From contig CAXXFF010000003.1 in assembly GCA_963676835.2 (NCBI GenBank), positions 768,001 through 832,000 of the forward strand: 64,000 nt of DNA. The letters are read 5' to 3'. A program made the translations under genes and the position numbers. The notes under the pieces are model-generated. The model was not told the DNA's origin. It saw only the letters and a list, made by a program, of their open reading frames with translations, and searched no databases. Below are positions 1 to 64,000 of this stretch, piece by piece (positions within the stretch are counted from its first letter, which is position 1; every line of letters starts with the position of its first letter). This stretch comes from Marispirochaeta sp. (GTDB lineage: Bacteria; Spirochaetota; Spirochaetia; JC444; Marispirochaetaceae).

Positions 1-1238
1 GTAATCATTTCGAAAATGGTCTTATCCGCCTCAAGCACTTCCCGGGCCTGATCAACATGGGCAATCTTTACGGTTTCTCCGGTTTTTACCGTACCTTCAT
101 CGGGTGCTTCCTGACCGGTAAGCATGCGGAACAGGGTGGTTTTACCCGCACCGTTGGGGCCGATAATACCGATGATTGCTCCGGGAGGAATGGAAAAACT
201 CATATCATCCACAAGAATGCGGTCGTCGTAGGCCTTCTTTACCCCTTCAAGGTTGAAGACAATATCGCCCAGCCGCGGTCCCGGAGGAATATAGAGCTGA
301 AGCTCCTTCTGCTGCTCCTTGGTTTCCTGACTCAAAAGCTGTTCGTAATGATTTACACGGGCTTTACCCTTGGCGGCACGGCCCTTGGGGCTCATTTTAA
401 TCCACTCAAGCTCCCGCTGAAGGGTCTTCTGCCGGGCGCTCTCCTGCTTGTTCTCGTTGGCCATGCGGTTCTGCTTCTGCTCAAGCCAGGATGAGTAGTT
501 ACCCTTCCAGGGAATACCTTCGCCACGGTCGAGCTCCAGAATCCAGCCGGCAACGTTGTCCAGAAAATAACGGTCGTGGGTTACGGCAATTACCGTACCG
601 GGATAATCGTGCAGGTGGTGCTCAAGCCAGGCGACGGTTTCCGCATCCAGATGGTTGGTGGGCTCATCCAGGAGCAGAATATCCGGGCGCCTCAAAAGAA
701 GGCGGCACAGGGCAACCCGGCGCTTTTCTCCACCGGAGAGGGGCTCAATCTTCTGATCCGCCGGGGGACAGCGGAGGGCGTCCATGGCCATATCAAGCCG
801 GGAATCCAGGTCCCAGGCGTTGCTGTTATCAAGCTTCTCCTGCACCTCGCCCTGCCGCTCGAGGAGGTCGCTCATCTCATCGTCGCTCATCTCTTCGGCG
901 AACTTTGCGTTTATTTCATCGAACTCTTTCAGAAGGTCGACAGTCTCTTGTACCCCCTCTTCCACCACTTCCCGGACAGTTTTTTCCGGATCAAGCTGGG
1001 GCTCCTGCTCAAGGTAGCCCAGGGTATAGCCCTCGGAAATGACGGTTTCGCCGTTGAAGTCCTTATCCACACCGGCAAGAATCTTCAGCAGGGTACTCTT
1101 ACCCGAACCGTTAAGACCGAGAACGCCGATCTTGGCGCCGTAGAAGTAGGAAAGGGAAATATCTTTTAAAATGGGTTTCTTGTTGAAGCTCTTGGAAACC
1201 CGGACCATTGAATAGATGATTTTATTATCTTCTGCCAT
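1..1238 (-). CDS. ettA: Energy-dependent translational throttle ABC-F ATPase (3' end runs off window)
   Basis: Not in ORF track; manual minus-strand translation MAEDNKIIYSMVRVSKSFNKKPILKDISLSYFYGAKIGVLGLNGSGKSTLL..LSGGEKRRVALCRLLL..LLLDEPTNHLD..second Walker A GPNGAGKTT. Confidence 0.93.
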   Translation of the reverse strand, partial: MAEDNKIIYSMVRVSKSFNKKPILKDISLSYFYGAKIGVLGLNGSGKSTLLKILAGVDKDFNGETVISEGYTLGYLEQEPQLDPEKTVREVVEEGVQETVDLLKEFDEINAKFAEEMSDDEMSDLLERQGEVQEKLDNSNAWDLDSRLDMAMDALRCPPADQKIEPLSGGEKRRVALCRLLLRRPDILLLDEPTNHLDAETVAWLEHHLHDYPGTVIAVTHDRYFLDNVAGWILELDRGEGIPWKGNYSSWLEQKQNRMANENKQESARQKTLQRELEWIKMSPKGRAAKGKARVNHYEQLLSQETKEQQKELQLYIPPGPRLGDIVFNLEGVKKAYDDRILVDDMSFSIPPGAIIGIIGPNGAGKTTLFRMLTGQEAPDEGTVKTGETVKIAHVDQAREVLEADKTIFEMI

Positions 1239-1444
1239 GCCCGTAGTTTAGCCTATTGTCGGACCATAATCAATTGGAGTACCCCAGCCGGTAAAATCCG
1301 GAAAATGCACATTAATCTACCTGACATACCGCCTACCCTTACGACTCGATCTTATTACCTTCTCTTTAAGCTCCGGGGGAAGTACATTTTACTAGGAGAT
1401 AAAAAGATTACAAGCATGATCAATAGAGACAAGAGGAGGCAGAT

Positions 1445-2215
1445 ATGGATTTGGGACTGAAAGGAAAGACAGCACTTGTTACCGGCGCCAGTGCAGGACT
1501 GGGGTTTGCCTCTGCAATGGCCCTGGCCGAAGAAGGAGCAAAGGTTTTTATCGCCTCCCGGGACCGTAAGCGTATCGACAGCGCCGCCCTTGCGATTGAA
1601 CAGAAAACAGGGGGAACCGTTATTCCCTGTACAGCAGACCTGAATGTAGACGAAGACATAGCGGAACTGATTCTTAAGGTTGAAGAAGTGGATATTCTTG
1701 TCAGCAACACCGGAGGCCCCCCGGCGGGCGAGCTTGATCACTTCGATACCCCCGTATGGAAGGAGCAGTACGAGGCAATCTTTGAAAGCGCCCTGAAGCT
1801 TTCAACCGCCTTTTCCTTAGGCATGCGCCACCGGGGATGGGGACGGATTATTTATATAACCTCCATAACCTCCTTAAGGCCCCGGCCGCGGATGGCCCTG
1901 AGCAATGCCCTCCGGGCAGGTATTTCCGGTCTGGCAAGTACCCAGGCCCTTGAATGGGGCCACGGGGGTGTTACGGTAAACTGCGTAGCCCCGGGACTGA
2001 TAGAAACCAACCGGCTGAGGGATTTATACGAAAAGGAAGCCTCAGAAAAAGGTTTAAGCCTAAGTGAAATCCTCTCGGAAAAAAGTGCTACCATACCGGT
2101 GGGAAGAATAGGACAACCCGCCGACCTGGGCAGCACTGTTGCATTTCTCTCCTCCGAGCAGGCGGGCTACCTGAACGGGCTGGTGCTGCCGGTGGATGGG
2201 GGGATGCATATTTAA
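1445..2215 (+). CDS. SDR family oxidoreductase (FabG-like)
   Basis: TGASAGLG Rossmann motif, NTGGPP, SNALRAG, PVGRIGQP; SD aggagg. Confidence 0.85.
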   Translation: MDLGLKGKTALVTGASAGLGFASAMALAEEGAKVFIASRDRKRIDSAALAIEQKTGGTVIPCTADLNVDEDIAELILKVEEVDILVSNTGGPPAGELDHFDTPVWKEQYEAIFESALKLSTAFSLGMRHRGWGRIIYITSITSLRPRPRMALSNALRAGISGLASTQALEWGHGGVTVNCVAPGLIETNRLRDLYEKEASEKGLSLSEILSEKSATIPVGRIGQPADLGSTVAFLSSEQAGYLNGLVLPVDGGMHI

Positions 2216-2292
2216 AGTAGCAGTAAACCAGATTCCGTGATATATTCTCCGGGAAGTTAAATTTTAAAATACTATTGAAGGATTGTCTTAAA

Positions 2293-3426
2293 ATGACCAA
2301 TTACTCTTCCCCTTATTACCATTTACTGGGTTACATACTGCTGATCATTTGTTTATCTGCCCTGCCCCTTAATGCTGACGAAGTAACTTTCTCAGGGATC
2401 GGACAATGCGCAGAAGAAGTATCGTCCCAAATTGCCGGATACTATCCGAATGCAATCCGCATAGGAATATTGCCGGTAAGCAACCTGACAGAAAAGGCAG
2501 AAAACAGTGCCCTCTGCACCGGAATAACCTCGTTACTCCATGAAAAGATCTCCGGCCATCAGACAATTACAGTTGTGGAACAGGAAAAGCTGGATAAGCT
2601 TCTTGAAGCAGTTGAGCTTCAGCTGACCGGACTTTACGATATGGACACCGTGGTTCAGGTAGGTAATCTTGCCGGGGCTCAGGCACTGCTGTACCCTGAG
2701 CTGATAGCCGCAGGAAATGCATTGAGGTTGAGCTACCGCCTGGTGGATCTGGAAACATCAGAAATACTGTTATCGTCCGGAGCGGATCTTTCCACAGGAG
2801 AGACAAACTCAATACTGAAAATGCTACAGGGACCAGCCTACAGGCTGCGGGCAGGTGTTTCCTATCAGCATATTCCGGCCATTTCGTCCCATACCCTGGG
2901 AGGTAACCTTGGATTCAACTATACAATCAACAACCTGCATCGACTGAGCCTGAATACCAACATCGGCTATACAGCCTTTTTTGCTTCAGGATTTGACAGC
3001 CCTGTCAGCAGCTTCAGCAATGCAAGCTATACCTATGAAATATTCTTTTATCCGAAATATATAGATTTTGACAGCGGTATCAGCTATGGATTAAAGATCT
3101 CAGCAGGTAAGTTCTGGAGTATTGTCCCGGAAATAGGAGCTGGATATATTTGTCTCGGGTACGACTCTCTCCTCGACTACTATAACTACGACACCACCAG
3201 CAGTGCATACAACCACAATTTCCGCTGGTATACATCACCCTATGGAGAAATTGCCGTCAGTTTTGAAAGTCAGGGAGCAGGTCCGACTGGATTTTTTGTG
3301 CGACCGGCATTCAGGTATTATCTGAATGAGTTTGAGAACAGCATTTCCTATGATGCCATGAGTGATACTATCAACGAACAACTCTGGGGATTTCAGATCT
3401 CCACAGGGATGACGTTTTACTTTTAG
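2293..3426 (+). CDS. Secreted protein: CsgG/FlgO-like N-domain plus C-terminal outer-membrane beta-barrel
   Basis: Signal peptide; TVVEQEKLDKLLEAVELQLTGL..VGNLAGAQALL..RLVDLETSEI; aromatic-rich strands ending TFYF; start may be 2275 or 2293. Confidence 0.6.
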   Translation: MTNYSSPYYHLLGYILLIICLSALPLNADEVTFSGIGQCAEEVSSQIAGYYPNAIRIGILPVSNLTEKAENSALCTGITSLLHEKISGHQTITVVEQEKLDKLLEAVELQLTGLYDMDTVVQVGNLAGAQALLYPELIAAGNALRLSYRLVDLETSEILLSSGADLSTGETNSILKMLQGPAYRLRAGVSYQHIPAISSHTLGGNLGFNYTINNLHRLSLNTNIGYTAFFASGFDSPVSSFSNASYTYEIFFYPKYIDFDSGISYGLKISAGKFWSIVPEIGAGYICLGYDSLLDYYNYDTTSSAYNHNFRWYTSPYGEIAVSFESQGAGPTGFFVRPAFRYYLNEFENSISYDAMSDTINEQLWGFQISTGMTFYF

Positions 3427-3544
3427 TATCCCCGAAGCCGGAGGTCAACGGGTGAGTTTAATAAGTCTCTGGCGAAAGGGTCCCAATAAATTATGACCAG
3501 GTGAAGGATCTACATGCATTTGAAACCCCAGGAATGATACAGCT

Positions 3545-4714
3545 CTACACCTGGGATTCTTCCAGAATTTCTCGCACTTCCGTTGAAGGAAGCACATGTA
3601 CTCCGTTTACGGTAAACTTTTCATTTCCGGCATACACAACATACAATCTGGTTGGAGCATCAAAGAGTGCCGCTGCAGTTTTCAGGTTATTTCCAAAACT
3701 GCTGTTCCATGTTTTAGAGGATTTTATTTCAACAAGCTTGAGAAGGCCTTTATCTTCTATCAGCAAATCGACCTCCATACCTTTCGAATCCCGGAGAAAA
3801 TATACCTTTGGTTCTTTACCCTGATGATAAAACTCTTTGAGAATATCGAGAATAACATAATTCTCAAAAATATTTCCCCGCAACGGATTTTGTACAAGCT
3901 GCCCACGGGTTTCTATGCCAAGCAGACTGCACAACAATCCGCTGTCTGTAAGGTAAGTCTTTGGCGATTTAACCAGACGTTTTTTCAGATTCCCATAGTA
4001 TGGGGGAAGTGTATATACCAGAAAAGAGGCTTCAAGAATGGAAATCCACTCTTTTATTGTGTGATGTGATACTCCGGAATCTGATGCTATGGAGTTATAA
4101 TTAACAAGCTGTCCGGTTCTTCCTGCTATCAGGCGGATAAAGGTGCGAAACTGGCGGGTATTTCGCAGTTCAATCAGCTGACTGATATCCCGCTCAAGAT
4201 AGGTCTGATAGTAATTGGGATAAAAAATTTCCGGCGGAACATCTTCAGTGTGAACAACCGGAAAAAAACCGGAGAAACAGAGCTCAAATGGATCCTTTTC
4301 TACGGTTCCCCCGGGGACTTCTGACTGTGAAAAAGGATATAGTTTGACCAGACCTGTTCTACCCGCAAGCGACTGTACAATAGACTGCTTCAAAAGCGGC
4401 TGATGCGAACCGGTAACAATAAAATCAGCCTTTTGTTTTCTTTCGTCCACAATTCCCTGAATATACGACAAAAGAGACGGTACTCTTTGAACTTCATCAA
4501 TAATAACCCTGGTACTGTAACGATCAAAAAAACCGTGAGGGTCAGTCTCCGCAAGCTCCCGCGTATCGGGATTTTCTAAAGTACAATACTGATAATCAGA
4601 AAAGCAGAACCGTGCCAGAGTAGTTTTTCCAGATTGACGCGGCCCGGTAATTGTAATAACCGGAAAGTAATTAGCGAGTTCAGAAATGTATCGGGCGGCT
4701 TTTCGTTTTACCAT
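3545..4714 (-). CDS. AAA_14 ATPase with DUF4143 (PD-(D/E)xK-like) domain
   Basis: GPRQSGKTT, IIDEVQR, KRLVKSPKTYLTDSGL, EVDLL..VEIKSS. Confidence 0.88.
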   Translation of the reverse strand: MVKRKAARYISELANYFPVITITGPRQSGKTTLARFCFSDYQYCTLENPDTRELAETDPHGFFDRYSTRVIIDEVQRVPSLLSYIQGIVDERKQKADFIVTGSHQPLLKQSIVQSLAGRTGLVKLYPFSQSEVPGGTVEKDPFELCFSGFFPVVHTEDVPPEIFYPNYYQTYLERDISQLIELRNTRQFRTFIRLIAGRTGQLVNYNSIASDSGVSHHTIKEWISILEASFLVYTLPPYYGNLKKRLVKSPKTYLTDSGLLCSLLGIETRGQLVQNPLRGNIFENYVILDILKEFYHQGKEPKVYFLRDSKGMEVDLLIEDKGLLKLVEIKSSKTWNSSFGNNLKTAAALFDAPTRLYVVYAGNEKFTVNGVHVLPSTEVREILEESQV

Positions 4715-4845
4715 ACCCTATACTACCACAGAACAAATTAGAAGTACAACTTCCAATCTGTTCCATTGAAATAGTACCAAGTACCAACCTGTACAAATAG
4801 TTCCCGTGAAAGTGTATACTAAACCTCAAAAGGAATAGAACATTT

Positions 4846-5571
4846 ATGAAACAGTCAGCAACAGTTCAATTAATCAAAGATTCTCTCGACAAACTCGCCG
4901 ATCCCGTAGAAGCCCCCAACAAGGCCCGCTTCTTTAAAACGGGAAAAGGTGAATACGGTGAAGGCGACAGCTTCATCGGCGTATCCGTTCCGGACCAGCG
5001 AAAAACAGCAAAGCAGTCTTACAGGCAGGCGGAGCTTCAGGATGTAGAAGAGCTGCTGGCTTCCCCTGTTCATGAACACCGGCTTACGGGGCTTTTGATT
5101 TTTGTTGAGAAATATAAGCGCCTTAAAACAGTGGAAGAGAAAAAAGCTTATGCCGACTTCTATCTGGCTCATACACGGGCGGTAAACAACTGGGACCTGG
5201 TAGATTCCTCGGCTCATTATACCCTGGGGGATTATCTTTGCGTAATCGGGGATTATTCGGTTCTACGGAAACTTGCCAATTCAAAAAACCTCTGGGAGCA
5301 GCGGATAGCCATGCTTTCCACCTTCGCATTTATAAAAGCGGGAGATTTTAAGCCTGCCTTCGAGATTGCGGATATGCTTATTTTTCATCCCCACGACCTT
5401 ATTCACAAGGCGGTAGGCTGGCTGATCAGAGAGGCTGGCAACCGGGACATGGTTGCAGAAGAGGAGTTTCTTAAAACCCGCTATAAAACCATGCCCCGGA
5501 CCATGCTGCGTTATGCCATAGAGAAATTTCCCGAGGGGCGCAGGCAGATGTATTTGAAGGGAGAAGCATAA
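4846..5571 (+). CDS. DNA alkylation repair protein (AlkD-like HEAT-repeat glycosylase)
   Basis: RFFKTGKGEYGEGD.FIGVSVP, NNWDLVDSSA, DLIHKAVGWLIRE, RTMLRYAIEKF. Confidence 0.88.
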   Translation: MKQSATVQLIKDSLDKLADPVEAPNKARFFKTGKGEYGEGDSFIGVSVPDQRKTAKQSYRQAELQDVEELLASPVHEHRLTGLLIFVEKYKRLKTVEEKKAYADFYLAHTRAVNNWDLVDSSAHYTLGDYLCVIGDYSVLRKLANSKNLWEQRIAMLSTFAFIKAGDFKPAFEIADMLIFHPHDLIHKAVGWLIREAGNRDMVAEEEFLKTRYKTMPRTMLRYAIEKFPEGRRQMYLKGEA

Positions 5572-5616
5572 AAGTATGTAAATATGCAATTCCATTTCAT
5601 ATTTACATACTTTTAT
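5568..5616. terminator. Perfect 19-bp AT-rich inverted repeat after alkD
   Basis: ataaaagtatgtaaatatg (5568-5586) / catatttacatacttttat (5598-5616). Confidence 0.55.
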
Positions 5617-5649
5617 TGACAGATCAGATCACATAGTGTAGTTTAAAAG

Positions 5650-6816
5650 GTGTACATCATATCAAGAACTGCAGAGTCGGAAATTCTGGAAAGACTTGAG
5701 ACAAGCCCGGTAACTGCCATAATCGGGCCTCGGCAATGCGGAAAATCTACCCTTGCAAAAAAAATACTGCAGAGCTTTCCTGACACAATATACCTTGATC
5801 TTGAACTTCCTTCGGATCTGCGAAAACTGACGGATGCGGAACAGTTCTTCTCCCTGAACAAAGATTCACTGATCTGTATAGACGAAATTCAACGTAAAAA
5901 GGATTTGTTCCCCTTACTCAGGGCTTTAATTGATAAAACCGGAAGATCAGGACAATTCCTTATACTGGGATCAGCAAGTCCTGAACTTCTCAGGCAAAGT
6001 TCCGAAACCCTGGCAGGACGAATAAGTTATTTCAGCTTAACACCTTTCAGAATCGATGAACTTGAGTATCAAAATATACCCAGCCATTGGCTCCGGGGAG
6101 GATTCCCCTTAAGTTATCTGGCCAGGGACGAGAAACAGAGCAGCCGATGGCGGATCGATTTTATTTCCACCTTTCTTGAGAAGGATGTACCGTCTCTGGG
6201 CTTTTCCCTTAATACCCAGACAATCAGCCGTTTATGGACAATGCTGGCCCATTCCACTGGACAGGTCAAAAACAGGGCGAAACTTGGTGAATCCCTGGGA
6301 ATAAGCGGCGCAACGGTTAAATCCTACTATGAAATACTGGAAAAAACCTTCATGGTAAGAATCCTCCAGCCATATCATTCATCTGTTAAAAAGCGCCTTA
6401 TCAAATCCCCAAAAATCTATATACGTGATACCGGCATTCTCCACAGTCTCCTCGATATCGATTCACACAACACTCTGATGGGGCATCCGATATTCGGGCA
6501 GTCATGGGAAAGTTATGCTCTTGAGCAGATAGTCTCTGCACTCCCGGAATGGACACCCTGGTTCTTTCGAACTTCCAACGGGTCCGAAATCGACTTGCTG
6601 CTTACCAGGGGAGTGGAAAAAGTTGCGGTGGAATTTAAGGCATCTGTGGCGCCTAAACTTGGTGCAGGATTTTTCAACTGCATGGAACTTCTCAATATTC
6701 AAAAGAGCTACGTAGTCTGCCCATTTCCCGAAAGCGAACTGTACCCATACCGCGGAAACGTAATGGTTGCTTCCCTGGACAAAATTCTTGAGGAAATTAA
6801 AAATATCAGCCTATAG
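5650..6816 (+). CDS. AAA_14 ATPase with DUF4143 domain (second paralog)
   Basis: GPRQCGKST, CIDEIQR, KRLIKSPKIYIRDTGI, EIDLL..VEFKAS. Confidence 0.88.
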   Translation: MYIISRTAESEILERLETSPVTAIIGPRQCGKSTLAKKILQSFPDTIYLDLELPSDLRKLTDAEQFFSLNKDSLICIDEIQRKKDLFPLLRALIDKTGRSGQFLILGSASPELLRQSSETLAGRISYFSLTPFRIDELEYQNIPSHWLRGGFPLSYLARDEKQSSRWRIDFISTFLEKDVPSLGFSLNTQTISRLWTMLAHSTGQVKNRAKLGESLGISGATVKSYYEILEKTFMVRILQPYHSSVKKRLIKSPKIYIRDTGILHSLLDIDSHNTLMGHPIFGQSWESYALEQIVSALPEWTPWFFRTSNGSEIDLLLTRGVEKVAVEFKASVAPKLGAGFFNCMELLNIQKSYVVCPFPESELYPYRGNVMVASLDKILEEIKNISL

Positions 6817-6916
6817 CTGTTGAAATTGCTGATTTGCTCATTTGCACATTTGTCACCCCCACGATCTTATTCACTAAGCGGTGGGCTGGATGATCCGGGA
6901 AGCGGGAAACCGGGAC

Positions 6917-7058
6917 GTGGTTTCGACTCCGCTCAACCACCGCGTATAGGACGCGAAATATTTATACCCACTATTCTATTGTTTTCATTTACTTCGGCGG
7001 GCAGTCCCTGCATGCATCCTGCCTTGTTCCAGCGGTGGTTGAGCGAAGCCGAAACTAC
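6917..7058. repeat. REP-like inverted repeat pair (27 bp, 24/27 match)
   Basis: gtggtttcgactccgctcaaccaccgc (6917-6943) vs gcggtggttgagcgaagccgaaactac (7032-7058). Confidence 0.7.
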
Positions 7059-7127
7059 CTTAATAAGAATAAGTCTGCACATATGAATCAGCATTTCACA
7101 TTTACATACTTTTCAGATCATGCCATT

Positions 7128-7167
7128 AAAAAAAACCGCCTCCGGGAACGAAGCCCCGAAGGCGGTT
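7128..7167 (-). terminator. Intrinsic terminator of the dehydrogenase operon
   Basis: aaccgcct..aggcggtt stem with an A8 run (U-tract on minus strand). Confidence 0.7.
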
Positions 7168-7194
7168 ACTATTAAACCAGAAAAGATTACGTAC

Positions 7195-9651
7195 TTACAC
7201 GCCTTCCCGGTTGCGGCGGATAATGTCGCCGGTGGTTGCAACTGTGGTGGGAGTGTGTCCTGCCAGGGGCAGAATCCGCTCGTGAACGGTGTCGATAAGC
7301 CACTCTTTCTGGGGGAAGAAGATCTCTTCCATTTCCGCAGCGGGGCTGATCCAGTTCCGGCTTCCCACAACCGCGGGAGGTGCATCCAGATAGTTGAACG
7401 CCAGACTTGTGAGGTTGCTTGCAACATTGTGCATGAAGCTTCCCCGTTCAACCGCATCACTGGCAAGAACAACCTTGCCGGTTTTCTTGATTGACTCAAC
7501 AATAGGTTCGTAGTTGAGGGGGTTGATGAAGCGAAGGTCCCATACTTCGGCAGAGATTCCGTACTTCGCCTCCAGCTCGGCAGCGGCGTCCATGGCCATA
7601 TAGAGAGCAGGTCCGGAAGTACAGATGGTAAGGTCAGTACCGCTTTTGCGCAGTGCAGGTTCGCCTTCGGGGATCTCGTAATACCCCTCGGGAACTCCCT
7701 CTTTCACAAACTCTTCGCCGATACCGTAGAGCTTCTGACTTTCGAAGAAGATAACCGGGTCGGTTCCGCTTAATGCCATGTTCAGCATGGCCTTCGCATC
7801 GTAGGGAGTTGCAGGGTACATAGCCTTCAGTCCGGGAATATGAGCGATCATACTGGTCCAGTCCTGAGAGTGCTGGGCACCGTATTTTGCTCCAACGGAA
7901 ACCCGCACGGTAAGGGGCATCTTGAGAATGCCGGCACTCATGGACTGCCACTTGGAAGCCTGGTTGAAGATTTCGTCTCCAGCACGGCCCATGAAGTCAC
8001 AGTACATCAGCTCGACTACCGCCCGTCCGCCGGAAAGAGCGTAACCTACACCGGCTCCAACGATGGCGCCCTCAGAAATAGGTGAGTTGAACAGTCTGTG
8101 GTAAGGCAGTGCTTCGGTAAGTCCGCGGTAAACGGCGAAAGCTCCGCCCCAGTCACGGTTTTCCTCTCCCCATGCAGCCATGGTGGGATCGATGGAGAAA
8201 CGGTGAAGCATTGCTTCAAACAGGGCATCCCGGTAGGCATAGATTTTTGCACCGGAAAGCTTCTTGCCGTTCTCGTCAAAACCGTAGCGGCTCTTTCTCT
8301 CAAAAGACTGAATGCGGGGATTCTCCGCGTAGGGAATCAGCATTTCGGGCTCACGGTCGTCGAACTTCTCAACCTTTTCGTTGGAGAACATAACAGACTC
8401 GATGAACTCACCGCCAACCCGGGGGCTTATATCCATATCAACTGCAAGTTCAACGATTGCTTTAACCTTCTCTTTAACTTCAGCCTGGACAGACTCGATA
8501 AAGCCCTTGTCAGCAGCCTTGTTATCCAGCAGGTAGGAACCGTATTCAGCGATACAGTCATTAGCTTCCCAGAGTTCAATCTCTTCCTTGGTCCGGTAAC
8601 TGGACGCATCGGAGGGGCTGTGACCGGAGATACGGTAGGTAATGGTATCCATAAGAACAGGACCGCGGCCCTCTTCCAGAATCTTCTTCTTACGCTCGAT
8701 GGCGTCTGCGACCGCAAGGGGATTGTAGCCGTCTACACGCTCGGAGTGCATGTTTTCGGGGTTTACACCGGCACCGACACGGGCAAGTACTTCGTAACCC
8801 ATGGTTTCACCGGCGGTCTGTCCACCCATACCGTAGAAGTTGTTGAAGAAGTTGATCAGTACGGGAGGTGCTCCGCCGATCTCCTTGTCCCAGAGGGTAC
8901 GGTACTGATCCATGGCGGCAAACATCATGCCTTCCCACACAGGACCGCATCCCATGGATGCATCACCGATATTTCCGATTACGATACCGGGTTTGCGGTT
9001 AACTCTCTTGTAGAGTGCAGCACCGACGCTGATGTCGCCGGAACCGCCGACCAGAGCGTTGTTGGGCATGGAACCGAAGGGGGTAAAGAAGGTGTGCATG
9101 GACCCGCCGAGGCCCTTGTTGAATCCATTCTCCTTGGCGAAGATCTCGGCAAGTGCTCCATAAAGAACAAACTTTTCAGCCAGTTCCTTAACAGAACCCT
9201 TGTGGTCTTTCTCGACTACCCGCAGGGTTGCTCCGCCCATGAAGCTTTCCATGATTTTAGTCAGCTCGGCATCGGGCAGTTTGTGTACCGCGGAGAAACA
9301 CTTGGCAAGGATTTCACCATGGGAACGGTGGGAACCGAAAAGCTGGTCCTCTACACCCAGGTTATAGCACTGTCCAACCGCTGCAGCTTCCTGCCCGATT
9401 GAAAGGTGAGCAGGTCCCTTGTGGTTGTATTCAATACCTGCGTAGCTTCCCATCTTCTTGAACTCGTCAAGCATGGTTTCAAACTCGCGGATAAAAAACA
9501 TATCCCGGTAGATGGTCTTGAGGCCATCTACGCCATACTTCTTTTTCTCTTTTTCGAAGTCGCTTGCATAAGCGTTTACGGGGATATCCTTGATTTTCAG
9601 CTTTGAAGGCTTACGGACAACCTTCGGATCAACGGTAATTGACTTAGGCAT
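7195..9651 (-). CDS. ThDP-dependent 2-oxoacid dehydrogenase E1, fused alpha/beta
   Basis: [25 protein letters not shown] ThDP motif, TYRISGHS; beta part [17 protein letters not shown]. Confidence 0.88.
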
Positions 9652-9663
9652 TTAAGATGCTCC

Positions 9664-11004
9664 TTACTTGATTTCCCAGACAGCATCGCGGATAACTTCA
9701 GCAATGGCCGGATGGGGAAAGATAATTTCCTTGATTTCCTCTACCCGCAGTTCAGCCTCAATCATAGTGGCTACAGCGGGAATCATTTCGGAGGCGACGC
9801 CTCCCATGATATTTACACCCAGAAGCACGCCGGTTTCGGCATGAACCAGGACCTTACACATACCGGGCTCCCGTTTGCCGTACTCAGCAAGGAAACGGCC
9901 GTTGGATCGCATCTGCACGCTGGCGGTTTTTACGGGGATACCTTTGGCATTGGCTTCTTTCTCGGTAAGACCGCAGCCTGAAGCTTCCGGCAGAGTGTAG
10001 AGTGCCCAGGGAATAGCGTTGTAGCGCATTCTGTCCTCTTTTCCGAGGATAGTGTTTACCGCAACCTCCGCCATTCGGCTCGCGGAGTGGGCCAGCAGGC
10101 TGGTTCCGGTTACGTCTCCGGCGGCATATACGCCGGGAAGGTTGGTGCGCATCTTTTCGTCAACCTTGATTCCGGTGCGGCTAATATCAAGACCGGCTTC
10201 GGTAAATCCCTCGAGGTTGGGACGGCGGCCGACACTCATGAGTACCAGATCTGCCTCAACTTCCACAGACTTGCCGTCTTTTTCGTAGGTTACGCCTTTT
10301 TTGGAAATTCCCGTAACCTTTGCGGAAGTGACAAAGTTTACCCCGCCCAGGGCTTTGCGCATGGCCTTGGCAAACTCGTCGTCCATAAGGGGAAGGATCT
10401 CGTCCATCATCTCAACAACAGTTACCTCAACTCCCACGGATGAGAAATAGCAGGCAAACTCAACGCCGATTACACCGCCGCCGATTACTGCAAGCTTTTT
10501 CGGCAGCTTGTCGATAGCAAGGATTCCCCGGTTGGTAACCACATTGTCCCCGTCAAATCCGGGAATCGGGGGTACCGCTGCGGTGGATCCGGTAGCGATA
10601 AGAACGTTTTTACCCTTGTAGGTATTGCCGTCCACAGTGATGGAGCGGTCGGAGTTCATAACCGCAGAACCTTTTACAACCTCTACCTTGTTCTTCTTCA
10701 TCAGGTAGGCGATTCCCGCTCTGAGAGTATCGATGGTCTCCTGCTTCCAGGCCATGGCGGTCTTTATGTCATATTTTGCACCACTGACAGTTACACCAAA
10801 GCGCTCGGACTCCAGGGAGTGAACATAGTGCTTGGCACCTGCCAGAAGGCTCTTGGTGGGGATACATCCGTAGTTGGTACACTCCCCGCCCATTTCATGT
10901 TTTTCTATTAGAAGGACCTTCAGCCCCTCCGCACCGGCACGTTCGGCGGCAATGTATCCGCCGGGGCCGGCTCCGATTACGATTAAATCAAAATCCTGGC
11001 TCAT
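9664..11004 (-). CDS. lpdA: Dihydrolipoyl dehydrogenase (E3)
   Basis: GAGPGGY, GGECTNYGCIPTK, GGGVIGVE, FPHPAIAE. Confidence 0.93.
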   Translation of the reverse strand: MSQDFDLIVIGAGPGGYIAAERAGAEGLKVLLIEKHEMGGECTNYGCIPTKSLLAGAKHYVHSLESERFGVTVSGAKYDIKTAMAWKQETIDTLRAGIAYLMKKNKVEVVKGSAVMNSDRSITVDGNTYKGKNVLIATGSTAAVPPIPGFDGDNVVTNRGILAIDKLPKKLAVIGGGVIGVEFACYFSSVGVEVTVVEMMDEILPLMDDEFAKAMRKALGGVNFVTSAKVTGISKKGVTYEKDGKSVEVEADLVLMSVGRRPNLEGFTEAGLDISRTGIKVDEKMRTNLPGVYAAGDVTGTSLLAHSASRMAEVAVNTILGKEDRMRYNAIPWALYTLPEASGCGLTEKEANAKGIPVKTASVQMRSNGRFLAEYGKREPGMCKVLVHAETGVLLGVNIMGGVASEMIPAVATMIEAELRVEEIKEIIFPHPAIAEVIRDAVWEIK

Positions 11005-11025
11005 TATTGAGTACTCCTCTTAGAA

Positions 11026-12378
11026 TCAGTCCGCCAGTGCAAGACGGAAGTTGGCGATCTCTGCTGCAACGGCTTTCAGGAACTTGGCTCCCGGTGCGCC
11101 GTCTACGGCCCGGTGGTCGATGGTAAGGGACAGGGCAATATGGGGAACAAAATCAACGCCCTCTGCACCCTGAACCGCCTTAAGGTCGATTCCGCCTACT
11201 CCGAGAATTCCTACCTGGGGAGCATTCAGAACCGGAGTAAAGTGTCCTACACCCATGGCACCAAGATTGGAGATGGTGAAGGTACCGCCGGAGAGCTCAT
11301 CGGGAGTTATATTGCCTTCTACACAGGCTTTTCCGAGGCGTTTTGCCTCAGCAGAAATAGCCTTCAGTGAAAGTCTGCTGGCATTGCGGATTACCGGAAC
11401 CATAAGGCCTTTGTCGGTATCAACAGCAAAACCGATGTGTACATCGCCGTACTCGACAATCTTGTCGGGGAACATTTCAGCGTTCATAAAGCTGTAGGCA
11501 GGAAGAACCCGGCTGACAGCGTAGATAACCATATCGTTCAGGGTTACACCGCCCATGCCCATGGTCTCCGGAGCAGCCTTGCACTGTTTGCGGTAGGCCT
11601 GAAGCTCCCGAGCATCGGCAACGGCATTCATGGTCAGCTGTGCAGTGGTCTGCAGAGAAGCGTGCATGCGTTCTGCAATAACCTTGCGAACACCCTTGAG
11701 GGGGATCTCCCGGTTTTCACCGGCGGGAATATCAACAGCGGATACTACTGCAGCCGCTGCGGTTCCAAGATCGGAGGAGAGGATTCTTCCACCGATTCCG
11801 GTTCCCCGTGCGGGAGCGGTAAGACCAGCTGCAATGCCTGCCTTGGCAGCGGGGCTTACTGAAACAGAAGGCTGTGCAGCCAGAACGTCTTTTTCGATAA
11901 TCCGTCCTCCGGGGCCGCTGCCTGCAAGACCGGCAAGGCTTACGCCCTTATCCGCTGCCGCTTTCTTCGCCCGGGGAGATGCAAAAACAGTTCCGTCCGG
12001 AGCTGCTGCCTGAACCGGTGCTGCCGCTGGTGCCGGAGCCGCTGCGGGTGCTGCCTCTGCAGCAGGTGCTGCAGCCGGTGCGGGTGCATCTGCGGGAGCT
12101 GATGCTGCTCCTGCGGGAGCCATGGAGGAAACATCCTCGCCGGCAGTACCTACGGCAGCAATAATAGTAAGAACAGGAACATCATCCCCTTCTTCAAAAA
12201 ACCGTTTAACCAGAACACCATCTGCAGGTGCTTCAATTTCAAAGGTGGCTTTGTCGGTTTCTACTTCACAGACAATATCGCCGGTGGAAACCTGGTCGCC
12301 TTCGTTTTTACGCCATTCCAGGATTACGCATGATTCCACGCTGTTACCCTGGCGGGGCATTAAAATTTCAGTAGCCAT
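11026..12378 (-). CDS. Dihydrolipoamide acyltransferase (E2)
   Basis: Lipoyl domain VETDKATFE, Ala/Pro linker, E3-binding ASPRAKK..GPGGRI, catalytic DHRAVDG. Confidence 0.92.
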   Translation of the reverse strand: MATEILMPRQGNSVESCVILEWRKNEGDQVSTGDIVCEVETDKATFEIEAPADGVLVKRFFEEGDDVPVLTIIAAVGTAGEDVSSMAPAGAASAPADAPAPAAAPAAEAAPAAAPAPAAAPVQAAAPDGTVFASPRAKKAAADKGVSLAGLAGSGPGGRIIEKDVLAAQPSVSVSPAAKAGIAAGLTAPARGTGIGGRILSSDLGTAAAAVVSAVDIPAGENREIPLKGVRKVIAERMHASLQTTAQLTMNAVADARELQAYRKQCKAAPETMGMGGVTLNDMVIYAVSRVLPAYSFMNAEMFPDKIVEYGDVHIGFAVDTDKGLMVPVIRNASRLSLKAISAEAKRLGKACVEGNITPDELSGGTFTISNLGAMGVGHFTPVLNAPQVGILGVGGIDLKAVQGAEGVDFVPHIALSLTIDHRAVDGAPGAKFLKAVAAEIANFRLALAD

Positions 12379-12449
12379 GTATACTCTCCTCTTTGTTCTT
12401 TTCTTTGCATATAATCAAACACAACCGCCGACAAACCTCGGCGGGAAAA

Positions 12450-13205
12450 TCACACTCGTTTAACATCAAGCCCTGCATCGGCAAGACGTGCGGCCACCTC
12501 ATCGGACATGCCCGAATCAGTAATGATCCGGGTATAGCCGGACAGGGGCAGCATGCGCACAAAGCCGGAACGGCCGTACTTGGCGGAATCCGCCACAAGA
12601 AAACATTCAGCAGCCTGCAGAGCCATGCGCTTGTTAACCTCGGCACCCTCCACCAGGTGGGTGCTGCTGCCGTTTTCCAGGCTGAAACCGTCGGTTCCCA
12701 GAAAGGCTTTGCGCACATGGAACTCTTCCAGCTCCCTCAGAGCAATGGGGCCCACCAGGCTCTCTGTGGCAGGCCGGAACTCGCCGCCCACCACGGTAAG
12801 ATGGAGCTGGGGATTCATCCGGGCATAGGGAATAAGCAGGGTGGAATTGGTAACCACATGGAGATCCCGCTTTCCCAGCAGAAACTTTACGATCAGCGCC
12901 GTGGTTGTTCCCGCCTCGATCATGATGGTATCCCCGTCCTGCACCAGGTCTGCAGCCGCCTTGGCGATCCGTACCTTCTCATCGGGACAGGTCCTGTTCC
13001 GCTCCATAATACTGGAATGAAACACCGGCATTGCCCCGCCGTGGGTACGGACAAGAAAACCTTTCTCCTCAAGAGAAGAGAGATCGCTTCTTGCGGTAAC
13101 CCGGGAAACAGAAAGCTCTTCGGCCAGAGCGGCAACACTTACAGAGGCATCCTCCGTAAGCAGGGTTAATATCTGCCGTTCTCTTTCTGATAATCCCGAA
13201 TCCAT
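12450..13205 (-). CDS. DeoR/GlpR family transcriptional regulator
   Basis: VSRVTARSDL..RTHGGA, EAGTTT, VTNS, ADSAKYG. Confidence 0.9.
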   Translation of the reverse strand: MDSGLSERERQILTLLTEDASVSVAALAEELSVSRVTARSDLSSLEEKGFLVRTHGGAMPVFHSSIMERNRTCPDEKVRIAKAAADLVQDGDTIMIEAGTTTALIVKFLLGKRDLHVVTNSTLLIPYARMNPQLHLTVVGGEFRPATESLVGPIALRELEEFHVRKAFLGTDGFSLENGSSTHLVEGAEVNKRMALQAAECFLVADSAKYGRSGFVRMLPLSGYTRIITDSGMSDEVAARLADAGLDVKRV

Positions 13206-13270
13206 ACTGTTCCTTTCTACTCCCTACTACTGTTACAGATTGGAAAACCTGTAAAATACTGTCTAAAAGC

Positions 13271-13320
13271 TTCGCTTTTATCTTCGTATTACTTTCGATT
13301 ATATTTCGTTTCAGTTTCCA
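13271..13320. promoter_or_regulatory. Phased TTCG direct repeats, putative DeoR operator
   Basis: TTCG at 13271, 13283, 13294, 13305 and TTCC at 13316 (spacing 12,11,11,11) upstream of deoR. Confidence 0.5.
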
Positions 13321-13410
13321 TGACAAGTATATTCGCTTTTTTATTGGTTTTCTTACGGCAAAAAGAGGTAAAAAGAAAGACAAAAGGGGAAAATCCTTAT
13401 CCCTGGACAT

Positions 13411-13580
13411 TCGCGGCGGTCTTTCTCCCGACCCTCATCCCCGGCACCTCACTGCAACTTTACTACCGGCACTTATTCCCGACCTTTCGCGGCAAGTTTT
13501 CTTTCGCCCCTCATCCCCGGCCCTCGCGGCCACCTTTCTCCCAACCCTCATCCCCGGCCCTTCTCCCAGAGGGAGAAGGG
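13411..13580. repeat. Four degenerate ~38-bp tandem units ending in a REP-like hairpin
   Basis: Units start at 13411, 13449, 13487, 13524 (tcgcggc..ccctcatccccggc); hairpin cccttctccc-aga-gggagaaggg at 13558-13580. Confidence 0.7.
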
Positions 13581-13790
13581 AGAAAGAAAAAGATGCGTAT
13601 CCCCACTCTCCCTCAGAGAAATGGGGGGGAGTATGAGGAGAAGGGCTGCCGCTGCTTAGATTCATAAAAGTTATTTTCAACACCCGGGACCTGTTCTATA
13701 ATTCCTGCAGAACGATTTCTTTCAGCCTGACCGAACTCGGGGTATACAGTGAAATCTGAATAAAACTATTTCTGCAACGGTGACTAAGAG

Positions 13791-15278
13791 ATGAGAAACA
13801 ACAGATTTCACACTATGAATTATGCACTTGTCATTTTATTAACAGCCCTTGTATTTGCCGGTTGTGCCGGCACTCCTGCCCTATCTTCCAGCTCCCCGGA
13901 TGAAAACATGCAAAAAGCAGAAGCCCCGGCATGGCTGAACAGTCCACCGGCTGAGGAAGGCTATTTCTACGGCATCGGCTGTGGGCTGGATGTCTCTGAA
14001 GCCAGACAAAAATCAATCGTAAATATCGGCCAGCAGTACCGCACCCATATCTACAGTGCCATTGAGAACAGCCTTAAAAGAGGCGACACCTCAGAAAAGG
14101 CGATGCTTGAATCGGTCAATCACCAGATAACCAGCCAGGAGGTGGTTGGTGCCAAAATTTTTGACCAGTACACCGACACTGGAGGAACCTGCTGGGTCTT
14201 AAGCCGGGCACCTCTGGACTGTGCTCTCGATACTGCAGAAGGGGTCATTCTCAGCTACAGCCTGGATATCAAAGAGAAAGCCTTCAACACTGAATCAATC
14301 ATCGAAACACTGGAAGTCAACCTGGAACAGGCAGGGAAGAACTATGAGATATACCTTCAGGATGAATCCGTAAAGATTCCCCCCATGATGATCAGCGTTG
14401 ATGGCAATATTGAGGACTGGGGAACGATCCGGCCTTTTATTTCTGATCCTGTCGGTGATTCCAGTGGAACTGTCGGAGGTACCGACATTGAGGGGATCTA
14501 CTTTGCCCACGACGGGAGTTCATTGTATCTGCGCTATGATCTGGCAGACGGCAGACCTGGAAAGAGCGGTCTTTTCTATGCAGTAGGCCTGAGAGATAAA
14601 AACAGCTCCTGGGAGCGTCTTCTCTTTACTCAGTACAACGGAGGCTGGTCAACCGGCATCGATATGAAAACTGACAACCAGGGGCACCACAAAATGGTTT
14701 CACAGGGAACTCTCAGTTTCCGGGACGGCCATATTGAAGCGGAATACAGCCTGAAGGACCTTGAAATTCCTCCCGGGACTCAAATAGAGGTGCATGCATG
14801 GCTCGACCCCAGCGGGCAGGCGTATGACATGACCGGATCCCGGCAGATGTTGATTGACCCTGAACAGTCCTACTTCGTCTACCAGGGAAGGATTCATGGA
14901 AAGCAGGTTGCAGGTATGAGTTTTTCGCCGAAAGTACAACTTACAGGCGACAGTCATGCCCCTTCCGGGTTGAGTCTATACTCTATAACTAATACCGTGA
15001 TGCTTGTAGACGGTAGTGATGAACGCATTGACCTACGGTTTACTCCGGAGTCACTCAAGGTTGGAGAAACAAACCGTCTTTCTCTGGGCTCCAGAAAATC
15101 GTACTACTTTATTGGAAGCAGTATTATTCAGAAAATTGAAGGGTATAGCGGCAACGAAGCCGCCGGAAATATTTTTCTTGAAAGCTACGACGGCAACCGG
15201 ATCATCGGCAACTTTTCACTTATATCGAACGACAAGAAAAGCATTGTACAGGGGCTGTTTAACGTAGTACTGCCGTGA
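13791..15278 (+). CDS. Lipoprotein, LPP20-like N-domain plus possible carbohydrate-binding beta-sandwich
   Basis: Lipobox FAGC, APAWL..FYGIG, ISVDGNIEDW..DPVGD..DIEGIYFAHD. Confidence 0.6.
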   Translation: MRNNRFHTMNYALVILLTALVFAGCAGTPALSSSSPDENMQKAEAPAWLNSPPAEEGYFYGIGCGLDVSEARQKSIVNIGQQYRTHIYSAIENSLKRGDTSEKAMLESVNHQITSQEVVGAKIFDQYTDTGGTCWVLSRAPLDCALDTAEGVILSYSLDIKEKAFNTESIIETLEVNLEQAGKNYEIYLQDESVKIPPMMISVDGNIEDWGTIRPFISDPVGDSSGTVGGTDIEGIYFAHDGSSLYLRYDLADGRPGKSGLFYAVGLRDKNSSWERLLFTQYNGGWSTGIDMKTDNQGHHKMVSQGTLSFRDGHIEAEYSLKDLEIPPGTQIEVHAWLDPSGQAYDMTGSRQMLIDPEQSYFVYQGRIHGKQVAGMSFSPKVQLTGDSHAPSGLSLYSITNTVMLVDGSDERIDLRFTPESLKVGETNRLSLGSRKSYYFIGSSIIQKIEGYSGNEAAGNIFLESYDGNRIIGNFSLISNDKKSIVQGLFNVVLP

Positions 15279-15284
15279 TCTTCC

Positions 15285-16028
15285 TCAATAAAACCCCAGA
15301 GAAAACATAATCACATCTTCCGGTATCAGGTAGCGGGGTCCGCCCCGCTCCGCACCGGTATAGCCTCCGAATATCCAGCCTTTGCGGCCTTCAGCGTCTT
15401 CCATCAGGACCCAGCAGTCGGTCATGCCGTCTATAGATTCGGTTTCCACCGTGAGCCCCAGGGTGCGGATATTCACCTGGGGATTGTCCGCGGCAGGTTT
15501 CAGCTGAAACAGAACGGTACTGCCCTCAAGGCCTGGAACATCCCGCACATTGAGCACTTCCCAGACAGCAAGCCCCTGCACGAGCTTCCGGACGGTCCAG
15601 CTTTTTCCACCGGCATCAATATGGTCGATAATTGCCCAGGTATCATCCCCATAGGGGTCCCGGTTACTGTAGAGTATCCAGCCGCTTTCTCCGGTATCGC
15701 AGGTAATGCTCAACCAGGCCAGGGTTTTATCTTCAGAAAGATCTGTTCGCACAAAAATACGGTCGATATCGATAAAATCACCCAACTCAAGGGTATGCAC
15801 CTGCTGGGCTCCGGAAAAACCGGGGGAGTTCCAGACGGTACGGTTAACCGAATCCGCAAGATCTCCAATTTCGACCCGCTGAACATATTTGCGAACAATG
15901 ATTTTCTCATTACCCGATTGGGATTCGGAGAAGATGGTGCCGTTGCCGTCGGCGTAATCGGGGGTGTCAGCGAAGAGGATAAAGGCAAAGAAGAGCAGGA
16001 TACAGGCAATAAAAAGCTTGTGATTCAT
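15285..16028 (-). CDS. Secreted hypothetical protein with SH3-like repeats
   Basis: Signal peptide; LNVRDVPGL, two W-x(n)-GWI motifs (GESGWIL, GRKGWIFGGY). Confidence 0.55.
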   Translation of the reverse strand: MNHKLFIACILLFFAFILFADTPDYADGNGTIFSESQSGNEKIIVRKYVQRVEIGDLADSVNRTVWNSPGFSGAQQVHTLELGDFIDIDRIFVRTDLSEDKTLAWLSITCDTGESGWILYSNRDPYGDDTWAIIDHIDAGGKSWTVRKLVQGLAVWEVLNVRDVPGLEGSTVLFQLKPAADNPQVNIRTLGLTVETESIDGMTDCWVLMEDAEGRKGWIFGGYTGAERGGPRYLIPEDVIMFSLGFY

Positions 16029-16185
16029 ACACTATGACCTTTCTGATTATTATTTTCAAATTGGATTTTATCTGTTTGTATTATGATGTGGAATGTGAAA
16101 AACTATATTTCAAATAAAACCTTTTTACCTTTTCGTCGATAGCATCAACCGCAATGCTTCCTATCCTGAAAACCGGAATCGGATA

Positions 16186-16431
16186 TTACTTCATACTGGA
16201 ATGAATCATATAATGCCGCAGGATTCTATTGATACGGGTCTGGTATCCGGGACCGCTGTTCCTGAAGAATTCAATCAAGTCTTCATCAAGCCGGATTGTA
16301 ACGGAAATCTTGTTCGGCTGCTCAATGACTGCATTTTCCCAGAAGCTGTCGTTAAGCTCAGGTATATCACTGTAATCAATTCTCATCTCACCGACATGGT
16401 CGGCATGCTCATTGTTTCTGGATTTGTTCAT
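16186..16431 (-). CDS. brnA: BrnA family antitoxin
   Basis: IDYSDIPEL..VTIRLDEDLIEFFR..GPGYQTRINRILR. Confidence 0.85.
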   Translation of the reverse strand: MNKSRNNEHADHVGEMRIDYSDIPELNDSFWENAVIEQPNKISVTIRLDEDLIEFFRNSGPGYQTRINRILRHYMIHSSMK

Positions 16432-16690
16432 AATACCTCCGGCGTTCACGCTCATTTACCTTTCTGGCTGAAATTATCCGGAACCGTTGTCCTCTGCAGA
16501 TATAAACGGCAACAATCACAGTTCCCGAGGCTATCTCACCGACTGTGAGCCACCGGGTCTCACCATAGTCTCTGCGATCATCCTCAGCTGTCAGGCGAAC
16601 ACTGAAGAACACCTCAATTGCAGTTACGAATGAAATACCGTGCTTCTGAATATTGCTGCGGTTTTTGTTCTCATCCCATTCAAACTGCAT
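16409..16690 (-). CDS. brnT: BrnT family toxin (RNase)
   Basis: FEWDENKNRSNIQKHGISF..DYGETRW..RIISARK. Confidence 0.9.
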   Translation of the reverse strand: MQFEWDENKNRSNIQKHGISFVTAIEVFFSVRLTAEDDRRDYGETRWLTVGEIASGTVIVAVYICRGQRFRIISARKVNERERRRYYEQIQKQ

Positions 16691-16696
16691 TAATAA

Positions 16697-16724
16697 ATTA
16701 TGACAATGTATTTACATTTGTCAA
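16697..16724 (-). promoter_or_regulatory. brnTA promoter with overlapping inverted repeat (autorepression site)
   Basis: TTGACA (16724-16719), CATAAT (16702-16697); tgacaatgta/tacatttgtca imperfect palindrome. Confidence 0.55.
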
Positions 16725-16747
16725 TACTTATTTAACATTAACAATAT

Positions 16748-16885
16748 CTACTCCATCGCCTTCCGCCAGCTGCCGTAGCTGCTGATATCCTCAGCGCCTT
16801 CAAGCCCAAGGGGTTCGGCAAGGAAACCGGCAACCAGGCGTCCGTCTTCAAGCTTTATTTTTCCCAATCCCAGAGGAGGCAGTAT
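16748..16885 (-). pseudogene. C-terminal remnant of allophanate hydrolase (AtzF-like)
   Basis: Manual translation [45 protein letters not shown]; no start codon, in-frame TAA at 16894-16892. Confidence 0.75.
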
Positions 16886-16898
16886 GCAAAATTAAAAA

Positions 16899-17651
16899 TC
16901 ACAAACACCGCGCACCGGCTACAAGGGAAATCATATCATCCTGACTGATTACGGGAAAATCCTTCTGAGTCAGCCATTCAGGCTTAACATAGCCCCATTC
17001 TGCGAGATATCCCTTTACCCGGGGATCATCCAGACGGTAGAGATGGTCTATCTGATCCTCAAAAAGCATTGCGTTCTGCTGTCCTGTGGTTTTCAAAACA
17101 TCTTTAATAAAATCAATCTTTGGACTTTTACCGGAACAGAGGAGCCTCTCCAGGGGCCAGTCTACGCCGTTTGCCAGAAGAATTTCCCTTAAGAAAGGAG
17201 CTTCCTTGGTGGAGAGAACATAACAACCGGGATTCAGGGCCCAGCTTTTAGCCGGTTCTATAAAAGCCGGGAAAACATGGTTAAGGGAGTTCCAGTGATC
17301 CTTATCCGCTTTAAGCAGTGCTTTCCGGGCATCATAAAACATAGTGTGAAATTCATCGGCCAGGTCACCAAGGGAGGCTTCCACCGCATCAAAATCATCC
17401 TGCTTATGCAGGGAAATCTTCTCATGAACGCAGTGCTGCAGAATCACATAATCTCCGCCCCTGCGGATAAGAGGACGGTAGGTATCAAAAAGCTGCCGAC
17501 CGGCGAGCTGCATAAAAGATGGATTGCTTTTTTTATACAGCTGATGATACGCAATCCAGGAGCTTACAAAACACTCAGTCAGGGAATCACAGAACACCCC
17601 GTCAAAATCAATAAAAGCCAGCATCGATGCCTTACCTTGCAAATTATCCAT
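16899..17651 (-). CDS. HAD superfamily hydrolase
   Basis: FIDFDGVFCDS, LSTKE, FEDQ, LAEWGY; start chosen from promoter spacing. Confidence 0.75.
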   Translation of the reverse strand: MDNLQGKASMLAFIDFDGVFCDSLTECFVSSWIAYHQLYKKSNPSFMQLAGRQLFDTYRPLIRRGGDYVILQHCVHEKISLHKQDDFDAVEASLGDLADEFHTMFYDARKALLKADKDHWNSLNHVFPAFIEPAKSWALNPGCYVLSTKEAPFLREILLANGVDWPLERLLCSGKSPKIDFIKDVLKTTGQQNAMLFEDQIDHLYRLDDPRVKGYLAEWGYVKPEWLTQKDFPVISQDDMISLVAGARCL

Positions 17652-17723
17652 GGTCATATTATACAGAGTAGATGCCCTCTGCGAACAGAGAGTGAACTTC
17701 TTTTCAGCGGGCCGGATAGAAAT

Positions 17724-18767
17724 ATGCAAGAAAAGATAGAGAAAGAATTGATCCTCGCTGGCGATATAGGCGGTACAAATGCCAATTTTGCCATCGTCCA
17801 GCGCAGTAATGAGGGTTTTACCATCCTGAGGGAAACCGTGGTTCCCAGTGATACCATTGATGATTTCACCCGGACAAGCAGTAAAGCAGCTGCTTCTCTT
17901 ACCGGAAAATCGGAAACCATCGCGCGCTGCTGCATCTGTGCAGCCGGAGCAGTAAAAGATAACAGCTGCACTATGACCAACCAGAGCTGGAAGGTCGACG
18001 GCACAGCTATCGGTTCTGCTCTTGAAGTCCCCACCATTGTAATAAATGACTTCCTGGCTTTAAGTTATTCCCTGCCCCTGCTAAATGTACATAACCCGGA
18101 GCAGATAATGCCCCTGCCCCATACCGACGGTTCACTGCCTGAACCACGGGGAGGCAGTTATGCCGTTATCGGTGCCGGGACCGGACTGGGAGTCGCTCAT
18201 TTGATTCATACCGGAAGCGGGTACGTGGCAGTCCCATCAGAAGGAGGACATGTCGATTTTCCCGCCTATGATGCAGAAACACGGGAGCTTGCTGAATTTC
18301 TTACCCGGAAATACGCCGGCTGGCCCGGCACCGAGTGCGTACTCTCCGGACAGGGGATCAGCAATATATATGACTGGATCAGAACCACGGTGAGCGGCAC
18401 CGGAGATGAAATTCTGCAGAAGATAGACCAGCTGCCGCCGAAAAAGCGGCCTGCGTTAATCTCCAAAAATGCTGATACCAATCTTCATTGCGGCAGGGTT
18501 ATGCAGCTTTTTACCCGGATATACGGCCAGTTTGCAGGAAACACTTCCCTTAATTTTCTGCCCGAAGCCGGACTCTTTCTTGCAGGTGGAATTGCCCAGA
18601 AGAATATAGGACACCTGCTGAAGGAAAACAGCTTTATGAAATATTTCGAGAACAACTACAACCCGAAAATGAAAGAGATTCAGCATCGGATACCTGTGTA
18701 TCTTATAAAGGATTACAGCGTATCCCTGCTTGGCGCCGCCCACGCCGCGGCGATACTTACCCCATAA
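17724..18767 (+). CDS. glk: Glucokinase
   Basis: LAGDIGGTNA, INDF, GAGTGLG, SEGGH, LAGGIA; true start lies inside the longer tracked ORF. Confidence 0.9.
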   Translation: MQEKIEKELILAGDIGGTNANFAIVQRSNEGFTILRETVVPSDTIDDFTRTSSKAAASLTGKSETIARCCICAAGAVKDNSCTMTNQSWKVDGTAIGSALEVPTIVINDFLALSYSLPLLNVHNPEQIMPLPHTDGSLPEPRGGSYAVIGAGTGLGVAHLIHTGSGYVAVPSEGGHVDFPAYDAETRELAEFLTRKYAGWPGTECVLSGQGISNIYDWIRTTVSGTGDEILQKIDQLPPKKRPALISKNADTNLHCGRVMQLFTRIYGQFAGNTSLNFLPEAGLFLAGGIAQKNIGHLLKENSFMKYFENNYNPKMKEIQHRIPVYLIKDYSVSLLGAAHAAAILTP

Positions 18768-18791
18768 CTACTACTGAATAACGAGGCTTGC

Positions 18792-19613
18792 ATGTTTATA
18801 CCGGACTGGCGCTGGACACAAAAAGAAGATATTCCCAACGAGGGCTGGACTCTGCTTATTCGGGAAAAGGAAATACTTTTCAAGGCATCTGCAGATACTC
18901 AGGAAGCCCTGGAAGCAGGCAGCCCTCTTATTCCTCTGGACAGGCTTCCCCTCCCGGCGGACAGTTTTCGCCTGGGGATATACCGCGAACGCCCTTTGTT
19001 TATCAGAACAATAGAGGAAATCCCTGAAGGGATGGTACAGGTTCCCATGCGGCCCGCTCTCGGTCTGTTCGAGCCGGAAATGCTGAAAGCGGTCATGCTG
19101 GGCAATCACCTGCTTAACTGGGAGAACACTTCGCAGTTCTGCGGCCGCTGCGGAGGAAAAAACAGCTTCCATCATCATGAAAAGGCAAGACATTGTCCGG
19201 ACTGCGGAATGCTTACCTTCCCGAGGCTCTCCCCGGCGGTAATAACCGCAGTAACCAAAGGCCGCAAACTACTGCTGGCCCACAACCGCAACTTCCCCGC
19301 CCCGGTCTACAGCCTTATTGCAGGATTTGTCGATGCCGGAGAAACCCTGGAAGAGACAGTCCGCAGGGAAATCAGGGAAGAGGTCGGTATTGAGGTGAAA
19401 AACATCCGCTATTTTGCCAGTCAGCCCTGGCCTTTTCCAGACTCTCTCATGCTGGGATTTACCGCTGAGTGGGAGTCCGGCGAAATAGAGCCCGATGGAA
19501 TAGAGATTGAAGATGCCGGATGGTTTACCCCCGAAGAACATCCCCAGCTGCCGGGACTTGGCAGTATTGCCCGCAGAATTATCGGCCAGCTGTTTTCTGA
19601 ATGGGACGTTTAA
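18792..19613 (+). CDS. nudC: NAD(+) diphosphatase
   Basis: FCGRCG..CPDCG zinc finger, AGFVDAGETLEETVRREIREEVG, SQPWPFP. Confidence 0.93.
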   Translation: MFIPDWRWTQKEDIPNEGWTLLIREKEILFKASADTQEALEAGSPLIPLDRLPLPADSFRLGIYRERPLFIRTIEEIPEGMVQVPMRPALGLFEPEMLKAVMLGNHLLNWENTSQFCGRCGGKNSFHHHEKARHCPDCGMLTFPRLSPAVITAVTKGRKLLLAHNRNFPAPVYSLIAGFVDAGETLEETVRREIREEVGIEVKNIRYFASQPWPFPDSLMLGFTAEWESGEIEPDGIEIEDAGWFTPEEHPQLPGLGSIARRIIGQLFSEWDV

Positions 19614-19638
19614 TAAGTCTGAATAGAAACAACTGAGA

Positions 19639-21237
19639 ATGGATATAAAAGGAGAAAGAATGGATACAGCAGAACTGAATAAGCTGATGTCGGATTTCGG
19701 CATAGATGCAGAACTAACCCTGGAAATTCTGGAAAGATTCAACGCCGGGGATTTTGATAATCAGCCAGAGGTGGAAGTAAAGGAAATTCCCGGTATCGAC
19801 GGCTCCAGTGTTATAGATATGAACCATGCCGCCTGGGTAATGGATGCTTCCGAGGCGAATAAAAAATTAAAAGAGCTCTCAATCAGCCTGCCCTTAACGG
19901 TGTTTGCAGAAATAGAGGGCAACACAGCAACCTTTTCTTACCGGGGTCTTACGGCTCTGGGTTACCTTCTCTACCCGAAGACCGCCTACGGAGTTCTTAA
20001 TGGCGGATCCGCCACAAGCTATGTGGATGCCAAAAAAAACCGCGGGTTTTCCGAAAAGCTGATGGAACTCTGTAAAGAGAGTTTTGACACCATTGCCAAT
20101 ATGGCAAAGGGCCGTGCCAAGGGAATTACACCGGCCTGCATAAATCCCGACGGAACTGCCGGCCCGGATTATATGGAATTGAAGTTCCGGGGCATGCTTA
20201 TCAGAGAACTGATCTACCGGGAGTTCACCGGTACCAATACTTCTGCCGGCCCTGCTGTTTTTCAGATGACCAGCGTCAATAATAACGACGAGGTTCTTGA
20301 AGCCTATAAAGAATACCGTAACAGTCCCTTTCTTAAAGATCTGATCGACGAGATCGGCACCGATATGACTGACTGCAAAACCGGTATCCAGCCCATGATC
20401 GGCGCCTTTACCCACAGTAAAGAAGGACGCCCCCGGCAGGTATTTCCGGGTAAAGACGGCAAGACACCTCTGCCGCTCCCCGGAGGACATGGTCAGAATT
20501 TCGCCGTTCTCAAGGATATCTACACCAGCCTGCACAAAGAAGGTAAATCCTTTGCCTATCTCGGCAATGTTGACAATCTGGCAAACCTGCCCAACCCGGC
20601 AGGCGTCGCTCTCATGGCCCTGAGCGGCAAAGAGGCGGCCTTTGAGTTCTCCTTTAAAACACCGGTGGATATAAAAGGCGGTATTCTGATACGGGATACC
20701 CGTGGCAGCCTCAACTGCGGCGATATCGGGCCTGCAATCAGCAAGGAGGATGTAGCCGCCGCAGAGAACAGCGGCAAGCCGATCCTGTTCAACTGTGCCA
20801 CCGGGCTGTTTAACCTTGACTATCTATCAGAACAGCTGCCCCATATTATCCGCAACCTGCCTACCCGCTTTTCCGACCAGGACAAGGATGCCGGACTCTA
20901 CTCACAGGCAGAACAGGTAACCTGGGAAGTAATCGGTATGCTGAATGACTTCTTTATTTTCGGTGTAGACAAGTATGAACGCTTTATTGCAGCAAAACTG
21001 CTGCTGGAAAGCTTCCTGGCTAACGGAATTGCCCTGGATCATCCTGATTTTCCCAGGGATCCGGATCCAGCCAGAGACATCTACACCATCGGGAAAAAAC
21101 TTCAGGCAGGCCTTGAAAAACTCTTCCGGGAAGAGTACGGCCTTAAACTGGAAGGAACAAAATGGCAGCCTAAATCCGTGAAAGAACTGAAAGATGACGC
21201 CCGTGACCTGGGCAGAAAACTTGGAGTATTAAAGTAA
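19639..21237 (+). CDS. UTP--glucose-1-phosphate uridylyltransferase-like (UDPGP/PF01704-type)
   Basis: [34 protein letters not shown]; start may be 19660. Confidence 0.75.
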
Positions 21238-21599
21238 TGGGTGATATTGAAAAAGGACTGAACCTTACACCGGACTTTTCCAAAGGCGGAGGAATGATTA
21301 CCGCCATAGCCCAGGACAGCAGCAGTCTGGAAGTACTTATGTGTGCCTTTATGAACCGGGAAGCCCTGGATAAAACCCTGGAAAGCGGATATGCCCACTA
21401 TTTCAGCCGCAGCCGTAATACGCTCTGGAAAAAGGGCGAAACATCAGGCCATCTTCAGAAGATTGTCGAGATCAGGGTAGACTGCGACCAGGATTGTCTT
21501 CTGCTGCTGGTGGAACAAACCGGCGCAGCATGTCATACAGGCAAAAAGAGCTGTTTCTACCGTAAAACCGCAGGCTCGACAAACCTGGAAATGCTCTGA
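21237..21599 (+). CDS. hisI: Phosphoribosyl-AMP cyclohydrolase
   Basis: [33 protein letters not shown]. Confidence 0.95.
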
Positions 21600-21699
21600 T
21601 TAAAGAGACGATAATCGGTCCTGTTTTACAGGCTATGCCCTTGAAAAACCGTTTTTTTCCATTTATAGTTTGGTCATACCAACATATTGGAGGTTACAA

Positions 21700-21870
21700 A
21701 TGGCTTACAAGGTAACTGACGAATGCACCAACTGCGGCGCTTGCGAACCCGAGTGTCCCGTTGAGGCAATAAGTGAAAAGGGCGATGCTCGTTTCATCGA
21801 TCCCGATCAGTGCACTGACTGTGGTGCATGTGCAGATGTTTGTCCCGTTGAGGCAATCGTAGCAGGTTAA
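21700..21870 (+). CDS. 2[4Fe-4S] ferredoxin
   Basis: Two CxxCxxCxxxCP motifs; SD ggagg. Confidence 0.93.
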
Positions 21871-21892
21871 TCCTGTATCTGCGAAATCAGAG

Positions 21893-21917
21893 ACCCGGCT
21901 GTTTGGCCGGGTTTTTT
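21893..21917 (+). terminator. Intrinsic terminator
   Basis: acccggct-gttt-ggccgggt followed by T run. Confidence 0.8.
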
Positions 21918-21920
21918 ATA

Positions 21921-22196
21921 CCCCGCGTACCGGAACGAAGTGAGGAACGCGGGGCGGACGAGCGCGGCTTGCGAAGCAAACGCGCGGTCCGGAACACCCA
22001 CCTGAAACAACTCCACCTAACACGACAAAACAACTGAATCTATCCGAAGAATTCCGCAGCGAAGCGAGGAACACGGGGCGGATGAGCGCGGCTCACACAC
22101 TTACGTACCGCAGCAAAGCGAGGAACGTGAGCCTCGCAGGCCAACGGCCGAGAAACGCGCGGTCCGGGAGCACCCCACCTGAAACCAGCCCCCACC
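21921..22196. repeat. Mosaic hairpin-rich intergenic repeat (two related units, the second with a nested insert)
   Basis: Three copies of (t/a)ccg.a.c.aag.gaggaac; shared gagcgcggct, aaacgcgcggtccgg and cacctgaaac blocks. Confidence 0.65.
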
Positions 22197-22904
22197 CTAT
22201 CCTTCCACTGCCCGCCTGAAAACCTCCCGCGCATGCAGCTCCATGGTGTCCAGTACAGGCACTGACAGATCACCTTCCCGGATAATAAGGGGAAGCTCGG
22301 TACACCCGAGAATAACCCCTTCACAGCCCTTCCCCGCAAGATTCTCGGCCATAATCTTTATTTTAGCAGTTGATGAATCCCTGAATTCTCCCTGGCAAAG
22401 CTCCTTGAAAATTATATCATCAAGCTTTTGCCTTTCTGCTTCAGAGGGAACAACAGTTTCAATACCGAATTTGTCTTCCAGTCGGCTGCTGTAGAAACCC
22501 AGCTCCATGGTAAACTTTGTCCCGAGAAGCGCAGCCCTGGTAATACCCTTTCGCCTGCACTCTTTTCCAACGGCATCTGCAATATGAACCAGCGGAATCC
22601 CGGCTGCAGCTTCAATCTCCCCGGCAATATAGTGAATAGTATTGGTTGCGATGATCAGAACCTGTGCACCTGCTTCAGCCAGAGCCTTTGCCTCAGGAAG
22701 AAGAATCCCTTTGACTCCATCCCAATCATTCTTATGCATCTGTGCCGCCAGGGGAGCAAAATCAACCGAAGAGATCAGACAGGGAGCAGAATTAAGTCCG
22801 CCGAATTCTTCAGCAGTTAAGGTATTCAGAATCTGGTAGTACTGCTGAGTTGATTCCCAGCTCATACCGCCGAGAATGCCGATTTTTTTCATGCTGGCCT
22901 TCAT
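22197..22904 (-). CDS. Aspartate/glutamate racemase family protein
   Basis: GILGGMSWEST, TNTIH, ILGCTELP. Confidence 0.9.
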   Translation of the reverse strand: MKASMKKIGILGGMSWESTQQYYQILNTLTAEEFGGLNSAPCLISSVDFAPLAAQMHKNDWDGVKGILLPEAKALAEAGAQVLIIATNTIHYIAGEIEAAAGIPLVHIADAVGKECRRKGITRAALLGTKFTMELGFYSSRLEDKFGIETVVPSEAERQKLDDIIFKELCQGEFRDSSTAKIKIMAENLAGKGCEGVILGCTELPLIIREGDLSVPVLDTMELHAREVFRRAVEG

Positions 22905-23015
22905 TTTCTCCTCCTGTAAATATGCCGACTACTGGATAGTAGAATATTCAAATACTTTATAGTCTCACGCCCTTATAAATTAACAGTACCCTTCCCTGAG
23001 GTAAAGGATTGACTT

Positions 23016-23045
23016 TATTTGTATATTTAGCTAAATATACAAATA
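23016..23045. promoter_or_regulatory. Perfect 30-bp palindrome, ArsR operator
   Basis: tatttgtatatttag|ctaaatatacaaata between TTGACT (23009) and the arsR ATG. Confidence 0.8.
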
Positions 23046-23380
23046 TGACTACCATAAAAACCGGCTGCGCTTGCGGACAGGCAGTATCTGCCGCGGCACT
23101 GGATGCCGAGACAACCCGGAATGCCGCTGAAGTCTTCAAAGCAATGGGGCATCCCACACGACTAACCATACTTGAAGCCCTGAAAGACGGGGAACGCTGT
23201 GTATGCGAACTATCCCCAATTCTTAACGGTGAGCTTTCAACTATCAGCCGCCACCTTTCAAGCCTGAAAAATGCCGGACTGATAGAAGACCGCCGTGAAG
23301 GGCAGAAGATTTTCTACCGGCTTAAGATGGACTGCGTCTCATCCTTTATTGCCTGCATTGCAGACAAAGTCAGTACCTGA
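23045..23380 (+). CDS. ArsR/SmtB family regulator
   Basis: FKAMGHPTRL, ERCVCEL, STISRHL. Confidence 0.92.
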   Translation: MTTIKTGCACGQAVSAAALDAETTRNAAEVFKAMGHPTRLTILEALKDGERCVCELSPILNGELSTISRHLSSLKNAGLIEDRREGQKIFYRLKMDCVSSFIACIADKVST

Positions 23381-23399
23381 TACCCCCGGGGAGATACCA

Positions 23400-24410
23400 G
23401 TGTTTATTATCTTTACAAAATTAGCTGATTTTCTCATCTACAGACTCGCAGGCTTTACCCCGGGAACCCATATTGCTGAATCACTCCACTTCTTCGTAGA
23501 GGACGTGAGCAAAATATTTGCCATGGTAACCGTCATGATCTACCTGATTGCCCTTATCCGGGCAGGTCTTGATACAGAAAAAATACGGGATTTTCTTTCG
23601 GGAAAAAACCGGTTTTTCGGTTATACCGCGGCTTCCGGACTCGGTGCTGTTACCCCTTTCTGCAGCTGTTCCAGTATCCCCCTTTTTCTGGGATTTACCC
23701 AGGCACGAATTCCTCTGGGAATTACCATGGCCTTTCTTATTACCTCGCCCATTATAAACGAGGTTGCACTGGTCCTCCTGGGGGGACTGCTGGGATTCAA
23801 GTTTATGCTCATCTATTTAGCCATTGGTATAGGAGCAGGAATTATCGGCGGATTTTTTCTTGATCTGATAAAAGCGGAGCGCTACCTGACCCAGTTGGCA
23901 TCGGGAGTCGCCCAGGCAGGCGCGGTAAAAACATGTACCAGCGGTAAATGCTCTACTACACCGACTATACAAAAGCAGAAACTCACGTTCGCCGAGAGAA
24001 AAAGTTTTGCTGCGGCGGAACTTAAGGAAATACTCGGCCGCATCTGGAAATGGATATTTATAGGAATAGGCGCAGGTGCTGTTCTGCATGGATTTGTACC
24101 GGAAAGTTTTATTACTTCCCACCTGGGAGGAGGAAGTATGTGGACTGTTCCGGCGGCAGTCTTTCTGGGAATTCCTCTCTACTCCAACGCTTCAGGAATG
24201 ATCCCCATAGCGGAAAGCCTGTTGAACAAAGGCCTTCCTGTTGGAACTACCATCGCCTTCATGATGAGCACTGTTGCGGCAAGTTTTCCGGAGTTTATGC
24301 TTTTAAAACAGGTTATGAAAACAAGACTCCTGATTATTTTCTTTATTATTCTATTAGTCTTCTTTACCCTGGCAGGCTGGATTCTCAACGGTACCGTCAG
24401 CCTGGGATAA
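23400..24410 (+). CDS. ArsP-like (DUF318) permease
   Basis: TPFCSCSSIP, AFLITSPIINE, GIPLYSN. Confidence 0.88.
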   Translation: MFIIFTKLADFLIYRLAGFTPGTHIAESLHFFVEDVSKIFAMVTVMIYLIALIRAGLDTEKIRDFLSGKNRFFGYTAASGLGAVTPFCSCSSIPLFLGFTQARIPLGITMAFLITSPIINEVALVLLGGLLGFKFMLIYLAIGIGAGIIGGFFLDLIKAERYLTQLASGVAQAGAVKTCTSGKCSTTPTIQKQKLTFAERKSFAAAELKEILGRIWKWIFIGIGAGAVLHGFVPESFITSHLGGGSMWTVPAAVFLGIPLYSNASGMIPIAESLLNKGLPVGTTIAFMMSTVAASFPEFMLLKQVMKTRLLIIFFIILLVFFTLAGWILNGTVSLG

Positions 24411-24454
24411 CTACATACTTTTATATTTTCTAACTTTTTTTAGAGGAGAACATT

Positions 24455-24688
24455 ATGACAATACAGATACTCGGCGGCGGATGCCCCAACTGCGAAAAAC
24501 TGGCTGCAAATGCGAAAGCTGCAGCAGACGAACTCAAGCTTGATTATTCCATCGAAAAAATTACCGACTATGCAAAAATAGCAGCCATGGGAGTTATGAA
24601 AACCCCTGCTCTGGGTGTGGATGGAACCATCCTGCACTCGGGAAGTGTGATCAACGCGGAAAAATGCGCGGAGCTACTGCAGAAATAA
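24455..24688 (+). CDS. Small redox-active disulfide protein (MTH895-like thioredoxin)
   Basis: ILGGGCPNC, GVMKTPAL.VDG. Confidence 0.88.
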   Translation: MTIQILGGGCPNCEKLAANAKAAADELKLDYSIEKITDYAKIAAMGVMKTPALGVDGTILHSGSVINAEKCAELLQK

Positions 24689-24695
24689 TCAAAAA

Positions 24696-24727
24696 CAGTG
24701 GAGGCCCCCCATAGGGGCTCTCCACTG
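24696..24727. terminator. Hairpin between convergent operons
   Basis: cagtggag..cccc/gggg..ctccactg. Confidence 0.55.
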
Positions 24728-24732
24728 AGCTC

Positions 24733-24813
24733 GTAAAGACGTTCGATCCGAACGTCTCGACTAAAGCAATCCTCACACCTGAAGTAAAGACGTTCGATCC
24801 GAACGTCTCGACT
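24733..24813. repeat. Two identical 30-bp REP-like hairpin repeats with a 21-bp spacer
   Basis: gtaaagacgttcgatccgaacgtctcgact at 24733-24762 and 24784-24813; 9-bp stem agacgttcg/cgaacgtct. Confidence 0.85.
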
Positions 24814-24827
24814 TCTGATATCAATCC

Positions 24828-26069
24828 CTAAAAAACTCTCTTGATATGCCGTTCCAGCAGATTCTCGCGAACCTGATCGGCTACAATATCTTCATACCGC
24901 TCAAGAGCATCTGTCCAGCGGCTGCCCATCTTTGATGCAACCTTATACCCGACATGCAGCAGCTGGCGTACATGCAGATTATACAGAGGCTGATCCTGCT
25001 GATGCCGGAGAACCTTGGCAAAGAATGGGCCGTCCCAGGTGTCTACATCATCTGCGGAAGGCAGCTTGCTTTTATCGATATCGATAACCGCAGCGTAGGG
25101 GGCACACAGTTCATCAAACATCTTTATTCCTGTCCGGTATACCTCTTTTGCAATAACCAGTCCTTCTCCCCCGGCTTCGGCGAGACCGATAATCTCTTCC
25201 AGCCAGGTGGTACCGGCGGTTTTCAGGTGCAGTCCGGCATTGTGCTTTCTGCAGGCCTCTTTCATTCCCGGATAAATTGAGAACTTGTCACTACCGGAAT
25301 GGATTGAAAGTTTCAGGTTTTCAGGAAGACCGAATTCCTTTACAGCAAAGGCAATTACACAGACGTCTTCATCAAATTCCTTGTTGAACTGATCTACATT
25401 ACCAACATAATCAACACCCTTGTTAAATCGGCCGGTAAATTTCGGAGCAATTGTCTGGGCGGGAATGCCTTCATCTGCAATAGCTGCAAGAATAAACAGC
25501 AGTTCGTCCGGAGTCTGGGGCAGGTCTGTTTCATCCATGGAAACTTCTGCAACAAAGTTTCCTTCACCTTTTTTATCAAGAATTTTGCGGTAGATCTTTC
25601 CAGCTTCCTGTACAGCCAAAAGATACTTTTCCCCGATACTTCTGAGCTTTGCTTCGGTTACCTCAATCTTTTCATCAATTCCGGGAATATCTATTGTCCC
25701 AATATAAGACAAATACTTTTTCACAAAAGCATTGATGGAATCTGCATCAGCAGCCTTTCCTGTAAAGTCAGCAACATCCAGGGTGAAAAAGTCTGACGCA
25801 TCCATAAAGATATCAACATTACCGAGGCCGATATGGTCTGCATCCACATAATAGGAGCCTTTCCATCCCAGCGCAGCTACGGCAGCATCAGCTTCCTTTC
25901 TGGTGGACATGGGATCGGTTCCGACAATTGAGTGCTCCCGGAAACTTTTATTCCAGACAGGCACAATATCCAGGCCAAGATTCTTTGCTTCAATCAGAGC
26001 TTCCAGCTGCGCTTTTCCCTGATGGAAAAAACGGTCTCCAACACCGAATGAAAACTTTTCCAGGGTCAT
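24828..26069 (-). CDS. uxaE: Tagaturonate/fructuronate epimerase family
   Basis: FSFGVGDRF, DADHI, EVSMDETD, KLSIHSGSDKFSIY, HLKTAGTTWLE. Confidence 0.85.
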   Translation of the reverse strand: MTLEKFSFGVGDRFFHQGKAQLEALIEAKNLGLDIVPVWNKSFREHSIVGTDPMSTRKEADAAVAALGWKGSYYVDADHIGLGNVDIFMDASDFFTLDVADFTGKAADADSINAFVKKYLSYIGTIDIPGIDEKIEVTEAKLRSIGEKYLLAVQEAGKIYRKILDKKGEGNFVAEVSMDETDLPQTPDELLFILAAIADEGIPAQTIAPKFTGRFNKGVDYVGNVDQFNKEFDEDVCVIAFAVKEFGLPENLKLSIHSGSDKFSIYPGMKEACRKHNAGLHLKTAGTTWLEEIIGLAEAGGEGLVIAKEVYRTGIKMFDELCAPYAAVIDIDKSKLPSADDVDTWDGPFFAKVLRHQQDQPLYNLHVRQLLHVGYKVASKMGSRWTDALERYEDIVADQVRENLLERHIKRVF

Positions 26070-26101
26070 ATAAAATCCTCCTTACATTACATAACCTTAA
26101 A

Positions 26102-27520
26102 TTATTCTATGTTAATGCCAAAATATTCTTTCGCATTATTGAACGAAATATCAGCAACCATTTTGCCCAGGAGGTCCATGTCCCGGGGAGCTTTACCCTC
26201 TTCAACCCAGGTTCCCACAATATTGCAGAGAATACGGCGAAAGTAATCGTGTCTGGGGTAGGAGAGAAAACTGCGGGAGTCCGTAAGCATCCCGACAAAA
26301 CGGCTGAGCACTCCCATGTTGGCAAGATCCTTCATCTGCTTCGACATACCGTCTTCATGGTCGGCATACCACCACGCCGATCCAAACTGAACCTTTCCCG
26401 GGACAGAGCCGTCCTGAAAACAGCCCCCGATGGTAATCAGCAGATCATTATCCCGCTGATTCAAGGTATAAAGAATGGTTTTGGGGAGTTCCCCGGTAAC
26501 ATCAAGGGCATCGAGAAAGCGACTTAATGGAGCTCCAACTTCTCCGTCGGCAACAGCATCAAAACCGACATCCGGGCCAAGCTTTGCGAACATACGGCTG
26601 TTGTTATTTCGGAGGGAACTCAGGTGCAGCTGCATTACCCAGCCGCGCTTTGCATTCATACGGCCGAAATGAAGCATCAGGGCTGTACGGAACTTATCAG
26701 CCTCATCCGGGCTGACTGCTGTTCCATCTTTAGCCTTTCTGAAAACAGCCTCAAGCTCACTGTCTGAAGCCGGTGAATAAACCGGAACCAGCAGTGCATG
26801 ATCAGACACACGGCCTCCCATGGAATGGAAGAATTCATGCCGTTTCTCCAGAGCTTCAAGAAGATCATTGAAACTCGAGATTGTCATATTAGCTGAAGCG
26901 CCGAGTCTTTCAAGATACTCAATCCAGGCGGCTCCGGTATCTACCGCCATGGCTCTATCCGGACGAAAAGCCGGAAGCATTTTACTCTTGAAGGTTTGAT
27001 CAGCCGCCACCTGCTGATGGTATTCCAGAGAGTCCGCCGGATCGTCGGTGGTACAAACTGCTTTCACCTTGAAATGGTCCATAATTCCCCGGGCTCGGAA
27101 TTTCTCCTGCCCAAGCATTTCATTCACCTGCTTGTAAATGCCTTCAGCCGTACCGGGATTCAGAACCTTTCCAGCAATACCGAAGGGATCTTTCAGTTCC
27201 ATGTGAGTCCAATGATACAGGGGGTTGCCGATAATCCTGGGGACTGTATCGGCCCAGGCTGCAAATTTATCCCAGTCGGAAACATCTCCGGTGCAGTACT
27301 TTTCTTCGTATCCGTTGGCCCGCATTACCCGCCACTTGTAATGGTCGCCATAAAGCCATATTTCCGTAAGATTCTTAAACTGTTTGTTATTTGCCACCTG
27401 CTCTGGAGGCAGGTGACAATGAAAATCGAAGATGGGCATGCCCTCGGCGTACTCATGATATAAAATCCGTGCTGCCTCATTCTGCAGCATAAAATCATTA
27501 TCCAGAAACTGTCGTGACAT
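26102..27520 (-). CDS. uxaC: Uronate isomerase
   Basis: IFDFHCHLPP, GDHYKWR, GSAWWY, GMLTDSRSFLSYPRHDYFRR. Confidence 0.95.
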   Translation of the reverse strand: MSRQFLDNDFMLQNEAARILYHEYAEGMPIFDFHCHLPPEQVANNKQFKNLTEIWLYGDHYKWRVMRANGYEEKYCTGDVSDWDKFAAWADTVPRIIGNPLYHWTHMELKDPFGIAGKVLNPGTAEGIYKQVNEMLGQEKFRARGIMDHFKVKAVCTTDDPADSLEYHQQVAADQTFKSKMLPAFRPDRAMAVDTGAAWIEYLERLGASANMTISSFNDLLEALEKRHEFFHSMGGRVSDHALLVPVYSPASDSELEAVFRKAKDGTAVSPDEADKFRTALMLHFGRMNAKRGWVMQLHLSSLRNNNSRMFAKLGPDVGFDAVADGEVGAPLSRFLDALDVTGELPKTILYTLNQRDNDLLITIGGCFQDGSVPGKVQFGSAWWYADHEDGMSKQMKDLANMGVLSRFVGMLTDSRSFLSYPRHDYFRRILCNIVGTWVEEGKAPRDMDLLGKMVADISFNNAKEYFGINIE

Positions 27521-27531
27521 GCCCGTCCTCC

Positions 27532-28347
27532 TTAAATATTATGTACCAGATAACCACCGTCTACAGGGATAGAAACGCCGGTTACAAAACCGGATGCTTT
27601 GTCACTGCAGAGAAACAGCAGCGCACCGCCAAGCTCCTGGACATCACCGAAACGGCCGAAGGGGGTATGGGCAATAATAGCCTCTCCACGGGCGGTCAGG
27701 TTTCCGGTAGCTTCATCAAACAGCAGCGCTTTATTCTGTTTTCCGACGAAAAATCCCGGAGCAATAGCATTTACCCTGATTCCGTCTTTAGCAAACTCCC
27801 GGGCACCTGCATAGGTAAGATTAAGAACCGCGGACTTGGCGGCGCCGTAAGCATGAGTACCGGAAAGGGGGATATAGCTTGTCATGGAGGTGAGATTGAT
27901 TATTGATCCCTTGATCTCTTTAGCCTTCCAGTTTTTGACAAAAACCTTGGTGGGAACCATAAGACCGGCTAAAAGATTCAGACGAAGAACATCTTCAAAG
28001 ACATCCATATCAACATCTTCCCAGTCTGATTTACCTTTGTTTCCTCCGGCGGCATTAATCAGAATATCGACGGAACCGAACTGCTTCTCTGTCTCTTCGT
28101 ATCCGGCAATGACTGCGGCTTCATCGCCGGTATCAGCCTTTACCCGCTGCAGCTGGTCCTTAAGCCCTGTAGCATCGGCAAGTTTTGCCAGGTTGGCATC
28201 AATGGACTCATAACGGTGTCCCCAGAGGGAAACATTGGCTCCAGCCCGTAAAAGGGCTTCTCCCATGGCATAGGCGATATTTCCACCTCCGCCGGTAATG
28301 ACTGCGGTCTTTCCTTTTAAAGAAAACATTTCATCAAGATAGCTCAT
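27532..28347 (-). CDS. SDR, probable D-mannonate oxidoreductase (fructuronate reductase)
   Basis: AAGGN, YGAAK, APGFFVGKQNKALL..TARGEAIIAHTPFGRFG; uronate operon context. Confidence 0.75.
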   Translation of the reverse strand: MSYLDEMFSLKGKTAVITGGGGNIAYAMGEALLRAGANVSLWGHRYESIDANLAKLADATGLKDQLQRVKADTGDEAAVIAGYEETEKQFGSVDILINAAGGNKGKSDWEDVDMDVFEDVLRLNLLAGLMVPTKVFVKNWKAKEIKGSIINLTSMTSYIPLSGTHAYGAAKSAVLNLTYAGAREFAKDGIRVNAIAPGFFVGKQNKALLFDEATGNLTARGEAIIAHTPFGRFGDVQELGGALLFLCSDKASGFVTGVSIPVDGGYLVHNI

Positions 28348-28402
28348 ACAAAAAACCTCACTCTCTTTCCTTCTTTTTCAGGTCTATATACGAGGCCGGA
28401 AT

Positions 28403-29158
28403 TCAACCGGCCTGAAGAACCTCAATTCCAAGGGCAACCAGTTCCGGCGCCGCTGTCAGTTCGCTGTCCGAAACAAGCACATCAACAGTCTCGGGTCTGC
28501 CAAAAATCGAAAATGCGGACAATCCCATTTTCCTGGAGTCAGCCAGCACTACAGTACGCTGACTTACCGCAATAACCTGCTGTTTCAGCTGGCTGTCCAT
28601 AATATTATGGGAGCTGAAAACACCTTTTTCCGAAAAAGCTGCCCCCCCCAGAAAACAGGTATTAAACTGAAAATCTTCCAGGTTATGTATAGCCATGGGT
28701 CCGAGAAAACTCCCTGCCGACTTCCGGTATGCACCGCCTGTGGATATTAAACTTATCCCCGGACGATCTGCCAGACGGGTCATAACATCAATGGAATTGG
28801 TAACAACCCTCAACGACATGTGCGCCACCGCTTCAGAAAAAAGCATGCAGGTAGATCCGGCATCAATGAAGATAGTATCATCTTCCCGGACGAGCTCAAC
28901 CGCCCGGGCCGCGATAGCACGTTTGGCCTCAAGATACTCTCCACGGCGGATACTCATGGTCTGCCGGAAACGGTTATCCTGAGCAAGCTCTGCACCCCCT
29001 CTGGTTCTTATAAGAAACCCCATCTCTTCCAGGATGGACAGGTCTTTCCGTATGGTAACTTCCGACACACTCAGCCTGCTGGTCAGTTCTCCGACGCTTA
29101 TACTGCGCAGTTTTGACAACATAGCAAGAATCTCATCCTGCCGCCGGTTTGCTGGCAT
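28403..29158 (-). CDS. DeoR/GlpR family regulator
   Basis: VSEVTIRKDL..RTRGGA, IDAGST, VTNS; promoter TTGACA-17-TACTCT upstream. Confidence 0.9.
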   Translation of the reverse strand: MPANRRQDEILAMLSKLRSISVGELTSRLSVSEVTIRKDLSILEEMGFLIRTRGGAELAQDNRFRQTMSIRRGEYLEAKRAIAARAVELVREDDTIFIDAGSTCMLFSEAVAHMSLRVVTNSIDVMTRLADRPGISLISTGGAYRKSAGSFLGPMAIHNLEDFQFNTCFLGGAAFSEKGVFSSHNIMDSQLKQQVIAVSQRTVVLADSRKMGLSAFSIFGRPETVDVLVSDSELTAAPELVALGIEVLQAG

Positions 29159-29361
29159 TGCTATTCCTTTCATTTTCAGAGTATTACGGAAACATACCCC
29201 TGTCAATGAAAAAATGTAAGGGTTTACAAAGCTTGACTCGGGGCACTTTCCATGGTAAATCTTTCGTTAGAGACCGTAATACATAAGTATTCAAAAGTAA
29301 CCAACCATTATACCTTAACATTTAGTATAAAGAGGGTTTAAGGTGGAAAAAAGGAGTGAAT

Positions 29362-30243
29362 ATGATTGATCCTGTTCAGGAACTTAAGGATTTCAAGCCG
29401 GAAAAAGAGTTTTTCATCGGCATTGATTCCGATGGATGTGCCTTCGATTCCATGGAAATAAAGCACAAGGAATGCTTTTGTCCCCAGTTCATATACCAGT
29501 TCGGACTGCAGGCCGTATCGAAATACGCCAGGGAAGTCTGGGAGTTTGTAAACCTTTACTCTAAAAACCGCGGATGCAACCGCTTCCTTGCCCTGCAGTA
29601 CGCCATGGCCCTTCTCTCTGAAAGAAAGGAAGTAAAAGCACGTAATGTTGAAGTTCCCCTTCTGAAGGACCTCGATGCCTGGGTAAAACGGGAGACAAAA
29701 CTGGGCAACCCCGCTTTTCTGGCAGAAGTTGACCGCAACCCCACGGAAGAACTGAAAACAATCAAGGCTTACTCCCTTGGCGTAAACGAGGTTGTCTCCT
29801 GGTATGTCAAAAATGTTCCCCCCTTCCCCCTTGTACGGGAAAGCCTCGAAAAAATGGTAACAAAAGCCGACGCACTGGTAGTCAGCCAGACCCCCACAGA
29901 AGCTCTGGAAAAAGAGTGGGCGGAAAGCAAAATCGACTCTTATGTTCGTCTTATCGCCGGACAGGAAAGGGGAACAAAAACTGAACATATAAAGTTCGCC
30001 GCCGGCGGAAAGTACGATCCCGAAAAAATTCTGATGATAGGTGATGCCCCCGGTGACTATAAAGCCGCAGCTGGCAACAACGCCCTCTTCTTTCCCATCA
30101 ACCCGGGACACGAAGAAGCAAGCTGGGAAAAACTCTATAACGAAGGCCTGGATAAGTTCTTCAACGGAACCTTTAAAGGGGCCTATCAGGAAGCTCTGTT
30201 AAAGGAGTTTGACACCTACCTTCCCGAAAAACCAAACTGGTAA
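29362..30243 (+). CDS. HAD superfamily hydrolase
   Basis: IGIDSDGC motif I, VVSQT, GTK, MIGDAPGD. Confidence 0.8.
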   Translation: MIDPVQELKDFKPEKEFFIGIDSDGCAFDSMEIKHKECFCPQFIYQFGLQAVSKYAREVWEFVNLYSKNRGCNRFLALQYAMALLSERKEVKARNVEVPLLKDLDAWVKRETKLGNPAFLAEVDRNPTEELKTIKAYSLGVNEVVSWYVKNVPPFPLVRESLEKMVTKADALVVSQTPTEALEKEWAESKIDSYVRLIAGQERGTKTEHIKFAAGGKYDPEKILMIGDAPGDYKAAAGNNALFFPINPGHEEASWEKLYNEGLDKFFNGTFKGAYQEALLKEFDTYLPEKPNW

Positions 30244-30256
30244 GGGCGGGCTGCAG

Positions 30257-31531
30257 ATGCTCTACTACGAAAAGGGATCCGAGAATACCGTTATCGGAAT
30301 GGAGGAACTTTCTTCTATATTGACGGAGGTTCTTGGGAAAATCGGAGAAAAGCAGAAGGTTCTTGCCCTGCCGCCGGACATAACCAGGGCTCACTCAAAA
30401 GCTGGAGAAATTACCTCCATGCTTTATGGTCACTATGGAGAAAAGCTGACCGATATTATGCCAGCCATCGGTACCCACGCACCCATGAGCAGCGAAGAGA
30501 TAGAAAAGATGTTTCCCGGTGTACCGGAAGATCTTTTCCGCGATCACCGCTGGCGAAAGGACTTGTCTACCCTTGGCACGGTTCCCGCTGATTTTGTAAA
30601 GAAACAGACCGGCGGCAAAATTGACTTTGACTGGCCCGCCCAGGTCAATTCACTGCTGGTGGAAGGCGGCCACGATCTGATTGTCAGCATCGGCCAGGTG
30701 GTTCCACACGAAGTAATAGGGCTTGCCAATTACAATAAAAACATCTTTGTGGGAACCGGCGGCCAGGAGGGCATAAACAAAAGTCATTTTATCGGTGCCG
30801 CCTACGGCATGGAAAAGATCATGGGCCGTGCGGATAACCCTGTCCGGGCCATTCTCAACTATGCCTCGGAAGAATTCGGCGGGGACCTTCCCCTGCTCTA
30901 CATTCTGACGGTTGTAGGCCGGGATTCCGACGGCAGCCTTCCAATTCGGGGCCTCTATATCGGCGACGACCATGAATGCTTCTATAAGGCAGCGGAACTT
31001 TCTTTAAAAGTAAACTTTACCATGCTGGAAAAACCCATAAAGAAAGCGGTGGTTTACCTGGATCCGGAAGAGTTCCGAAGTACCTGGCTGGGTAATAAGA
31101 GTATTTACCGTACCAGAATGGCCATAGAAGACGGTGGAGAACTGATAGTGCTTGCTCCCGGTGTAAAAGAGTTCGGAGAGGATGCTGAAAACGACCGCAT
31201 AATACGAAAGTACGGCTACCTCACCACCGACGAAGTTCTGGACTGCACAGCGAAGAATCAGGATCTTCAGGACAACCTTGGAGTTGCCGCTCACCTTATC
31301 CACGGATCACCGGAAAAGAGGTTCAGCGTAACCTATTGCCCCGGCCATCTGACAAAAGAAGAGATTGAAAGTGTGGGCTACACCTATGCCGATCTGTCGG
31401 AAATGCGTAAACTGTATAATCCGGACACCTTAAAAGACGGCTGGAATACTATGCCCGACGGCGAGGAAATCTACTTTATAAGCAATCCTGCCATTGGATT
31501 ATGGGCCGTTAAAGAGCGGTTTAACGATTGA
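30257..31531 (+). CDS. LarA/DUF2088 family epimerase, possible mannonate/gluconate 2-epimerase
   Basis: PPDITR, AIGTHAPM, VVPHEVIG..NKN; lies between uronate genes and gnd. Confidence 0.7.
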   Translation: MLYYEKGSENTVIGMEELSSILTEVLGKIGEKQKVLALPPDITRAHSKAGEITSMLYGHYGEKLTDIMPAIGTHAPMSSEEIEKMFPGVPEDLFRDHRWRKDLSTLGTVPADFVKKQTGGKIDFDWPAQVNSLLVEGGHDLIVSIGQVVPHEVIGLANYNKNIFVGTGGQEGINKSHFIGAAYGMEKIMGRADNPVRAILNYASEEFGGDLPLLYILTVVGRDSDGSLPIRGLYIGDDHECFYKAAELSLKVNFTMLEKPIKKAVVYLDPEEFRSTWLGNKSIYRTRMAIEDGGELIVLAPGVKEFGEDAENDRIIRKYGYLTTDEVLDCTAKNQDLQDNLGVAAHLIHGSPEKRFSVTYCPGHLTKEEIESVGYTYADLSEMRKLYNPDTLKDGWNTMPDGEEIYFISNPAIGLWAVKERFND

Positions 31532-31750
31532 AGCAATAGATCGGGTTTCCCGATCTTTGCGGCAGCGTAAGCTGAGCGGAGGGAGAGGACGACCGTCCGA
31601 ACCCGACCGAAAAAGAAGGAACCCTGCCATCGGGCTGTGGGCCGTTGAAGAGAGATTTAATGATTGAAGCAATAGATCGGGTTTCCCGATCTTTGCGGCA
31701 GCGTAAGCTGAGCGGAGGGAGAGGACGACCGTCAGAACCCAACCGGAAAT
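31484..31750 (+). repeat. 136-bp tandem duplication of the last 16 codons plus downstream hairpin-rich sequence
   Basis: Copies start at 31484 and 31620; tails NPAIGLWAVKERFND* and NPAIGLWAVEERFND*. Confidence 0.9.
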
Positions 31751-31771
31751 GAGATAAATAAGGAGATTTAT

Positions 31772-33232
31772 ATGGCAGAAAAACAGGCGGATATTGGACT
31801 TATCGGTCTTGCAGTAATGGGACAGAATCTTGTCCTCAACATGAATGACAACGGCTATACCGTAGCAGTCTTCAACCGTACAGTAAGCAAGGTTGATGAT
31901 TTTCTTAACGGTGCGGCCAAAGGCAGGGATACAATCCTCGGAGCCCACTCCATGGAAGAGTTTGTGGCAAGCCTTAAACGCCCCAGAAAAGTAATGCTCA
32001 TGGTCAAAGCCGGTGATGTAGTAGACAGCTTTATCGATATGGTACTGCCCCACCTGGAAAAAGGTGACTGCATCATCGACGGAGGAAACTCCCACTTCCC
32101 CGATACAATCCGCAGAACAAAAACCCTTGAAGAGAAAGGTATTCTCTACATCGGCACCGGTGTTTCCGGCGGTGAAGAGGGCGCCAGAAGAGGCCCTTCC
32201 ATGATGCCCGGAGGAAACAAGAAAGCATGGCCTCTGGTAAAGGATATTTTCCAGTCAATCGCTGCAAAAACCGACGATGGCGAGCCCTGCTGTGACTGGG
32301 TTGGAGAAGACGGCGCAGGTCATTACGTGAAGATGGTGCATAACGGAATTGAATATGGTGATATGCAGCTCATCTGTGAGGCCTACATGCTCATGAAGAA
32401 TGCCCTGGGCATGGATGCCGATGCAATGCATGAAGTGTTCAAGGATTGGAACACCGGCGACCTTGACTCCTACCTGGTTGAGATAACCCGTGATATCCTG
32501 GGATTTAAAGATGATGACGGATCGGCTCTGGTGGAAAAGATTCTCGATACAGCCGGCCAGAAAGGAACCGGGAAATGGACCGGTGTAAGCTCTCTGGACC
32601 TTGGTGTTCCGGTAACCCTTATTGGCGAAGCCGTTTTTTCCCGCTGTCTTTCCGCAATGAAGGACGAACGGGTTGAAGCTTCAAAAGTACTGAGCGGCCC
32701 GGATGCCACCTTCTCCGGAGACAAAAAAAGCTTTATCGACGACATCCAGAAGGCTCTTCTTGCCAGTAAAATTGTCTCATATACCCAGGGGTACATGCTC
32801 ATGCGTGAAGCAGCCAGAGAGTACGGCTGGAACCTCAACTACGGCGGCATAGCCCTTATGTGGCGGGGCGGCTGTATTATCCGTTCTGTTTTTCTGGGCA
32901 AGATCAAAGATGCCTTCGACAAGAATCCGGAACTGAATAACCTGCTGCTGGATGACTGGTTCAAGAACAAGATTGATGAGTGCCAGGCCTCCTGGCGAAG
33001 GGTTGTTTCAAAGTCTGTCGAGCTGGGTATTCCCATGCCGGCGTTCTCCACTGCCCTGGCTTTTTATGACGGCTACCGTAACGACCGTCTTCCAGCCAAC
33101 CTGCTTCAGGCACAGCGGGACTACTTCGGTGCCCACACCTACGAACGGGTGGACAAGAAACGGGGTGAATTCTTTCATACCAACTGGACCGGCACCGGCG
33201 GCGATGTATCCGCCAGCACCTACGAAGTCTGA
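31772..33232 (+). CDS. gnd: NADP-dependent 6-phosphogluconate dehydrogenase
   Basis: GLAVMGQN, VKMVHNGIEYGDMQ, GQKGTGKW, QAQRDYFGAHTY. Confidence 0.96.
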   Translation: MAEKQADIGLIGLAVMGQNLVLNMNDNGYTVAVFNRTVSKVDDFLNGAAKGRDTILGAHSMEEFVASLKRPRKVMLMVKAGDVVDSFIDMVLPHLEKGDCIIDGGNSHFPDTIRRTKTLEEKGILYIGTGVSGGEEGARRGPSMMPGGNKKAWPLVKDIFQSIAAKTDDGEPCCDWVGEDGAGHYVKMVHNGIEYGDMQLICEAYMLMKNALGMDADAMHEVFKDWNTGDLDSYLVEITRDILGFKDDDGSALVEKILDTAGQKGTGKWTGVSSLDLGVPVTLIGEAVFSRCLSAMKDERVEASKVLSGPDATFSGDKKSFIDDIQKALLASKIVSYTQGYMLMREAAREYGWNLNYGGIALMWRGGCIIRSVFLGKIKDAFDKNPELNNLLLDDWFKNKIDECQASWRRVVSKSVELGIPMPAFSTALAFYDGYRNDRLPANLLQAQRDYFGAHTYERVDKKRGEFFHTNWTGTGGDVSASTYEV

Positions 33233-33251
33233 TACACCATTAAGTCTGCTG

Positions 33252-33280
33252 AAGCACCCTGAAAACAGGGTGCTTTTTTT
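33252..33280 (+). terminator. Intrinsic terminator of gnd
   Basis: aagcaccctg-aaaa-cagggtgctt followed by T run. Confidence 0.85.
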
Positions 33281-33301
33281 GGTATTTTTTCAAAGAAAAA
33301 T

Positions 33302-33330
33302 TTGACGAACTGTGGTTTGAGGACTACATT
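33302..33330 (+). promoter_or_regulatory. Sigma70-type promoter
   Basis: TTGACG-17 bp-TACATT. Confidence 0.7.
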
Positions 33331-33335
33331 TAAAG

Positions 33336-33588
33336 TGTTGGATGTTTCTAACAAGGAGGCAACCGATGGAAGCACCGCCTAAACAGGTGTGCCGGGATTA
33401 GCCCCGGCGTGTACATATTGTGTTGTTTGAAATCAGATTAAGAACGGAGGCGCCTATAGAACCACCCTATAGAGTAGCTTACCGAAAAGGTAATTCGAGC
33501 TCATAACGAGCAATAACGAGATACCAGTTCTGTGAGAAATCACACAAAAGAACGATATTTACAAGCCGGCCTCAGGCCGGCTTTTTTT
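33336..33588 (+). ncRNA. Candidate stand-alone structured small RNA (may encode an 11-aa peptide)
   Basis: Own promoter and terminator, about seven local hairpins, no long ORF; AAGGAGG-ATG micro-ORF at 33366-33401. Confidence 0.55.
33563..33588 (+). terminator. Intrinsic terminator
   Basis: aagccggcc-tca-ggccggc followed by T7. Confidence 0.85.
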
Positions 33589-33651
33589 ATACGCCTGAAA
33601 TAATCAGATCAGAAATTTGCGATCCCTGCCTCAATTTTCTACAATTTAATC

Positions 33652-33825
33652 ATGATGAACGGAGACATAGACAGGATTACCGGCAGAATTGAAAGTCTGC
33701 TGCAGCGTCTGGGCTTGTTTATCAAGCATGAAGAGCTGGAACCGGAACATTACTTTGATCCCTTTCACCGGCTGAATTTTTCCGAAGGGGAAATCAGGAA
33801 GCTTCAGAGAGCAAGCAGGAACTGA
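33652..33825 (+). CDS. Candidate 57-aa small protein (leaderless)
   Basis: MMNGDIDRITGRIESLLQRLGLFIKHEELEPEHYFDPFHRLNFSEGEIRKLQRASRN; TTGCGA-17-TACAAT-6 nt-ATG. Confidence 0.45.
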   Translation: MMNGDIDRITGRIESLLQRLGLFIKHEELEPEHYFDPFHRLNFSEGEIRKLQRASRN

Positions 33826-34738
33826 ACAACTCCCTGAAATGATCCTCTCCCTTTCCGTTGCCGGGAACGATTATAACAATCCCCACACTCTCGGGGCGCT
33901 CCTCAAGTTTTCCCAGAGAAACAGAATCACCGACACAGTCAATCTGATAATACCCACCCTCAGCCGCTGCAACCGCACCTTTGACACGGTAGCTTTCTTT
34001 TGCGGTACGAACCAGAAATTCTCTGAGAGCAGTTTCATTCAAGGGACCATCTGGTAATATCACATAATTTTTGGGCCGTCCGGCATTTCCCCATCCCATG
34101 TAAGAGGAATCAAGATCAGGTGTAGATGGTGCTTTGCTGATCATCGATTCAATTTCACCGAATGAAATATTTCCAAAAGAGGTTTTGCGTATCTCTACAG
34201 AATCATTGGCAGTTAGAATAAGGCTTTCTGCGGCCGATACTTCATCTTCCGAACATTGATCGATCTTATTGAGAACAACAGCTCCGGCATAGCGGATCTG
34301 CTCGCTGATTACCTGTACACTTTCATGCAGAACAGGCAGTCTGGGAGCATCAACAACGGTTATAAGTCCACCGAAATGTATTGCCCCCGAGGTGGTTTTC
34401 TCCACCCCGGCTGACAGATCCTTCAGTGTAGCCGGCTTTGAAAGGCCGGAACACTCGGCAATAATAAGGTCCGGCTTTTTTTCCGCCAGCTGGATTAACG
34501 CTGACGACAGAGGCCCGGCAAGGCAGGAACAGAAGATCTGACCGTTATTCAGTTCAAAGATATCTCCTTTTTTCCTGCCCTCCTCTTCTACTCTTCCCGC
34601 ATCTACTCCAATTGAACCAAACTCATTGATTATCAGCCCCGCAGTCCGGTCTCCCAGGGTTGCGAGCAGTTTGTTTAAAACCGTGGTTTTGCCGGATCCA
34701 AGGAAACCGGCAATAAAGTAGAGGGGAATACCTGTCAT
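33794..34738 (-). CDS. CobW/COG0523-family G3E GTPase (metallochaperone)
   Basis: GFLGSGKTT, INEFG, CSC, ECSGL, LNKID, YRVKG. Confidence 0.88.
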   Translation of the reverse strand: MTGIPLYFIAGFLGSGKTTVLNKLLATLGDRTAGLIINEFGSIGVDAGRVEEEGRKKGDIFELNNGQIFCSCLAGPLSSALIQLAEKKPDLIIAECSGLSKPATLKDLSAGVEKTTSGAIHFGGLITVVDAPRLPVLHESVQVISEQIRYAGAVVLNKIDQCSEDEVSAAESLILTANDSVEIRKTSFGNISFGEIESMISKAPSTPDLDSSYMGWGNAGRPKNYVILPDGPLNETALREFLVRTAKESYRVKGAVAAAEGGYYQIDCVGDSVSLGKLEERPESVGIVIIVPGNGKGEDHFRELFSSCLLSEAS

Positions 34739-36085
34739 TTACATTACCTCATCAATCGCGCCGAAGAGTTCGTCACGGCTGGGAATAATAGAAGAGTACT
34801 TCAACTGTCCGTTGATGTATATACTGGGCAGCTGCTTTACTCCCATAGCTCCGCAGCGGGCGATATTTTCCGGGCTGGTGTACTTGTACTCGACCACATC
34901 AATCTTGTCACCATACTCTTTTTTCGCATCCATAGCAGAAGCCATCATATAAGTACAGGCGGCACAGGTAGTTGAATCCAGGGTAAAGACCTCAACAAGA
35001 GGACGTTCCAGGTTTTCATAATCCGGCAGCTCCCCCTCGAATACCAGATCCTCTTTCGAGTAGTTGGCAACCATGGACCGGACTGCCGCGGTATTATGCA
35101 CCGCCTGTTCAGCACCGATGGTATTTTCCACAGGAATGGCATAAGGCATATCGCAGCCGGGGGAGATAATCAGGTTATCGTGGGAAACTGAATCCATAAG
35201 GTCGATTACCGCTTTCATATTGTCCTGCTGATTTCCAAAAAGCATAATCGATGTGAGGGGAATATTTCCCGCCAGCACTACATCGTATTTGTCAGTAACC
35301 TCTTTGGCAGTCGCAAGATTCACGTTTTCATCCACTGAGATATTATCCGGCTTTGTGAGACACATTGGTTCAATATTATTGGTCGCATTCCCACAGACGA
35401 AGAAGGAGGAAAATACTCCTTTTGCCCGTATATCGGCAAAGAGCTCGGAAAAGGGGTTTTCCATAAACTCCTTGAAATGGTCCGGTGAAATCTGGGAGAT
35501 CAGGGGATCGACAACAGCCACAACATCCATTCCGGCTTCGATAAAGTATCCCGCCAGTGTTTTTGCAACCTTGTTACAGTAATCCAGAAGATTATGAACA
35601 TAGTCAGGATTCAGGATCATGTCCATAAACAGGTTGGTACCGCGCAGATGGGATGCCAGGGTAAAAGGACCGCAGAGCAGACCATATAACGCAGTATCTT
35701 CTCCAACTGCTGCTTTCATCCGACGCATCACATTCAGCTCCAGCCCGAGTCGTCCATCATCGGGGGCAGGAATCTTATCGGGGATTTCGTCAATGTCAGA
35801 CAGAGGATGGGTGGAGACCGTGGGAGGTGCATCTTCGGACCAGACAAGATCACATCCCAGGATTTCAGCCTCTACCTGCAGGTCAAACATAACCGGCTGA
35901 CCATCCGGTTTATAGAGCTTGTTAACTTCCAGGAGTGATTCAAACAACTTATCTCCATCGGTGGAGACTTCTTTTGCAGTATAGTCCTTGAGCCGTCCGG
36001 CATGAACCCCGGCAAAAGGTACCCAGGGTACATTATCGGGAATACCATTCCCCATGACTGTATAAATTCGTTCCTTTCCTGTCAT
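34739..36085 (-). CDS. MtaA/UROD-family methyltransferase fused to a C-terminal thioredoxin-like domain
   Basis: VEAEILGC, GPFTLA, FVCGN, AGNIP, SPGCDMP; C-terminal CAAC..GVKQLPSIYING. Confidence 0.82.
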   Translation of the reverse strand: MTGKERIYTVMGNGIPDNVPWVPFAGVHAGRLKDYTAKEVSTDGDKLFESLLEVNKLYKPDGQPVMFDLQVEAEILGCDLVWSEDAPPTVSTHPLSDIDEIPDKIPAPDDGRLGLELNVMRRMKAAVGEDTALYGLLCGPFTLASHLRGTNLFMDMILNPDYVHNLLDYCNKVAKTLAGYFIEAGMDVVAVVDPLISQISPDHFKEFMENPFSELFADIRAKGVFSSFFVCGNATNNIEPMCLTKPDNISVDENVNLATAKEVTDKYDVVLAGNIPLTSIMLFGNQQDNMKAVIDLMDSVSHDNLIISPGCDMPYAIPVENTIGAEQAVHNTAAVRSMVANYSKEDLVFEGELPDYENLERPLVEVFTLDSTTCAACTYMMASAMDAKKEYGDKIDVVEYKYTSPENIARCGAMGVKQLPSIYINGQLKYSSIIPSRDELFGAIDEVM

Positions 36086-36154
36086 AATTCCTCCAAAGAG
36101 CAGAAGCAGGTAATTTTAATGGCGACGATTTTTGTCGTATTAAGTGTGAAAATG

Positions 36155-36178
36155 AACCCGGCTTTTATGAGCCGGGTT
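36155..36178. terminator. Intergenic hairpin
   Basis: aacccggct-tttatg-agccgggtt. Confidence 0.5.
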
Positions 36179-36202
36179 AAGTCAGATCAGTACTGATAAA
36201 TC

Positions 36203-36838
36203 TCAGCTTGCACAGGCAGCTACGGCAGCTTCAGCAGCGGTAGTTGCATCGGCAGTGTAGATATCCGCGCCGATTGAATCACAGAAATTCTTGGTAACCG
36301 GTGCGCCGCCGACCATAATGGTTACGGAATCACGCATTCCGGCTTCTGTAGCCGCTTTTACAACATTTTCCATTTCGGTCATGGTTGTTGTAAGAAGGGC
36401 TGAGCAGGCTATAACCTGTGCACCCTGTTCCTGTGCCGTGGCAATAAATTTCTCAGAAGGAACATCAGCGCCAAGGTCGATAACCTCAAGCCCTTTTCCT
36501 TCCATCATAATTTTAACAAGGTTCTTGCCAATGTCATGGAGGTCGCCTTTTACCGTTCCAAGAACAACCTTACCCTTTGAATCGGAAGCATCACCCACCA
36601 TGTGGGGCTTCAGAATTGCAATACCTGCATTCATAGCCCGGGCGGCTATAAGTACTTCAGGTACATATACTTCGTTCTTCTTGAACCGTTCTCCGACAAC
36701 GCCCATACCGAGCATAAGTCCTTCGTTCAGTATTTCTTTTGCACTGCTTCCGTCATCCAGAGCCTTCTGACAAAGGTCAGCAACCTCTTTGGCTTTTCCT
36801 TTCTGCAGCATTTCTGATATTTCATTCCAGTCAGCCAT
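36203..36838 (-). CDS. Corrinoid (B12-binding) methyltransferase protein, MtaC/MtbC-like
   Basis: GDLHDIGKNLV, SALLTTT, VGGAPV. Confidence 0.93.
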   Translation of the reverse strand: MADWNEISEMLQKGKAKEVADLCQKALDDGSSAKEILNEGLMLGMGVVGERFKKNEVYVPEVLIAARAMNAGIAILKPHMVGDASDSKGKVVLGTVKGDLHDIGKNLVKIMMEGKGLEVIDLGADVPSEKFIATAQEQGAQVIACSALLTTTMTEMENVVKAATEAGMRDSVTIMVGGAPVTKNFCDSIGADIYTADATTAAEAAVAACAS

Positions 36839-36939
36839 TCCATCTCTCCTTTCGGCATATAGTTTATTATCAGGTCAAAATTCCATTCCGGTATTGAAAA
36901 AAAACGTTTCTTTTGGAAGTTTTTTAGGCAAAAACAGGA

Positions 36940-38223
36940 TTAACGATGAATTTCCTGACTATCCCCGCTGATTCTGCCCCGGGATTCCCGGTACCGACCG
37001 GGGGTGACACCGGAGACCCGCTTAAACACTTTGGAAAAGTAGGACTGATCTTCATAGCCCACCATGGCAGCAACATCCACCAGAGGAATAGTTGTATTCC
37101 GAAGTATATCCCGGGCCTTATCGATTCGGTACTTATTGAGATAGTTATTGAAGCTTACCTTCATCTCTTCCTTGAAAACCTTGGAGAAATAAGCGGGAGA
37201 TAAGTAGACTTCACCTGCAACGGCATCGAGGGTAATCTTGTCCGCATAATTGCTGTGAACATACTGGACAGCCCGGTATATTGCATCTGCATGTTTTACC
37301 TCACGAAGATCAAAGACGAAATCGGTAAATCTGAGCATTATACGGGAAAGCCAGGCGGCAAGATCCTCAACGGAGGAAAAGGTGTTTATCTGCCTGAGAT
37401 AGCGGAGATTAAGACCGAATATCTGTTCGACCTCTGCCCCGCCTTCAACAGCCGCCCTGGAGAGAAGGACAACCAGTTCAAGCACCCGGGACTGAATAAC
37501 CTCAAGATTTCGACCGGAAGAGAAAAAGACACTGCCGAGGATTTCATTCAACAGCTGCTGAGAGCCCTTCTTGTCGCCCCTGGAAATAAGGCTCAGAAGT
37601 TCCCGTTCTTTCTCAAGAGGATACTGATGGGTGTGACTCTCCTCTGCTTCCTTGATGTACTGTATATATTCGTTAATTCTTGACTGCTGCGCCAGGGCTT
37701 CGGATGTTACACTGAACCGGGTATCCGCCTGAAGAGAAAGGTGCTCCGCGGCAACTGCAAGCATTTCACTTAAGGCGGTTACTTTCTCGGGAGTAACCCG
37801 TGCAATGGAGTTCAGATTTTTCAGCAGCTGATCAGTATCAAAGTCTACTTCATGTTTACGCTTAAGCTCATCGATAACCTCTTCCGGCTCAATCATAAGC
37901 GCCGGTCCGCCGACCAGAGATCCCTGCATAATTCCGTCAATAACAATCGGGGAAGCCCAGTGGACGAGAGAAACCGGACAGAAATAGATGTATTTGCCCC
38001 CGAAGCGTTCAGCCTGGTACCCGCCCCAGAGATGCACCTGATGACAGTTCAGCTTATCATGCAGTACCGGCTGCAGGCCGCTGCAGAATCGGCAGCTCTC
38101 GCTGGCAAAGAGAATATCACCCTTGTTGTCTATAACAGAGCAGCTGCAGCCTGTTGCCTTGGCATAAAAACCTGCAATACGCCGGGCCCGCTCCCAATCG
38201 AGTTCGTTAGCACCATTATCCAT
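36940..38223 (-). CDS. PocR sensory domain / AraC family regulator
   Basis: CRFC..C..YIYFCP PocR cysteines; LSPAYFSKVFK..GYEDQSYFSKVFK. Confidence 0.88.
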   Translation of the reverse strand: MDNGANELDWERARRIAGFYAKATGCSCSVIDNKGDILFASESCRFCSGLQPVLHDKLNCHQVHLWGGYQAERFGGKYIYFCPVSLVHWASPIVIDGIMQGSLVGGPALMIEPEEVIDELKRKHEVDFDTDQLLKNLNSIARVTPEKVTALSEMLAVAAEHLSLQADTRFSVTSEALAQQSRINEYIQYIKEAEESHTHQYPLEKERELLSLISRGDKKGSQQLLNEILGSVFFSSGRNLEVIQSRVLELVVLLSRAAVEGGAEVEQIFGLNLRYLRQINTFSSVEDLAAWLSRIMLRFTDFVFDLREVKHADAIYRAVQYVHSNYADKITLDAVAGEVYLSPAYFSKVFKEEMKVSFNNYLNKYRIDKARDILRNTTIPLVDVAAMVGYEDQSYFSKVFKRVSGVTPGRYRESRGRISGDSQEIHR

Positions 38224-38253
38224 AATATTGTATGCAACTATACCAGACTTTTT

Positions 38254-40083
38254 CTATTGAGGAAAGAACATCTGCTCTACATATCTGTCCTGAAATTTCG
38301 GCGAAGCCGAAAGCTCAATATACTCCACCTTCGAAGCCAGAGTACCCAGGCGCATATAACTTTCCTCTGAAAGCAGAACCTGAACAGCCCCTGCCCCGGC
38401 GGTGTTCCCGGCAGCAACGATTTTCTCCTCTATTTCACCGGGAAGAAGTCCGATCCCGACGGCGCTGGCGGTATTGATAAAACTGCCGAAGCCGCCGGCG
38501 AGAAAAACCTTGTCAATTTTTTCAGGGCCGATTCCATACTCCTCAAGGAGTATATCTATCCCCGCAGCAACAGATGCCTTGGCCAGCTGTACCTCCCGCA
38601 CATCCCGGGGAGTAAAAATCAGGGGCTGATTATGCCGGTCGGTGGCAAAGATAAAACCGTCTTCAGTCACTCTGGAGGCAAGTACAGATGGAACATTTTC
38701 CGGCAGTTCATCCGGAGGCAATAAGCGTCCGGTGTAGTCCACAATGCCTGTTTCAATAAGTAGTGACGCAAGATCGATTATGCCGGACCCGCAGATACCG
38801 GCAGGCGTTTCACCGGCTATGGTGCTTATCGCAAGATCCTTTTGGGGGCTTAAAGTCACAACGCTTACTGCTCCGGGAATCCCGCCCAGACCACAGGAGA
38901 TGGTAGCACCCTCAAATGCCGGTCCTGCTGCAGTGGAACAGGCAATCATCCGTGAAGAATCACCGATAACCAGCTCACCATTGGTACCCACATCAATAAG
39001 CAGAGACGGCTTATCACAATCCATGAGCCCCGCGGCAGCGATACCGGCGGTAATATCTGCTCCGATAAAACCGGAAATAGACGGAAGCAGAATAACCGGA
39101 AGATACCGGGGAATACGGGGAAAAAGCTGATAACTCGATTCTATGCGCTTTTCGGTAAAAACAGGAATAAAAGGAGAAACCGCAATGTGGCGCGGATCGA
39201 CACCCGCCAGTAGATGCATCATTACTGTGTTACCCGCAACAGCAAGTCCCCGCAGGTCCTCCCAGGGAATCTCTTCTTCTTCGACAAGGCGGAAAACCAT
39301 GGTGGAAATCTGTCTGGCTATTGCCCGCTGCAGCGGTTCCGGACCAGACTCGCTTGCCGCCTGTACCCGTGAGATGACATCCCCTCCCCAGGCCTTCTGC
39401 ATATTGAGGCCCGAGACTACCCGGCAGATATCGCCGTCAGACAGATTGACCAGATAGGCAACTACCGTAGTGGTCCCGATATCAATAGCAATCCCATAAC
39501 CCGGCCCCGCCTCGGGAGACAAAACGCCCCACAGATGCCCCTCCAGGGTAGAGATTTTAAGACCATCTCTGTTTTTCCGCATCATAAGCATCAACTCTTC
39601 GAGAAGAGGAAGCGGAACTGAGGCATCCTCTATTCCATGCTGCTCTTTCAGAGCCTCACGAAAACGTACCGCGTCGCAGCGCTGGTCCTGTAAGCTGGGT
39701 TCCGACAGAATTATGGGCGCTGTTTTCAAAGGAGAATCAATAGCCCCTGCGTAGACTTTATGCTCTGTAACAATCTTCACTCCGTGGGAAGTAAAAAGAG
39801 GTGTAACGGTTAAATCTCCGGTAACCTTGACCATACAGGCTAAACGCTCCCCTTTTTCCAGTGAAACCGGAGAAAGAAATTTTGTCTCCTCCGTACAGGG
39901 AGAGGGAACTGAAGATCCCTCAAGGAGAACCCTGCATTTACCGCAGGTACCATTGCCGCCGCAGGGGGCATCAAAATCGAAATCTTCAAAGCCCTGCAGC
40001 GCTTCCAGCAGGTTAACACCGGATTCAACTGTCCGGGTTTCTTCGAGACCTTCTCTGAGCAGAGTGAGTTGTATGGTGTTCAT
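38254..40083 (-). CDS. Reductive activator of corrinoid proteins (RACo, 2Fe-2S plus ASKHA)
   Basis: CGGNGTCGKC, DIGTTT, DVGTNGE, GPAFEG, GICGSG, QLAKA, LAGGFG. Confidence 0.9.
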   Translation of the reverse strand: MNTIQLTLLREGLEETRTVESGVNLLEALQGFEDFDFDAPCGGNGTCGKCRVLLEGSSVPSPCTEETKFLSPVSLEKGERLACMVKVTGDLTVTPLFTSHGVKIVTEHKVYAGAIDSPLKTAPIILSEPSLQDQRCDAVRFREALKEQHGIEDASVPLPLLEELMLMMRKNRDGLKISTLEGHLWGVLSPEAGPGYGIAIDIGTTTVVAYLVNLSDGDICRVVSGLNMQKAWGGDVISRVQAASESGPEPLQRAIARQISTMVFRLVEEEEIPWEDLRGLAVAGNTVMMHLLAGVDPRHIAVSPFIPVFTEKRIESSYQLFPRIPRYLPVILLPSISGFIGADITAGIAAAGLMDCDKPSLLIDVGTNGELVIGDSSRMIACSTAAGPAFEGATISCGLGGIPGAVSVVTLSPQKDLAISTIAGETPAGICGSGIIDLASLLIETGIVDYTGRLLPPDELPENVPSVLASRVTEDGFIFATDRHNQPLIFTPRDVREVQLAKASVAAGIDILLEEYGIGPEKIDKVFLAGGFGSFINTASAVGIGLLPGEIEEKIVAAGNTAGAGAVQVLLSEESYMRLGTLASKVEYIELSASPKFQDRYVEQMFFPQ

Positions 40084-40355
40084 ATATAGAAAGAATGGTA
40101 TCATGGGTCTGAAAATTCGGCATGGTATATAACGGTGAACCTTAGTAAAAAGTTATCATCTTCACTGCAAATACCTCAAGATCCGATTGATACTACCGAT
40201 TCTAACATGTATCATATCATATACATCAACAGAAAAAAGTGCTTCCGGCAGAAAACCAAATCTACCGGAAAATGAAATTTTCTCGATGTTATGTATATCA
40301 ACAATAAAGAGATATATGAAACTTTCACCTACATGCAAGTGAGGCGTTCAACAAC

Positions 40356-41114
40356 ATGGCTGATTTCCTACTCTCATTCGGACTTACACCTTCCGCATGG
40401 TTTCTAATTGCACTCTGCGTAGCCTTTATGGGTGCAAATAAAACCGGGATTGTCGGAATAAATCTCATTGCAGTCCCTATTCTTGCGACTATCTTCGGAG
40501 GCAAAGCCTCCACTGGAATTCTAATGCCTTTTATGGTGATGGCTGATATAGTGGCGGTCATCTCATACCGCAAATCAATACGATGGAAAGAGTTAATATT
40601 CCTTTTACCATGGACACTTATAGGTATTACTATTGGCTTGTTTGTAGGTCAGTACAGTTCTGATGCAATCTTCAAAATTTACATCGCTGGAGCTATTATT
40701 TTACTTCTCATTCTCTTGCTTCTTTCAGAAGTATTTCGCGTCCGTATTGTTCATGATGAACACTGGTATGTTCCGGTAATAATCGGCGTTGTCGGTGGAT
40801 TCGTTTCAATGATAGGAAATGCAGCAAGTCCCATTGTTTCAATCTACTTTATAGCCCTGCACTTAAGCAAACACGAGTACATTGCAAGCAGGGCCTGGTT
40901 CTTCTGGATAGTAAATCTAATTAAAATACCACTTCATGTTTTTATCTGGCACACGATAACACTGAGATCTTTTCTATTTAACCTCACACTTTCACCGTTG
41001 ATCCTGATCGGTGCGGGCATAGGGCTCCTAGTTGTTCATAAAATACCAGAAAAACCATATAAAATTCTTATAATAGCGACAACATTTCTATCTGCGATAT
41101 TAATGATAGTCTGA
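40356..41114 (+). CDS. TauE/SafE (TSUP) family exporter
   Basis: Multi-TM protein; GANKTG, IGNAASP, FFWIVNLIKIP. Confidence 0.82.
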   Translation: MADFLLSFGLTPSAWFLIALCVAFMGANKTGIVGINLIAVPILATIFGGKASTGILMPFMVMADIVAVISYRKSIRWKELIFLLPWTLIGITIGLFVGQYSSDAIFKIYIAGAIILLLILLLLSEVFRVRIVHDEHWYVPVIIGVVGGFVSMIGNAASPIVSIYFIALHLSKHEYIASRAWFFWIVNLIKIPLHVFIWHTITLRSFLFNLTLSPLILIGAGIGLLVVHKIPEKPYKILIIATTFLSAILMIV

Positions 41115-41172
41115 CCGTTTGTATACGGCCAGACTATTTGCACCATCGGTGTAATAATATTAAGGTATACTA

Positions 41173-41922
41173 TTAATGAAAGACTTTTCCCGCATCCACT
41201 ACCAGAGTCTGCCCGGTTATGCTATCGGTTTTAATAAATGTTAAAACAGCGTCTGCGACATCATCCTTGTCAGCAGCTCTTTTCAACAGTACTGAATCAC
41301 GAGACGCCTGTGTATACTCAGGCGCAAGATTGTTGGTCATCCGCGTACCTTCCATAAGCCCTGGGGCAACATCATTAACCAAGATATCAGGAGCAAGAGA
41401 CATGGCAAGACATTTTGATAAATGTATAAGAGCTGCTTTTGATACTGCATAGGCTATGGAACTGGCCATGGGGTATAACCCGCCAATTGATGATATTGTT
41501 ACAATCCGTCCACCACCTCTTTTTTTCATCATCGGAGCAGCCTTTCTTGCGGCAAGGTATGGAGAAGTAAGATTAAAATTCATAATGTAATTCCACTTAT
41601 CAGCATCAAGGGATTCCAGGTCTTTGAAATCTATCCACTCGTTATAAGCAGCATCAAGAACCAGAATATCAACACCGCCGAAGGATTTTTCAGCAGCGGT
41701 AAACATGGCGTCAATCCCTGCTTCGGTAGTGATATCCGCCTGTACCGCAATACTCTCAGCACCAAGTTCAGAAAGTTTTTTTACATTTTCTTCAGCTTTA
41801 TCTTTTGATTTTGCATAAACCATGCAAAGCTTTGCTCCTTGTTGTGCCAAGCTTAAACATACCCGCCATCCCAGACCTCCAGTGGATCCGGTAACCACTG
41901 CAACTTTATCTTTAATTTCCAT
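41173..41922 (-). CDS. SDR family oxidoreductase
   Basis: TGSTGGLG, YAVSK, VAPG, TGQTLVVDAG. Confidence 0.88.
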   Translation of the reverse strand: MEIKDKVAVVTGSTGGLGWRVCLSLAQQGAKLCMVYAKSKDKAEENVKKLSELGAESIAVQADITTEAGIDAMFTAAEKSFGGVDILVLDAAYNEWIDFKDLESLDADKWNYIMNFNLTSPYLAARKAAPMMKKRGGGRIVTISSIGGLYPMASSIAYAVSKAALIHLSKCLAMSLAPDILVNDVAPGLMEGTRMTNNLAPEYTQASRDSVLLKRAADKDDVADAVLTFIKTDSITGQTLVVDAGKVFH

Positions 41923-42009
41923 AACGCTTCTCCTTTTCACTTACTGGACCGTATCAACCGGATGGACCAGACCTGAAACATGGAAAAAATAAACCAAGAG
42001 AAGCTATTA

Positions 42010-42705
42010 TTAAACTTCCCCGCTTTTTTCTCCAGATTCCGGCTCATCACCGCAGTTGCCATTTTTCTCCAGCGAATCCAATATCCATGCAACGCCGTCA
42101 CAAATCTGCTCACGCATTGCTGATTCTGCGCTGTTGCAATCTTTTATCTCTATAGCATCTATTACACGTTGGTGCTGCTTAAGCGCCTTCCGGCCATTCT
42201 CGACATAGACTTCACCCCGGCCTGTTACTGCAAACAGATTTGTCAGAACATGGGTATGCATAATATTATCAAGGTGGGAATTGCCGGCAATTGCGACCAC
42301 CTTCTCGTGAAACTCAATATCCGCGGTAAGACAGACTTTGGCATCTTCTGTTTCAATTCCAGCCTTAAGAATTTCACACTGATTACGCAGCTCCTGAACA
42401 TCCTGCTCGGTGGCTTTCTCGCATGCCAGCCGGGCACTCAAGCCTTCCAGAACCTCCCGAAGCTGATAAAACTCGATAATATCCTGCCGTGTCAGCTTAC
42501 GAACAAAGGTCCCTCGGCGGGGAAGAATTACAACAATCCCCTCTCTCTCCAGCCGCAGAAACGCTTCTTTCAGCGGGGTTTGACTTACCCCAAGCTGCTT
42601 TCCCAACTCATCATACATAAGCCTGTCACCAGGTGACAGGCGACCACTGATGATCCATTCTTTAAGTGTGATATAAGCTTCTTCGCCTAAAGTACGGTTA
42701 AGCAC
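42010..42705 (-). CDS. GntR family regulator (FCD)
   Basis: GVSQTPLKEA, PRRGTFV, DIEFH. Confidence 0.88.
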   Translation of the reverse strand: MLNRTLGEEAYITLKEWIISGRLSPGDRLMYDELGKQLGVSQTPLKEAFLRLEREGIVVILPRRGTFVRKLTRQDIIEFYQLREVLEGLSARLACEKATEQDVQELRNQCEILKAGIETEDAKVCLTADIEFHEKVVAIAGNSHLDNIMHTHVLTNLFAVTGRGEVYVENGRKALKQHQRVIDAIEIKDCNSAESAMREQICDGVAWILDSLEKNGNCGDEPESGEKSGEV

Positions 42706-42790
42706 AAACGTTTACCTTACTATTCCGCAACTCCAAACATTATAACCAACACCAAAAAATATGAGTGCGAAGTCTAAACTGTTTGGAAAA

Positions 42791-43795
42791 TCAGCGGATT
42801 CTTCCTGTAACCTTTCGAACAAACATATCAAAGAAAACGGCTCCGATTACGACGATTCCTGTTATCAGAGAATGAGCCAGAGCGGAAACTCCCAGAAGAT
42901 TCATACCATTAACAATTAAGGTTAATATCAAAGCTCCAATAATTGTTCCACCGACTCCGCCTTCTCCGCCGAGCATGTTCGTTCCGCCCATCATGACACA
43001 AGCAATGGTAATAAGCAAGAAAGGATCACCCATAGCCAACTCTGCTGCATCTAAACGTGCAGTCTGCAGCATTCCTGCAATAGCAGCAGTTACAGCACAC
43101 AGACCGTATACAGCCACAGTAACCCTGCGTGTTTTTACACCGGAGTAATAAGCGGCATTCCGGTTTGCCCCGATTGAGTAAATATATAACCCGAATAATG
43201 TACGAGATAATATGAAATGCATGATAAGGCATAAAACTGCTGTTATAATTACTATGACCGGTAACGGCCCAATATGCCCCGTTCCGAGAAAACGGAATCC
43301 TGACGGAAGCCCGAAAATTATCTGTCCCTGCATGAGAACCATTGCAAGTCCGCGGGCTATCCAGAGAATCCCGTAGGTCGCGACAAAAGCAGGCAGCCCG
43401 ACATACCCGATAAGGACTCCGTTCAGCATACCCAATACCAACGCGGCAGCAATGGCTATAACAGCAGCAAAGGCTATACCGTGCCCCTGCCGCATTAAAT
43501 ATGCAGCCAGACAGCCGGCAAGAGTCATTGTTCCGCCGATGGAAAGGTCTATTCCGCCGGTCAAAATAACTGCCGTCATTCCAAGAGCCAGGACCAGAAG
43601 CACGGAAGCCTGCCTCATAACATTTACGATATTTGGTATGGTAAGAAATTTATCAGCAATAAGTGCAAAAATAAATCCCAGGACAAAAACACTGCTGACC
43701 CGTAAAGCCGGAGCGAGGAAGTCCTTCATGGTTAATCCGTTTAACATCATGCCTAACCGGAACTTCCGTGTCTGCAAACTATCAAGATCACTCAT
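42791..43795 (-). CDS. Sugar ABC transporter permease (CUT2)
   Basis: GGIDLSIG, YSIGAN..A.YSG. Confidence 0.9.
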   Translation of the reverse strand: MSDLDSLQTRKFRLGMMLNGLTMKDFLAPALRVSSVFVLGFIFALIADKFLTIPNIVNVMRQASVLLVLALGMTAVILTGGIDLSIGGTMTLAGCLAAYLMRQGHGIAFAAVIAIAAALVLGMLNGVLIGYVGLPAFVATYGILWIARGLAMVLMQGQIIFGLPSGFRFLGTGHIGPLPVIVIITAVLCLIMHFILSRTLFGLYIYSIGANRNAAYYSGVKTRRVTVAVYGLCAVTAAIAGMLQTARLDAAELAMGDPFLLITIACVMMGGTNMLGGEGGVGGTIIGALILTLIVNGMNLLGVSALAHSLITGIVVIGAVFFDMFVRKVTGRIR

Positions 43796-44763
43796 TTATA
43801 TGCTCCTTGCATCTGGAAGGTCTTTCTATACAACACATCAAGGACAATCGCTGCTACAACAACAGTTCCGATCAGAAGGAACTGGTACATATTAACAACG
43901 CCTGCAATATTCAAACCATTACGCAGGACAACAATTAGAAGAACGCCGAGGATTGTTTTATTAATGCTGCCCCGCCCCTCCTCAAAGGACGTACCGCCTA
44001 TCAGAGTAGCTGCCAATGCATCAAATTCCCAATCAAGACCGGCACCAGCATTACCTGATGCTGTTCTGGCAGCAACAACAACACCGGCAACCCCGTACAG
44101 TGTTCCTGCTGCAACAAATACCCAGGTAGTGGCACGTTTGATATTAGTACCGGCCAACCTCAGTGCCTGCTTGTTTCCGCCAAGGCCGTATACATTTCTT
44201 CCAAAAGCAGTCCGGTTCATCATTATCCACATAACAAGGAAAACAATAGCGGCAATTATTACCGGAAGCGGGATCCCAACTATTTTTCCTTCCGCAATGA
44301 AACGAAATTTCCGGTCCAGAGCAGCAACAGACAGGCCTCCTGTAAAAATCAGCCCTAAACCGAATGCAATGTTACCTACCCCAAGGGAGGCAATAAACGG
44401 GGACAATCCACCACGGGCAACAAGGATACCATTACAAAAACCGAACATCGCGCCCATGAAGATTCCGCCCATAATCGCAATGGGAATAGGCATTCCAATT
44501 TTCAGCAGGAATGCCGTCGCTACAGAACAGAACCCAAGCACCCATCCTACCGAGAGATCAATTCCCTCTGTCAGAATTACAATAGTTTCACCTATGGCTA
44601 CAATCAGCAACGGTGATGCCTGTACTGCGATATTCGAAAAATTTGATAAAGAGAAAAATCCTTTTGCAAAGATAATCCAAATGAACATCAGGACCAGACT
44701 AATCCAGATAACCGGCGGAACACTCAGGAAGCGCGCCTTCATACTATTTCTTGGAATATTCAC
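43792..44763 (-). CDS. Sugar ABC transporter permease (CUT2)
   Basis: EGIDLSVG, YGLGGN..AL.LAG, IGGTS. Confidence 0.9.
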   Translation of the reverse strand: MNIPRNSMKARFLSVPPVIWISLVLMFIWIIFAKGFFSLSNFSNIAVQASPLLIVAIGETIVILTEGIDLSVGWVLGFCSVATAFLLKIGMPIPIAIMGGIFMGAMFGFCNGILVARGGLSPFIASLGVGNIAFGLGLIFTGGLSVAALDRKFRFIAEGKIVGIPLPVIIAAIVFLVMWIMMNRTAFGRNVYGLGGNKQALRLAGTNIKRATTWVFVAAGTLYGVAGVVVAARTASGNAGAGLDWEFDALAATLIGGTSFEEGRGSINKTILGVLLIVVLRNGLNIAGVVNMYQFLLIGTVVVAAIVLDVLYRKTFQMQGAYK

Positions 44764-44764
44764 A

Positions 44765-46276
44765 CTATGCTCCTTTCGCCGCTTTAGCGGTACCCAGCAT
44801 TAAAGCGGCAACATTATCCTGCGTCGCTTCCGCATGACCGATTTCTCCAACAATTTCTCCATGATACATGACATAGATACGATCACACATTCCAATTACT
44901 TCCGGAAGATCGGATGATATCATCAGTACTGCGGTGCCGTCGTTCACCAGCTGATCCATCAGCCCGTGAATTTCCGCCTTGGCACCAACATCTATGCCCC
45001 TAGTCGGTTCATCAAAAATTATCAGTCGTGAATTAGTCTGCAGCCATTTTGCGATAACAACCTTTTGCTGATTCCCCCCACTCAGGTTTGAAACAAGCTG
45101 ACGGGTTGAAGGAGTTGCAATACGAAGTTCTTCAACATGCTTCCCGGCAATTTCTGCAGCCTTCCTTGGATGAAAGACAAATTTAAAGATACGATGAAAA
45201 CTTGCCAGTAATACATTGAATGAGACAGAAAGACGAAGAGCAAGACCAAGATCTTTTCGATCTTCCGGTATCAGCGAAAGTCCAGCATCTATCATCTTTG
45301 AAGGAACAGTGCGTAATGAACGTTTTTTACCAAAAAGCTGAATTTCACCAGACTCAAACCGATCTATTCCAAAAATTGCCCTTGCCAGCTCTGTCCTTCC
45401 TGCACCTACAAGACCGGCCAAACCAACGACTTCTCCCTCATGCAAAGTCAGATTGACATTCCGGGGTCCGTTTTCCACTGAACAATTTTCCAGACGAAGA
45501 ACCTCCTTTCCAGGTTCCCTTCGGTTTCGCGGATACATGCAGTCTATAGTGCGACCAACCATCAGCTGGACAAGTTCGTCATCGGTAATATCTGCAATCG
45601 GAATAGTGCTGACCCATTTACCGTCCCGCAATACGGTTACCCGGTCTCCAATCTCACGGATCTCCTGCAAACGATGTGAGACATACACAATCGCAGTCCC
45701 TTCAGCTTTCAACTTTCGTATTTTTTCAAAGAGAAGATCAACTTCACTCTCAGATAATATTGCCGTAGGCTCATCCAGAATAAGAACCTTTGGTTCGGCA
45801 ACCAGGATCTTTGCAATCTCAACCATCTGTTTCTGTGCAGAAGTAAGGAGTTTGACAGGAGTCCTGGGATCGATATCTACGCCTAGTGTACTCAGGATAT
45901 TTAAAGCATTAGAGAACATGGTTTTCTGGTCGATAAATGGTGACCCGGGTCGACTTTTCGGTTCTCTGTTACAGTAGATATTATTTGCCGCGCTCAACCA
46001 CGGTATCAGCATCAATTCCTGATTTACACCGCCGATTCCTTCACGAAGTGCGTCGGCGGGCACACGAAAATCCACCGGAGAACCATTCAGAAGTATTTCA
46101 CCCCTGTCAGGCAGCTGCGCGCCTAGAATAAGACTCCCGAGAGTACTCTTTCCAGCTCCATTTTCACCAATAAGAACATGAACCTCTCCTGGAACAATAT
46201 CGAAACTTACGTCATCAAGTGCGGTTACTCCGGGAAATGTTTTGGTTATATTTCTCAACTCTATTACAGGTTTCAC
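44765..46276 (-). CDS. Sugar ABC transporter ATP-binding protein (RbsA-like)
   Basis: GENGAGKST, LSGGNQQK, DEPTRGIDVGAK. Confidence 0.93.
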   Translation of the reverse strand: MKPVIELRNITKTFPGVTALDDVSFDIVPGEVHVLIGENGAGKSTLGSLILGAQLPDRGEILLNGSPVDFRVPADALREGIGGVNQELMLIPWLSAANNIYCNREPKSRPGSPFIDQKTMFSNALNILSTLGVDIDPRTPVKLLTSAQKQMVEIAKILVAEPKVLILDEPTAILSESEVDLLFEKIRKLKAEGTAIVYVSHRLQEIREIGDRVTVLRDGKWVSTIPIADITDDELVQLMVGRTIDCMYPRNRREPGKEVLRLENCSVENGPRNVNLTLHEGEVVGLAGLVGAGRTELARAIFGIDRFESGEIQLFGKKRSLRTVPSKMIDAGLSLIPEDRKDLGLALRLSVSFNVLLASFHRIFKFVFHPRKAAEIAGKHVEELRIATPSTRQLVSNLSGGNQQKVVIAKWLQTNSRLIIFDEPTRGIDVGAKAEIHGLMDQLVNDGTAVLMISSDLPEVIGMCDRIYVMYHGEIVGEIGHAEATQDNVAALMLGTAKAAKGA

Positions 46277-46310
46277 GGGTTCTTCCCTTTTAAGTTTTTA
46301 CTGCCACAAC

Positions 46311-46339
46311 CAGACTGATAGCGCCATGCTATCAGTCTG
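46311..46339. terminator. 12-bp hairpin between binding-protein and ATPase genes
   Basis: cagactgatagc-gccat-gctatcagtctg. Confidence 0.55.
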
Positions 46340-46400
46340 CTGTGAACAAAAGCCGATTGTTATAGACAACCAGCTATTATCTGGTTACCGTTCAAAACGT

Positions 46401-47492
46401 CTAGTCGACCTTCCACCATGCCAGATTATCGATGTAGTTCTTTACATTATCCTTGGTGATAATTGCCTCAGGCATTGTCTCGGGATTCGGATAGGGGACG
46501 TACTTCGGAGGAGGCAGAGTCCCGTTGTCCAGATAATCGACAAGGTATGCTGCGGCAAGCCAGGCTGCTGAAGGAGGATCAGAATTAAAGGTTACATCAA
46601 CACGTCCTTCAAGGAGGGCATGGCTGAAATCTTCGTTTGCGTCAAATCCTGCAATAAGAATATCTTTACTGAGTCCTGCTGCTTCTATAGCCTGAAGAGC
46701 CCCCATGGCTTCTTCGTCATTTGCACCGATAACGGCATCAATTTCATCCCCGTAACGCTGAACAAGGTTTTCCATTGCCTGCATTGCATCGGTCCGACGG
46801 AAATTAGCCGGCTGTTCGGCAAGGATCTTTATATTCGGATATCTTGCCAGAGAATCATGAATGCCTTTATCTCTTTCATGGGCATTCTGAGCCTGTGGAG
46901 GTCCGGAAAGATTAATAATATTTCCTGTGCCACCCATTTTTTCTGCCACCCACTCGGCAATAACATAACCTGTCATATAGTATGCTGTACCAAGATGAAC
47001 CAGTTTCATATCAGTTTGAGCATTAGTACCGATTACGGCCACGGGAATACCGGCATTCACCGCTTTTTCAACAGCAGGAACAATTCCAACTGAGTCCGCC
47101 GGGTGAATTGCAATACCATTTACCCCCCGCTGAATCAGGTCTTCAATAATCTTTGCCTGTTCTTCTACATTATCCTGCTTGGCTGGCGCAAGGGTGACAT
47201 ATTCAAATCCCATTGAATCACCAGCTTTTTCGAAACCGCCAAGCTGTGCAATCATGTATGGATTTGTAGTATTCTTCACGATACAAGCCAAAAGGTAATC
47301 ACCTTTTGCACGTACATCGGAAGTAACACCCCAGCCGATTCCATCGATTGGATAATCGAATTCATCTGTGCTGGCCATCTGCTCCGGCATAGAACCAGTT
47401 TCACCTGAAGAATCTTGTCCTCCTGCGGCCCAGAGGCCGGGAGCAAGCAACAACAGTGTCAGCATAAGGATAGCTACTTTACTTTTCCTCAT
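46401..47492 (-). CDS. Sugar ABC transporter substrate-binding protein
   Basis: Signal peptide, NPYM, AGIPV, ANDEEAMGA, AGFDA. Confidence 0.88.
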   Translation of the reverse strand: MRKSKVAILMLTLLLLAPGLWAAGGQDSSGETGSMPEQMASTDEFDYPIDGIGWGVTSDVRAKGDYLLACIVKNTTNPYMIAQLGGFEKAGDSMGFEYVTLAPAKQDNVEEQAKIIEDLIQRGVNGIAIHPADSVGIVPAVEKAVNAGIPVAVIGTNAQTDMKLVHLGTAYYMTGYVIAEWVAEKMGGTGNIINLSGPPQAQNAHERDKGIHDSLARYPNIKILAEQPANFRRTDAMQAMENLVQRYGDEIDAVIGANDEEAMGALQAIEAAGLSKDILIAGFDANEDFSHALLEGRVDVTFNSDPPSAAWLAAAYLVDYLDNGTLPPPKYVPYPNPETMPEAIITKDNVKNYIDNLAWWKVD

Positions 47493-47566
47493 GTTTTTCC
47501 TCCTTAGGTTGTGACCTATTTTTTTAAGCCGACAACGTCGGCTTTATAAACCTTACAGCAGTCTTT

Positions 47567-48631
47567 CTATTCACCGTATACTTTGGACTTTTTCCAGTCA
47601 TAACGTTCACGCCAGTCCGGATATTTGTAACGCCCGATATCCTGGTCATCAGGATAGGTAAACATGCCGCCAGCGCGCATAATAACAGTCTTCATTTCAG
47701 GTTTATTCTGTTTAACTATCCATTCGAGCTGATCAGGATCGATAACAGAGCTTGCCCAGTTTTCATAGTGGTCGGGAATGAGGACTTTAGTTCCAATAGC
47801 CTCAGCAATCCTGAAAAGATCGTATGGACTGCATTTATCGGTACCGCCGGGTGCGTTGTATCCCATATCGCATATCATGACATCGATATCAGTATTTCTT
47901 TTTCCAATACTGGCAAACGCATCACTATAGATGGCGTCCCCGAGAAACATCGCTTTTCCACCAGAATTCTTGAAGATATAAGAAACAGCAACATCATCCA
48001 TTGTGACCTTGTCCACACTGTCGAGCCCCGTAGTAGTCCGGTAAACCATTTCGTCAAAATTCTTCTCTACAAGGACTTCAGTCTCATCAAATTTCAAAAC
48101 ATCCCCGGGTTTTACTTCTCTGATCCGGTCTTCAGGAACACCCCATTTTCTGAACATCCGGCAGGTAACCCGTGGTCCGACAAAGAGAGCTTTTGTAGTT
48201 TCAAGCAACGGCTTTACGGTATAGATATCGCAGTGGTCGGAATGATGATGAGTAGAGAAGGATGCATCAATCTTTTTGAACTTCCAGGGGTCGATAACCT
48301 GTGGGTTCAGACGCAGCCAGTGAAGGTGGCTTGCTCCTGTTGTCTGTGAAGGGCCGCAGTTTTCATAGCGAGTAACAAGGGATGGTCCTGCATAATTATC
48401 GATTAAAAAAGTATCATCACCTGATTTATATCCCCAAGATGGTCCTCCGAACCACCAAAGTCCGAATTTTCCCTTAGGCATTACGGTATTTGCTATCTGC
48501 TGGTTGAGATAGGTTCCCCAGGGAGGAAAACATTCTCTAATCCAGTCATCTCTGGTTAATGTGCGTTCCTCTAATATTGATGTTGCTTCAACAATCCCAT
48601 ATTCGTCTCTTTTCACACTATCTTCAGCCAT
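47567..48631 (-). CDS. UlaG-like metallo-beta-lactamase-fold lactonase
   Basis: TRDDWIRECFPPWG, WWFGG, THHHSDH, WGVPEDRI..KPGD, GDAIYS, IPDHYENW; colinear with E. coli UlaG as recalled. Confidence 0.8.
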   Translation of the reverse strand: MAEDSVKRDEYGIVEATSILEERTLTRDDWIRECFPPWGTYLNQQIANTVMPKGKFGLWWFGGPSWGYKSGDDTFLIDNYAGPSLVTRYENCGPSQTTGASHLHWLRLNPQVIDPWKFKKIDASFSTHHHSDHCDIYTVKPLLETTKALFVGPRVTCRMFRKWGVPEDRIREVKPGDVLKFDETEVLVEKNFDEMVYRTTTGLDSVDKVTMDDVAVSYIFKNSGGKAMFLGDAIYSDAFASIGKRNTDIDVMICDMGYNAPGGTDKCSPYDLFRIAEAIGTKVLIPDHYENWASSVIDPDQLEWIVKQNKPEMKTVIMRAGGMFTYPDDQDIGRYKYPDWRERYDWKKSKVYGE

Positions 48632-48840
48632 TTTCAGCCTCCATGATTGATTTATTTGTTGAAAACCATTCTAAATCCGGAATCATGTGCCGTCAATATT
48701 TTTTCAAAAATATTTTTTCTTTTTTATATTTTTGAATGTATTGCCAAATTACTTTCTCCCCTCACGAAGTTTCCAACGGGAAATTGTAAAAAGAGGAATA
48801 ATATATAGACGTAAACAAATGAATTCTTTACTATTGAAAC

Positions 48841-49575
48841 ATGAACCAATTGTCAGACGATAAAACAATACTTGAGAAGATACAGCAGAAAACCGTTGTT
48901 TCTCAGGTTATGGAAAAAATCAAGGAACTCATTACCTCCGGCATGTACAAACCGGGAGATAAAATACCTACAGAACACGAGCTTGCAGACCGCTTCGGTA
49001 TTGGCCGCTCATCAATCCGGGAAGCGATAAAAATCTTTCAGCACCTTGGAATTCTCGAATCCAGGGTTCCAAAGGGAACCTTTCTCTGTTCCCGCAGCCA
49101 GGTCTCCACAGAAGCAATCAGCTGGTCTCTCCTTCTCGGCGATGATGACATGTGGGAAATTATGGAGCTCAGGGAAATTATTGAAGAAAAGGCCTTCCGC
49201 TCCATGATGCGGATAATAGCCGGCTCTCCGGAAAAAGCAGATGAAATTACAGGAAATCTGGAAATGATTGTAATAAACATGAGGGAAGCAGTTAAGACTG
49301 AATCTCTCAAGGATCTTATAAAAGCTGACTTCAACTTTCATGCCGCAGTGATCCGCTCCGGCGACAATGCCCTTTTCTTTTCCATATATCAGACTCTCCA
49401 CTCCTTTATGCATGAAGAAATCCGCCAGACCTATGCAAACATGAAAGACCTCAATGAAGTTGCAGCAGATCATGAAGAGATTCTTGCAGCCATTAAAAGC
49501 GGCGATATCCCCAGTGCCACCGCCAGGCACAGTGCACATTTCCAGAGAATATCAAGTCTTCTGGTTGGAAAGTAG
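48841..49575 (+). CDS. FadR/GntR family regulator
   Basis: PTEHELA..GRSSIREA, DFNFH. Confidence 0.9.
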   Translation: MNQLSDDKTILEKIQQKTVVSQVMEKIKELITSGMYKPGDKIPTEHELADRFGIGRSSIREAIKIFQHLGILESRVPKGTFLCSRSQVSTEAISWSLLLGDDDMWEIMELREIIEEKAFRSMMRIIAGSPEKADEITGNLEMIVINMREAVKTESLKDLIKADFNFHAAVIRSGDNALFFSIYQTLHSFMHEEIRQTYANMKDLNEVAADHEEILAAIKSGDIPSATARHSAHFQRISSLLVGK

Positions 49576-49627
49576 CTAAACAGGAAAATAAGATCCGGTG
49601 GTGAAAAATTGTTGACACACACAATCT

Positions 49628-49640
49628 ATTGTCATACAAT
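49628..49640. promoter_or_regulatory. Putative FadR-type operator
   Basis: Palindrome attgtcatacaat in the transaldolase promoter; related ttgtcagacga just inside the fadR start. Confidence 0.5.
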
Positions 49641-49677
49641 CCGATAATCGTCACATAAAACAAATAAGGAGATAATA

Positions 49678-50766
49678 ATGGGAAACTGGAAGGGACCGCT
49701 CCACGAAATGACCGGCACTTCTCCAACGGAATTCTGGAATGATTCATGTTCAAAGAAAGAGTTGTCATATGCTATTGAGAACGGTGCCAGCGGAGGAACC
49801 AGCAATCCGGTAATAGTTGGCAATGTACTTAAACAGGAACTGCCCGATTGGGAACCACGGATAAAAGAACTTTTTAATGAAATTCCCGAAGCCACAGAGG
49901 AAACTGTTGCCTGGAAAATAATAGAGGAGATGACTGTAAGCGCTGCGGAGCTTCTTAAACCTCAGTTTGATGCTTCCAAAGGAAAAAAAGGGCGCCTCTC
50001 CATTCAGACCGATCCCCGGCTTTTCCGGGACGGAAAAAAAATGGCCGCCCAGGCTGCTCACTTTGCCTCACTCTACCCCAATAACAATATCAAAATGCCC
50101 GTAACAAAAGCGGGAATCTATGCTTTCGAAGAGGCCACCTACCAGGGAATCAGCGTAAATGCCACAGTCTGTTTTACCGTTCCCCAGAGCCTTGCTGTCG
50201 CAGAGGCAGTGGAGCGGGGTCTGAAGCGCCGGGAGCAGGAGGGTAAGGATATTTCCACCATGAACCCGGTTTGTACCATCATGGTAGGCCGCCTTGATGA
50301 CTGGATTAAAATTGTAGCCGACCGTCAGGGAATAATCACCGATCCCGGTGTATTTGAATGGGCAGGTGTGGCTGCGATGAAAAAAGCCTACAGGATTTAT
50401 AAGGAAAGGGGCTATCGAACTATCCTGCTGGCAGCAGCCTACAGGAACCATATGCACTGGTCCGAATTTATCGGCGGAGAGCTTTCCATGACCATTCCTT
50501 ACGGCTGGCAGAAAAAATTCAACGCCTCGGACGTAACCGTAGAAAACAGAATCGACAAGCCCGTTGATCCCTGGATTATGAAAGAACTGGAAACCAAATT
50601 CAGCGAGTTTAACCGGGCCTACGCCGAAGACGGTCTTGCCCCGGAAGAATTTGAATCTTACGGCGCGACCAGACGCACTCTGCGTTCATTTAACTCAGGT
50701 TATCAGGATCTCTTGAACATGATCCGTGATATAATGGTGCCGGATCCCGATATTGCCGGGAAATAG
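49678..50766 (+). CDS. Transaldolase family protein (atypical WNDS subtype)
   Basis: FWNDSC, GTSNP, SIQTDP, IKMPVT (Schiff-base Lys), NATVCF, MVGRLDD. Confidence 0.85.
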   Translation: MGNWKGPLHEMTGTSPTEFWNDSCSKKELSYAIENGASGGTSNPVIVGNVLKQELPDWEPRIKELFNEIPEATEETVAWKIIEEMTVSAAELLKPQFDASKGKKGRLSIQTDPRLFRDGKKMAAQAAHFASLYPNNNIKMPVTKAGIYAFEEATYQGISVNATVCFTVPQSLAVAEAVERGLKRREQEGKDISTMNPVCTIMVGRLDDWIKIVADRQGIITDPGVFEWAGVAAMKKAYRIYKERGYRTILLAAAYRNHMHWSEFIGGELSMTIPYGWQKKFNASDVTVENRIDKPVDPWIMKELETKFSEFNRAYAEDGLAPEEFESYGATRRTLRSFNSGYQDLLNMIRDIMVPDPDIAGK

Positions 50767-50793
50767 GCATTGTAAAAAGGAGATTTGCACATA

Positions 50794-52269
50794 ATGAGAA
50801 AGCTACAGAACTTTGTAAACGGTAAATGGGTTGATCCCGCCGGCGCATCTTATCTTGATGTTGAAAACCCCAGTACAGGCGACACCATTGCTCAGGTTCC
50901 TCTTACCTCCAAAGAAGAGACGGACAAAGCAATAGAAGCAGCTCATACTGCCTATCTTGAATGGAAAAATGTGCCTGTATCCCGCAGAGTAAATTATCTC
51001 TTCAAGCTGCGTACCCTGCTTGAAGAAAATGAAGAAAAAATCAGCCGTATTCTGGTTGAAGAGATGGGAAAATCTCTGCCCGATGCAAGAGCGGAGATGA
51101 AGCGGGTATTTGAGAATGTGGAGGTTGCCTGCGGAATGCCGGTACTGCAGCAGGGCGATAAACTGATTGGAGCATCCTTTGAAATGGACGGAGAAGTTAT
51201 CCGCCTGCCCATGGGTGTCTTTGCCATGATTGCCCCCTTCAACTTCCCAGCCATGGTGCCCTTCTGGTTTCTCCCCTACGCTATTGCCACCGGCAACTGT
51301 TATGTCGTAAAGGCTTCCAAACAGGTACCGGGCACCATGAACTTTATTACCGAGCTTATTGAACAGACAGGCCTTCCTGCCGGTGTTTTCACCCTGCTCA
51401 ATGGAGATAAAACCGTTGCAAATGCGTTTATGGAAAATCCCCTCATACAGGGAGTCTCTCTTGTAGGCTCAACACCTACCTGTAAGGTAGTTGCCCGTAA
51501 ATGCGGAGAACAGGGAAAACGGTTCCAGGCCATGGGGGGTGCAAAAAACCACCTGGTGGTAATGCCCGATGCCCGCATCGATGACGTAATCCGCAACATG
51601 ATTACCTCCTGTTTCGGATGCGCCGGACAGCGCTGTATGGCGGCATCGGCAATCGTCTGCGTAGGTGACGATACGTATAAAACTGTGACTGATAAATTTG
51701 TGGCTGCAGCTAAAGAGGTAATTACCACAAACCCCCTTGATCCCTCCGTGGCAGACGAAGGAATGGTAATGGGACCGGTTATTTCAGCCAAAGCAAAAGA
51801 GTTTATTATCAAGATGATCGATACCGGAGTGGAAGAAGGAGCCGAACTCCTTCTGGATGGACGGGGTCTTGAAATAAAAGGGTATGAGAAAGGTCATTTT
51901 GTAGGAGCTACGGTATTCGGCAAGGTGAAACCGGGCATGCAGATTCACTCAACCGAAATCTTCGGACCCGTTGTGGTTATCCTGAAAGTTGACAACCTGG
52001 ATGAAGCCATTAAGATCATAAACGATCATCAGTATGGTAACGGCGCCTCCATCTATACCCAGAACGGATATTATGCACGGAAGTTTAAAATAGACACCAA
52101 TGCCGGGATGATCGGTATAAATGTCGGGATTCCTGCACCGGTGGCCTACCTTCCCTTTGGTGGCATGAAAAACTCACAGCTGGCCGATATCAAGGCTCAG
52201 GGAAAGGCGGTGGTTAATTTCTTTACGGAAGATAAAATTGTTACCGAACGTTTCTGGCAGGAACCTTAA
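50794..52269 (+). CDS. CoA-acylating (methyl)malonate-semialdehyde dehydrogenase-like ALDH
   Basis: PFNFPAM, GGAKNH, GCAGQRCMA, EIFGP, GINVGIPAP. Confidence 0.85.
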   Translation: MRKLQNFVNGKWVDPAGASYLDVENPSTGDTIAQVPLTSKEETDKAIEAAHTAYLEWKNVPVSRRVNYLFKLRTLLEENEEKISRILVEEMGKSLPDARAEMKRVFENVEVACGMPVLQQGDKLIGASFEMDGEVIRLPMGVFAMIAPFNFPAMVPFWFLPYAIATGNCYVVKASKQVPGTMNFITELIEQTGLPAGVFTLLNGDKTVANAFMENPLIQGVSLVGSTPTCKVVARKCGEQGKRFQAMGGAKNHLVVMPDARIDDVIRNMITSCFGCAGQRCMAASAIVCVGDDTYKTVTDKFVAAAKEVITTNPLDPSVADEGMVMGPVISAKAKEFIIKMIDTGVEEGAELLLDGRGLEIKGYEKGHFVGATVFGKVKPGMQIHSTEIFGPVVVILKVDNLDEAIKIINDHQYGNGASIYTQNGYYARKFKIDTNAGMIGINVGIPAPVAYLPFGGMKNSQLADIKAQGKAVVNFFTEDKIVTERFWQEP

Positions 52270-52395
52270 TATGAGAGACCAACGAGACTAGAATATATGC
52301 ATCATCCGCCAAAGCATCTGATGATAACATCATATACTCTTGTTGTTTAATGATTATCAACCATTTATACTGTCCATCATGAGAGGTATCTTGAG

Positions 52396-53127
52396 ATGGA
52401 CATTAAACAGGTCAAACAGCGAACAGTGGCATTTCAGGTTATTGAGCAGTTGAAGCAGCTGATAGCGGCTGGATCATTAAAGCCTGGTGATAAAATGCCA
52501 AATGAATATGAATTAGCCGAACTGTTTGGTGTAGGACGTTCAACTATTAGAGAAGTTCTGAAGATCTTTCAATACCTGGGTATAATAGAACTCAGGAATC
52601 CAAAGGGTACGTATATATGCGACAGCACAAAAATTTCATCTGAAGCGTTTATATGGTCAATACTGCTTGGCAAGAAAGATTTTGCTGAAATAAGCGAACT
52701 CCGTACAGCCATGGAACATCAGGGATTATGGTCTCTAATGCAGCTCCACAGGAACGATCAGAAACAAAGAGAAAAGACCATACAACTCCTTGAAGATGAA
52801 ATCGCTACAATGCGTGGCCCCGTGTACAATTCTCCGGATTACCAGATTATTGCAGATTTTAATTTCCATGGGCACATAATAGCAGTGTGCAACAACGAAT
52901 TATTTAGTAACATTTACCGCACAGTTCGTGAATTTCTTATTTCTGGAATAAAAAACTCACTGAACGTGCATGGTCTCAGCACCAACCTGCCTGAAGAACA
53001 CGAATATCTGGTAGAAGCACTCAGAGAAAACAACTACCAGAAAGCAGTTGAACTATTCAGAGCTCATCATGTATTACCTGGGGCAGAACCTCCTGCTCAC
53101 AATCCAACCGCAAGCTCCCAGTCGTAG
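52396..53127 (+). CDS. FadR/GntR family regulator (paralog of 48841)
   Basis: PNEYELA..GRSTIRE, ADFNFH; 3' end overlaps tolC by 31 bp. Confidence 0.85.
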   Translation: MDIKQVKQRTVAFQVIEQLKQLIAAGSLKPGDKMPNEYELAELFGVGRSTIREVLKIFQYLGIIELRNPKGTYICDSTKISSEAFIWSILLGKKDFAEISELRTAMEHQGLWSLMQLHRNDQKQREKTIQLLEDEIATMRGPVYNSPDYQIIADFNFHGHIIAVCNNELFSNIYRTVREFLISGIKNSLNVHGLSTNLPEEHEYLVEALRENNYQKAVELFRAHHVLPGAEPPAHNPTASSQS

Positions 53128-54419
53128 TAGAGTGCTCTGTAGGTATACAGGGCATACTGGAGGTTCATACTGGACTGAGCCAGATTTGTCCCCGCCTGGG
53201 AAACCGCCAGCTGAGTCCCCAATCCATTTGCAAGAGCTGCGCGGGAGAGCGCATACGCCCTTTCTGTAGCATCTTTCAGAACCCTGGCGGAATCAATCCG
53301 TTTTCGGGCTTCCTGCATCTGAAGATTCAGGGAAAGCAGTTCCTGCTCGATTTCGTCCTGCTTTTTGAGGATTTCCAGACTGCGCTTCTCTTTCTCTATG
53401 GATGCACTGCGAACAAGGGATGTACGGTATCCTCCGGTATACACCGGCATTGAAACAGTAACGCCAAGCTGCATGCTGGTGAAATCATAATCGCTGAATG
53501 AAGTTCCGTTTCCATATCCACCGACCGCATAGGAGAAACTGGTGCTGACAGTAGGCAGAAATGAAGCCAGAGCCGCCTTTTTGGCTATATCTGCAATTTC
53601 CCGCGCAATTACCTGAGCCTGATAGTCTCCCCGCTTATTCAGCACCTCAATGAACGAAAGTTCACCGGGCAGATCCGGAAGCTCTTCCTGATCCTCCACC
53701 AGGGTAATTTCTTTGTCCGGTTCTATTCCCCCCAGCATTTTCAGGCCCATCATGGCAAGGTCGGCATTTTTCCGCGCTTCAGCGGTGGCGGATATTGCAC
53801 TTTTCCAATCTACTTCCGCCATACGCAGATCCAGTTCGGTCACCACCCCGGCCTCATATTTTTTTTGGATATTCTCATAGACTTCACTTGAAGTCTTCTC
53901 AAGATCAGCCTGAACATCCGCAATGGCATAGGACAGCTGAACCTGGGCATAAAGTTTCTTCGCAGCGGTCAGTATGCTCTTGCGGGTGAAGGTATCCACA
54001 TTTCCCTGAATCTGGCGGTTACGCCTTGCCTGTGCATAGCGGGCAGTTGCCTCGGGATTCAGGATTGTCTGGCTTATCCCCGCTGCAAGGGTCAGCTCAT
54101 TATCCATGTTGGTATCCACATCCTGAAAGACCAGAGGTTGTCCGGCACCGGCAGAGGCCACTGCGGTGGACTGCATAATATCTGTCAGGTTGCGCACATA
54201 ATCCGCGGAAACTCCCACAGCAGGCAGCAGGGCCGCACGTGCCTGTACAACACTTTCTGAGGCGGATGCCACATTCTGTCTGGACAGAGCGATATCCGGA
54301 TTGTCCGAAGAGACCTTCTGCAGATAATCCTCAAGACTGAGATCCTCTCCAAAGAGTGAAGTACCGGCAAGAAGCAGAAGGACAGACAACAGTAAGCTTA
54401 ATAAGAGTGATTTGTTCAT
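53097..54419 (-). CDS. TolC family outer membrane protein
   Basis: ARAALLP, KYEAGVVTELD, ASFLP, SMPVYTGG. Confidence 0.85.
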   Translation of the reverse strand: MNKSLLLSLLLSVLLLLAGTSLFGEDLSLEDYLQKVSSDNPDIALSRQNVASASESVVQARAALLPAVGVSADYVRNLTDIMQSTAVASAGAGQPLVFQDVDTNMDNELTLAAGISQTILNPEATARYAQARRNRQIQGNVDTFTRKSILTAAKKLYAQVQLSYAIADVQADLEKTSSEVYENIQKKYEAGVVTELDLRMAEVDWKSAISATAEARKNADLAMMGLKMLGGIEPDKEITLVEDQEELPDLPGELSFIEVLNKRGDYQAQVIAREIADIAKKAALASFLPTVSTSFSYAVGGYGNGTSFSDYDFTSMQLGVTVSMPVYTGGYRTSLVRSASIEKEKRSLEILKKQDEIEQELLSLNLQMQEARKRIDSARVLKDATERAYALSRAALANGLGTQLAVSQAGTNLAQSSMNLQYALYTYRALYYDWELAVGL

Positions 54420-57400
54420 TATACAGAAACCTCGGAGACCGGTGCGGTATTCCTGTGGGAGAACAGGAACTCGAGAACCGGCAGAAGAATTAGGGTTAAA
54501 ACCATGGCTGAAAGAATACCGCCAATGATAACCACTCCCATGGGCTGACGCATTTCGGCGCCGGAAGCCCCGAGCCCAAGGGCCATGGGCAGCATTCCCA
54601 GTACAATGGCGATATTACTCATAAGTACCGGCTTCAGTTTAAGCCGGCATGCGGTTATCAGAGCTTCCCGTACCGGAATCCCCTGTTCCCGCTGCTGATT
54701 GTAATAATCAAGAATAAGAATTGCATTGTTTACAACAATTCCCACCAGCATGATAATACCGAGCATGGAGATAATGTTGAGAACAGTCCCGGTTCCGATA
54801 CAGATAAGGATAACCCCCATCAATGAGAGGGGAACCGTAGAAAGGATGAACAGGGGCTGGGTAAAACTCTCCAGGGTTGCCGCCAGAAGCATATAGGTCA
54901 GAACAACTGCAACAAAGAAGGCGATTATAAGGTTGCGTACAGTCTCCATGAACATTTCCGCACTGGAGCCCTGGGAGATTCCGTAGCCTTGAGGAAAGTT
55001 ATACTGCTCCACCGCGGCGGTAGCTGCACCCAGGACATTACCCTGGGAATAGCCTGGAAGCGTACTTGCACTTATTTCGATGGTACGTTCCTTGTCGCTT
55101 CGCATGATTTTATTACTTCCGGATGAAAACTCCAGCTCTGCATAGCGGGACAGGGGATACACCCCGGCGGCGGAGACTATGGGGATATTTTTCAGATCCT
55201 CCATATCCTGAAGAGACTCATCCTTGATGGTCACCAGGATATCGTACTCCTGTCCGCCTTCCTTGTAGGTTGCTGCCACCATGCCGTCCACTGCCGCACG
55301 CAGATTGAGGGCAACCGCCTGGACTGTCAATCCGTCCTCGGCAATCTGTTTACGGATGGGATGAAACACAAGTTCCGTCTTCCCCGCCTTTGAACTGAGG
55401 GAGGTATTGGTTATCCCCGGAACCCCGGCGACAATCTGCTTCAAATCCTCCGCAACAGTCTGCAGTACCGCAAGATCAGGCCCCTGGAGATTAAAGGAAA
55501 CCGGCGCCTGCTGGCCAGAAACCCGCAATTCGCTTACCGGGGTAACCCGGATCACAGCTCCGGGAATGTCCGACAGGAGCCGTGTTACCTCTGCAGCTAT
55601 CTGTTCATTGGATTTTGACCGTGCAGACTTTTCCGTAAGCAGAATGTCGATCTGGGCAACGCTTACATCGCTGTCCATCTGCCCCATGGTTCCAAGATTC
55701 TCAAGAACTGTAATTACATCTTCCCTGGCGGCAAGACGGTCTTCTATAAGCTTTACTACAGCAGCAGTACTTGCCAGGTCATTCCCCTGGGGAAGTTCCA
55801 CATCAATCTGAACCTTGCCGCCGTCGGTCTGGGGAAACTGTTCAAACTCCATATACCTGCCCAGCGAAAGAGTTGCGCCGAAAAGAACGAGAACAGTCAG
55901 GACAACAACTATTCCCCGGATTCGATTTTTCAGCAGACCTCTGAGAATCCAGCCGTAAGCGTCTTCCCAGCGGGAAAACAGATGTTCAAGCCAGCGGCTG
56001 ACTACTCCTTCACGCTTAACCTGTACCGGCAGTATTCTGCTGGCCATCATTGGTGTGAGGGTAAAAGAGACAACAAAGGAGAAGACCGTTGCAATAACAA
56101 TGGTATAGGCGAAGTTACTTAAAACCTGCCCCATAATACCCGAGACCATTCCAAGGGGAACAAAAACTGCAATATTGGTTAGCGTGGAGGCAAAAACCGC
56201 AACGGTAACCTCTTTTGAACCGATTACCGCGGACTCTATCCTGCCGTGCCCATGCTCCTTGTGACGGAAAATATTCTCAAGAACCACCACCGAGTTGGCC
56301 ACCAGGGTACCTATGGCACTGGAAATACCCATAAGAGAGAGCATATTCAGACTTATCCCCATGGCCTTCATAATCAGGAAGGTGGAAATAATCGAGAAGG
56401 GCATGGCAAGCACAACAATAAGGGTAGACCGGAGATCGTGAAGGAAAAACAGCAGTACAAGACCGGTAAAGAGTATTCCAAGATAGACATTGTTCAGGGT
56501 GTCATCCACGGAATCCCGGACATAGGTTCCGTCTTCACTGATTACCTTCAGCTGTATACGTCCTCCGGCCTCTTCCTCAATCTCATCTATTCTCTTCATT
56601 ACCCCTTTCACAACATCCACGGTATTGGCGGAAGGATTCTTGATCACCTTCAACAGAACAGCATTCTCTTCGTAGGTATCGGAAGACTTATCAAGAAACA
56701 CCGTCCGTTCCCGGACATCTGCAGTGGCGTCATTAATATCCGCAAGCTGCCGCAGCTTGAAAGTACCCGTAGCGGTGCTTATATCCAGATTGCGGATATC
56801 ATCAAGTGATTCAAACTCACCGTCCAGGCGGACCGGCAGATCCCGGTTCTGATAGAGCAGGTTTCCTCCGGGGAGTTCGATACCGGCAGCACCGAGAACA
56901 CCGGTTATCTGCAGGGGAGAAACAAGCTGGGAGAACACAGTAGCCCTGTCAAGTTCCACCCGAATTTCCCGTTCCCGTCCGCCGGCAAGATCAACATTAC
57001 CCACACCGTCTATCTGGGAAAGCCTGTCCCGGATAATAGTGCTTCCGTAGGTGTAGAGTTCGGTAGGGGGCATATCCCCCTCGAGAATAATACTTACCAC
57101 CGGCATCATCGAAGCAATATTGACCTTGGTTATTGCAGGAGCTTCCGCGTCTTCGGGAAGATCGGAGAGTATAACCTCAACCTTGTCTTTCACTTCCTGA
57201 AGGGCCAGGTTTTCATCCTTATCAAGGTTAAACTCCGCCATCACAATGGAAACACTGTCCATGGAGTAAGAGGTAATACGGTCAAGCTGGCCGACTGAAG
57301 ATATCTGATCTTCGATGGGTTTGGTTATCTGGGATTCAATAACCTCAGGACTTGCACCGGGATACACCGTCTGAATGGTTACATAGGGAATCTTTATATC

Positions 57401-57514
57401 CGGGAGCAGACTTATGGGGATAGCCATATATGCCAGGGCACCGAAAAGCACCAGAGCAAGGATACCCATAAGCATCATAACAGGCCGTTTAACTGAGAGA
57501 TCTACTATATGCAT
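54419..57514 (-). CDS. RND efflux permease (AcrB/CzcA superfamily)
   Basis: 1031 aa; SVKRPV, YPGASP, VVVLENI, VNNAILI, LKPVLMS. Confidence 0.93.
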   Translation of the reverse strand: MHIVDLSVKRPVMMLMGILALVLFGALAYMAIPISLLPDIKIPYVTIQTVYPGASPEVIESQITKPIEDQISSVGQLDRITSYSMDSVSIVMAEFNLDKDENLALQEVKDKVEVILSDLPEDAEAPAITKVNIASMMPVVSIILEGDMPPTELYTYGSTIIRDRLSQIDGVGNVDLAGGREREIRVELDRATVFSQLVSPLQITGVLGAAGIELPGGNLLYQNRDLPVRLDGEFESLDDIRNLDISTATGTFKLRQLADINDATADVRERTVFLDKSSDTYEENAVLLKVIKNPSANTVDVVKGVMKRIDEIEEEAGGRIQLKVISEDGTYVRDSVDDTLNNVYLGILFTGLVLLFFLHDLRSTLIVVLAMPFSIISTFLIMKAMGISLNMLSLMGISSAIGTLVANSVVVLENIFRHKEHGHGRIESAVIGSKEVTVAVFASTLTNIAVFVPLGMVSGIMGQVLSNFAYTIVIATVFSFVVSFTLTPMMASRILPVQVKREGVVSRWLEHLFSRWEDAYGWILRGLLKNRIRGIVVVLTVLVLFGATLSLGRYMEFEQFPQTDGGKVQIDVELPQGNDLASTAAVVKLIEDRLAAREDVITVLENLGTMGQMDSDVSVAQIDILLTEKSARSKSNEQIAAEVTRLLSDIPGAVIRVTPVSELRVSGQQAPVSFNLQGPDLAVLQTVAEDLKQIVAGVPGITNTSLSSKAGKTELVFHPIRKQIAEDGLTVQAVALNLRAAVDGMVAATYKEGGQEYDILVTIKDESLQDMEDLKNIPIVSAAGVYPLSRYAELEFSSGSNKIMRSDKERTIEISASTLPGYSQGNVLGAATAAVEQYNFPQGYGISQGSSAEMFMETVRNLIIAFFVAVVLTYMLLAATLESFTQPLFILSTVPLSLMGVILICIGTGTVLNIISMLGIIMLVGIVVNNAILILDYYNQQREQGIPVREALITACRLKLKPVLMSNIAIVLGMLPMALGLGASGAEMRQPMGVVIIGGILSAMVLTLILLPVLEFLFSHRNTAPVSEVSV

Positions 57515-57528
57515 GTCAGTACGCCTGC

Positions 57529-58581
57529 CTAGTTGCCCGATACCAGCCGGTCGATGATCTTAACCGGAACATTGTCTGTCAGATTCTGAGAGCCGTCGGT
57601 TATCAGCAGATCCCCGGCAACAAGGCCTTCAAGGATTTCAAACTCCAGTCCCCGGATTCTGCCGACTGAGAGTCTGTGCTGAACAGCCCTGTTCTCTTCT
57701 GCCACATACGCGTACCATCCACTGCCTGTCTGGACCAGATCCTTGCGCTTTACAACCAGGGCATCATCCCGGTGATAGGATTCAACCTCAACATCGACGC
57801 TCATACCGCTGACCAGGGATTTAGGCGTTCCGGAAAAATATGCCCTTGCAGGAAATGCCTTTTTTCTGGGATCAAGATTGAGGGCAAGCTCTGATACATA
57901 CCCCGTAAGTGTTTCACTGCCGCTTTCTATCTTTGCTCTTGCCCCGGTAATAATGCTTTCTATTTCTCCCGGGGTTACATAAAAGAGTGCTTCGTATCCC
58001 TCAAGATCCGATACAGTAAACAGGCTGTCTCCGGGGGCAACATTGGCACTTTTTTTAACATTGATACGGGTAAGATAGCCGGATATTGGCGCCCGGACCT
58101 CGATAAGGTCGCTTATGGATTTAAAGCTTTCCCGGGCTATCTCGTACTGGGTGCGGACATTATCAAAATCCTGACGGGAAACTCCGTTTTCGTCAAAAAG
58201 CGCTTTTGTACGTTTAAAAGCGGCCTCTGCACTCTCAAAACCAAGCCGAGCCTGCTGGTACTGGGGATTATCCAGAGAAAGTGACACCACAACCTGGTCC
58301 TTCTCAACGAAGTCCCCGACAGAAAAACCAACTTCCCGGACAACCTCACTTAAAGAAGCATAGGCGGTTGATTCGGTCTGAGCGTTAAACTGGGCAGGGA
58401 AATTGAGATAGACCGAAAAAGGTTCGCTGCTCATCATGCGAACATTTACGGGTACACCCTCTTCCTGGTGAATCTGGGACATGCTTTTTGCTGTCTCTTC
58501 TGCTGCTTTGCCGGAACATCCGGTAAGCAGTGCAACTGCGCTTACTAAACAAATGCTTATTACAGCATGGAATCTTTTCAT
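57529..58581 (-). CDS. RND periplasmic adaptor (MFP)
   Basis: Lipobox LTGC, VRAPISG, GL.AGD. Confidence 0.88.
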   Translation of the reverse strand: MKRFHAVISICLVSAVALLTGCSGKAAEETAKSMSQIHQEEGVPVNVRMMSSEPFSVYLNFPAQFNAQTESTAYASLSEVVREVGFSVGDFVEKDQVVVSLSLDNPQYQQARLGFESAEAAFKRTKALFDENGVSRQDFDNVRTQYEIARESFKSISDLIEVRAPISGYLTRINVKKSANVAPGDSLFTVSDLEGYEALFYVTPGEIESIITGARAKIESGSETLTGYVSELALNLDPRKKAFPARAYFSGTPKSLVSGMSVDVEVESYHRDDALVVKRKDLVQTGSGWYAYVAEENRAVQHRLSVGRIRGLEFEILEGLVAGDLLITDGSQNLTDNVPVKIIDRLVSGN

Positions 58582-58608
58582 CTGAATCTTCCTGTATCCA
58601 TGTATCAC

Positions 58609-58640
58609 TTGAACGGCATTCAATTATGAACACTGTTCAT
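58609..58640. promoter_or_regulatory. Tandem 15-bp palindromes, putative TetR operators
   Basis: ttgaacggcattcaa (58609-58623) and atgaacactgttcat (58626-58640). Confidence 0.6.
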
Positions 58641-58670
58641 TTTTAAATATAAAAAAAAGGATAGTTAAAG

Positions 58671-59354
58671 TCAAGAATGTTCAACCAGCTTTTTATCCTT
58701 ACCTGCAATTTCCGCACCCTGCTCGAGAAAGTTCTTGAGCACAGAGAAAATGGAATGAAGGTCGTACTGCCTGCTTTCCCCGGAAGCGAAACTGCTTACA
58801 GAGCTTTTCAGGACCATTCCGAGCATAAGGGAAATAATAACATCTACAAAAACATTAGCTGTCAGTCTGGGATCAAGCTTAACCCGCAGAGATCCGTCTG
58901 CCTGCCCTTTTTCGAATATTCCCGCAACAATGCCGATAAGCTTATCAATATCCGTCGAAATTCTGTTCTGATTTATGAGGTTAAGGGACTCTTTACCTTT
59001 CTGATTGAGAAAGGTAATGCTTCCGAACAGTATCAGATGCGGATCCCGGCTGAGGTGATCAAAGTACTCCACCAGACGGGTCAGCTGTTCCGCCCCGGTG
59101 CCCTCTCCGGGAAAGATCTTCTCCAGGCCGAAATTCTCCTTCTCGATAAACTCCGAAAAGAGGTGAGCAAGGATATCTTCTTTGGTCTTGAAATGAAGAT
59201 ACATAGCCCCGACACTGACGTCAGCCTTACGGGCAATTTCCCTTATGGTTACATCGTCGTAGCGTTTTTCTTTGATAAAAAGATCTTCCGCGGCTTTTAG
59301 AATACGCTCCCGGGCTTCCCGCTTCTTACGCTCAACCCGGCCGATCTCTTCCAT
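58671..59354 (-). CDS. TetR/AcrR family regulator
   Basis: TIREIARKADVSVGAMYLHFKTKE. Confidence 0.92.
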   Translation of the reverse strand: MEEIGRVERKKREARERILKAAEDLFIKEKRYDDVTIREIARKADVSVGAMYLHFKTKEDILAHLFSEFIEKENFGLEKIFPGEGTGAEQLTRLVEYFDHLSRDPHLILFGSITFLNQKGKESLNLINQNRISTDIDKLIGIVAGIFEKGQADGSLRVKLDPRLTANVFVDVIISLMLGMVLKSSVSSFASGESRQYDLHSIFSVLKNFLEQGAEIAGKDKKLVEHS

Positions 59355-59457
59355 AGCTTCCTCCTTGCATTAAAAATAACGAGTTTCTACTCTTCTGCTT
59401 GACGTCAACAGAGGGCACAAGAATAGCATAAAAACGGGTTGTTACTGCAAGCCCGTC

Positions 59458-60285
59458 TTACATCATGCGCATGGTCCCCTTGAAATAGGCAAGATCCAGC
59501 ACCATAACCATGGCGCCCTGCTTTTTTTCCATATCACCGGTTATTTCCTCGATACCTTCAAGAACATCATCTATGCGATCTTCCGGGACCATAGCCAGGA
59601 TAGTCCTGCTGCGGTTTTTATCGGCCTTCATAAACCCGATAAAATCGGCAAAGAGTGGAATATTGGAGATGAACTCTCCCATACCGAAAGATTCAAGAAT
59701 GGTAGCGCCTTCAATACCCTCTTCTATGAAAAACTCCAGCAGAGGGTAAAAGAAATCTTCCAGATAGAGATTAACCATGAGAAGCTTCATCTTGCGGGTT
59801 TTTCCGTTTTTCTCAGCCGCACTGGCCCTGCTGTGGCGGATAAACGCCTCGTACATGGCAGTCTCTGTGGGAGATTTGATTATCTCATTCTTAACCGCCG
59901 GCTGCCCGGCTGCCCGGGAGATGGCGGCAAGTACCTGCAGATGACCATTTACATCCTCCGGAGGTCCAAGGATGACAAAAAAAAGTTTTACCTTTTTCTT
60001 ATCCAGAGAATCGAACTCAAGACCCTTTGGAGCCACTGCAAGGTATACCAGAAACTCCTGCATTCCCGGAATTCTGGCATGGGGAATGGCAATTTCACCG
60101 CCGAAGCCGGTGGAGCCCTGCTCTTCCCTCTCCTTTAAGGCCTGGTACACTGCCTCTTCATCTGTTCCGCCGATTTTCCCGCTTTTAAGAGCTAATCCTG
60201 CAAGCCGCCGCAGAACATCATCCTTTGTTTTTCCTTTGAGTCCCAGCCGGCAGCACTGTTTTTCAACCAGTTGAACAAGTTCCAT
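59458..60285 (-). CDS. PTS EIIA (Ntr/Fru-type) domain fused to a P-II-like domain
   Basis: REEQGSTGFG..IAIPHAR; C-terminal GIEGATILES.GMG..RTILAMV. Confidence 0.75.
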   Translation of the reverse strand: MELVQLVEKQCCRLGLKGKTKDDVLRRLAGLALKSGKIGGTDEEAVYQALKEREEQGSTGFGGEIAIPHARIPGMQEFLVYLAVAPKGLEFDSLDKKKVKLFFVILGPPEDVNGHLQVLAAISRAAGQPAVKNEIIKSPTETAMYEAFIRHSRASAAEKNGKTRKMKLLMVNLYLEDFFYPLLEFFIEEGIEGATILESFGMGEFISNIPLFADFIGFMKADKNRSRTILAMVPEDRIDDVLEGIEEITGDMEKKQGAMVMVLDLAYFKGTMRMM

Positions 60286-61538
60286 CAGGCCTCCTCCATT
60301 TCATTTCCCCGGACCAGACCGAAACGGGACAGGGGGGGTCCGATCAGTTCATTGATAAAAACTGAAAGGAGAATGATATTCACCATATTGTCAATTATCA
60401 GCACCTGATCCGGCGGCAGATGGGATGCCAGAGGAGAGGCCTGAATCATCAGAACAAGACCGATTGCGACCCCCGCCTGAGGCAGCATGCACAGCCCTAA
60501 ATAGCGCCGTACCGGTCCGCGAACCCTTCCCGCAAGACAGCCCAGATAGACCCCGCTGTATTTTCCCGCAGCACGGAACAGGATATAGGCGCCGCCGAGA
60601 ATAAGAATTTCCGGCTGCATCAGAATACCCGGCTGAAGCTCCGTTCCGGCAATGACAAAAAACAGGGCATAAATCGGCGGAGTAAGGGGTTCTATAATAC
60701 GCAGAAGCCGGTGGTTTGAAGGAGAGAGATTGATCAGTACAGCACCTGCTGCCATGTTGGTTAAAAGGGGAGAAAGATGAAAAACGATGGATATTGCGAT
60801 TGAAAGAAAAACCAGCCCAAGGGTTAGAATAAGTATTTCATTGGAGCTTTTTTTCCGGGTTCCATGATGAATAAGAAAACCCGCAATTACCCCGACAAGC
60901 AGAGAAAAGAACACCTCTCCCAGGGCATGAAGAATAATAAGCATGGCGCCATGATCCCCGCCGGAGACCCCGAGCATACCGGAACCGGCAGCAAACATTA
61001 ATCCGAAAAGTATAACCGCGCCGGCATCATCAAGAGCAACAATGCCGTAAAGATAGTCCACAAAAAGCCCGGTGGCCCGCAGAGACTGTACGATTGCCAC
61101 CGTCGCAGCCGGCGCCGTAGCCGATGCTATGGCTCCCAGCATAAGCGCATATGGCAGAGGAACATGAAAAAGAGCCATACCCACGGAAACAGCAGCAAAG
61201 GCAATGAGCAGTTGAAAAACAGTAATAATAATGACTTCACGGCCTACCCGCTTAAGCTTTACCCAGTAAAACTCACCGCCAATAGTTAAGGCAATCAGGC
61301 CCAGAGCAACTTCTGTAACTATTTTAAGGTTTTCCCCCATGTGATGAGGGACTATACCGGTAAGACTGTCCCCGAGAAGGAGACCGGCAATAATAAACCC
61401 TGAAATTTCAGGCAGCCTGACCTTTGCAGCCAGTTTTCCCATAAGATAGCCGACCACAAGGAGCATACCCAGAGTAAAAAGGGCATGGTGCCCGAGAAGA
61501 TCCCTGAGTTCGATAATATACTCAATTATCTGCTGCAC
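60285..61538 (-). CDS. Cation:proton antiporter
   Basis: ATAPAAT, VALDDA, FFVIAG, PQAGVAIG, NELIGP. Confidence 0.88.
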   Translation of the reverse strand: MQQIIEYIIELRDLLGHHALFTLGMLLVVGYLMGKLAAKVRLPEISGFIIAGLLLGDSLTGIVPHHMGENLKIVTEVALGLIALTIGGEFYWVKLKRVGREVIIITVFQLLIAFAAVSVGMALFHVPLPYALMLGAIASATAPAATVAIVQSLRATGLFVDYLYGIVALDDAGAVILFGLMFAAGSGMLGVSGGDHGAMLIILHALGEVFFSLLVGVIAGFLIHHGTRKKSSNEILILTLGLVFLSIAISIVFHLSPLLTNMAAGAVLINLSPSNHRLLRIIEPLTPPIYALFFVIAGTELQPGILMQPEILILGGAYILFRAAGKYSGVYLGCLAGRVRGPVRRYLGLCMLPQAGVAIGLVLMIQASPLASHLPPDQVLIIDNMVNIILLSVFINELIGPPLSRFGLVRGNEMEEA

Positions 61539-61663
61539 TTTTAACTCCGCTTTATTCCTGCCTTTAATACTAATCCCTCAGAGAAAGATGCGCAACGAAA
61601 AGCTTTTTTGCTTTTATATTGACAGCAGGTGGTGCAATGCGCATAGTTATAGGAGAGGTTTAT

Positions 61664-62026
61664 ATGGAAAAACGAAAGTTTTCCCGTACAGGTTTTCATA
61701 CTGCGGGCAAAGTAATTACAGATACTGCTCAAATTGATGTAAGCGTGGTGGATTTATCCCTCAGGGGAGCATTGTTCGCATCCCCCACGCCTCTTACCAT
61801 TGGCAATACCGTACAGCTTGAAATAAATCTGATGAACTCCGAGGTGGTTATCGCCACAGAAGGGAAACTGGTTCATCAGGAAGACGAAAAATACGGTATC
61901 CGTTTTTCAAGCATCGATGCCGAAAGCATGATTCATCTCCGGAGCCTGATGGAATACAACACGGAACGGTTTGAAGAAATCGGCACCGAACTGGGCTTTC
62001 TTTTCCGGGAAAACCCCGAGGAATAG
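61664..62026 (+). CDS. PilZ domain protein
   Basis: RKFSR (RxxxR) and DLSLRG (DxSxxG). Confidence 0.85.
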   Translation: MEKRKFSRTGFHTAGKVITDTAQIDVSVVDLSLRGALFASPTPLTIGNTVQLEINLMNSEVVIATEGKLVHQEDEKYGIRFSSIDAESMIHLRSLMEYNTERFEEIGTELGFLFRENPEE

Positions 62027-62028
62027 GT

Positions 62029-62739
62029 TCAGTCGGCAGAAATGCTGACAATACCTTCCGTTTTCAATCTGTTTTCCCCGTTACCCGTATAAGACACAGA
62101 ACCAATCCCTTCTATATTTCCCTCCAGCAGCCCCCCTTCCAGGTGAAGCTCAACATTGGATGCTCCTTTCATTTGGAGCTCGACGTTGGTAAACAGAGAT
62201 CCTGACATATCCAGGTTGCCTGCACCATCACTGACAACAGTAAAGCGGTCCGCCTTAAGCCCATGTCCAGAAAGGTTTACCGCACCATGAAGTCTGAAGT
62301 TCAGCTTATCTGCTTCTATATCTTTCAGGACTCCGTCAGCTGCTCCATCGATGCTGAGTTCTTCAAGATTGAGCAGAGGAAGAGCTACTGAAAATCCCCC
62401 CACCGGTGCGGTAGTCATGCTTTTATCCAGGCCGATACTCAGCAGATTACCTTTGCGGGTTGTCACAACCTTATCATGATACTCACGGGGCACAGAAACA
62501 GTACCTCCCGTATCAGTGCTTCCACTTATATCGATTTTCCAGACTCCAGTAAGACTGATCCGGGTTATACCAGAGGTATCAACCGGGATTTCAGCCGTTT
62601 CACCGGACAGTTGAATATCCTCACTCCTGGAATAAGAGATATCCCTACTTAGACTGAGTTTAATAAATACAAGGGAAAAAACTATAAGCAGCGCAAGGGC
62701 CGCAGCACCTGAAATAAGAACAATTTTACTGTTTTTCAT
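62029..62739 (-). CDS. DUF2807/GIN-domain protein
   Basis: N-terminal TM; repeated beta-helix-like GA motifs, GSVSYTG. Confidence 0.65.
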   Translation of the reverse strand: MKNSKIVLISGAAALALLIVFSLVFIKLSLSRDISYSRSEDIQLSGETAEIPVDTSGITRISLTGVWKIDISGSTDTGGTVSVPREYHDKVVTTRKGNLLSIGLDKSMTTAPVGGFSVALPLLNLEELSIDGAADGVLKDIEADKLNFRLHGAVNLSGHGLKADRFTVVSDGAGNLDMSGSLFTNVELQMKGASNVELHLEGGLLEGNIEGIGSVSYTGNGENRLKTEGIVSISAD

Positions 62740-63133
62740 GGTAATCTCCTCCGCCGTTTCCGGCGTCTTTAAGGGAATCCCGGTATATCCGGTATTCCCG
62801 GTTTATGTCATCCATATTCAATCCCAGAATCTCCATACTGTGGAAAAATTTGGGCAGTTCCCGGGAAATAAACTGTTCTTTCCTCTGCCGGAGGATTAAT
62901 TCACCGGCCCCGGCAGCAACAAAATAGCCCATCCCGCGCTGATTGTAGATTACCCCACCCTCCTGGAGCTGTCCGTAGGTGCGAATTACGGTATTGGGGT
63001 TAACCTCCATTTGGGCAGCGAGCTCCCTGACAGACGGGATTCTTTCGTTTTCAGGATAGTCACCGGCAAGGATAAGCTCTTCTATATAATTGCCGATCTG
63101 CCTGAAAATACTGGTGGAGTCGTTAAACCGCAT
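62726..63133 (-). CDS. GntR family regulator (YtrA subtype)
   Basis: IPSVRELA..VNPNTV, QRGMGYFV. Confidence 0.9.
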   Translation of the reverse strand: MRFNDSTSIFRQIGNYIEELILAGDYPENERIPSVRELAAQMEVNPNTVIRTYGQLQEGGVIYNQRGMGYFVAAGAGELILRQRKEQFISRELPKFFHSMEILGLNMDDINREYRIYRDSLKDAGNGGGDYHEKQ

Positions 63134-63944
63134 TCCTCACCTCCGCCTCCCGGACCCTCAGGTATGCAACAGTCCAGCAGAACGGAGCCAGCAGGCCGTA
63201 GTAGAAGATACGGATTACTGAAATCAACTGTCCCCCGGTTCTTCTGGTAGAACTGAAGAGAGGAACGGAGAAACTGCTGGAAAAATCGACGGAGTGCACA
63301 AATTTTCCATGCCCGCCGATAAGAAGCCGGACAATAATCGCAGCTAAAATTCCGTAGAGAATAAATCCAGCGGCAATGGTCATAACTGTTTTTAAAAGCT
63401 GGTGCTTTCTGTATACCGCTCCTCCGGCAAAGAAGAGTGACTGAAGAATAAGATAATGGGGCAGCATGCGGATAACTGACCTGGAAAACGGATTAAAGAT
63501 ATTCCCCAGTCCGTCACCGAAGAGCAGCTGACTGAGAATAGCACCGGCGACTGATGCCAGAAAATAGACCAGCGTTGTGAGCAGCCAGTAACCCAATGAG
63601 CTGATGAGAAGCCTGGAGAGAAATTTCTCTTCCTGGGAGGCGGGCAGCATAAGCCAGTCATGAACTCCGTTTATGGAGTGCATAGCCTTGAATGATCCGG
63701 ACGCCACAGCAAAGCCCCCGATAAAGAGAATTGTCGGATAGAGCCCTTCATGAATGCCCCGGCTGTTACTGTCGATCATGGAAAGAAGCATAATTACTAC
63801 GGTTATCCCTGTAATGGTCAGGGCGGCGGTCAGTATGCCGCGCCAGTTCATAATCTCCTGCCGTCGAATCAGCAGGCCGAAACGGTTCAGTTTAAAATAG
63901 CTTTCAAAGCTTTTCTTATGGTTCACTGTGTTCATGACGTTCAT
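63123..63944 (-). CDS. Probable ABC-2-type permease
   Basis: About six TM segments, LMLPASQEEKF motif; YtrA-type operon context. Confidence 0.65.
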   Translation of the reverse strand: MNVMNTVNHKKSFESYFKLNRFGLLIRRQEIMNWRGILTAALTITGITVVIMLLSMIDSNSRGIHEGLYPTILFIGGFAVASGSFKAMHSINGVHDWLMLPASQEEKFLSRLLISSLGYWLLTTLVYFLASVAGAILSQLLFGDGLGNIFNPFSRSVIRMLPHYLILQSLFFAGGAVYRKHQLLKTVMTIAAGFILYGILAAIIVRLLIGGHGKFVHSVDFSSSFSVPLFSSTRRTGGQLISVIRIFYYGLLAPFCWTVAYLRVREAEVRNAV

Positions 63945-64000
63945 TCCTCTCCATCTCCTTGCTCTTCAGCTGTGCCTTCGCCGGCTTCTGTTCCAGATCC
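63941..64000 (-). CDS. 3' end of an upstream gene (identity unknown; ABC ATPase by context)
   Basis: GSGTEAGEGTAEEQGDGEE* with ATGA overlap into the next gene. Confidence 0.45.
   Translation of the reverse strand, partial: GSGTEAGEGTAEEQGDGEE

Follow-up and report, generated by a model that had tools for sequence, protein, structure and literature searches.

Sequence comparison supports the presence, in the spirochaete Marispirochaeta sp., of a real stand-alone structured RNA gene that is conserved and previously undescribed. The layout conserved among its homologues consists of a Shine-Dalgarno (SD) motif, a start codon, zero to five codons, two proline codons (Pro-Pro), 10 nt, and a 5-bp hairpin. 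The distance from Pro-Pro to this hairpin is held to the base, and we tentatively propose that a ribosome pause at Pro-Pro controls how an RNA acting in trans folds or what becomes of it.

RESULTS

A candidate RNA gene downstream of gnd

The window analysed here is a 64,000-nt stretch of the Marispirochaeta sp. genome, and all features of the RNA unit given below lie on its + strand. The unit begins with a sigma70-type promoter (33302..33330; -35 box TTGACG, 17-nt spacer, -10 box TACATT) and ends with an intrinsic terminator that has an A-rich 5' side (33563..33588, stem 33563-33583), and the gnd terminator (33251-33276) lies upstream of the promoter. A preliminary description of this DNA had claimed this promoter, a strong second terminator, and a gnd terminator ahead of them, and all three are in the sequence where it placed them. 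The two promoter boxes are conserved in 7/7 genus copies, the spacer between them drifting, and 40 of the 47 family members have a similar promoter-like site in front, with predicted transcripts of 152 to 300 nt. From promoter and terminator, a discrete transcript of ~250 nt is predicted at 33337..33588, its putative start being set by the -10 box. A 299-nt stretch folds better than 200/200 shuffled sequences (z = -4.75).

Upstream, a hexuronate cluster (26102-33232) includes a LarA-like N-terminal-domain protein (30209-31531), a HAD hydrolase, and gnd. Downstream, a 57-amino-acid (57-aa) ORF without an NCBIfam match (33652-33825, + strand) follows a promoter-like site (33617-33645); it begins ~6 nt past the -10 box and is probably leaderless, and related ORFs of 57 to 65 aa lie downstream of the RNA in four other genus genomes. 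A corrinoid methyltransferase-type cluster on the - strand (33794-40104) encodes a CobW-like protein, a URO-D fused to a thioredoxin-like domain, a B12-binding protein, a PocR-AraC regulator, and a RACo activator.

No family of Rfam release 15 reaches its gathering threshold at the locus, where the 15 weak matches at E <= 10 are all far under threshold and mostly on terminators. Rfam gave no matches on 13 homologous or candidate loci, and ARAGORN found nothing in the 64-kb window. The tmRNA, RNase P RNA, and SRP RNA were each located elsewhere in the genome above the model threshold. The hallmark of 6S RNA is a long rod with a central bubble; the locus is a chain of local hairpins with no RF00013 match, and a 6S-like long helix closing 5' on 3' end is absent from the genus consensus fold. 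The models bear out the earlier remark that the unit resembles none of these four RNAs, and its reading as an undescribed small RNA (sRNA) gains support from the Rfam check, which returned no confident family. Genome-wide, RF00013 was without a match, though the tmRNA, RNase P, and SRP RNAs were found, and 6S RNA may be divergent or missing in this genome. An open-access-weighted literature search found no description of this RNA family, and the accessible text of PMC8632094, PMC5737381, PMC10319736, and PMC13734083 gave no match; in that of PMC8632094, Leptospira is the only spirochaete genome.

Distribution across Spirochaetia

BLAST recovered the unit in 5/5 other genus genomes at 68 to 94% identity. 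In each of the five it follows gnd, and in one (G004) two other genes intervene. In that genome (L022, G004:C1:1104174-1110121), two near-identical complete RNA genes, from promoter to terminator, flank a 5.6-kb cassette of an AraC-type regulator, a TRAP transporter, and one more gene, as if the RNA had been duplicated on insertion. A first model built on seven genus copies gave weak matches in other families, which shared the SD, the ATG, Pro-Pro, a GCCGG hairpin, and a terminator. Among 151 genomes sampled from the class Spirochaetia, a second model built on 17 sequences matched 62, of which 52, from 20 of 46 families, were kept after inspection, each with a single copy except G004. Ten genomes with E <= 0.001 were dropped (six on inspection, four as terminator-only partial matches) together with two second matches, and one weak member (G088, E 2.5e-4) was accepted by eye. 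Conservation in relatives, on which the preliminary description had made its claim depend, is found in these 52 genomes. Among the genomes searched, no true match was found in families f26 (0/6), f12 (0/6), f27 (0/6), and f19 (0/5). The 47 members analysed below are 45 of the 52 (minus five genus genomes and two near-duplicates) plus G447 and L155.

A pattern search of the phylum matched 12 of 401 genomes, five of them true and all five in the class; a model search matched 7 of 151, and the four outside the class are without Pro-Pro and the hairpin. L155, from a Spirochaetaceae metagenome-assembled genome, is the one member among the 117 loci listed for a loose pattern in a named genome collection, a listing that is uninformative on absence from other phyla. 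Viral contigs gave 58 pattern matches, one in frame and none with a terminator. In metagenomes, a pattern allowing 3, 4, 5, or 6 nt between ATG and Pro-Pro returned 43 loci; all 19 given to the model scored, with a gap of 3 or 6 nt, and 18 have a terminator-type end, and a terminator was called in none of seven out-of-frame matches. One metagenome contig (L259) combines an SD, M-N-D-P-P, and a hairpin at the family register with a long ORF and no called terminator, and it may be a diverged or cis-acting relative. The RNA gene looks vertically inherited across the 20 families.

A mini-ORF conserved in frame and Pro-Pro

The SD motif AAGGAGG (33353..33359) stands 6 nt before the start codon of the mini-ORF MEAPPKQVCRD* (33366..33401), exactly as first described. 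Its Pro-Pro codons, CCG CCT (33375..33380), are the invariant core of the family: Pro-Pro occurs in 46 of 47 members, the exception (G131) having Pro-Thr. An SD-linked start is in frame with Pro-Pro in 46/46 members, including 31/31 outside the training set, counts in which the members are kin and not independent events. The gap from start to Pro-Pro is 0 nt in 4 members, 3 nt in 19, 6 nt in 20, 9 nt in 2, and 15 nt in 1, and alternative start codons are used in four of the 46 (GTG in three, TTG in one); these five gap classes and the alternative starts must have arisen several times. At least two codons precede Pro-Pro in 23/46 members, the window copy included. As a control, SD-ATG-CCNCC combinations arising by chance in this genome were counted: 204 of 540 are in frame, and only the present locus combines frame and hairpin.

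Third positions of the proline codons vary (first codon, 28 CCA and 18 CCG; second codon, 31 CCT, 7 CCG, 5 CCA, and 3 CCC). The first codon is CCA or CCG in all family members versus 38% of the genome's Pro-Pro pairs in a crude ORF set, and never CCY, which makes up 62% of those pairs; CCG is a common codon in this genome. Because pairing between the Pro codons and the SD is possible (p > 0.5 in 27/47 members), the bias at the first codon may avoid a perfect anti-SD, and such pairing, as a constraint at the RNA level, may be a partial cause of the codon bias.

The peptide itself varies from 9 to 22 aa, and only Pro-Pro and an Arg imposed by the hairpin recur, the residues following Pro-Pro being mostly K, V, and Y. 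The stop codon lies 12 to 57 nt past Pro-Pro in 46/46 members and never directly after it; in 30 of the 46 it lies at +15 or +18 nt, in the hairpin loop, as in the window copy. Even within the genus, the TAG stop is replaced by CAG in four genomes (G002, G003, G005, and G006), where the ORF has 22 aa, so that the 11-aa length is local. The MEAPP frame, whose conservation had been proposed as a check, is therefore kept as a frame with Pro-Pro, but neither the sequence MEAPPKQVCRD nor its length is. Judged by these comparisons, selection on the reading frame is limited to SD, start, and Pro-Pro, with the peptide as a probable by-product.

A hairpin at a fixed register

The hairpin, P2 (33391..33408), begins exactly 10 nt after the second Pro codon, and the mean pairing probability across members, 0.29 at +10 past that codon, is already 0.98 at +11. 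Its five pairs are kept in 47/47 members, with partners taken from each member's own fold. The stem is GCCGG in 38/47, two-sided changes occur at four positions, and in two members (G037 and G088) this position is occupied by a stem of wholly different sequence; in two others (G108 and G131) the register is one base short. With the second Pro codon in the P site, the P2 stem starts at +14. According to the accessible part of a published study, the bacterial mRNA channel accommodates 11 nt beyond the first base of the P site, with frameshift stem-loops acting as a block at 11 to 12 nt and not at 13 (PMC7282821). A stem at +14 facing an 11-nt channel would place P2 just outside a ribosome paused at Pro-Pro, as the next obstacle that it would meet; EF-P reaches such paused complexes via the empty E site, as stated in the accessible text of PMC12856214. 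A spacing held to the base points to a coupling of ribosome position with RNA fold, and the fixed P2 register is the fact that discriminates between mechanisms.

Leader and 3' domain

In the genus, the 5' leader (33337..33352) pairs with the SD/start region in a consensus helix that carries two compensatory G-C to A-U changes in G003. The SD is paired with the leader at p = 0.84 in this genome, an arrangement seen in 6/47 members and not family-wide, and in a comparison with 362 control genes SD occlusion did not stand out (p = 0.33). Of 24 members with long leaders, such as L312, L313, and L324, 22 have an SD-like motif without a start codon within the first 18 nt, against 3.2 expected.

Past P2 come a hairpin of variable form and an A-rich linker; (G)UGAG often follows, and a long, irregular helix then precedes the terminator. 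In the window, the long hairpin P3 (33445..33483), a genus-level feature, holds the second, SD-like GGAGG (33446) and the ATA (33456), and the irregular helix P4 (33518..33560) abuts the terminator. A helix at the place of P4 recurs in the family with a changed sequence. The middle domain is better folded than shuffles in 45/47 members (median z, -2.0; below -2 in 23), and the 3' domain retains its shape across the family, not its sequence. Covariation, another check proposed at the outset, was found in part: the genus consensus fold has 64 pairs, five with two-sided change, P4 shows a C-G/U-A change at columns 208-226 of that alignment, and P2 varies on both sides as described above, and across families the alignment of P4 is out of register.

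Several details of the preliminary description turned out to be local. Its chain of hairpins is in the sequence, but ttacc-gaaaa-ggtaa falls outside the minimum-energy fold; the gttgga/tctaac and tgtga-GAAA-tcaca hairpins and the tandem ATAACGAG, which we find at 33503 and 33513, are present here but not kept in G002, G003, G005, and G006. The duplicated motif GGAGGC..CC.AT.GAA.CACC is literal in its first copy, but the second (33446) needs a one-base-shorter spacer. That second, ATA-bearing copy does not hold up as a conserved element: its frame gives Pro-Pro only here and in G004, not in the four other genus genomes or L155.

Genomic context and EF-P

We scanned 77 of 91 picked neighbour ORFs. 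The gene uvrC lies directly upstream in 14 members, and this position is probably the ancestral site. Downstream neighbours are of at least 18 kinds, 15 of them convergent where identified (14 proteins and one tRNA), and no downstream gene is shared across the family; no cas family was found among the 77 ORFs scanned. EF-P is present in 5/5 genomes tested. The RNA occurs in 51/121 genomes with an EpmA-like gene (E < 1e-40, a cut of our choosing) versus 1/30 without, the genomes being kin and not independent, and 70 of the 121 EpmA-positive genomes gave no RNA match. This co-occurrence fits a link to EF-P and is confounded by kinship and genome size.

DISCUSSION

We propose, at somewhat less than an even chance of being right, a model in which a Pro-Pro ribosome pause gates the fold or the fate of a trans-acting RNA. 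It is supported by the unit's own promoter and terminator, the selection on frame, the hairpin at a fixed distance, the structured 3' domain, and the lack of a common neighbour. Of the three functions suggested in the preliminary description, Pro-Pro stalling is the one that the family bears out. A ribosome would load on the SD, make a peptide of three to five residues, and pause at Pro-Pro, the length of the pause depending on EF-P activity and the supply of Pro-tRNA. During this wait P2 would stay folded, being just beyond the mRNA channel, and the next translocations would melt it, ending at a stop that usually lies in the P2 loop. The choice between pausing and proceeding would set the fold, processing, or lifetime of the RNA, whose P3-P4-terminator domain would act in trans. 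The partner in trans would more likely be a protein than a base-paired RNA because the 3' domain keeps its shape and not its sequence. The RNA itself would be the output of this sensor, the peptide being a by-product. If so, cells would monitor or throttle elongation via a dedicated trans-acting RNA. To our knowledge, only leaders controlling the next gene are known to use proline pausing as a sensor, and its one known use as a weapon is in a CRISPR-linked RNA toxin. The 52 natural variants yield a design rule, with the start codon zero to five codons ahead of Pro-Pro and the hairpin at +14, by which the mechanism of the proline-codon toxin and a feedback on EF-P activity become directly testable.

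An alternative is a trap for ribosomes, EF-P, or tRNA-Pro, similar to the Pseudomonas aeruginosa toxin CreT but domesticated, in which an abundant RNA would keep ribosomes stuck on Pro-Pro in front of the hairpin and slow bulk translation, e.g., in starvation, and the 3' structure would only protect the RNA. We regard it as possible but on balance doubtful. It stays strong because the minimal parts are those that inhibit translation in trans (an SD, ATG, one codon, CCT CCG, and a hairpin inhibit growth and in vitro translation in P. aeruginosa, according to the accessible part of bioRxiv 10.64898/2026.06.02.729485) and because of the extra SD-like motif in long leaders; a 3' domain conserved in shape and the lack of a cis target among scanned neighbours also agree with it. 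The preliminary suggestion of an anti-SD decoy belongs here, with partial support from the start-less motif of the leaders; the downstream ATA copy is local to the genus and one other record. Against a trap, the stop lies at least four codons past Pro-Pro and not directly after it as in CreT, and the spacing to the hairpin is fixed, whereas CreT is indifferent to 15 extra nt. Half of the members with Pro-Pro have at least two codons before it, whereas in the accessible description of CreT, post-ATG indels are toxic only for a 3-nt deletion. No Cas1, Csy3, or DevR-type Cas7 was found in this 97% complete genome, and neither a minus-strand promoter nearby nor a significant antisense partner. An inhibitor inherited vertically as a single copy and driven by a consensus-like promoter would need a brake; none was found, and SD occlusion is at the level of control genes. 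The proposed sensor and the trap are not mutually exclusive. It is also conceivable, though we would not count on it, that the RNA is the spirochaete member of an unrecognised class of stand-alone bacterial RNAs, housekeeping "Pro-Pro pause RNAs", reporting or titrating EF-P-dependent elongation in trans, of which the CRISPR-linked proline-codon toxin would be a weaponised offshoot.

The other explanations are improbable to varying degrees. An mgtL-like leader-peptide attenuator of read-through into the next gene, which we consider improbable, could draw on the GCCGG/CCGGC shared by P2 and terminator in most members, which on paper allows a 2:3 antiterminator, and on same-strand downstream genes kept in some families (EEP nuclease-like in four, gyrase B-type in three). 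But downstream genes otherwise differ and 15 are convergent, one of these a tRNA, leaving no conserved same-strand gene to regulate, and the next ORF in the window has its own promoter-like site. An antiterminator was rejected, as P2 and terminator do not covary (deviations in G036, G037, G041, G048, G073, G087, and G088 are not mirrored in the partner) and the terminator still forms in 15/17 folds with the 5' strand of P2 blocked; GCCGG terminators are, besides, common in this genome (15). We give little credence to a base-pairing sRNA in which a C-rich CCRCCN motif would be the seed for SDs of target mRNAs: the motif could pair with an SD, and Borrelia sRNAs employ C-rich seeds (PMC13734083, in its accessible part), but a seed gives no reason for the frame with a start codon in 46/46 members or for third-position variation, and no member has the perfect anti-SD CCUCC at its first Pro codon. 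That the unit is the mRNA of a functional small peptide is very improbable. The strong SD and conserved frame would suit it, but the length and the stop position of the peptide shift, the stop even inside the genus, and only Pro-Pro and the imposed Arg recur; with a product that is not conserved, the RNA is not dual-function in the sense of SgrS. Least credible is a CsrA sponge, as also suggested previously, with hardly any probability left to it. Sponges of the CsrB/RsmY/RsmZ type carry many GGA motifs beyond chance, in loops. The genome has csrA, and the GGA triplets noted earlier are present, but these five are not enriched (4.56 expected, p = 0.52), and over the 47 members GGA after the SD (118 versus 144.7 expected) and ANGGA (26 versus 38.3) fall under expectation, 15 members having 0 or 1 GGA there.

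Comparison with known systems

The dual-function RNAs SgrS/SgrT, SR1/SR1P, and RNAIII are stand-alone and carry a small ORF; their peptides are conserved effectors, whereas that of the spirochaete RNA is not conserved. Salmonella mgtL and SecM resemble it in using a proline-driven pause as a sensor that remodels RNA, but, according to the accessible text of PMC12856214, both sit 5' of one fixed gene as its leader, whereas the spirochaete RNA has its own terminator and no common downstream gene. The haloarchaeal RNA toxin CreT, which sequesters rare tRNAs, shares the SD, an efficient start, two like codons, and a stable stem-loop; it uses rare Arg or Ile codons and is under CRISPR control in the accessible part of PMC8501985, whereas the spirochaete RNA uses CCA and the common CCG.

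The closest likeness is to CreT1/CreT2 of the P. aeruginosa type I-F CRISPR system, small stand-alone RNAs with an SD, a start codon, a near-start Pro-Pro, and a GC-rich hairpin, in which, as far as the accessible text goes, the peptide is not the effector. There, SD, mini-ORF, and hairpin are all required, and Pro-Pro is followed at once by the stop in a 15-nt mini-ORF, 15 extra nt before the hairpin changing nothing (bioRxiv 10.64898/2026.06.02.729485, accessible part). CreT is encoded within a cas operon, with CreA as its silencer, whereas no cas gene stands beside members with identified neighbours, and neither the 77 neighbour ORFs nor the searches of this genome for Cas1, Csy3, and DevR-type Cas7 gave a sign of such a linkage; the sole array-like signal in the genome is a 3-copy repeat with 77- to 78-nt spacing (G000:C3 near 467350-467520). 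The spirochaete RNA has the SD, the start, the two Pro codons, and the GC-rich hairpin, and differs in its fixed 10-nt spacer, an ORF that runs into the hairpin with no stop directly after Pro-Pro, a larger 3' domain, and vertical inheritance. It works like CreT at its core and departs from it in two defining features, and we do not file it as CreT. Altogether, the RNA family is real and undescribed, a variant of the mini-ORF RNAs and possibly a new regulatory class.

Follow-up and report, generated by a model that had tools for sequence, protein, structure and literature searches.

Two gene modules, an atypical transaldolase and a UlaG-like lactonase in a kinase-free cluster of Marispirochaeta sp.

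Organization of the locus

The window is a 64,000-nucleotide stretch of Marispirochaeta sp. DNA. Twelve genes lie at 40356-53127, all at the coordinates first read from the letters, and Pfam and NCBIfam annotation returned the gene set and strands of Table 1. The sequence-only reading had listed three GntR regulators and no PTS, kinase, dehydratase or UlaD/E/F. This inventory was confirmed: Pfam and NCBIfam found none of these functions among the 12 genes, and tblastn searches of 40356-53127 (E≤1e-3) with PfkB, FGGY, DhaK/L, IlvD, UxuA, FBA-II, RpiB and Iol queries gave no match. At least three transcription units are present, and tauE (+) and the SDR gene (-) are convergent, neither of which had been remarked. 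A single contig of run X1 covers 38011-56000 with zero differences from the window; X1 may be the source sample of the assembly, so the contig speaks against misassembly and is not independent support.

Table 1. Features of the 40356-53127 locus.
Feature	Position	Strand	Support
TauE/SafE-family small-anion exporter	40356..41114	+	PF01925 91.8 bits
Module B, putatively inserted block: ulaG-like > binding protein > ATPase > permease > permease > gntR1 > SDR	41115..48826	-	
SDR, classical, FabG/FabL-like	41173..41940	-	
GntR/FCD regulator 1	42010..42705	-	PF00392 + PF07729
CUT2 ABC importer, two permeases + ATPase	42791..46276	-	PF02653 x2, PF00005
RbsB-fold binding protein, small subfamily	46401..47492	-	alignment to 2ioy/1drj
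UlaG-like metallo-beta-lactamase-fold lactonase, divergent subfamily	47567..48631	-	NF008688 223.7 bits (cut-off 306)
Sigma70-like promoter candidate, module B	48668..48696	-	10/12 consensus match
FadR-type GntR 2	48841..49575	+	adjoins tal in relatives
tal-mmsdh promoter (predicted), 11/12	49612..49640	+	palindrome 49629-49639 over -10 box
Atypical transaldolase-family enzyme (TAL_FSA)	49678..50766	+	PF00923 family, 362 aa
MMSDH, CoA-acylating (methyl)malonate-semialdehyde dehydrogenase	50785..52269	+	TIGR01722 507.9 bits (cut-off 448.5)
GntR/FCD regulator 3	52396..53127	+	39% paralogue of gntR2

The transaldolase active site

The predicted model of the transaldolase (pLDDT 95.6) is closest to the Neisseria TAL 3clm (Z 39.5, rmsd 2.0, 322 residues aligned, 22% identity). 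It has the TIM-barrel fold of TAL with the Schiff-base Lys, Asp and Asn, and keeps D22, N43, K139, N161, T163, R205 and R256. However, the classical Glu and Phe catalytic pair is missing: Q110 stands at the catalytic Glu position and M202 at the Phe/Tyr position. These positions, which we take to correspond to E96 and F178 of TalB, were placed by alignment to 3r5e and 3clm, whose SIEVDP and SLEVSP motifs align to SIQTDP in the window enzyme, and ASFFVSR to CTIMVGR. In the subfamily alignment, Gln replaces the catalytic Glu in 104 of 104 members and Met the Phe/Tyr in 101, while K139 and N43 are kept in all 104 and D22 in 102. Both Arg positions that we assume, from TalB, to bind an anion are likewise retained in 102 of the 104.

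Classical TAL and FSA (PF00923) have in common with the window enzyme the fold, Asp, Asn, Schiff-base Lys, Asn/Thr and two Arg positions. TAL carries Glu/Phe and FSA (about 220 aa) Gln/Tyr, whereas our 362-residue protein carries Gln/Met, which is neither pair. Every NCBIfam TAL and FSA model scored far under its cut-off (best 121.7 against 367; TIGR00875, 33.6 bits against 245.95). On sequence grounds the enzyme is a member of a large uncharacterised subfamily that has kept the Schiff-base Lys, with at least 8000 relatives at E≤0.001, distant ones included, and 512 matches in the genome collection.

Since Gln110 and Met202 are neither of the known acid-base catalysts, transfer to GAP is not assured. 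An FSA-like aldolase might instead free dihydroxyacetone, on which a DHA or glycerol kinase elsewhere would spend ATP or PEP, so that the route would be kinase-free only locally. The invariant Gln is the aldolase-type residue; PDB titles name E96Q/F178Y and E60Q/F132Y variants, and the titles of two papers describe a TAL/FSA residue switch. A 46% identical paralogue in the window genome accompanies DhaK/DhaL, and a second DhaK/L pair lies 18 kb downstream. However, the FSA Tyr is almost always Met, the fold is nearest to the large monomeric TAL class, and no DhaK was noted on inspection of the listed neighbours of core-family loci. We regard release of dihydroxyacetone as unlikely.

The dehydrogenase and the tal-mmsdh operator

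The MMSDH gene starts 18 bp after tal. All 10 PDB matches of its product at E≤1e-80 are MMSDH, and its QRC and KR motifs align with those of 5tjr; the Arg before the catalytic Cys and the second Arg are presumably the residues expected of MMSDH/IolA. The SafD model scored 213 against a cut-off of 700.

Homologues of gntR2 (45-63% identity) adjoin tal in L003, L004, L006, L014, L016, L041, L195, L199, L203, L205 and L206, and this conserved neighbour is likely the repressor of tal. A TTGT-N3-ACAA palindrome overlaps the -10 box of the predicted promoter (Table 1) (49629-49639). Of 99 family loci, 5 have this palindrome 5' of tal, where 300 shuffles gave a mean of 0.38 and a maximum of 3. We propose it as a conserved candidate FadR-type operator. 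It was not found in the promoter region of module B.

Importer, lactonase and SDR

The UlaG-like protein matches E. coli UlaG (2wyl; phmmer E 6e-53), and its metal motifs are intact (H128, H130, D132, H133, D193, D232, H288); all 15 homologues in the alignment have the same residues there. The spirochaete UlaG-type proteins are 32-39% identical to it. As described in part of PMC3219644, the E. coli ula system comprises the UlaABC PTS, UlaG and UlaDEF, and more than 55% identity to E. coli UlaG makes orthology plausible. The window protein is similar to UlaG in fold, metal-binding motifs and length, but its score lies under the equivalog cut-off (Table 1), and its cluster has an ABC importer in place of the PTS and no UlaD/E/F.

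Orthologues of the CUT2 ABC importer (44-54%) occur in unchanged order in G633, G431 and G509. The binding protein scored 131.5 bits with the RbsB model (cut-off 337), and where 2ioy, 7e7m, 2gx6 and 1drj have DR and Q it has GT and S; we take the Asp-Arg pair and C-terminal Gln of RbsB to be ligand-binding residues. This binding-protein subfamily occurs in 5 genomes, the window included, and in 4 of them a lactonase gene is the immediate upstream neighbour of the binding-protein gene. Among the 25 NCBIfam models listed for the SDR none exceeds its cut-off, gluconate 5-dehydrogenase reaching 147.9 bits against 279; the enzyme is probably NADP(H)-dependent. A paralogue (67-68%) ends another CUT2 ABC and amidohydrolase operon of the same genome (G000:C1:71372). 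GntR 1 is likely the local regulator. The module B promoter candidate in Table 1 is a consensus match alone, of a kind found at 31 sites against 24 ± 5 expected. The most likely role of the block is uptake of a lactone and opening of its ring.

Synteny and co-occurrence

In a close relative (L001) tauE, gntR, tal, mmsdh and gntR are contiguous, and a break in the blastn alignment leaves about 29 bp where the window has a 7.7-kb ulaG-ABC-SDR block. We call the ulaG-ABC-gntR1-SDR block module B, and tauE with gntR2, the promoter, tal, mmsdh and gntR3 module A. In L001 tal-mmsdh is 96-98% and gntR3 97% identical. The tauE homologue lies 42 bp before gntR2, and its product is 54% identical to TauE against 85-98% for the flanking genes. 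Synteny groups TauE with the tal module and not with the ABC operon. The one genome searched for this relative has no match to the UlaG homologue, and no block like module B was found in any of 5 congeners searched. Conversely, the spirochaete G633 has ulaG, binding protein, ATPase and two permeases in the order of the window, and its genome has no match to the window transaldolase. Each half thus occurs in a genome without the other. UlaG was found in 0 of 100 transaldolase-family loci, and none of 52 UlaG-family loci has a window-type tal, MMSDH, SDR or TauE. In the window tal-mmsdh has a promoter and candidate operator of its own. Against this, G497 and G431 have both the binding-protein subfamily and tal, at separate places.

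On balance, these observations suggest that the cluster combines two modules, each with its own line of inheritance, and is not one conserved pathway, a view to which, jointly with the chemistry proposed below for module A, we give an even chance. Module B would have been gained recently between tauE and gntR2, module A being the older.

The sequence-only reading had drawn one pathway, in which lactonase and SDR feed a transaldolase that cleaves 2-deoxy-5-keto-gluconate ahead of MMSDH. The lower half fits well with the family context described below; the upper half runs into a refuting condition that the reading itself had set, the two halves standing together in none of the related loci examined. 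Recruitment of the block beside tal-mmsdh, its lactonase and SDR making a 5-keto-acid for the transaldolase, would agree with their physical adjacency and with a genome that has no iol upper pathway. It would also agree with a distant transaldolase (28-30%) directly 5' of a UlaG-like gene in L141, L142 and L146, and with a tal core in 3 of the 5 genomes that carry the binding-protein subfamily. However, that share differs little from the 22 transaldolase carriers among 61 unselected genomes (the window genome, G000, and 60 relatives), the close relative retains tal-mmsdh without a UlaG match, the tal operator does not recur before module B, and the SDR is FabG/FabL-like. A single pathway is therefore unlikely.

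A fully kinase-free ascorbate-type route using both modules in series is quite unlikely. There the UlaG-like enzyme would open the lactone to an unphosphorylated 3-keto-aldonate, the FabG-like SDR would reduce C3 and a Zn-dehydrogenase oxidise C5. The transaldolase would split the keto-acid without either known acid-base catalyst, and a divergent MMSDH would form an acyl-CoA such as glycolyl-CoA. UlaG-like relatives do adjoin beta-keto-acid cleavage enzymes, 3-hydroxyacyl-type dehydrogenases and 3-oxo-acid decarboxylase-like proteins.

Family context of the transaldolase

The transaldolase adjoins iolB/D/E in 34 of 100 family loci, many of them from related Acidobacteriota and not independent. 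PfkB kinase and class II aldolase were each found in 0 of these 34, and IolC exceeded its cut-off in 3 of a separate set of 34 hand-picked genomes; IolC and the transaldolase occur together in 3 genomes. IolD was found in 9 of the 61 unselected genomes, 7 of which carry this tal and one IolC; 15 of the 52 IolD-negative genomes also carry the transaldolase. Of 99 distinct loci, 33 encode an enzyme that consumes aldehydes (MMSDH, acylating ALDH, AOR or Fe-ADH). Elsewhere the transaldolase adjoins IolN/IolO, AOR or no catabolic gene which, with the IolD-negative carriers, means that its substrates may differ between clades. In a Clavibacter plasmid cluster it lies next to a DeoC-annotated aldolase.

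The canonical lower myo-inositol pathway, as outlined in parts of PMC9007349, PMC9430895 and PMC13311982, consists of IolC, IolJ (or IolC-DUF2090) and IolA. The proposed carbon skeleton and the conversion of malonate semialdehyde to acetyl-CoA by MMSDH/IolA would be the same here, and family members lie within iolGEDB operons. The cluster differs in having neither kinase nor phospho-aldolase, and the window genome (97.3% complete) has no IolD, IolE, IolC or IolB over cut-off; its sole PF04962 member is KduI-type. Fourteen reference genomes served as controls, of which 2 to 5 gave Iol matches over cut-off. The window belongs to an 8-member clade, and all 6 of its genomes that were tested had IolD below cut-off. 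Any 2-deoxy-5-keto-gluconate here would probably come from a source other than the iol upper pathway. At family level the context supports a bypass of IolC/IolJ, and our literature search found no description of one by a transaldolase. The probable kinase-free split of an unphosphorylated sugar acid by the tal and mmsdh products would apparently be a step not yet described.

It is highly improbable that the enzyme is simply the lineage's pentose-phosphate F6P/S7P transaldolase, recycling sugar phosphates near catabolic genes. It is the sole PF00923 match in G431 and G437, and some loci (L005) have no catabolic neighbours. The window genome has five other PF00923 matches, of which the four readable at the Glu position all have Gln. 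However, the catalytic Glu is replaced, tal is translationally close to MMSDH and present in only a minority of the unselected genomes, and across phyla the family recurs in iol operons in which IolC is missing.

For the IolD-negative clade, the chemistry might be unchanged but the donor a hydroxylated keto-hexonate, D-fructuronate or 5-keto-D-gluconate, giving tartronate semialdehyde and, through the divergent MMSDH, glycolyl-CoA and CO2. In the closest loci (L003, L014) tal-mmsdh is accompanied by genes for a TRAP importer, for a fused transketolase and for Zn-dependent dehydrogenases. The window genome makes fructuronate (uxaC, uxaE at 24828-27520), and both acids would, on stereochemical reasoning, be 3S,4R like F6P. 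However, two UxuA matches in this genome mean that fructuronate already has an ordinary outlet, the Zn-dehydrogenases fall under all equivalog cut-offs listed, and we know of no MMSDH activity on tartronate semialdehyde. We consider this donor unlikely.

Comparison with sulfoglycolysis

For the second proposal of the sequence-only reading, a sulfonated substrate, the support consists of TauE and of one related locus whose gene set resembles that of sulfo-TK. The transaldolase would cut a sulfonated ketose to sulfoacetaldehyde or sulfolactaldehyde, and TauE would export the sulfonate. Sulfo-TAL, as far as set out in PMC7491151 and PMC12890257, comprises SftI/SqvD, SftT/SqvA, SftD/SlaB, the TauE exporter SftE and a GntR, SftT being a small TAL with 41.7% identity to the Thermoplasma TAL. 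As in sulfo-TAL, a transaldolase is proposed here to cut an unphosphorylated anionic ketose without a kinase, and an aldehyde dehydrogenase would act next. The window locus also has TauE and GntR genes nearby, as sulfo-TAL does, both being generic families; L001, L206 and L190 too have a TauE gene close to tal. In L190 tal-mmsdh follows an ABC importer, split transketolase, RpiB, Fe-ADH and TauE, the sulfo-TK set given in part of PMC12890257. However, the window transaldolase is of the large class with Gln/Met: against the 220-aa small sulfo-TAL enzyme the fold comparison aligned 196 residues (27% identity, Z 21.9, against 39.5 for 3clm), and phmmer gave E ~1e-6 over 70 residues of 8bc3. The dehydrogenase is a decarboxylating, CoA-acylating MMSDH, and Pfam and NCBIfam found no SQ isomerase or sulfoquinovosidase among the 12 genes. 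Window-type TauE accompanies only 2 of 100 tal loci and was replaced while tal-mmsdh stayed conserved. A sulfonate donor is very unlikely.

Proposed pathway

Our preferred explanation remains the two modules, with module A as the final part of a sugar-acid route that needs no kinase. Lys139 would form a Schiff base with an unphosphorylated 5-keto-aldonate, most likely 2-deoxy-5-keto-D-gluconate, whose terminal carboxylate would take the phosphate's place. When the C3-C4 bond (ketose numbering) breaks, GAP or E4P would accept the dihydroxyacetone unit, and malonate semialdehyde would be set free for MMSDH to convert to acetyl-CoA, CO2 and NADH. The FadR-type repressor would govern tal-mmsdh through the operator at the -10 box. 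In many other bacteria the transaldolase would stand in for IolC and IolJ; in the window's clade the keto-acid would come from another upper pathway, probably by oxidation at C5 of an imported aldonate. In module B, the ABC importer would take in a sugar-acid lactone, the UlaG-like enzyme would open it without prior phosphorylation, and the SDR would reduce or oxidise the product.

If the transaldolase subfamily cleaves unphosphorylated keto-acids, it would close a gap in inositol clusters that have no iolC, save one ATP per substrate and extend the logic of sulfo-TAL to carboxylates. With Gln/Met in its active site, the enzyme conforms to neither TAL nor FSA and thus tests the accepted acid-base rule of the family. 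The pairing of transaldolase and MMSDH under an apparent FadR-type operator of their own, in genomes without IolD, implies that at least one more upper pathway exists. Finally, module B hints at a UlaG subfamily that does not depend on a PTS and whose substrates would be unphosphorylated lactones.

Probable composite origin of the cluster

The twelve genes were confirmed by sequence and family profiles in the positions and families assigned by the sequence-only reading, in three groups (see table), and none of them encodes a kinase, PTS component, dehydratase or UlaD/E/F, as that reading had noted. Misassembly of the cluster is unsupported: a single contig of sequencing run X1, which may be the source sample, covers 38011-56000 with zero differences. 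The genome (G000, completeness 97.3%) is that of a spirochaete near the relative represented by locus L001.

Alignment to L001 by blastn revealed about 82% identity over 33287-40127 and 48827-59440 of the window and 69% over part of tauE, with nothing aligned between them. Window positions 41115-48826 are replaced in L001 by approximately 29 bp. The order there is tauE-gntR2-tal-mmsdh-gntR3 (module A), the last four products being 88-98% identical to those of the window. The inserted block (module B) comprises the UlaG-like lactonase, CUT2 ABC importer, gntR1 and SDR genes. The UlaG-like protein has no match in the genome of L001 (0/1), and module B was not found as a block in 5/5 congeners. 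In genome G633, the ulaG-like, binding protein, ATPase and two permease genes occur in the same order as in the window (46-52% identity), and the transaldolase query had no match. UlaG was found in 0/100 tal loci (80 + 20 from two collections; 99 distinct, one pair being duplicate). Conversely, the window's tal, MMSDH, SDR and TauE were each found in 0/52 UlaG-family loci, a sample made of 50/52 loci of one set (the other two, weak and partial hits, were left out) together with L157 and L231, with many short or redundant gut contigs. Co-occurrence of the genes elsewhere, on which the sequence-only reading depended, was thus not seen: the two halves stand together in no tal or UlaG-family locus examined.

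A single conserved 12-gene pathway was rejected on synteny (L001, congeners, G633, tal loci and UlaG loci). This part of the earlier interpretation is unsupported, and the other part, cleavage of an unphosphorylated substrate, fits the family context of tal. Modules A and B are very probably two separate modules, and gain of module B in G000 is a simpler reading than loss elsewhere. TauE shares only 54% identity with its L001 counterpart and was therefore probably exchanged together with the insert.

Features of the window and of compared loci (window numbering unless a genome or locus is named)
Feature	Location	Strand	Remarks
tauE	40356-41114	+	own group, first of three
Seven genes, UlaG-like gene down to SDR	47567-48631 to 41173-41940	-	second group
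gntR2, tal, mmsdh, gntR3	48841-53127	+	third group
Near-consensus promoter (11/12)	49612-49640		palindrome TTGT-N3-ACAA on -10 box
Corrinoid methyltransferase set	33794-40104	-	RACo/ASKHA reactivase, PocR-AraC regulator, corrinoid protein, URO-D/MtaA-family protein, CobW; kept in L001
Hexuronate operon	24828-28347	-	UxaE tagaturonate epimerase, UxaC, SDR
Efflux genes, by sequence appearance	53097-59354	-	TetR, MFP, RND, TolC-like; conserved in L001
Further PF00923 members	G000: C3:619851-620939, C3:34131-35174, C3:622615-623283, C1:945411-947060, C2:1917608-1919038
IolN operon	G000:C2:1013947-1020956		GntR, CUT2 ABC importer, IolN (over cut-off), glyoxalase-like gene; no IolG or IolM
SDR-DhaK-DhaL operon	G000:C3:839104-841748		about 18 kb beyond gntR3
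tal-mmsdh locus	L190:7705-18013		directly after operon for ABC importer, split transketolase, RpiB, Fe-ADH and TauE; no isomerase in view
Distant transaldolase subfamily loci	L141:5753-9712, L146:8829-11926		transaldolase gene, UlaG-like gene, beta-keto-acid cleavage enzyme
Related lactonase loci	L232:2579-12727, L233:8392-18548		MBL lactonase, same ABC subfamily, UPF0261, SorC/DeoR regulator, class II aldolase, RuBisCO-like protein, RpiB

The transaldolase active site

The tal product (362 aa) has a large transaldolase fold in its predicted model (pLDDT 95.6), which superimposes on 3clm with a Z of 39.5 and an rmsd of 2.0 over 322 residues. It falls far below the cut-off of every NCBIfam TAL/FSA model. 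In alignments to 3r5e and 3clm, the Asp, Asn, Schiff-base Lys, Asn/Thr and Arg positions are retained, the acid-base Glu is replaced by Gln110 and the Phe by Met202. Q110 and K139 are invariant in 104 family sequences, M202 is present in 101, and R205 and R256 in 102 each. The roles of these residues are presumably those of their TalB equivalents. PDB titles (E96Q/F178Y, E60Q/F132Y) and two reference titles agree that the Glu and Phe positions constitute the TAL-FSA switch; the Gln/Met pair of tal fits neither TAL nor FSA. The E93Q variant 7oey affects a different Glu, according to the accessible part of PMC8964421.

G000 contains five further PF00923 members, with Gln at the catalytic Glu position in all four that are readable, and no classical transaldolase was identified among its PF00923 members. 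One of the five lies with TRAP, DHDPS-like and DhaK/L genes, and another is accompanied by genes for an SDR and an epimerase resembling IolO.

Transaldolase loci and the inositol pathway

The sequence-only reading had proposed that lactonase and SDR feed the transaldolase in a bypass of IolC and IolJ. Across the first 80 tal loci, the most frequent neighbours are Gfo/Idh/MocA dehydrogenases (35), IolB (26), IolE-like proteins (23), IolD (20) and MMSDH (15); representatives of IolG, IolB, IolD and MMSDH scored over cut-off, and that of IolE under it (205 vs 290). By score thresholds that we set ourselves, iolB, iolD or iolE is present in 34/100 tal loci, and a PfkB kinase or class II aldolase in none of these 34. 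IolC exceeded its cut-off in 3/34 genomes, which were hand-picked for carrying iol genes by tal. Among 61 unselected genomes, nine contain IolD; tal (at least 50% identity) is found in seven of these, IolC in one and neither in two. An aldehyde-consuming enzyme is encoded in 33/99 distinct tal loci. Related loci do not count as independent cases: the majority are from Acidobacteriota, and the iol label must have changed at least 5 to 8 times on the tree. By our own reasoning, 2-deoxy-5-keto-D-gluconate, the IolB product, has the fructose-like configuration at both carbons that a transaldolase reads, and its cleavage would yield malonate semialdehyde, the MMSDH substrate. Against a bypass stand the three IolC-positive genomes and, on a Clavibacter plasmid, a cluster that includes a DeoC-annotated aldolase.

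Members of the tal family also adjoin Thermotoga-type IolN and/or IolO (L009, L011, L012, L018, L193, L195, L015), whose products, 5-keto-L-gluconate and D-tagaturonate, differ in stereochemistry.

Published alternatives for the lower inositol pathway, IolC-DUF2090 (PMC9007349) and FBA as a proposed IolJ substitute (PMC13311982), both keep a phosphorylated intermediate, as far as the accessible text of each goes. In the available part of a genome survey, the lack of the fourth gene in 214 of 1,024 genomes with three core genes is put down to sequence problems (PMC9430895). The words aldolase, iolC and iolJ occur nowhere in the accessible portion of a review (PMC12482443). Neither a transaldolase bypass nor a UlaG route without a PTS was found described in the literature searched, mostly outside subscription journals.

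Module A in the host genome

Myo-inositol was rejected as the source in G000, where IolD/E/B were not found: IolD, IolE and IolC all lacked matches above cut-off, and a KduI-type isomerase was all that was detected. IolN is present in G000 (see table for its operon). It is not the required upper pathway, because the relative G403 keeps tal-mmsdh without it. The window's tal belongs to a clade of eight spirochaete sequences (FastTree, SH-like support 100) with MMSDH in the locus for six and iol genes for none; IolD was under cut-off in 6/6 genomes tested from this clade. Upstream of tal, L003 and L014 carry a TRAP importer, a fused transketolase and Zn-dehydrogenases, and L190 a different set (see table). 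These varied genes suggest that an imported aldonate may be oxidised at C5.

A weak alternative is that the substrate is sulfonated, with export by TauE. GntR, ALDH and TauE also occur together in sulfo-TAL clusters (accessible part of PMC7491151), and L190 carries the sulfo-TK family set when compared with the available text of PMC12890257. However, the ALDH of module A is a true MMSDH, tal lies outside the SftT class, and SQ isomerase and glycosidase are absent from the twelve genes. The simpler reading of TauE is a generic exporter of small anions.

Because GntR2 homologues flank tal in 11 further spirochaete loci, GntR2 is likely a repressor of tal. The promoter palindrome occurs upstream of tal in 5/99 loci versus a shuffle mean of 0.38, a control that overstates the excess as one half falls on the -10 box; the palindrome is missing from the module B promoter region. 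A genome-wide operator regulon was discarded: the exact site occurs once, and the relaxed TTGT-N3-ACAA at 26 sites, 10 of them intergenic, with no clear link. Downstream, the stop end of the TolC-like gene runs 31 bp into the end of gntR3.

Module B and related lactonase loci

The UlaG-like protein has the full set of metal motifs and belongs to a separate subfamily below the UlaG cut-off; other substrates for UlaG-like proteins are allowed for in the accessible part of PMC3219644. Ribose binders have an Asp-Arg pair and a Gln that are both missing from the binding protein. Its subfamily is found in 5/401 genomes of the class, with a lactonase gene directly upstream in 4/5. This gene is UlaG-like in G000 and G633; in G431 and G509 it encodes an AHL-lactonase-like MBL and is followed by genes for a class II aldolase-family protein, a RuBisCO-like protein and RpiB, with sub-threshold best matches to 3-oxo-acid decarboxylases. 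Four pairs of UlaG and binding-protein homologues share the length of their longest contig (43770, 16813, 6480 and 67256), a circumstantial sign that the two genes may occur together elsewhere. In L141 and L146 a UlaG-subfamily gene precedes a beta-keto-acid cleavage enzyme, and in up to 17 redundant gut loci it is followed by TRAP, a 3-hydroxyacyl-type dehydrogenase, DhaK/L, RpiB and an IlvD-type dehydratase. No PTS was noticed in the scanned neighbour clusters, and an Atlas search returned UlaG-family clusters only. The shared theme would be conversion of an unphosphorylated lactone to an aldonate or 3-oxo-aldonate.

The SDR is FabG/FabL-like, and a 68% paralogue closes another ABC and amidohydrolase operon. 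Informative homologues were found neither in plasmids (best 38%) nor in 400 other genomes of the phylum (E<=1e-70). Oxidation at C1 before the lactonase or reduction at C3 after it fits at least as well as oxidation at C5.

The distant transaldolase of L141 and L146 aligns with Asn for the conserved Asp and with Arg at neither anion site; this gene set is a candidate separate pathway. In L232 and L233, the RuBisCO-like protein resembles OiaX but scores under cut-off, and no kinase was seen; the stretch may encode a pathway for branched-chain or 3-oxo sugar acids. Upstream of its lactonase operon, L233 also has a gene of the URO-D/MtaA family, and one of similar appearance is found close to the second UlaG of G000; the corrinoid set and the lactonase operons could be connected through O-methylated sugar acids. 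DhaK and DhaL of the G000 operon are 63% and 51% identical to their counterparts in the gut UlaG-subfamily clusters. UxuA has two matches in G000.

A proposed route in neither known class

The explanation as a whole, all its parts jointly, stands at about an even chance. Its central element is firmer: the transaldolase-like enzyme probably cleaves an unphosphorylated keto-acid. The proposed route would resemble both sulfo-TAL and the IolC, IolJ and IolA sequence in its working, and would belong to neither.
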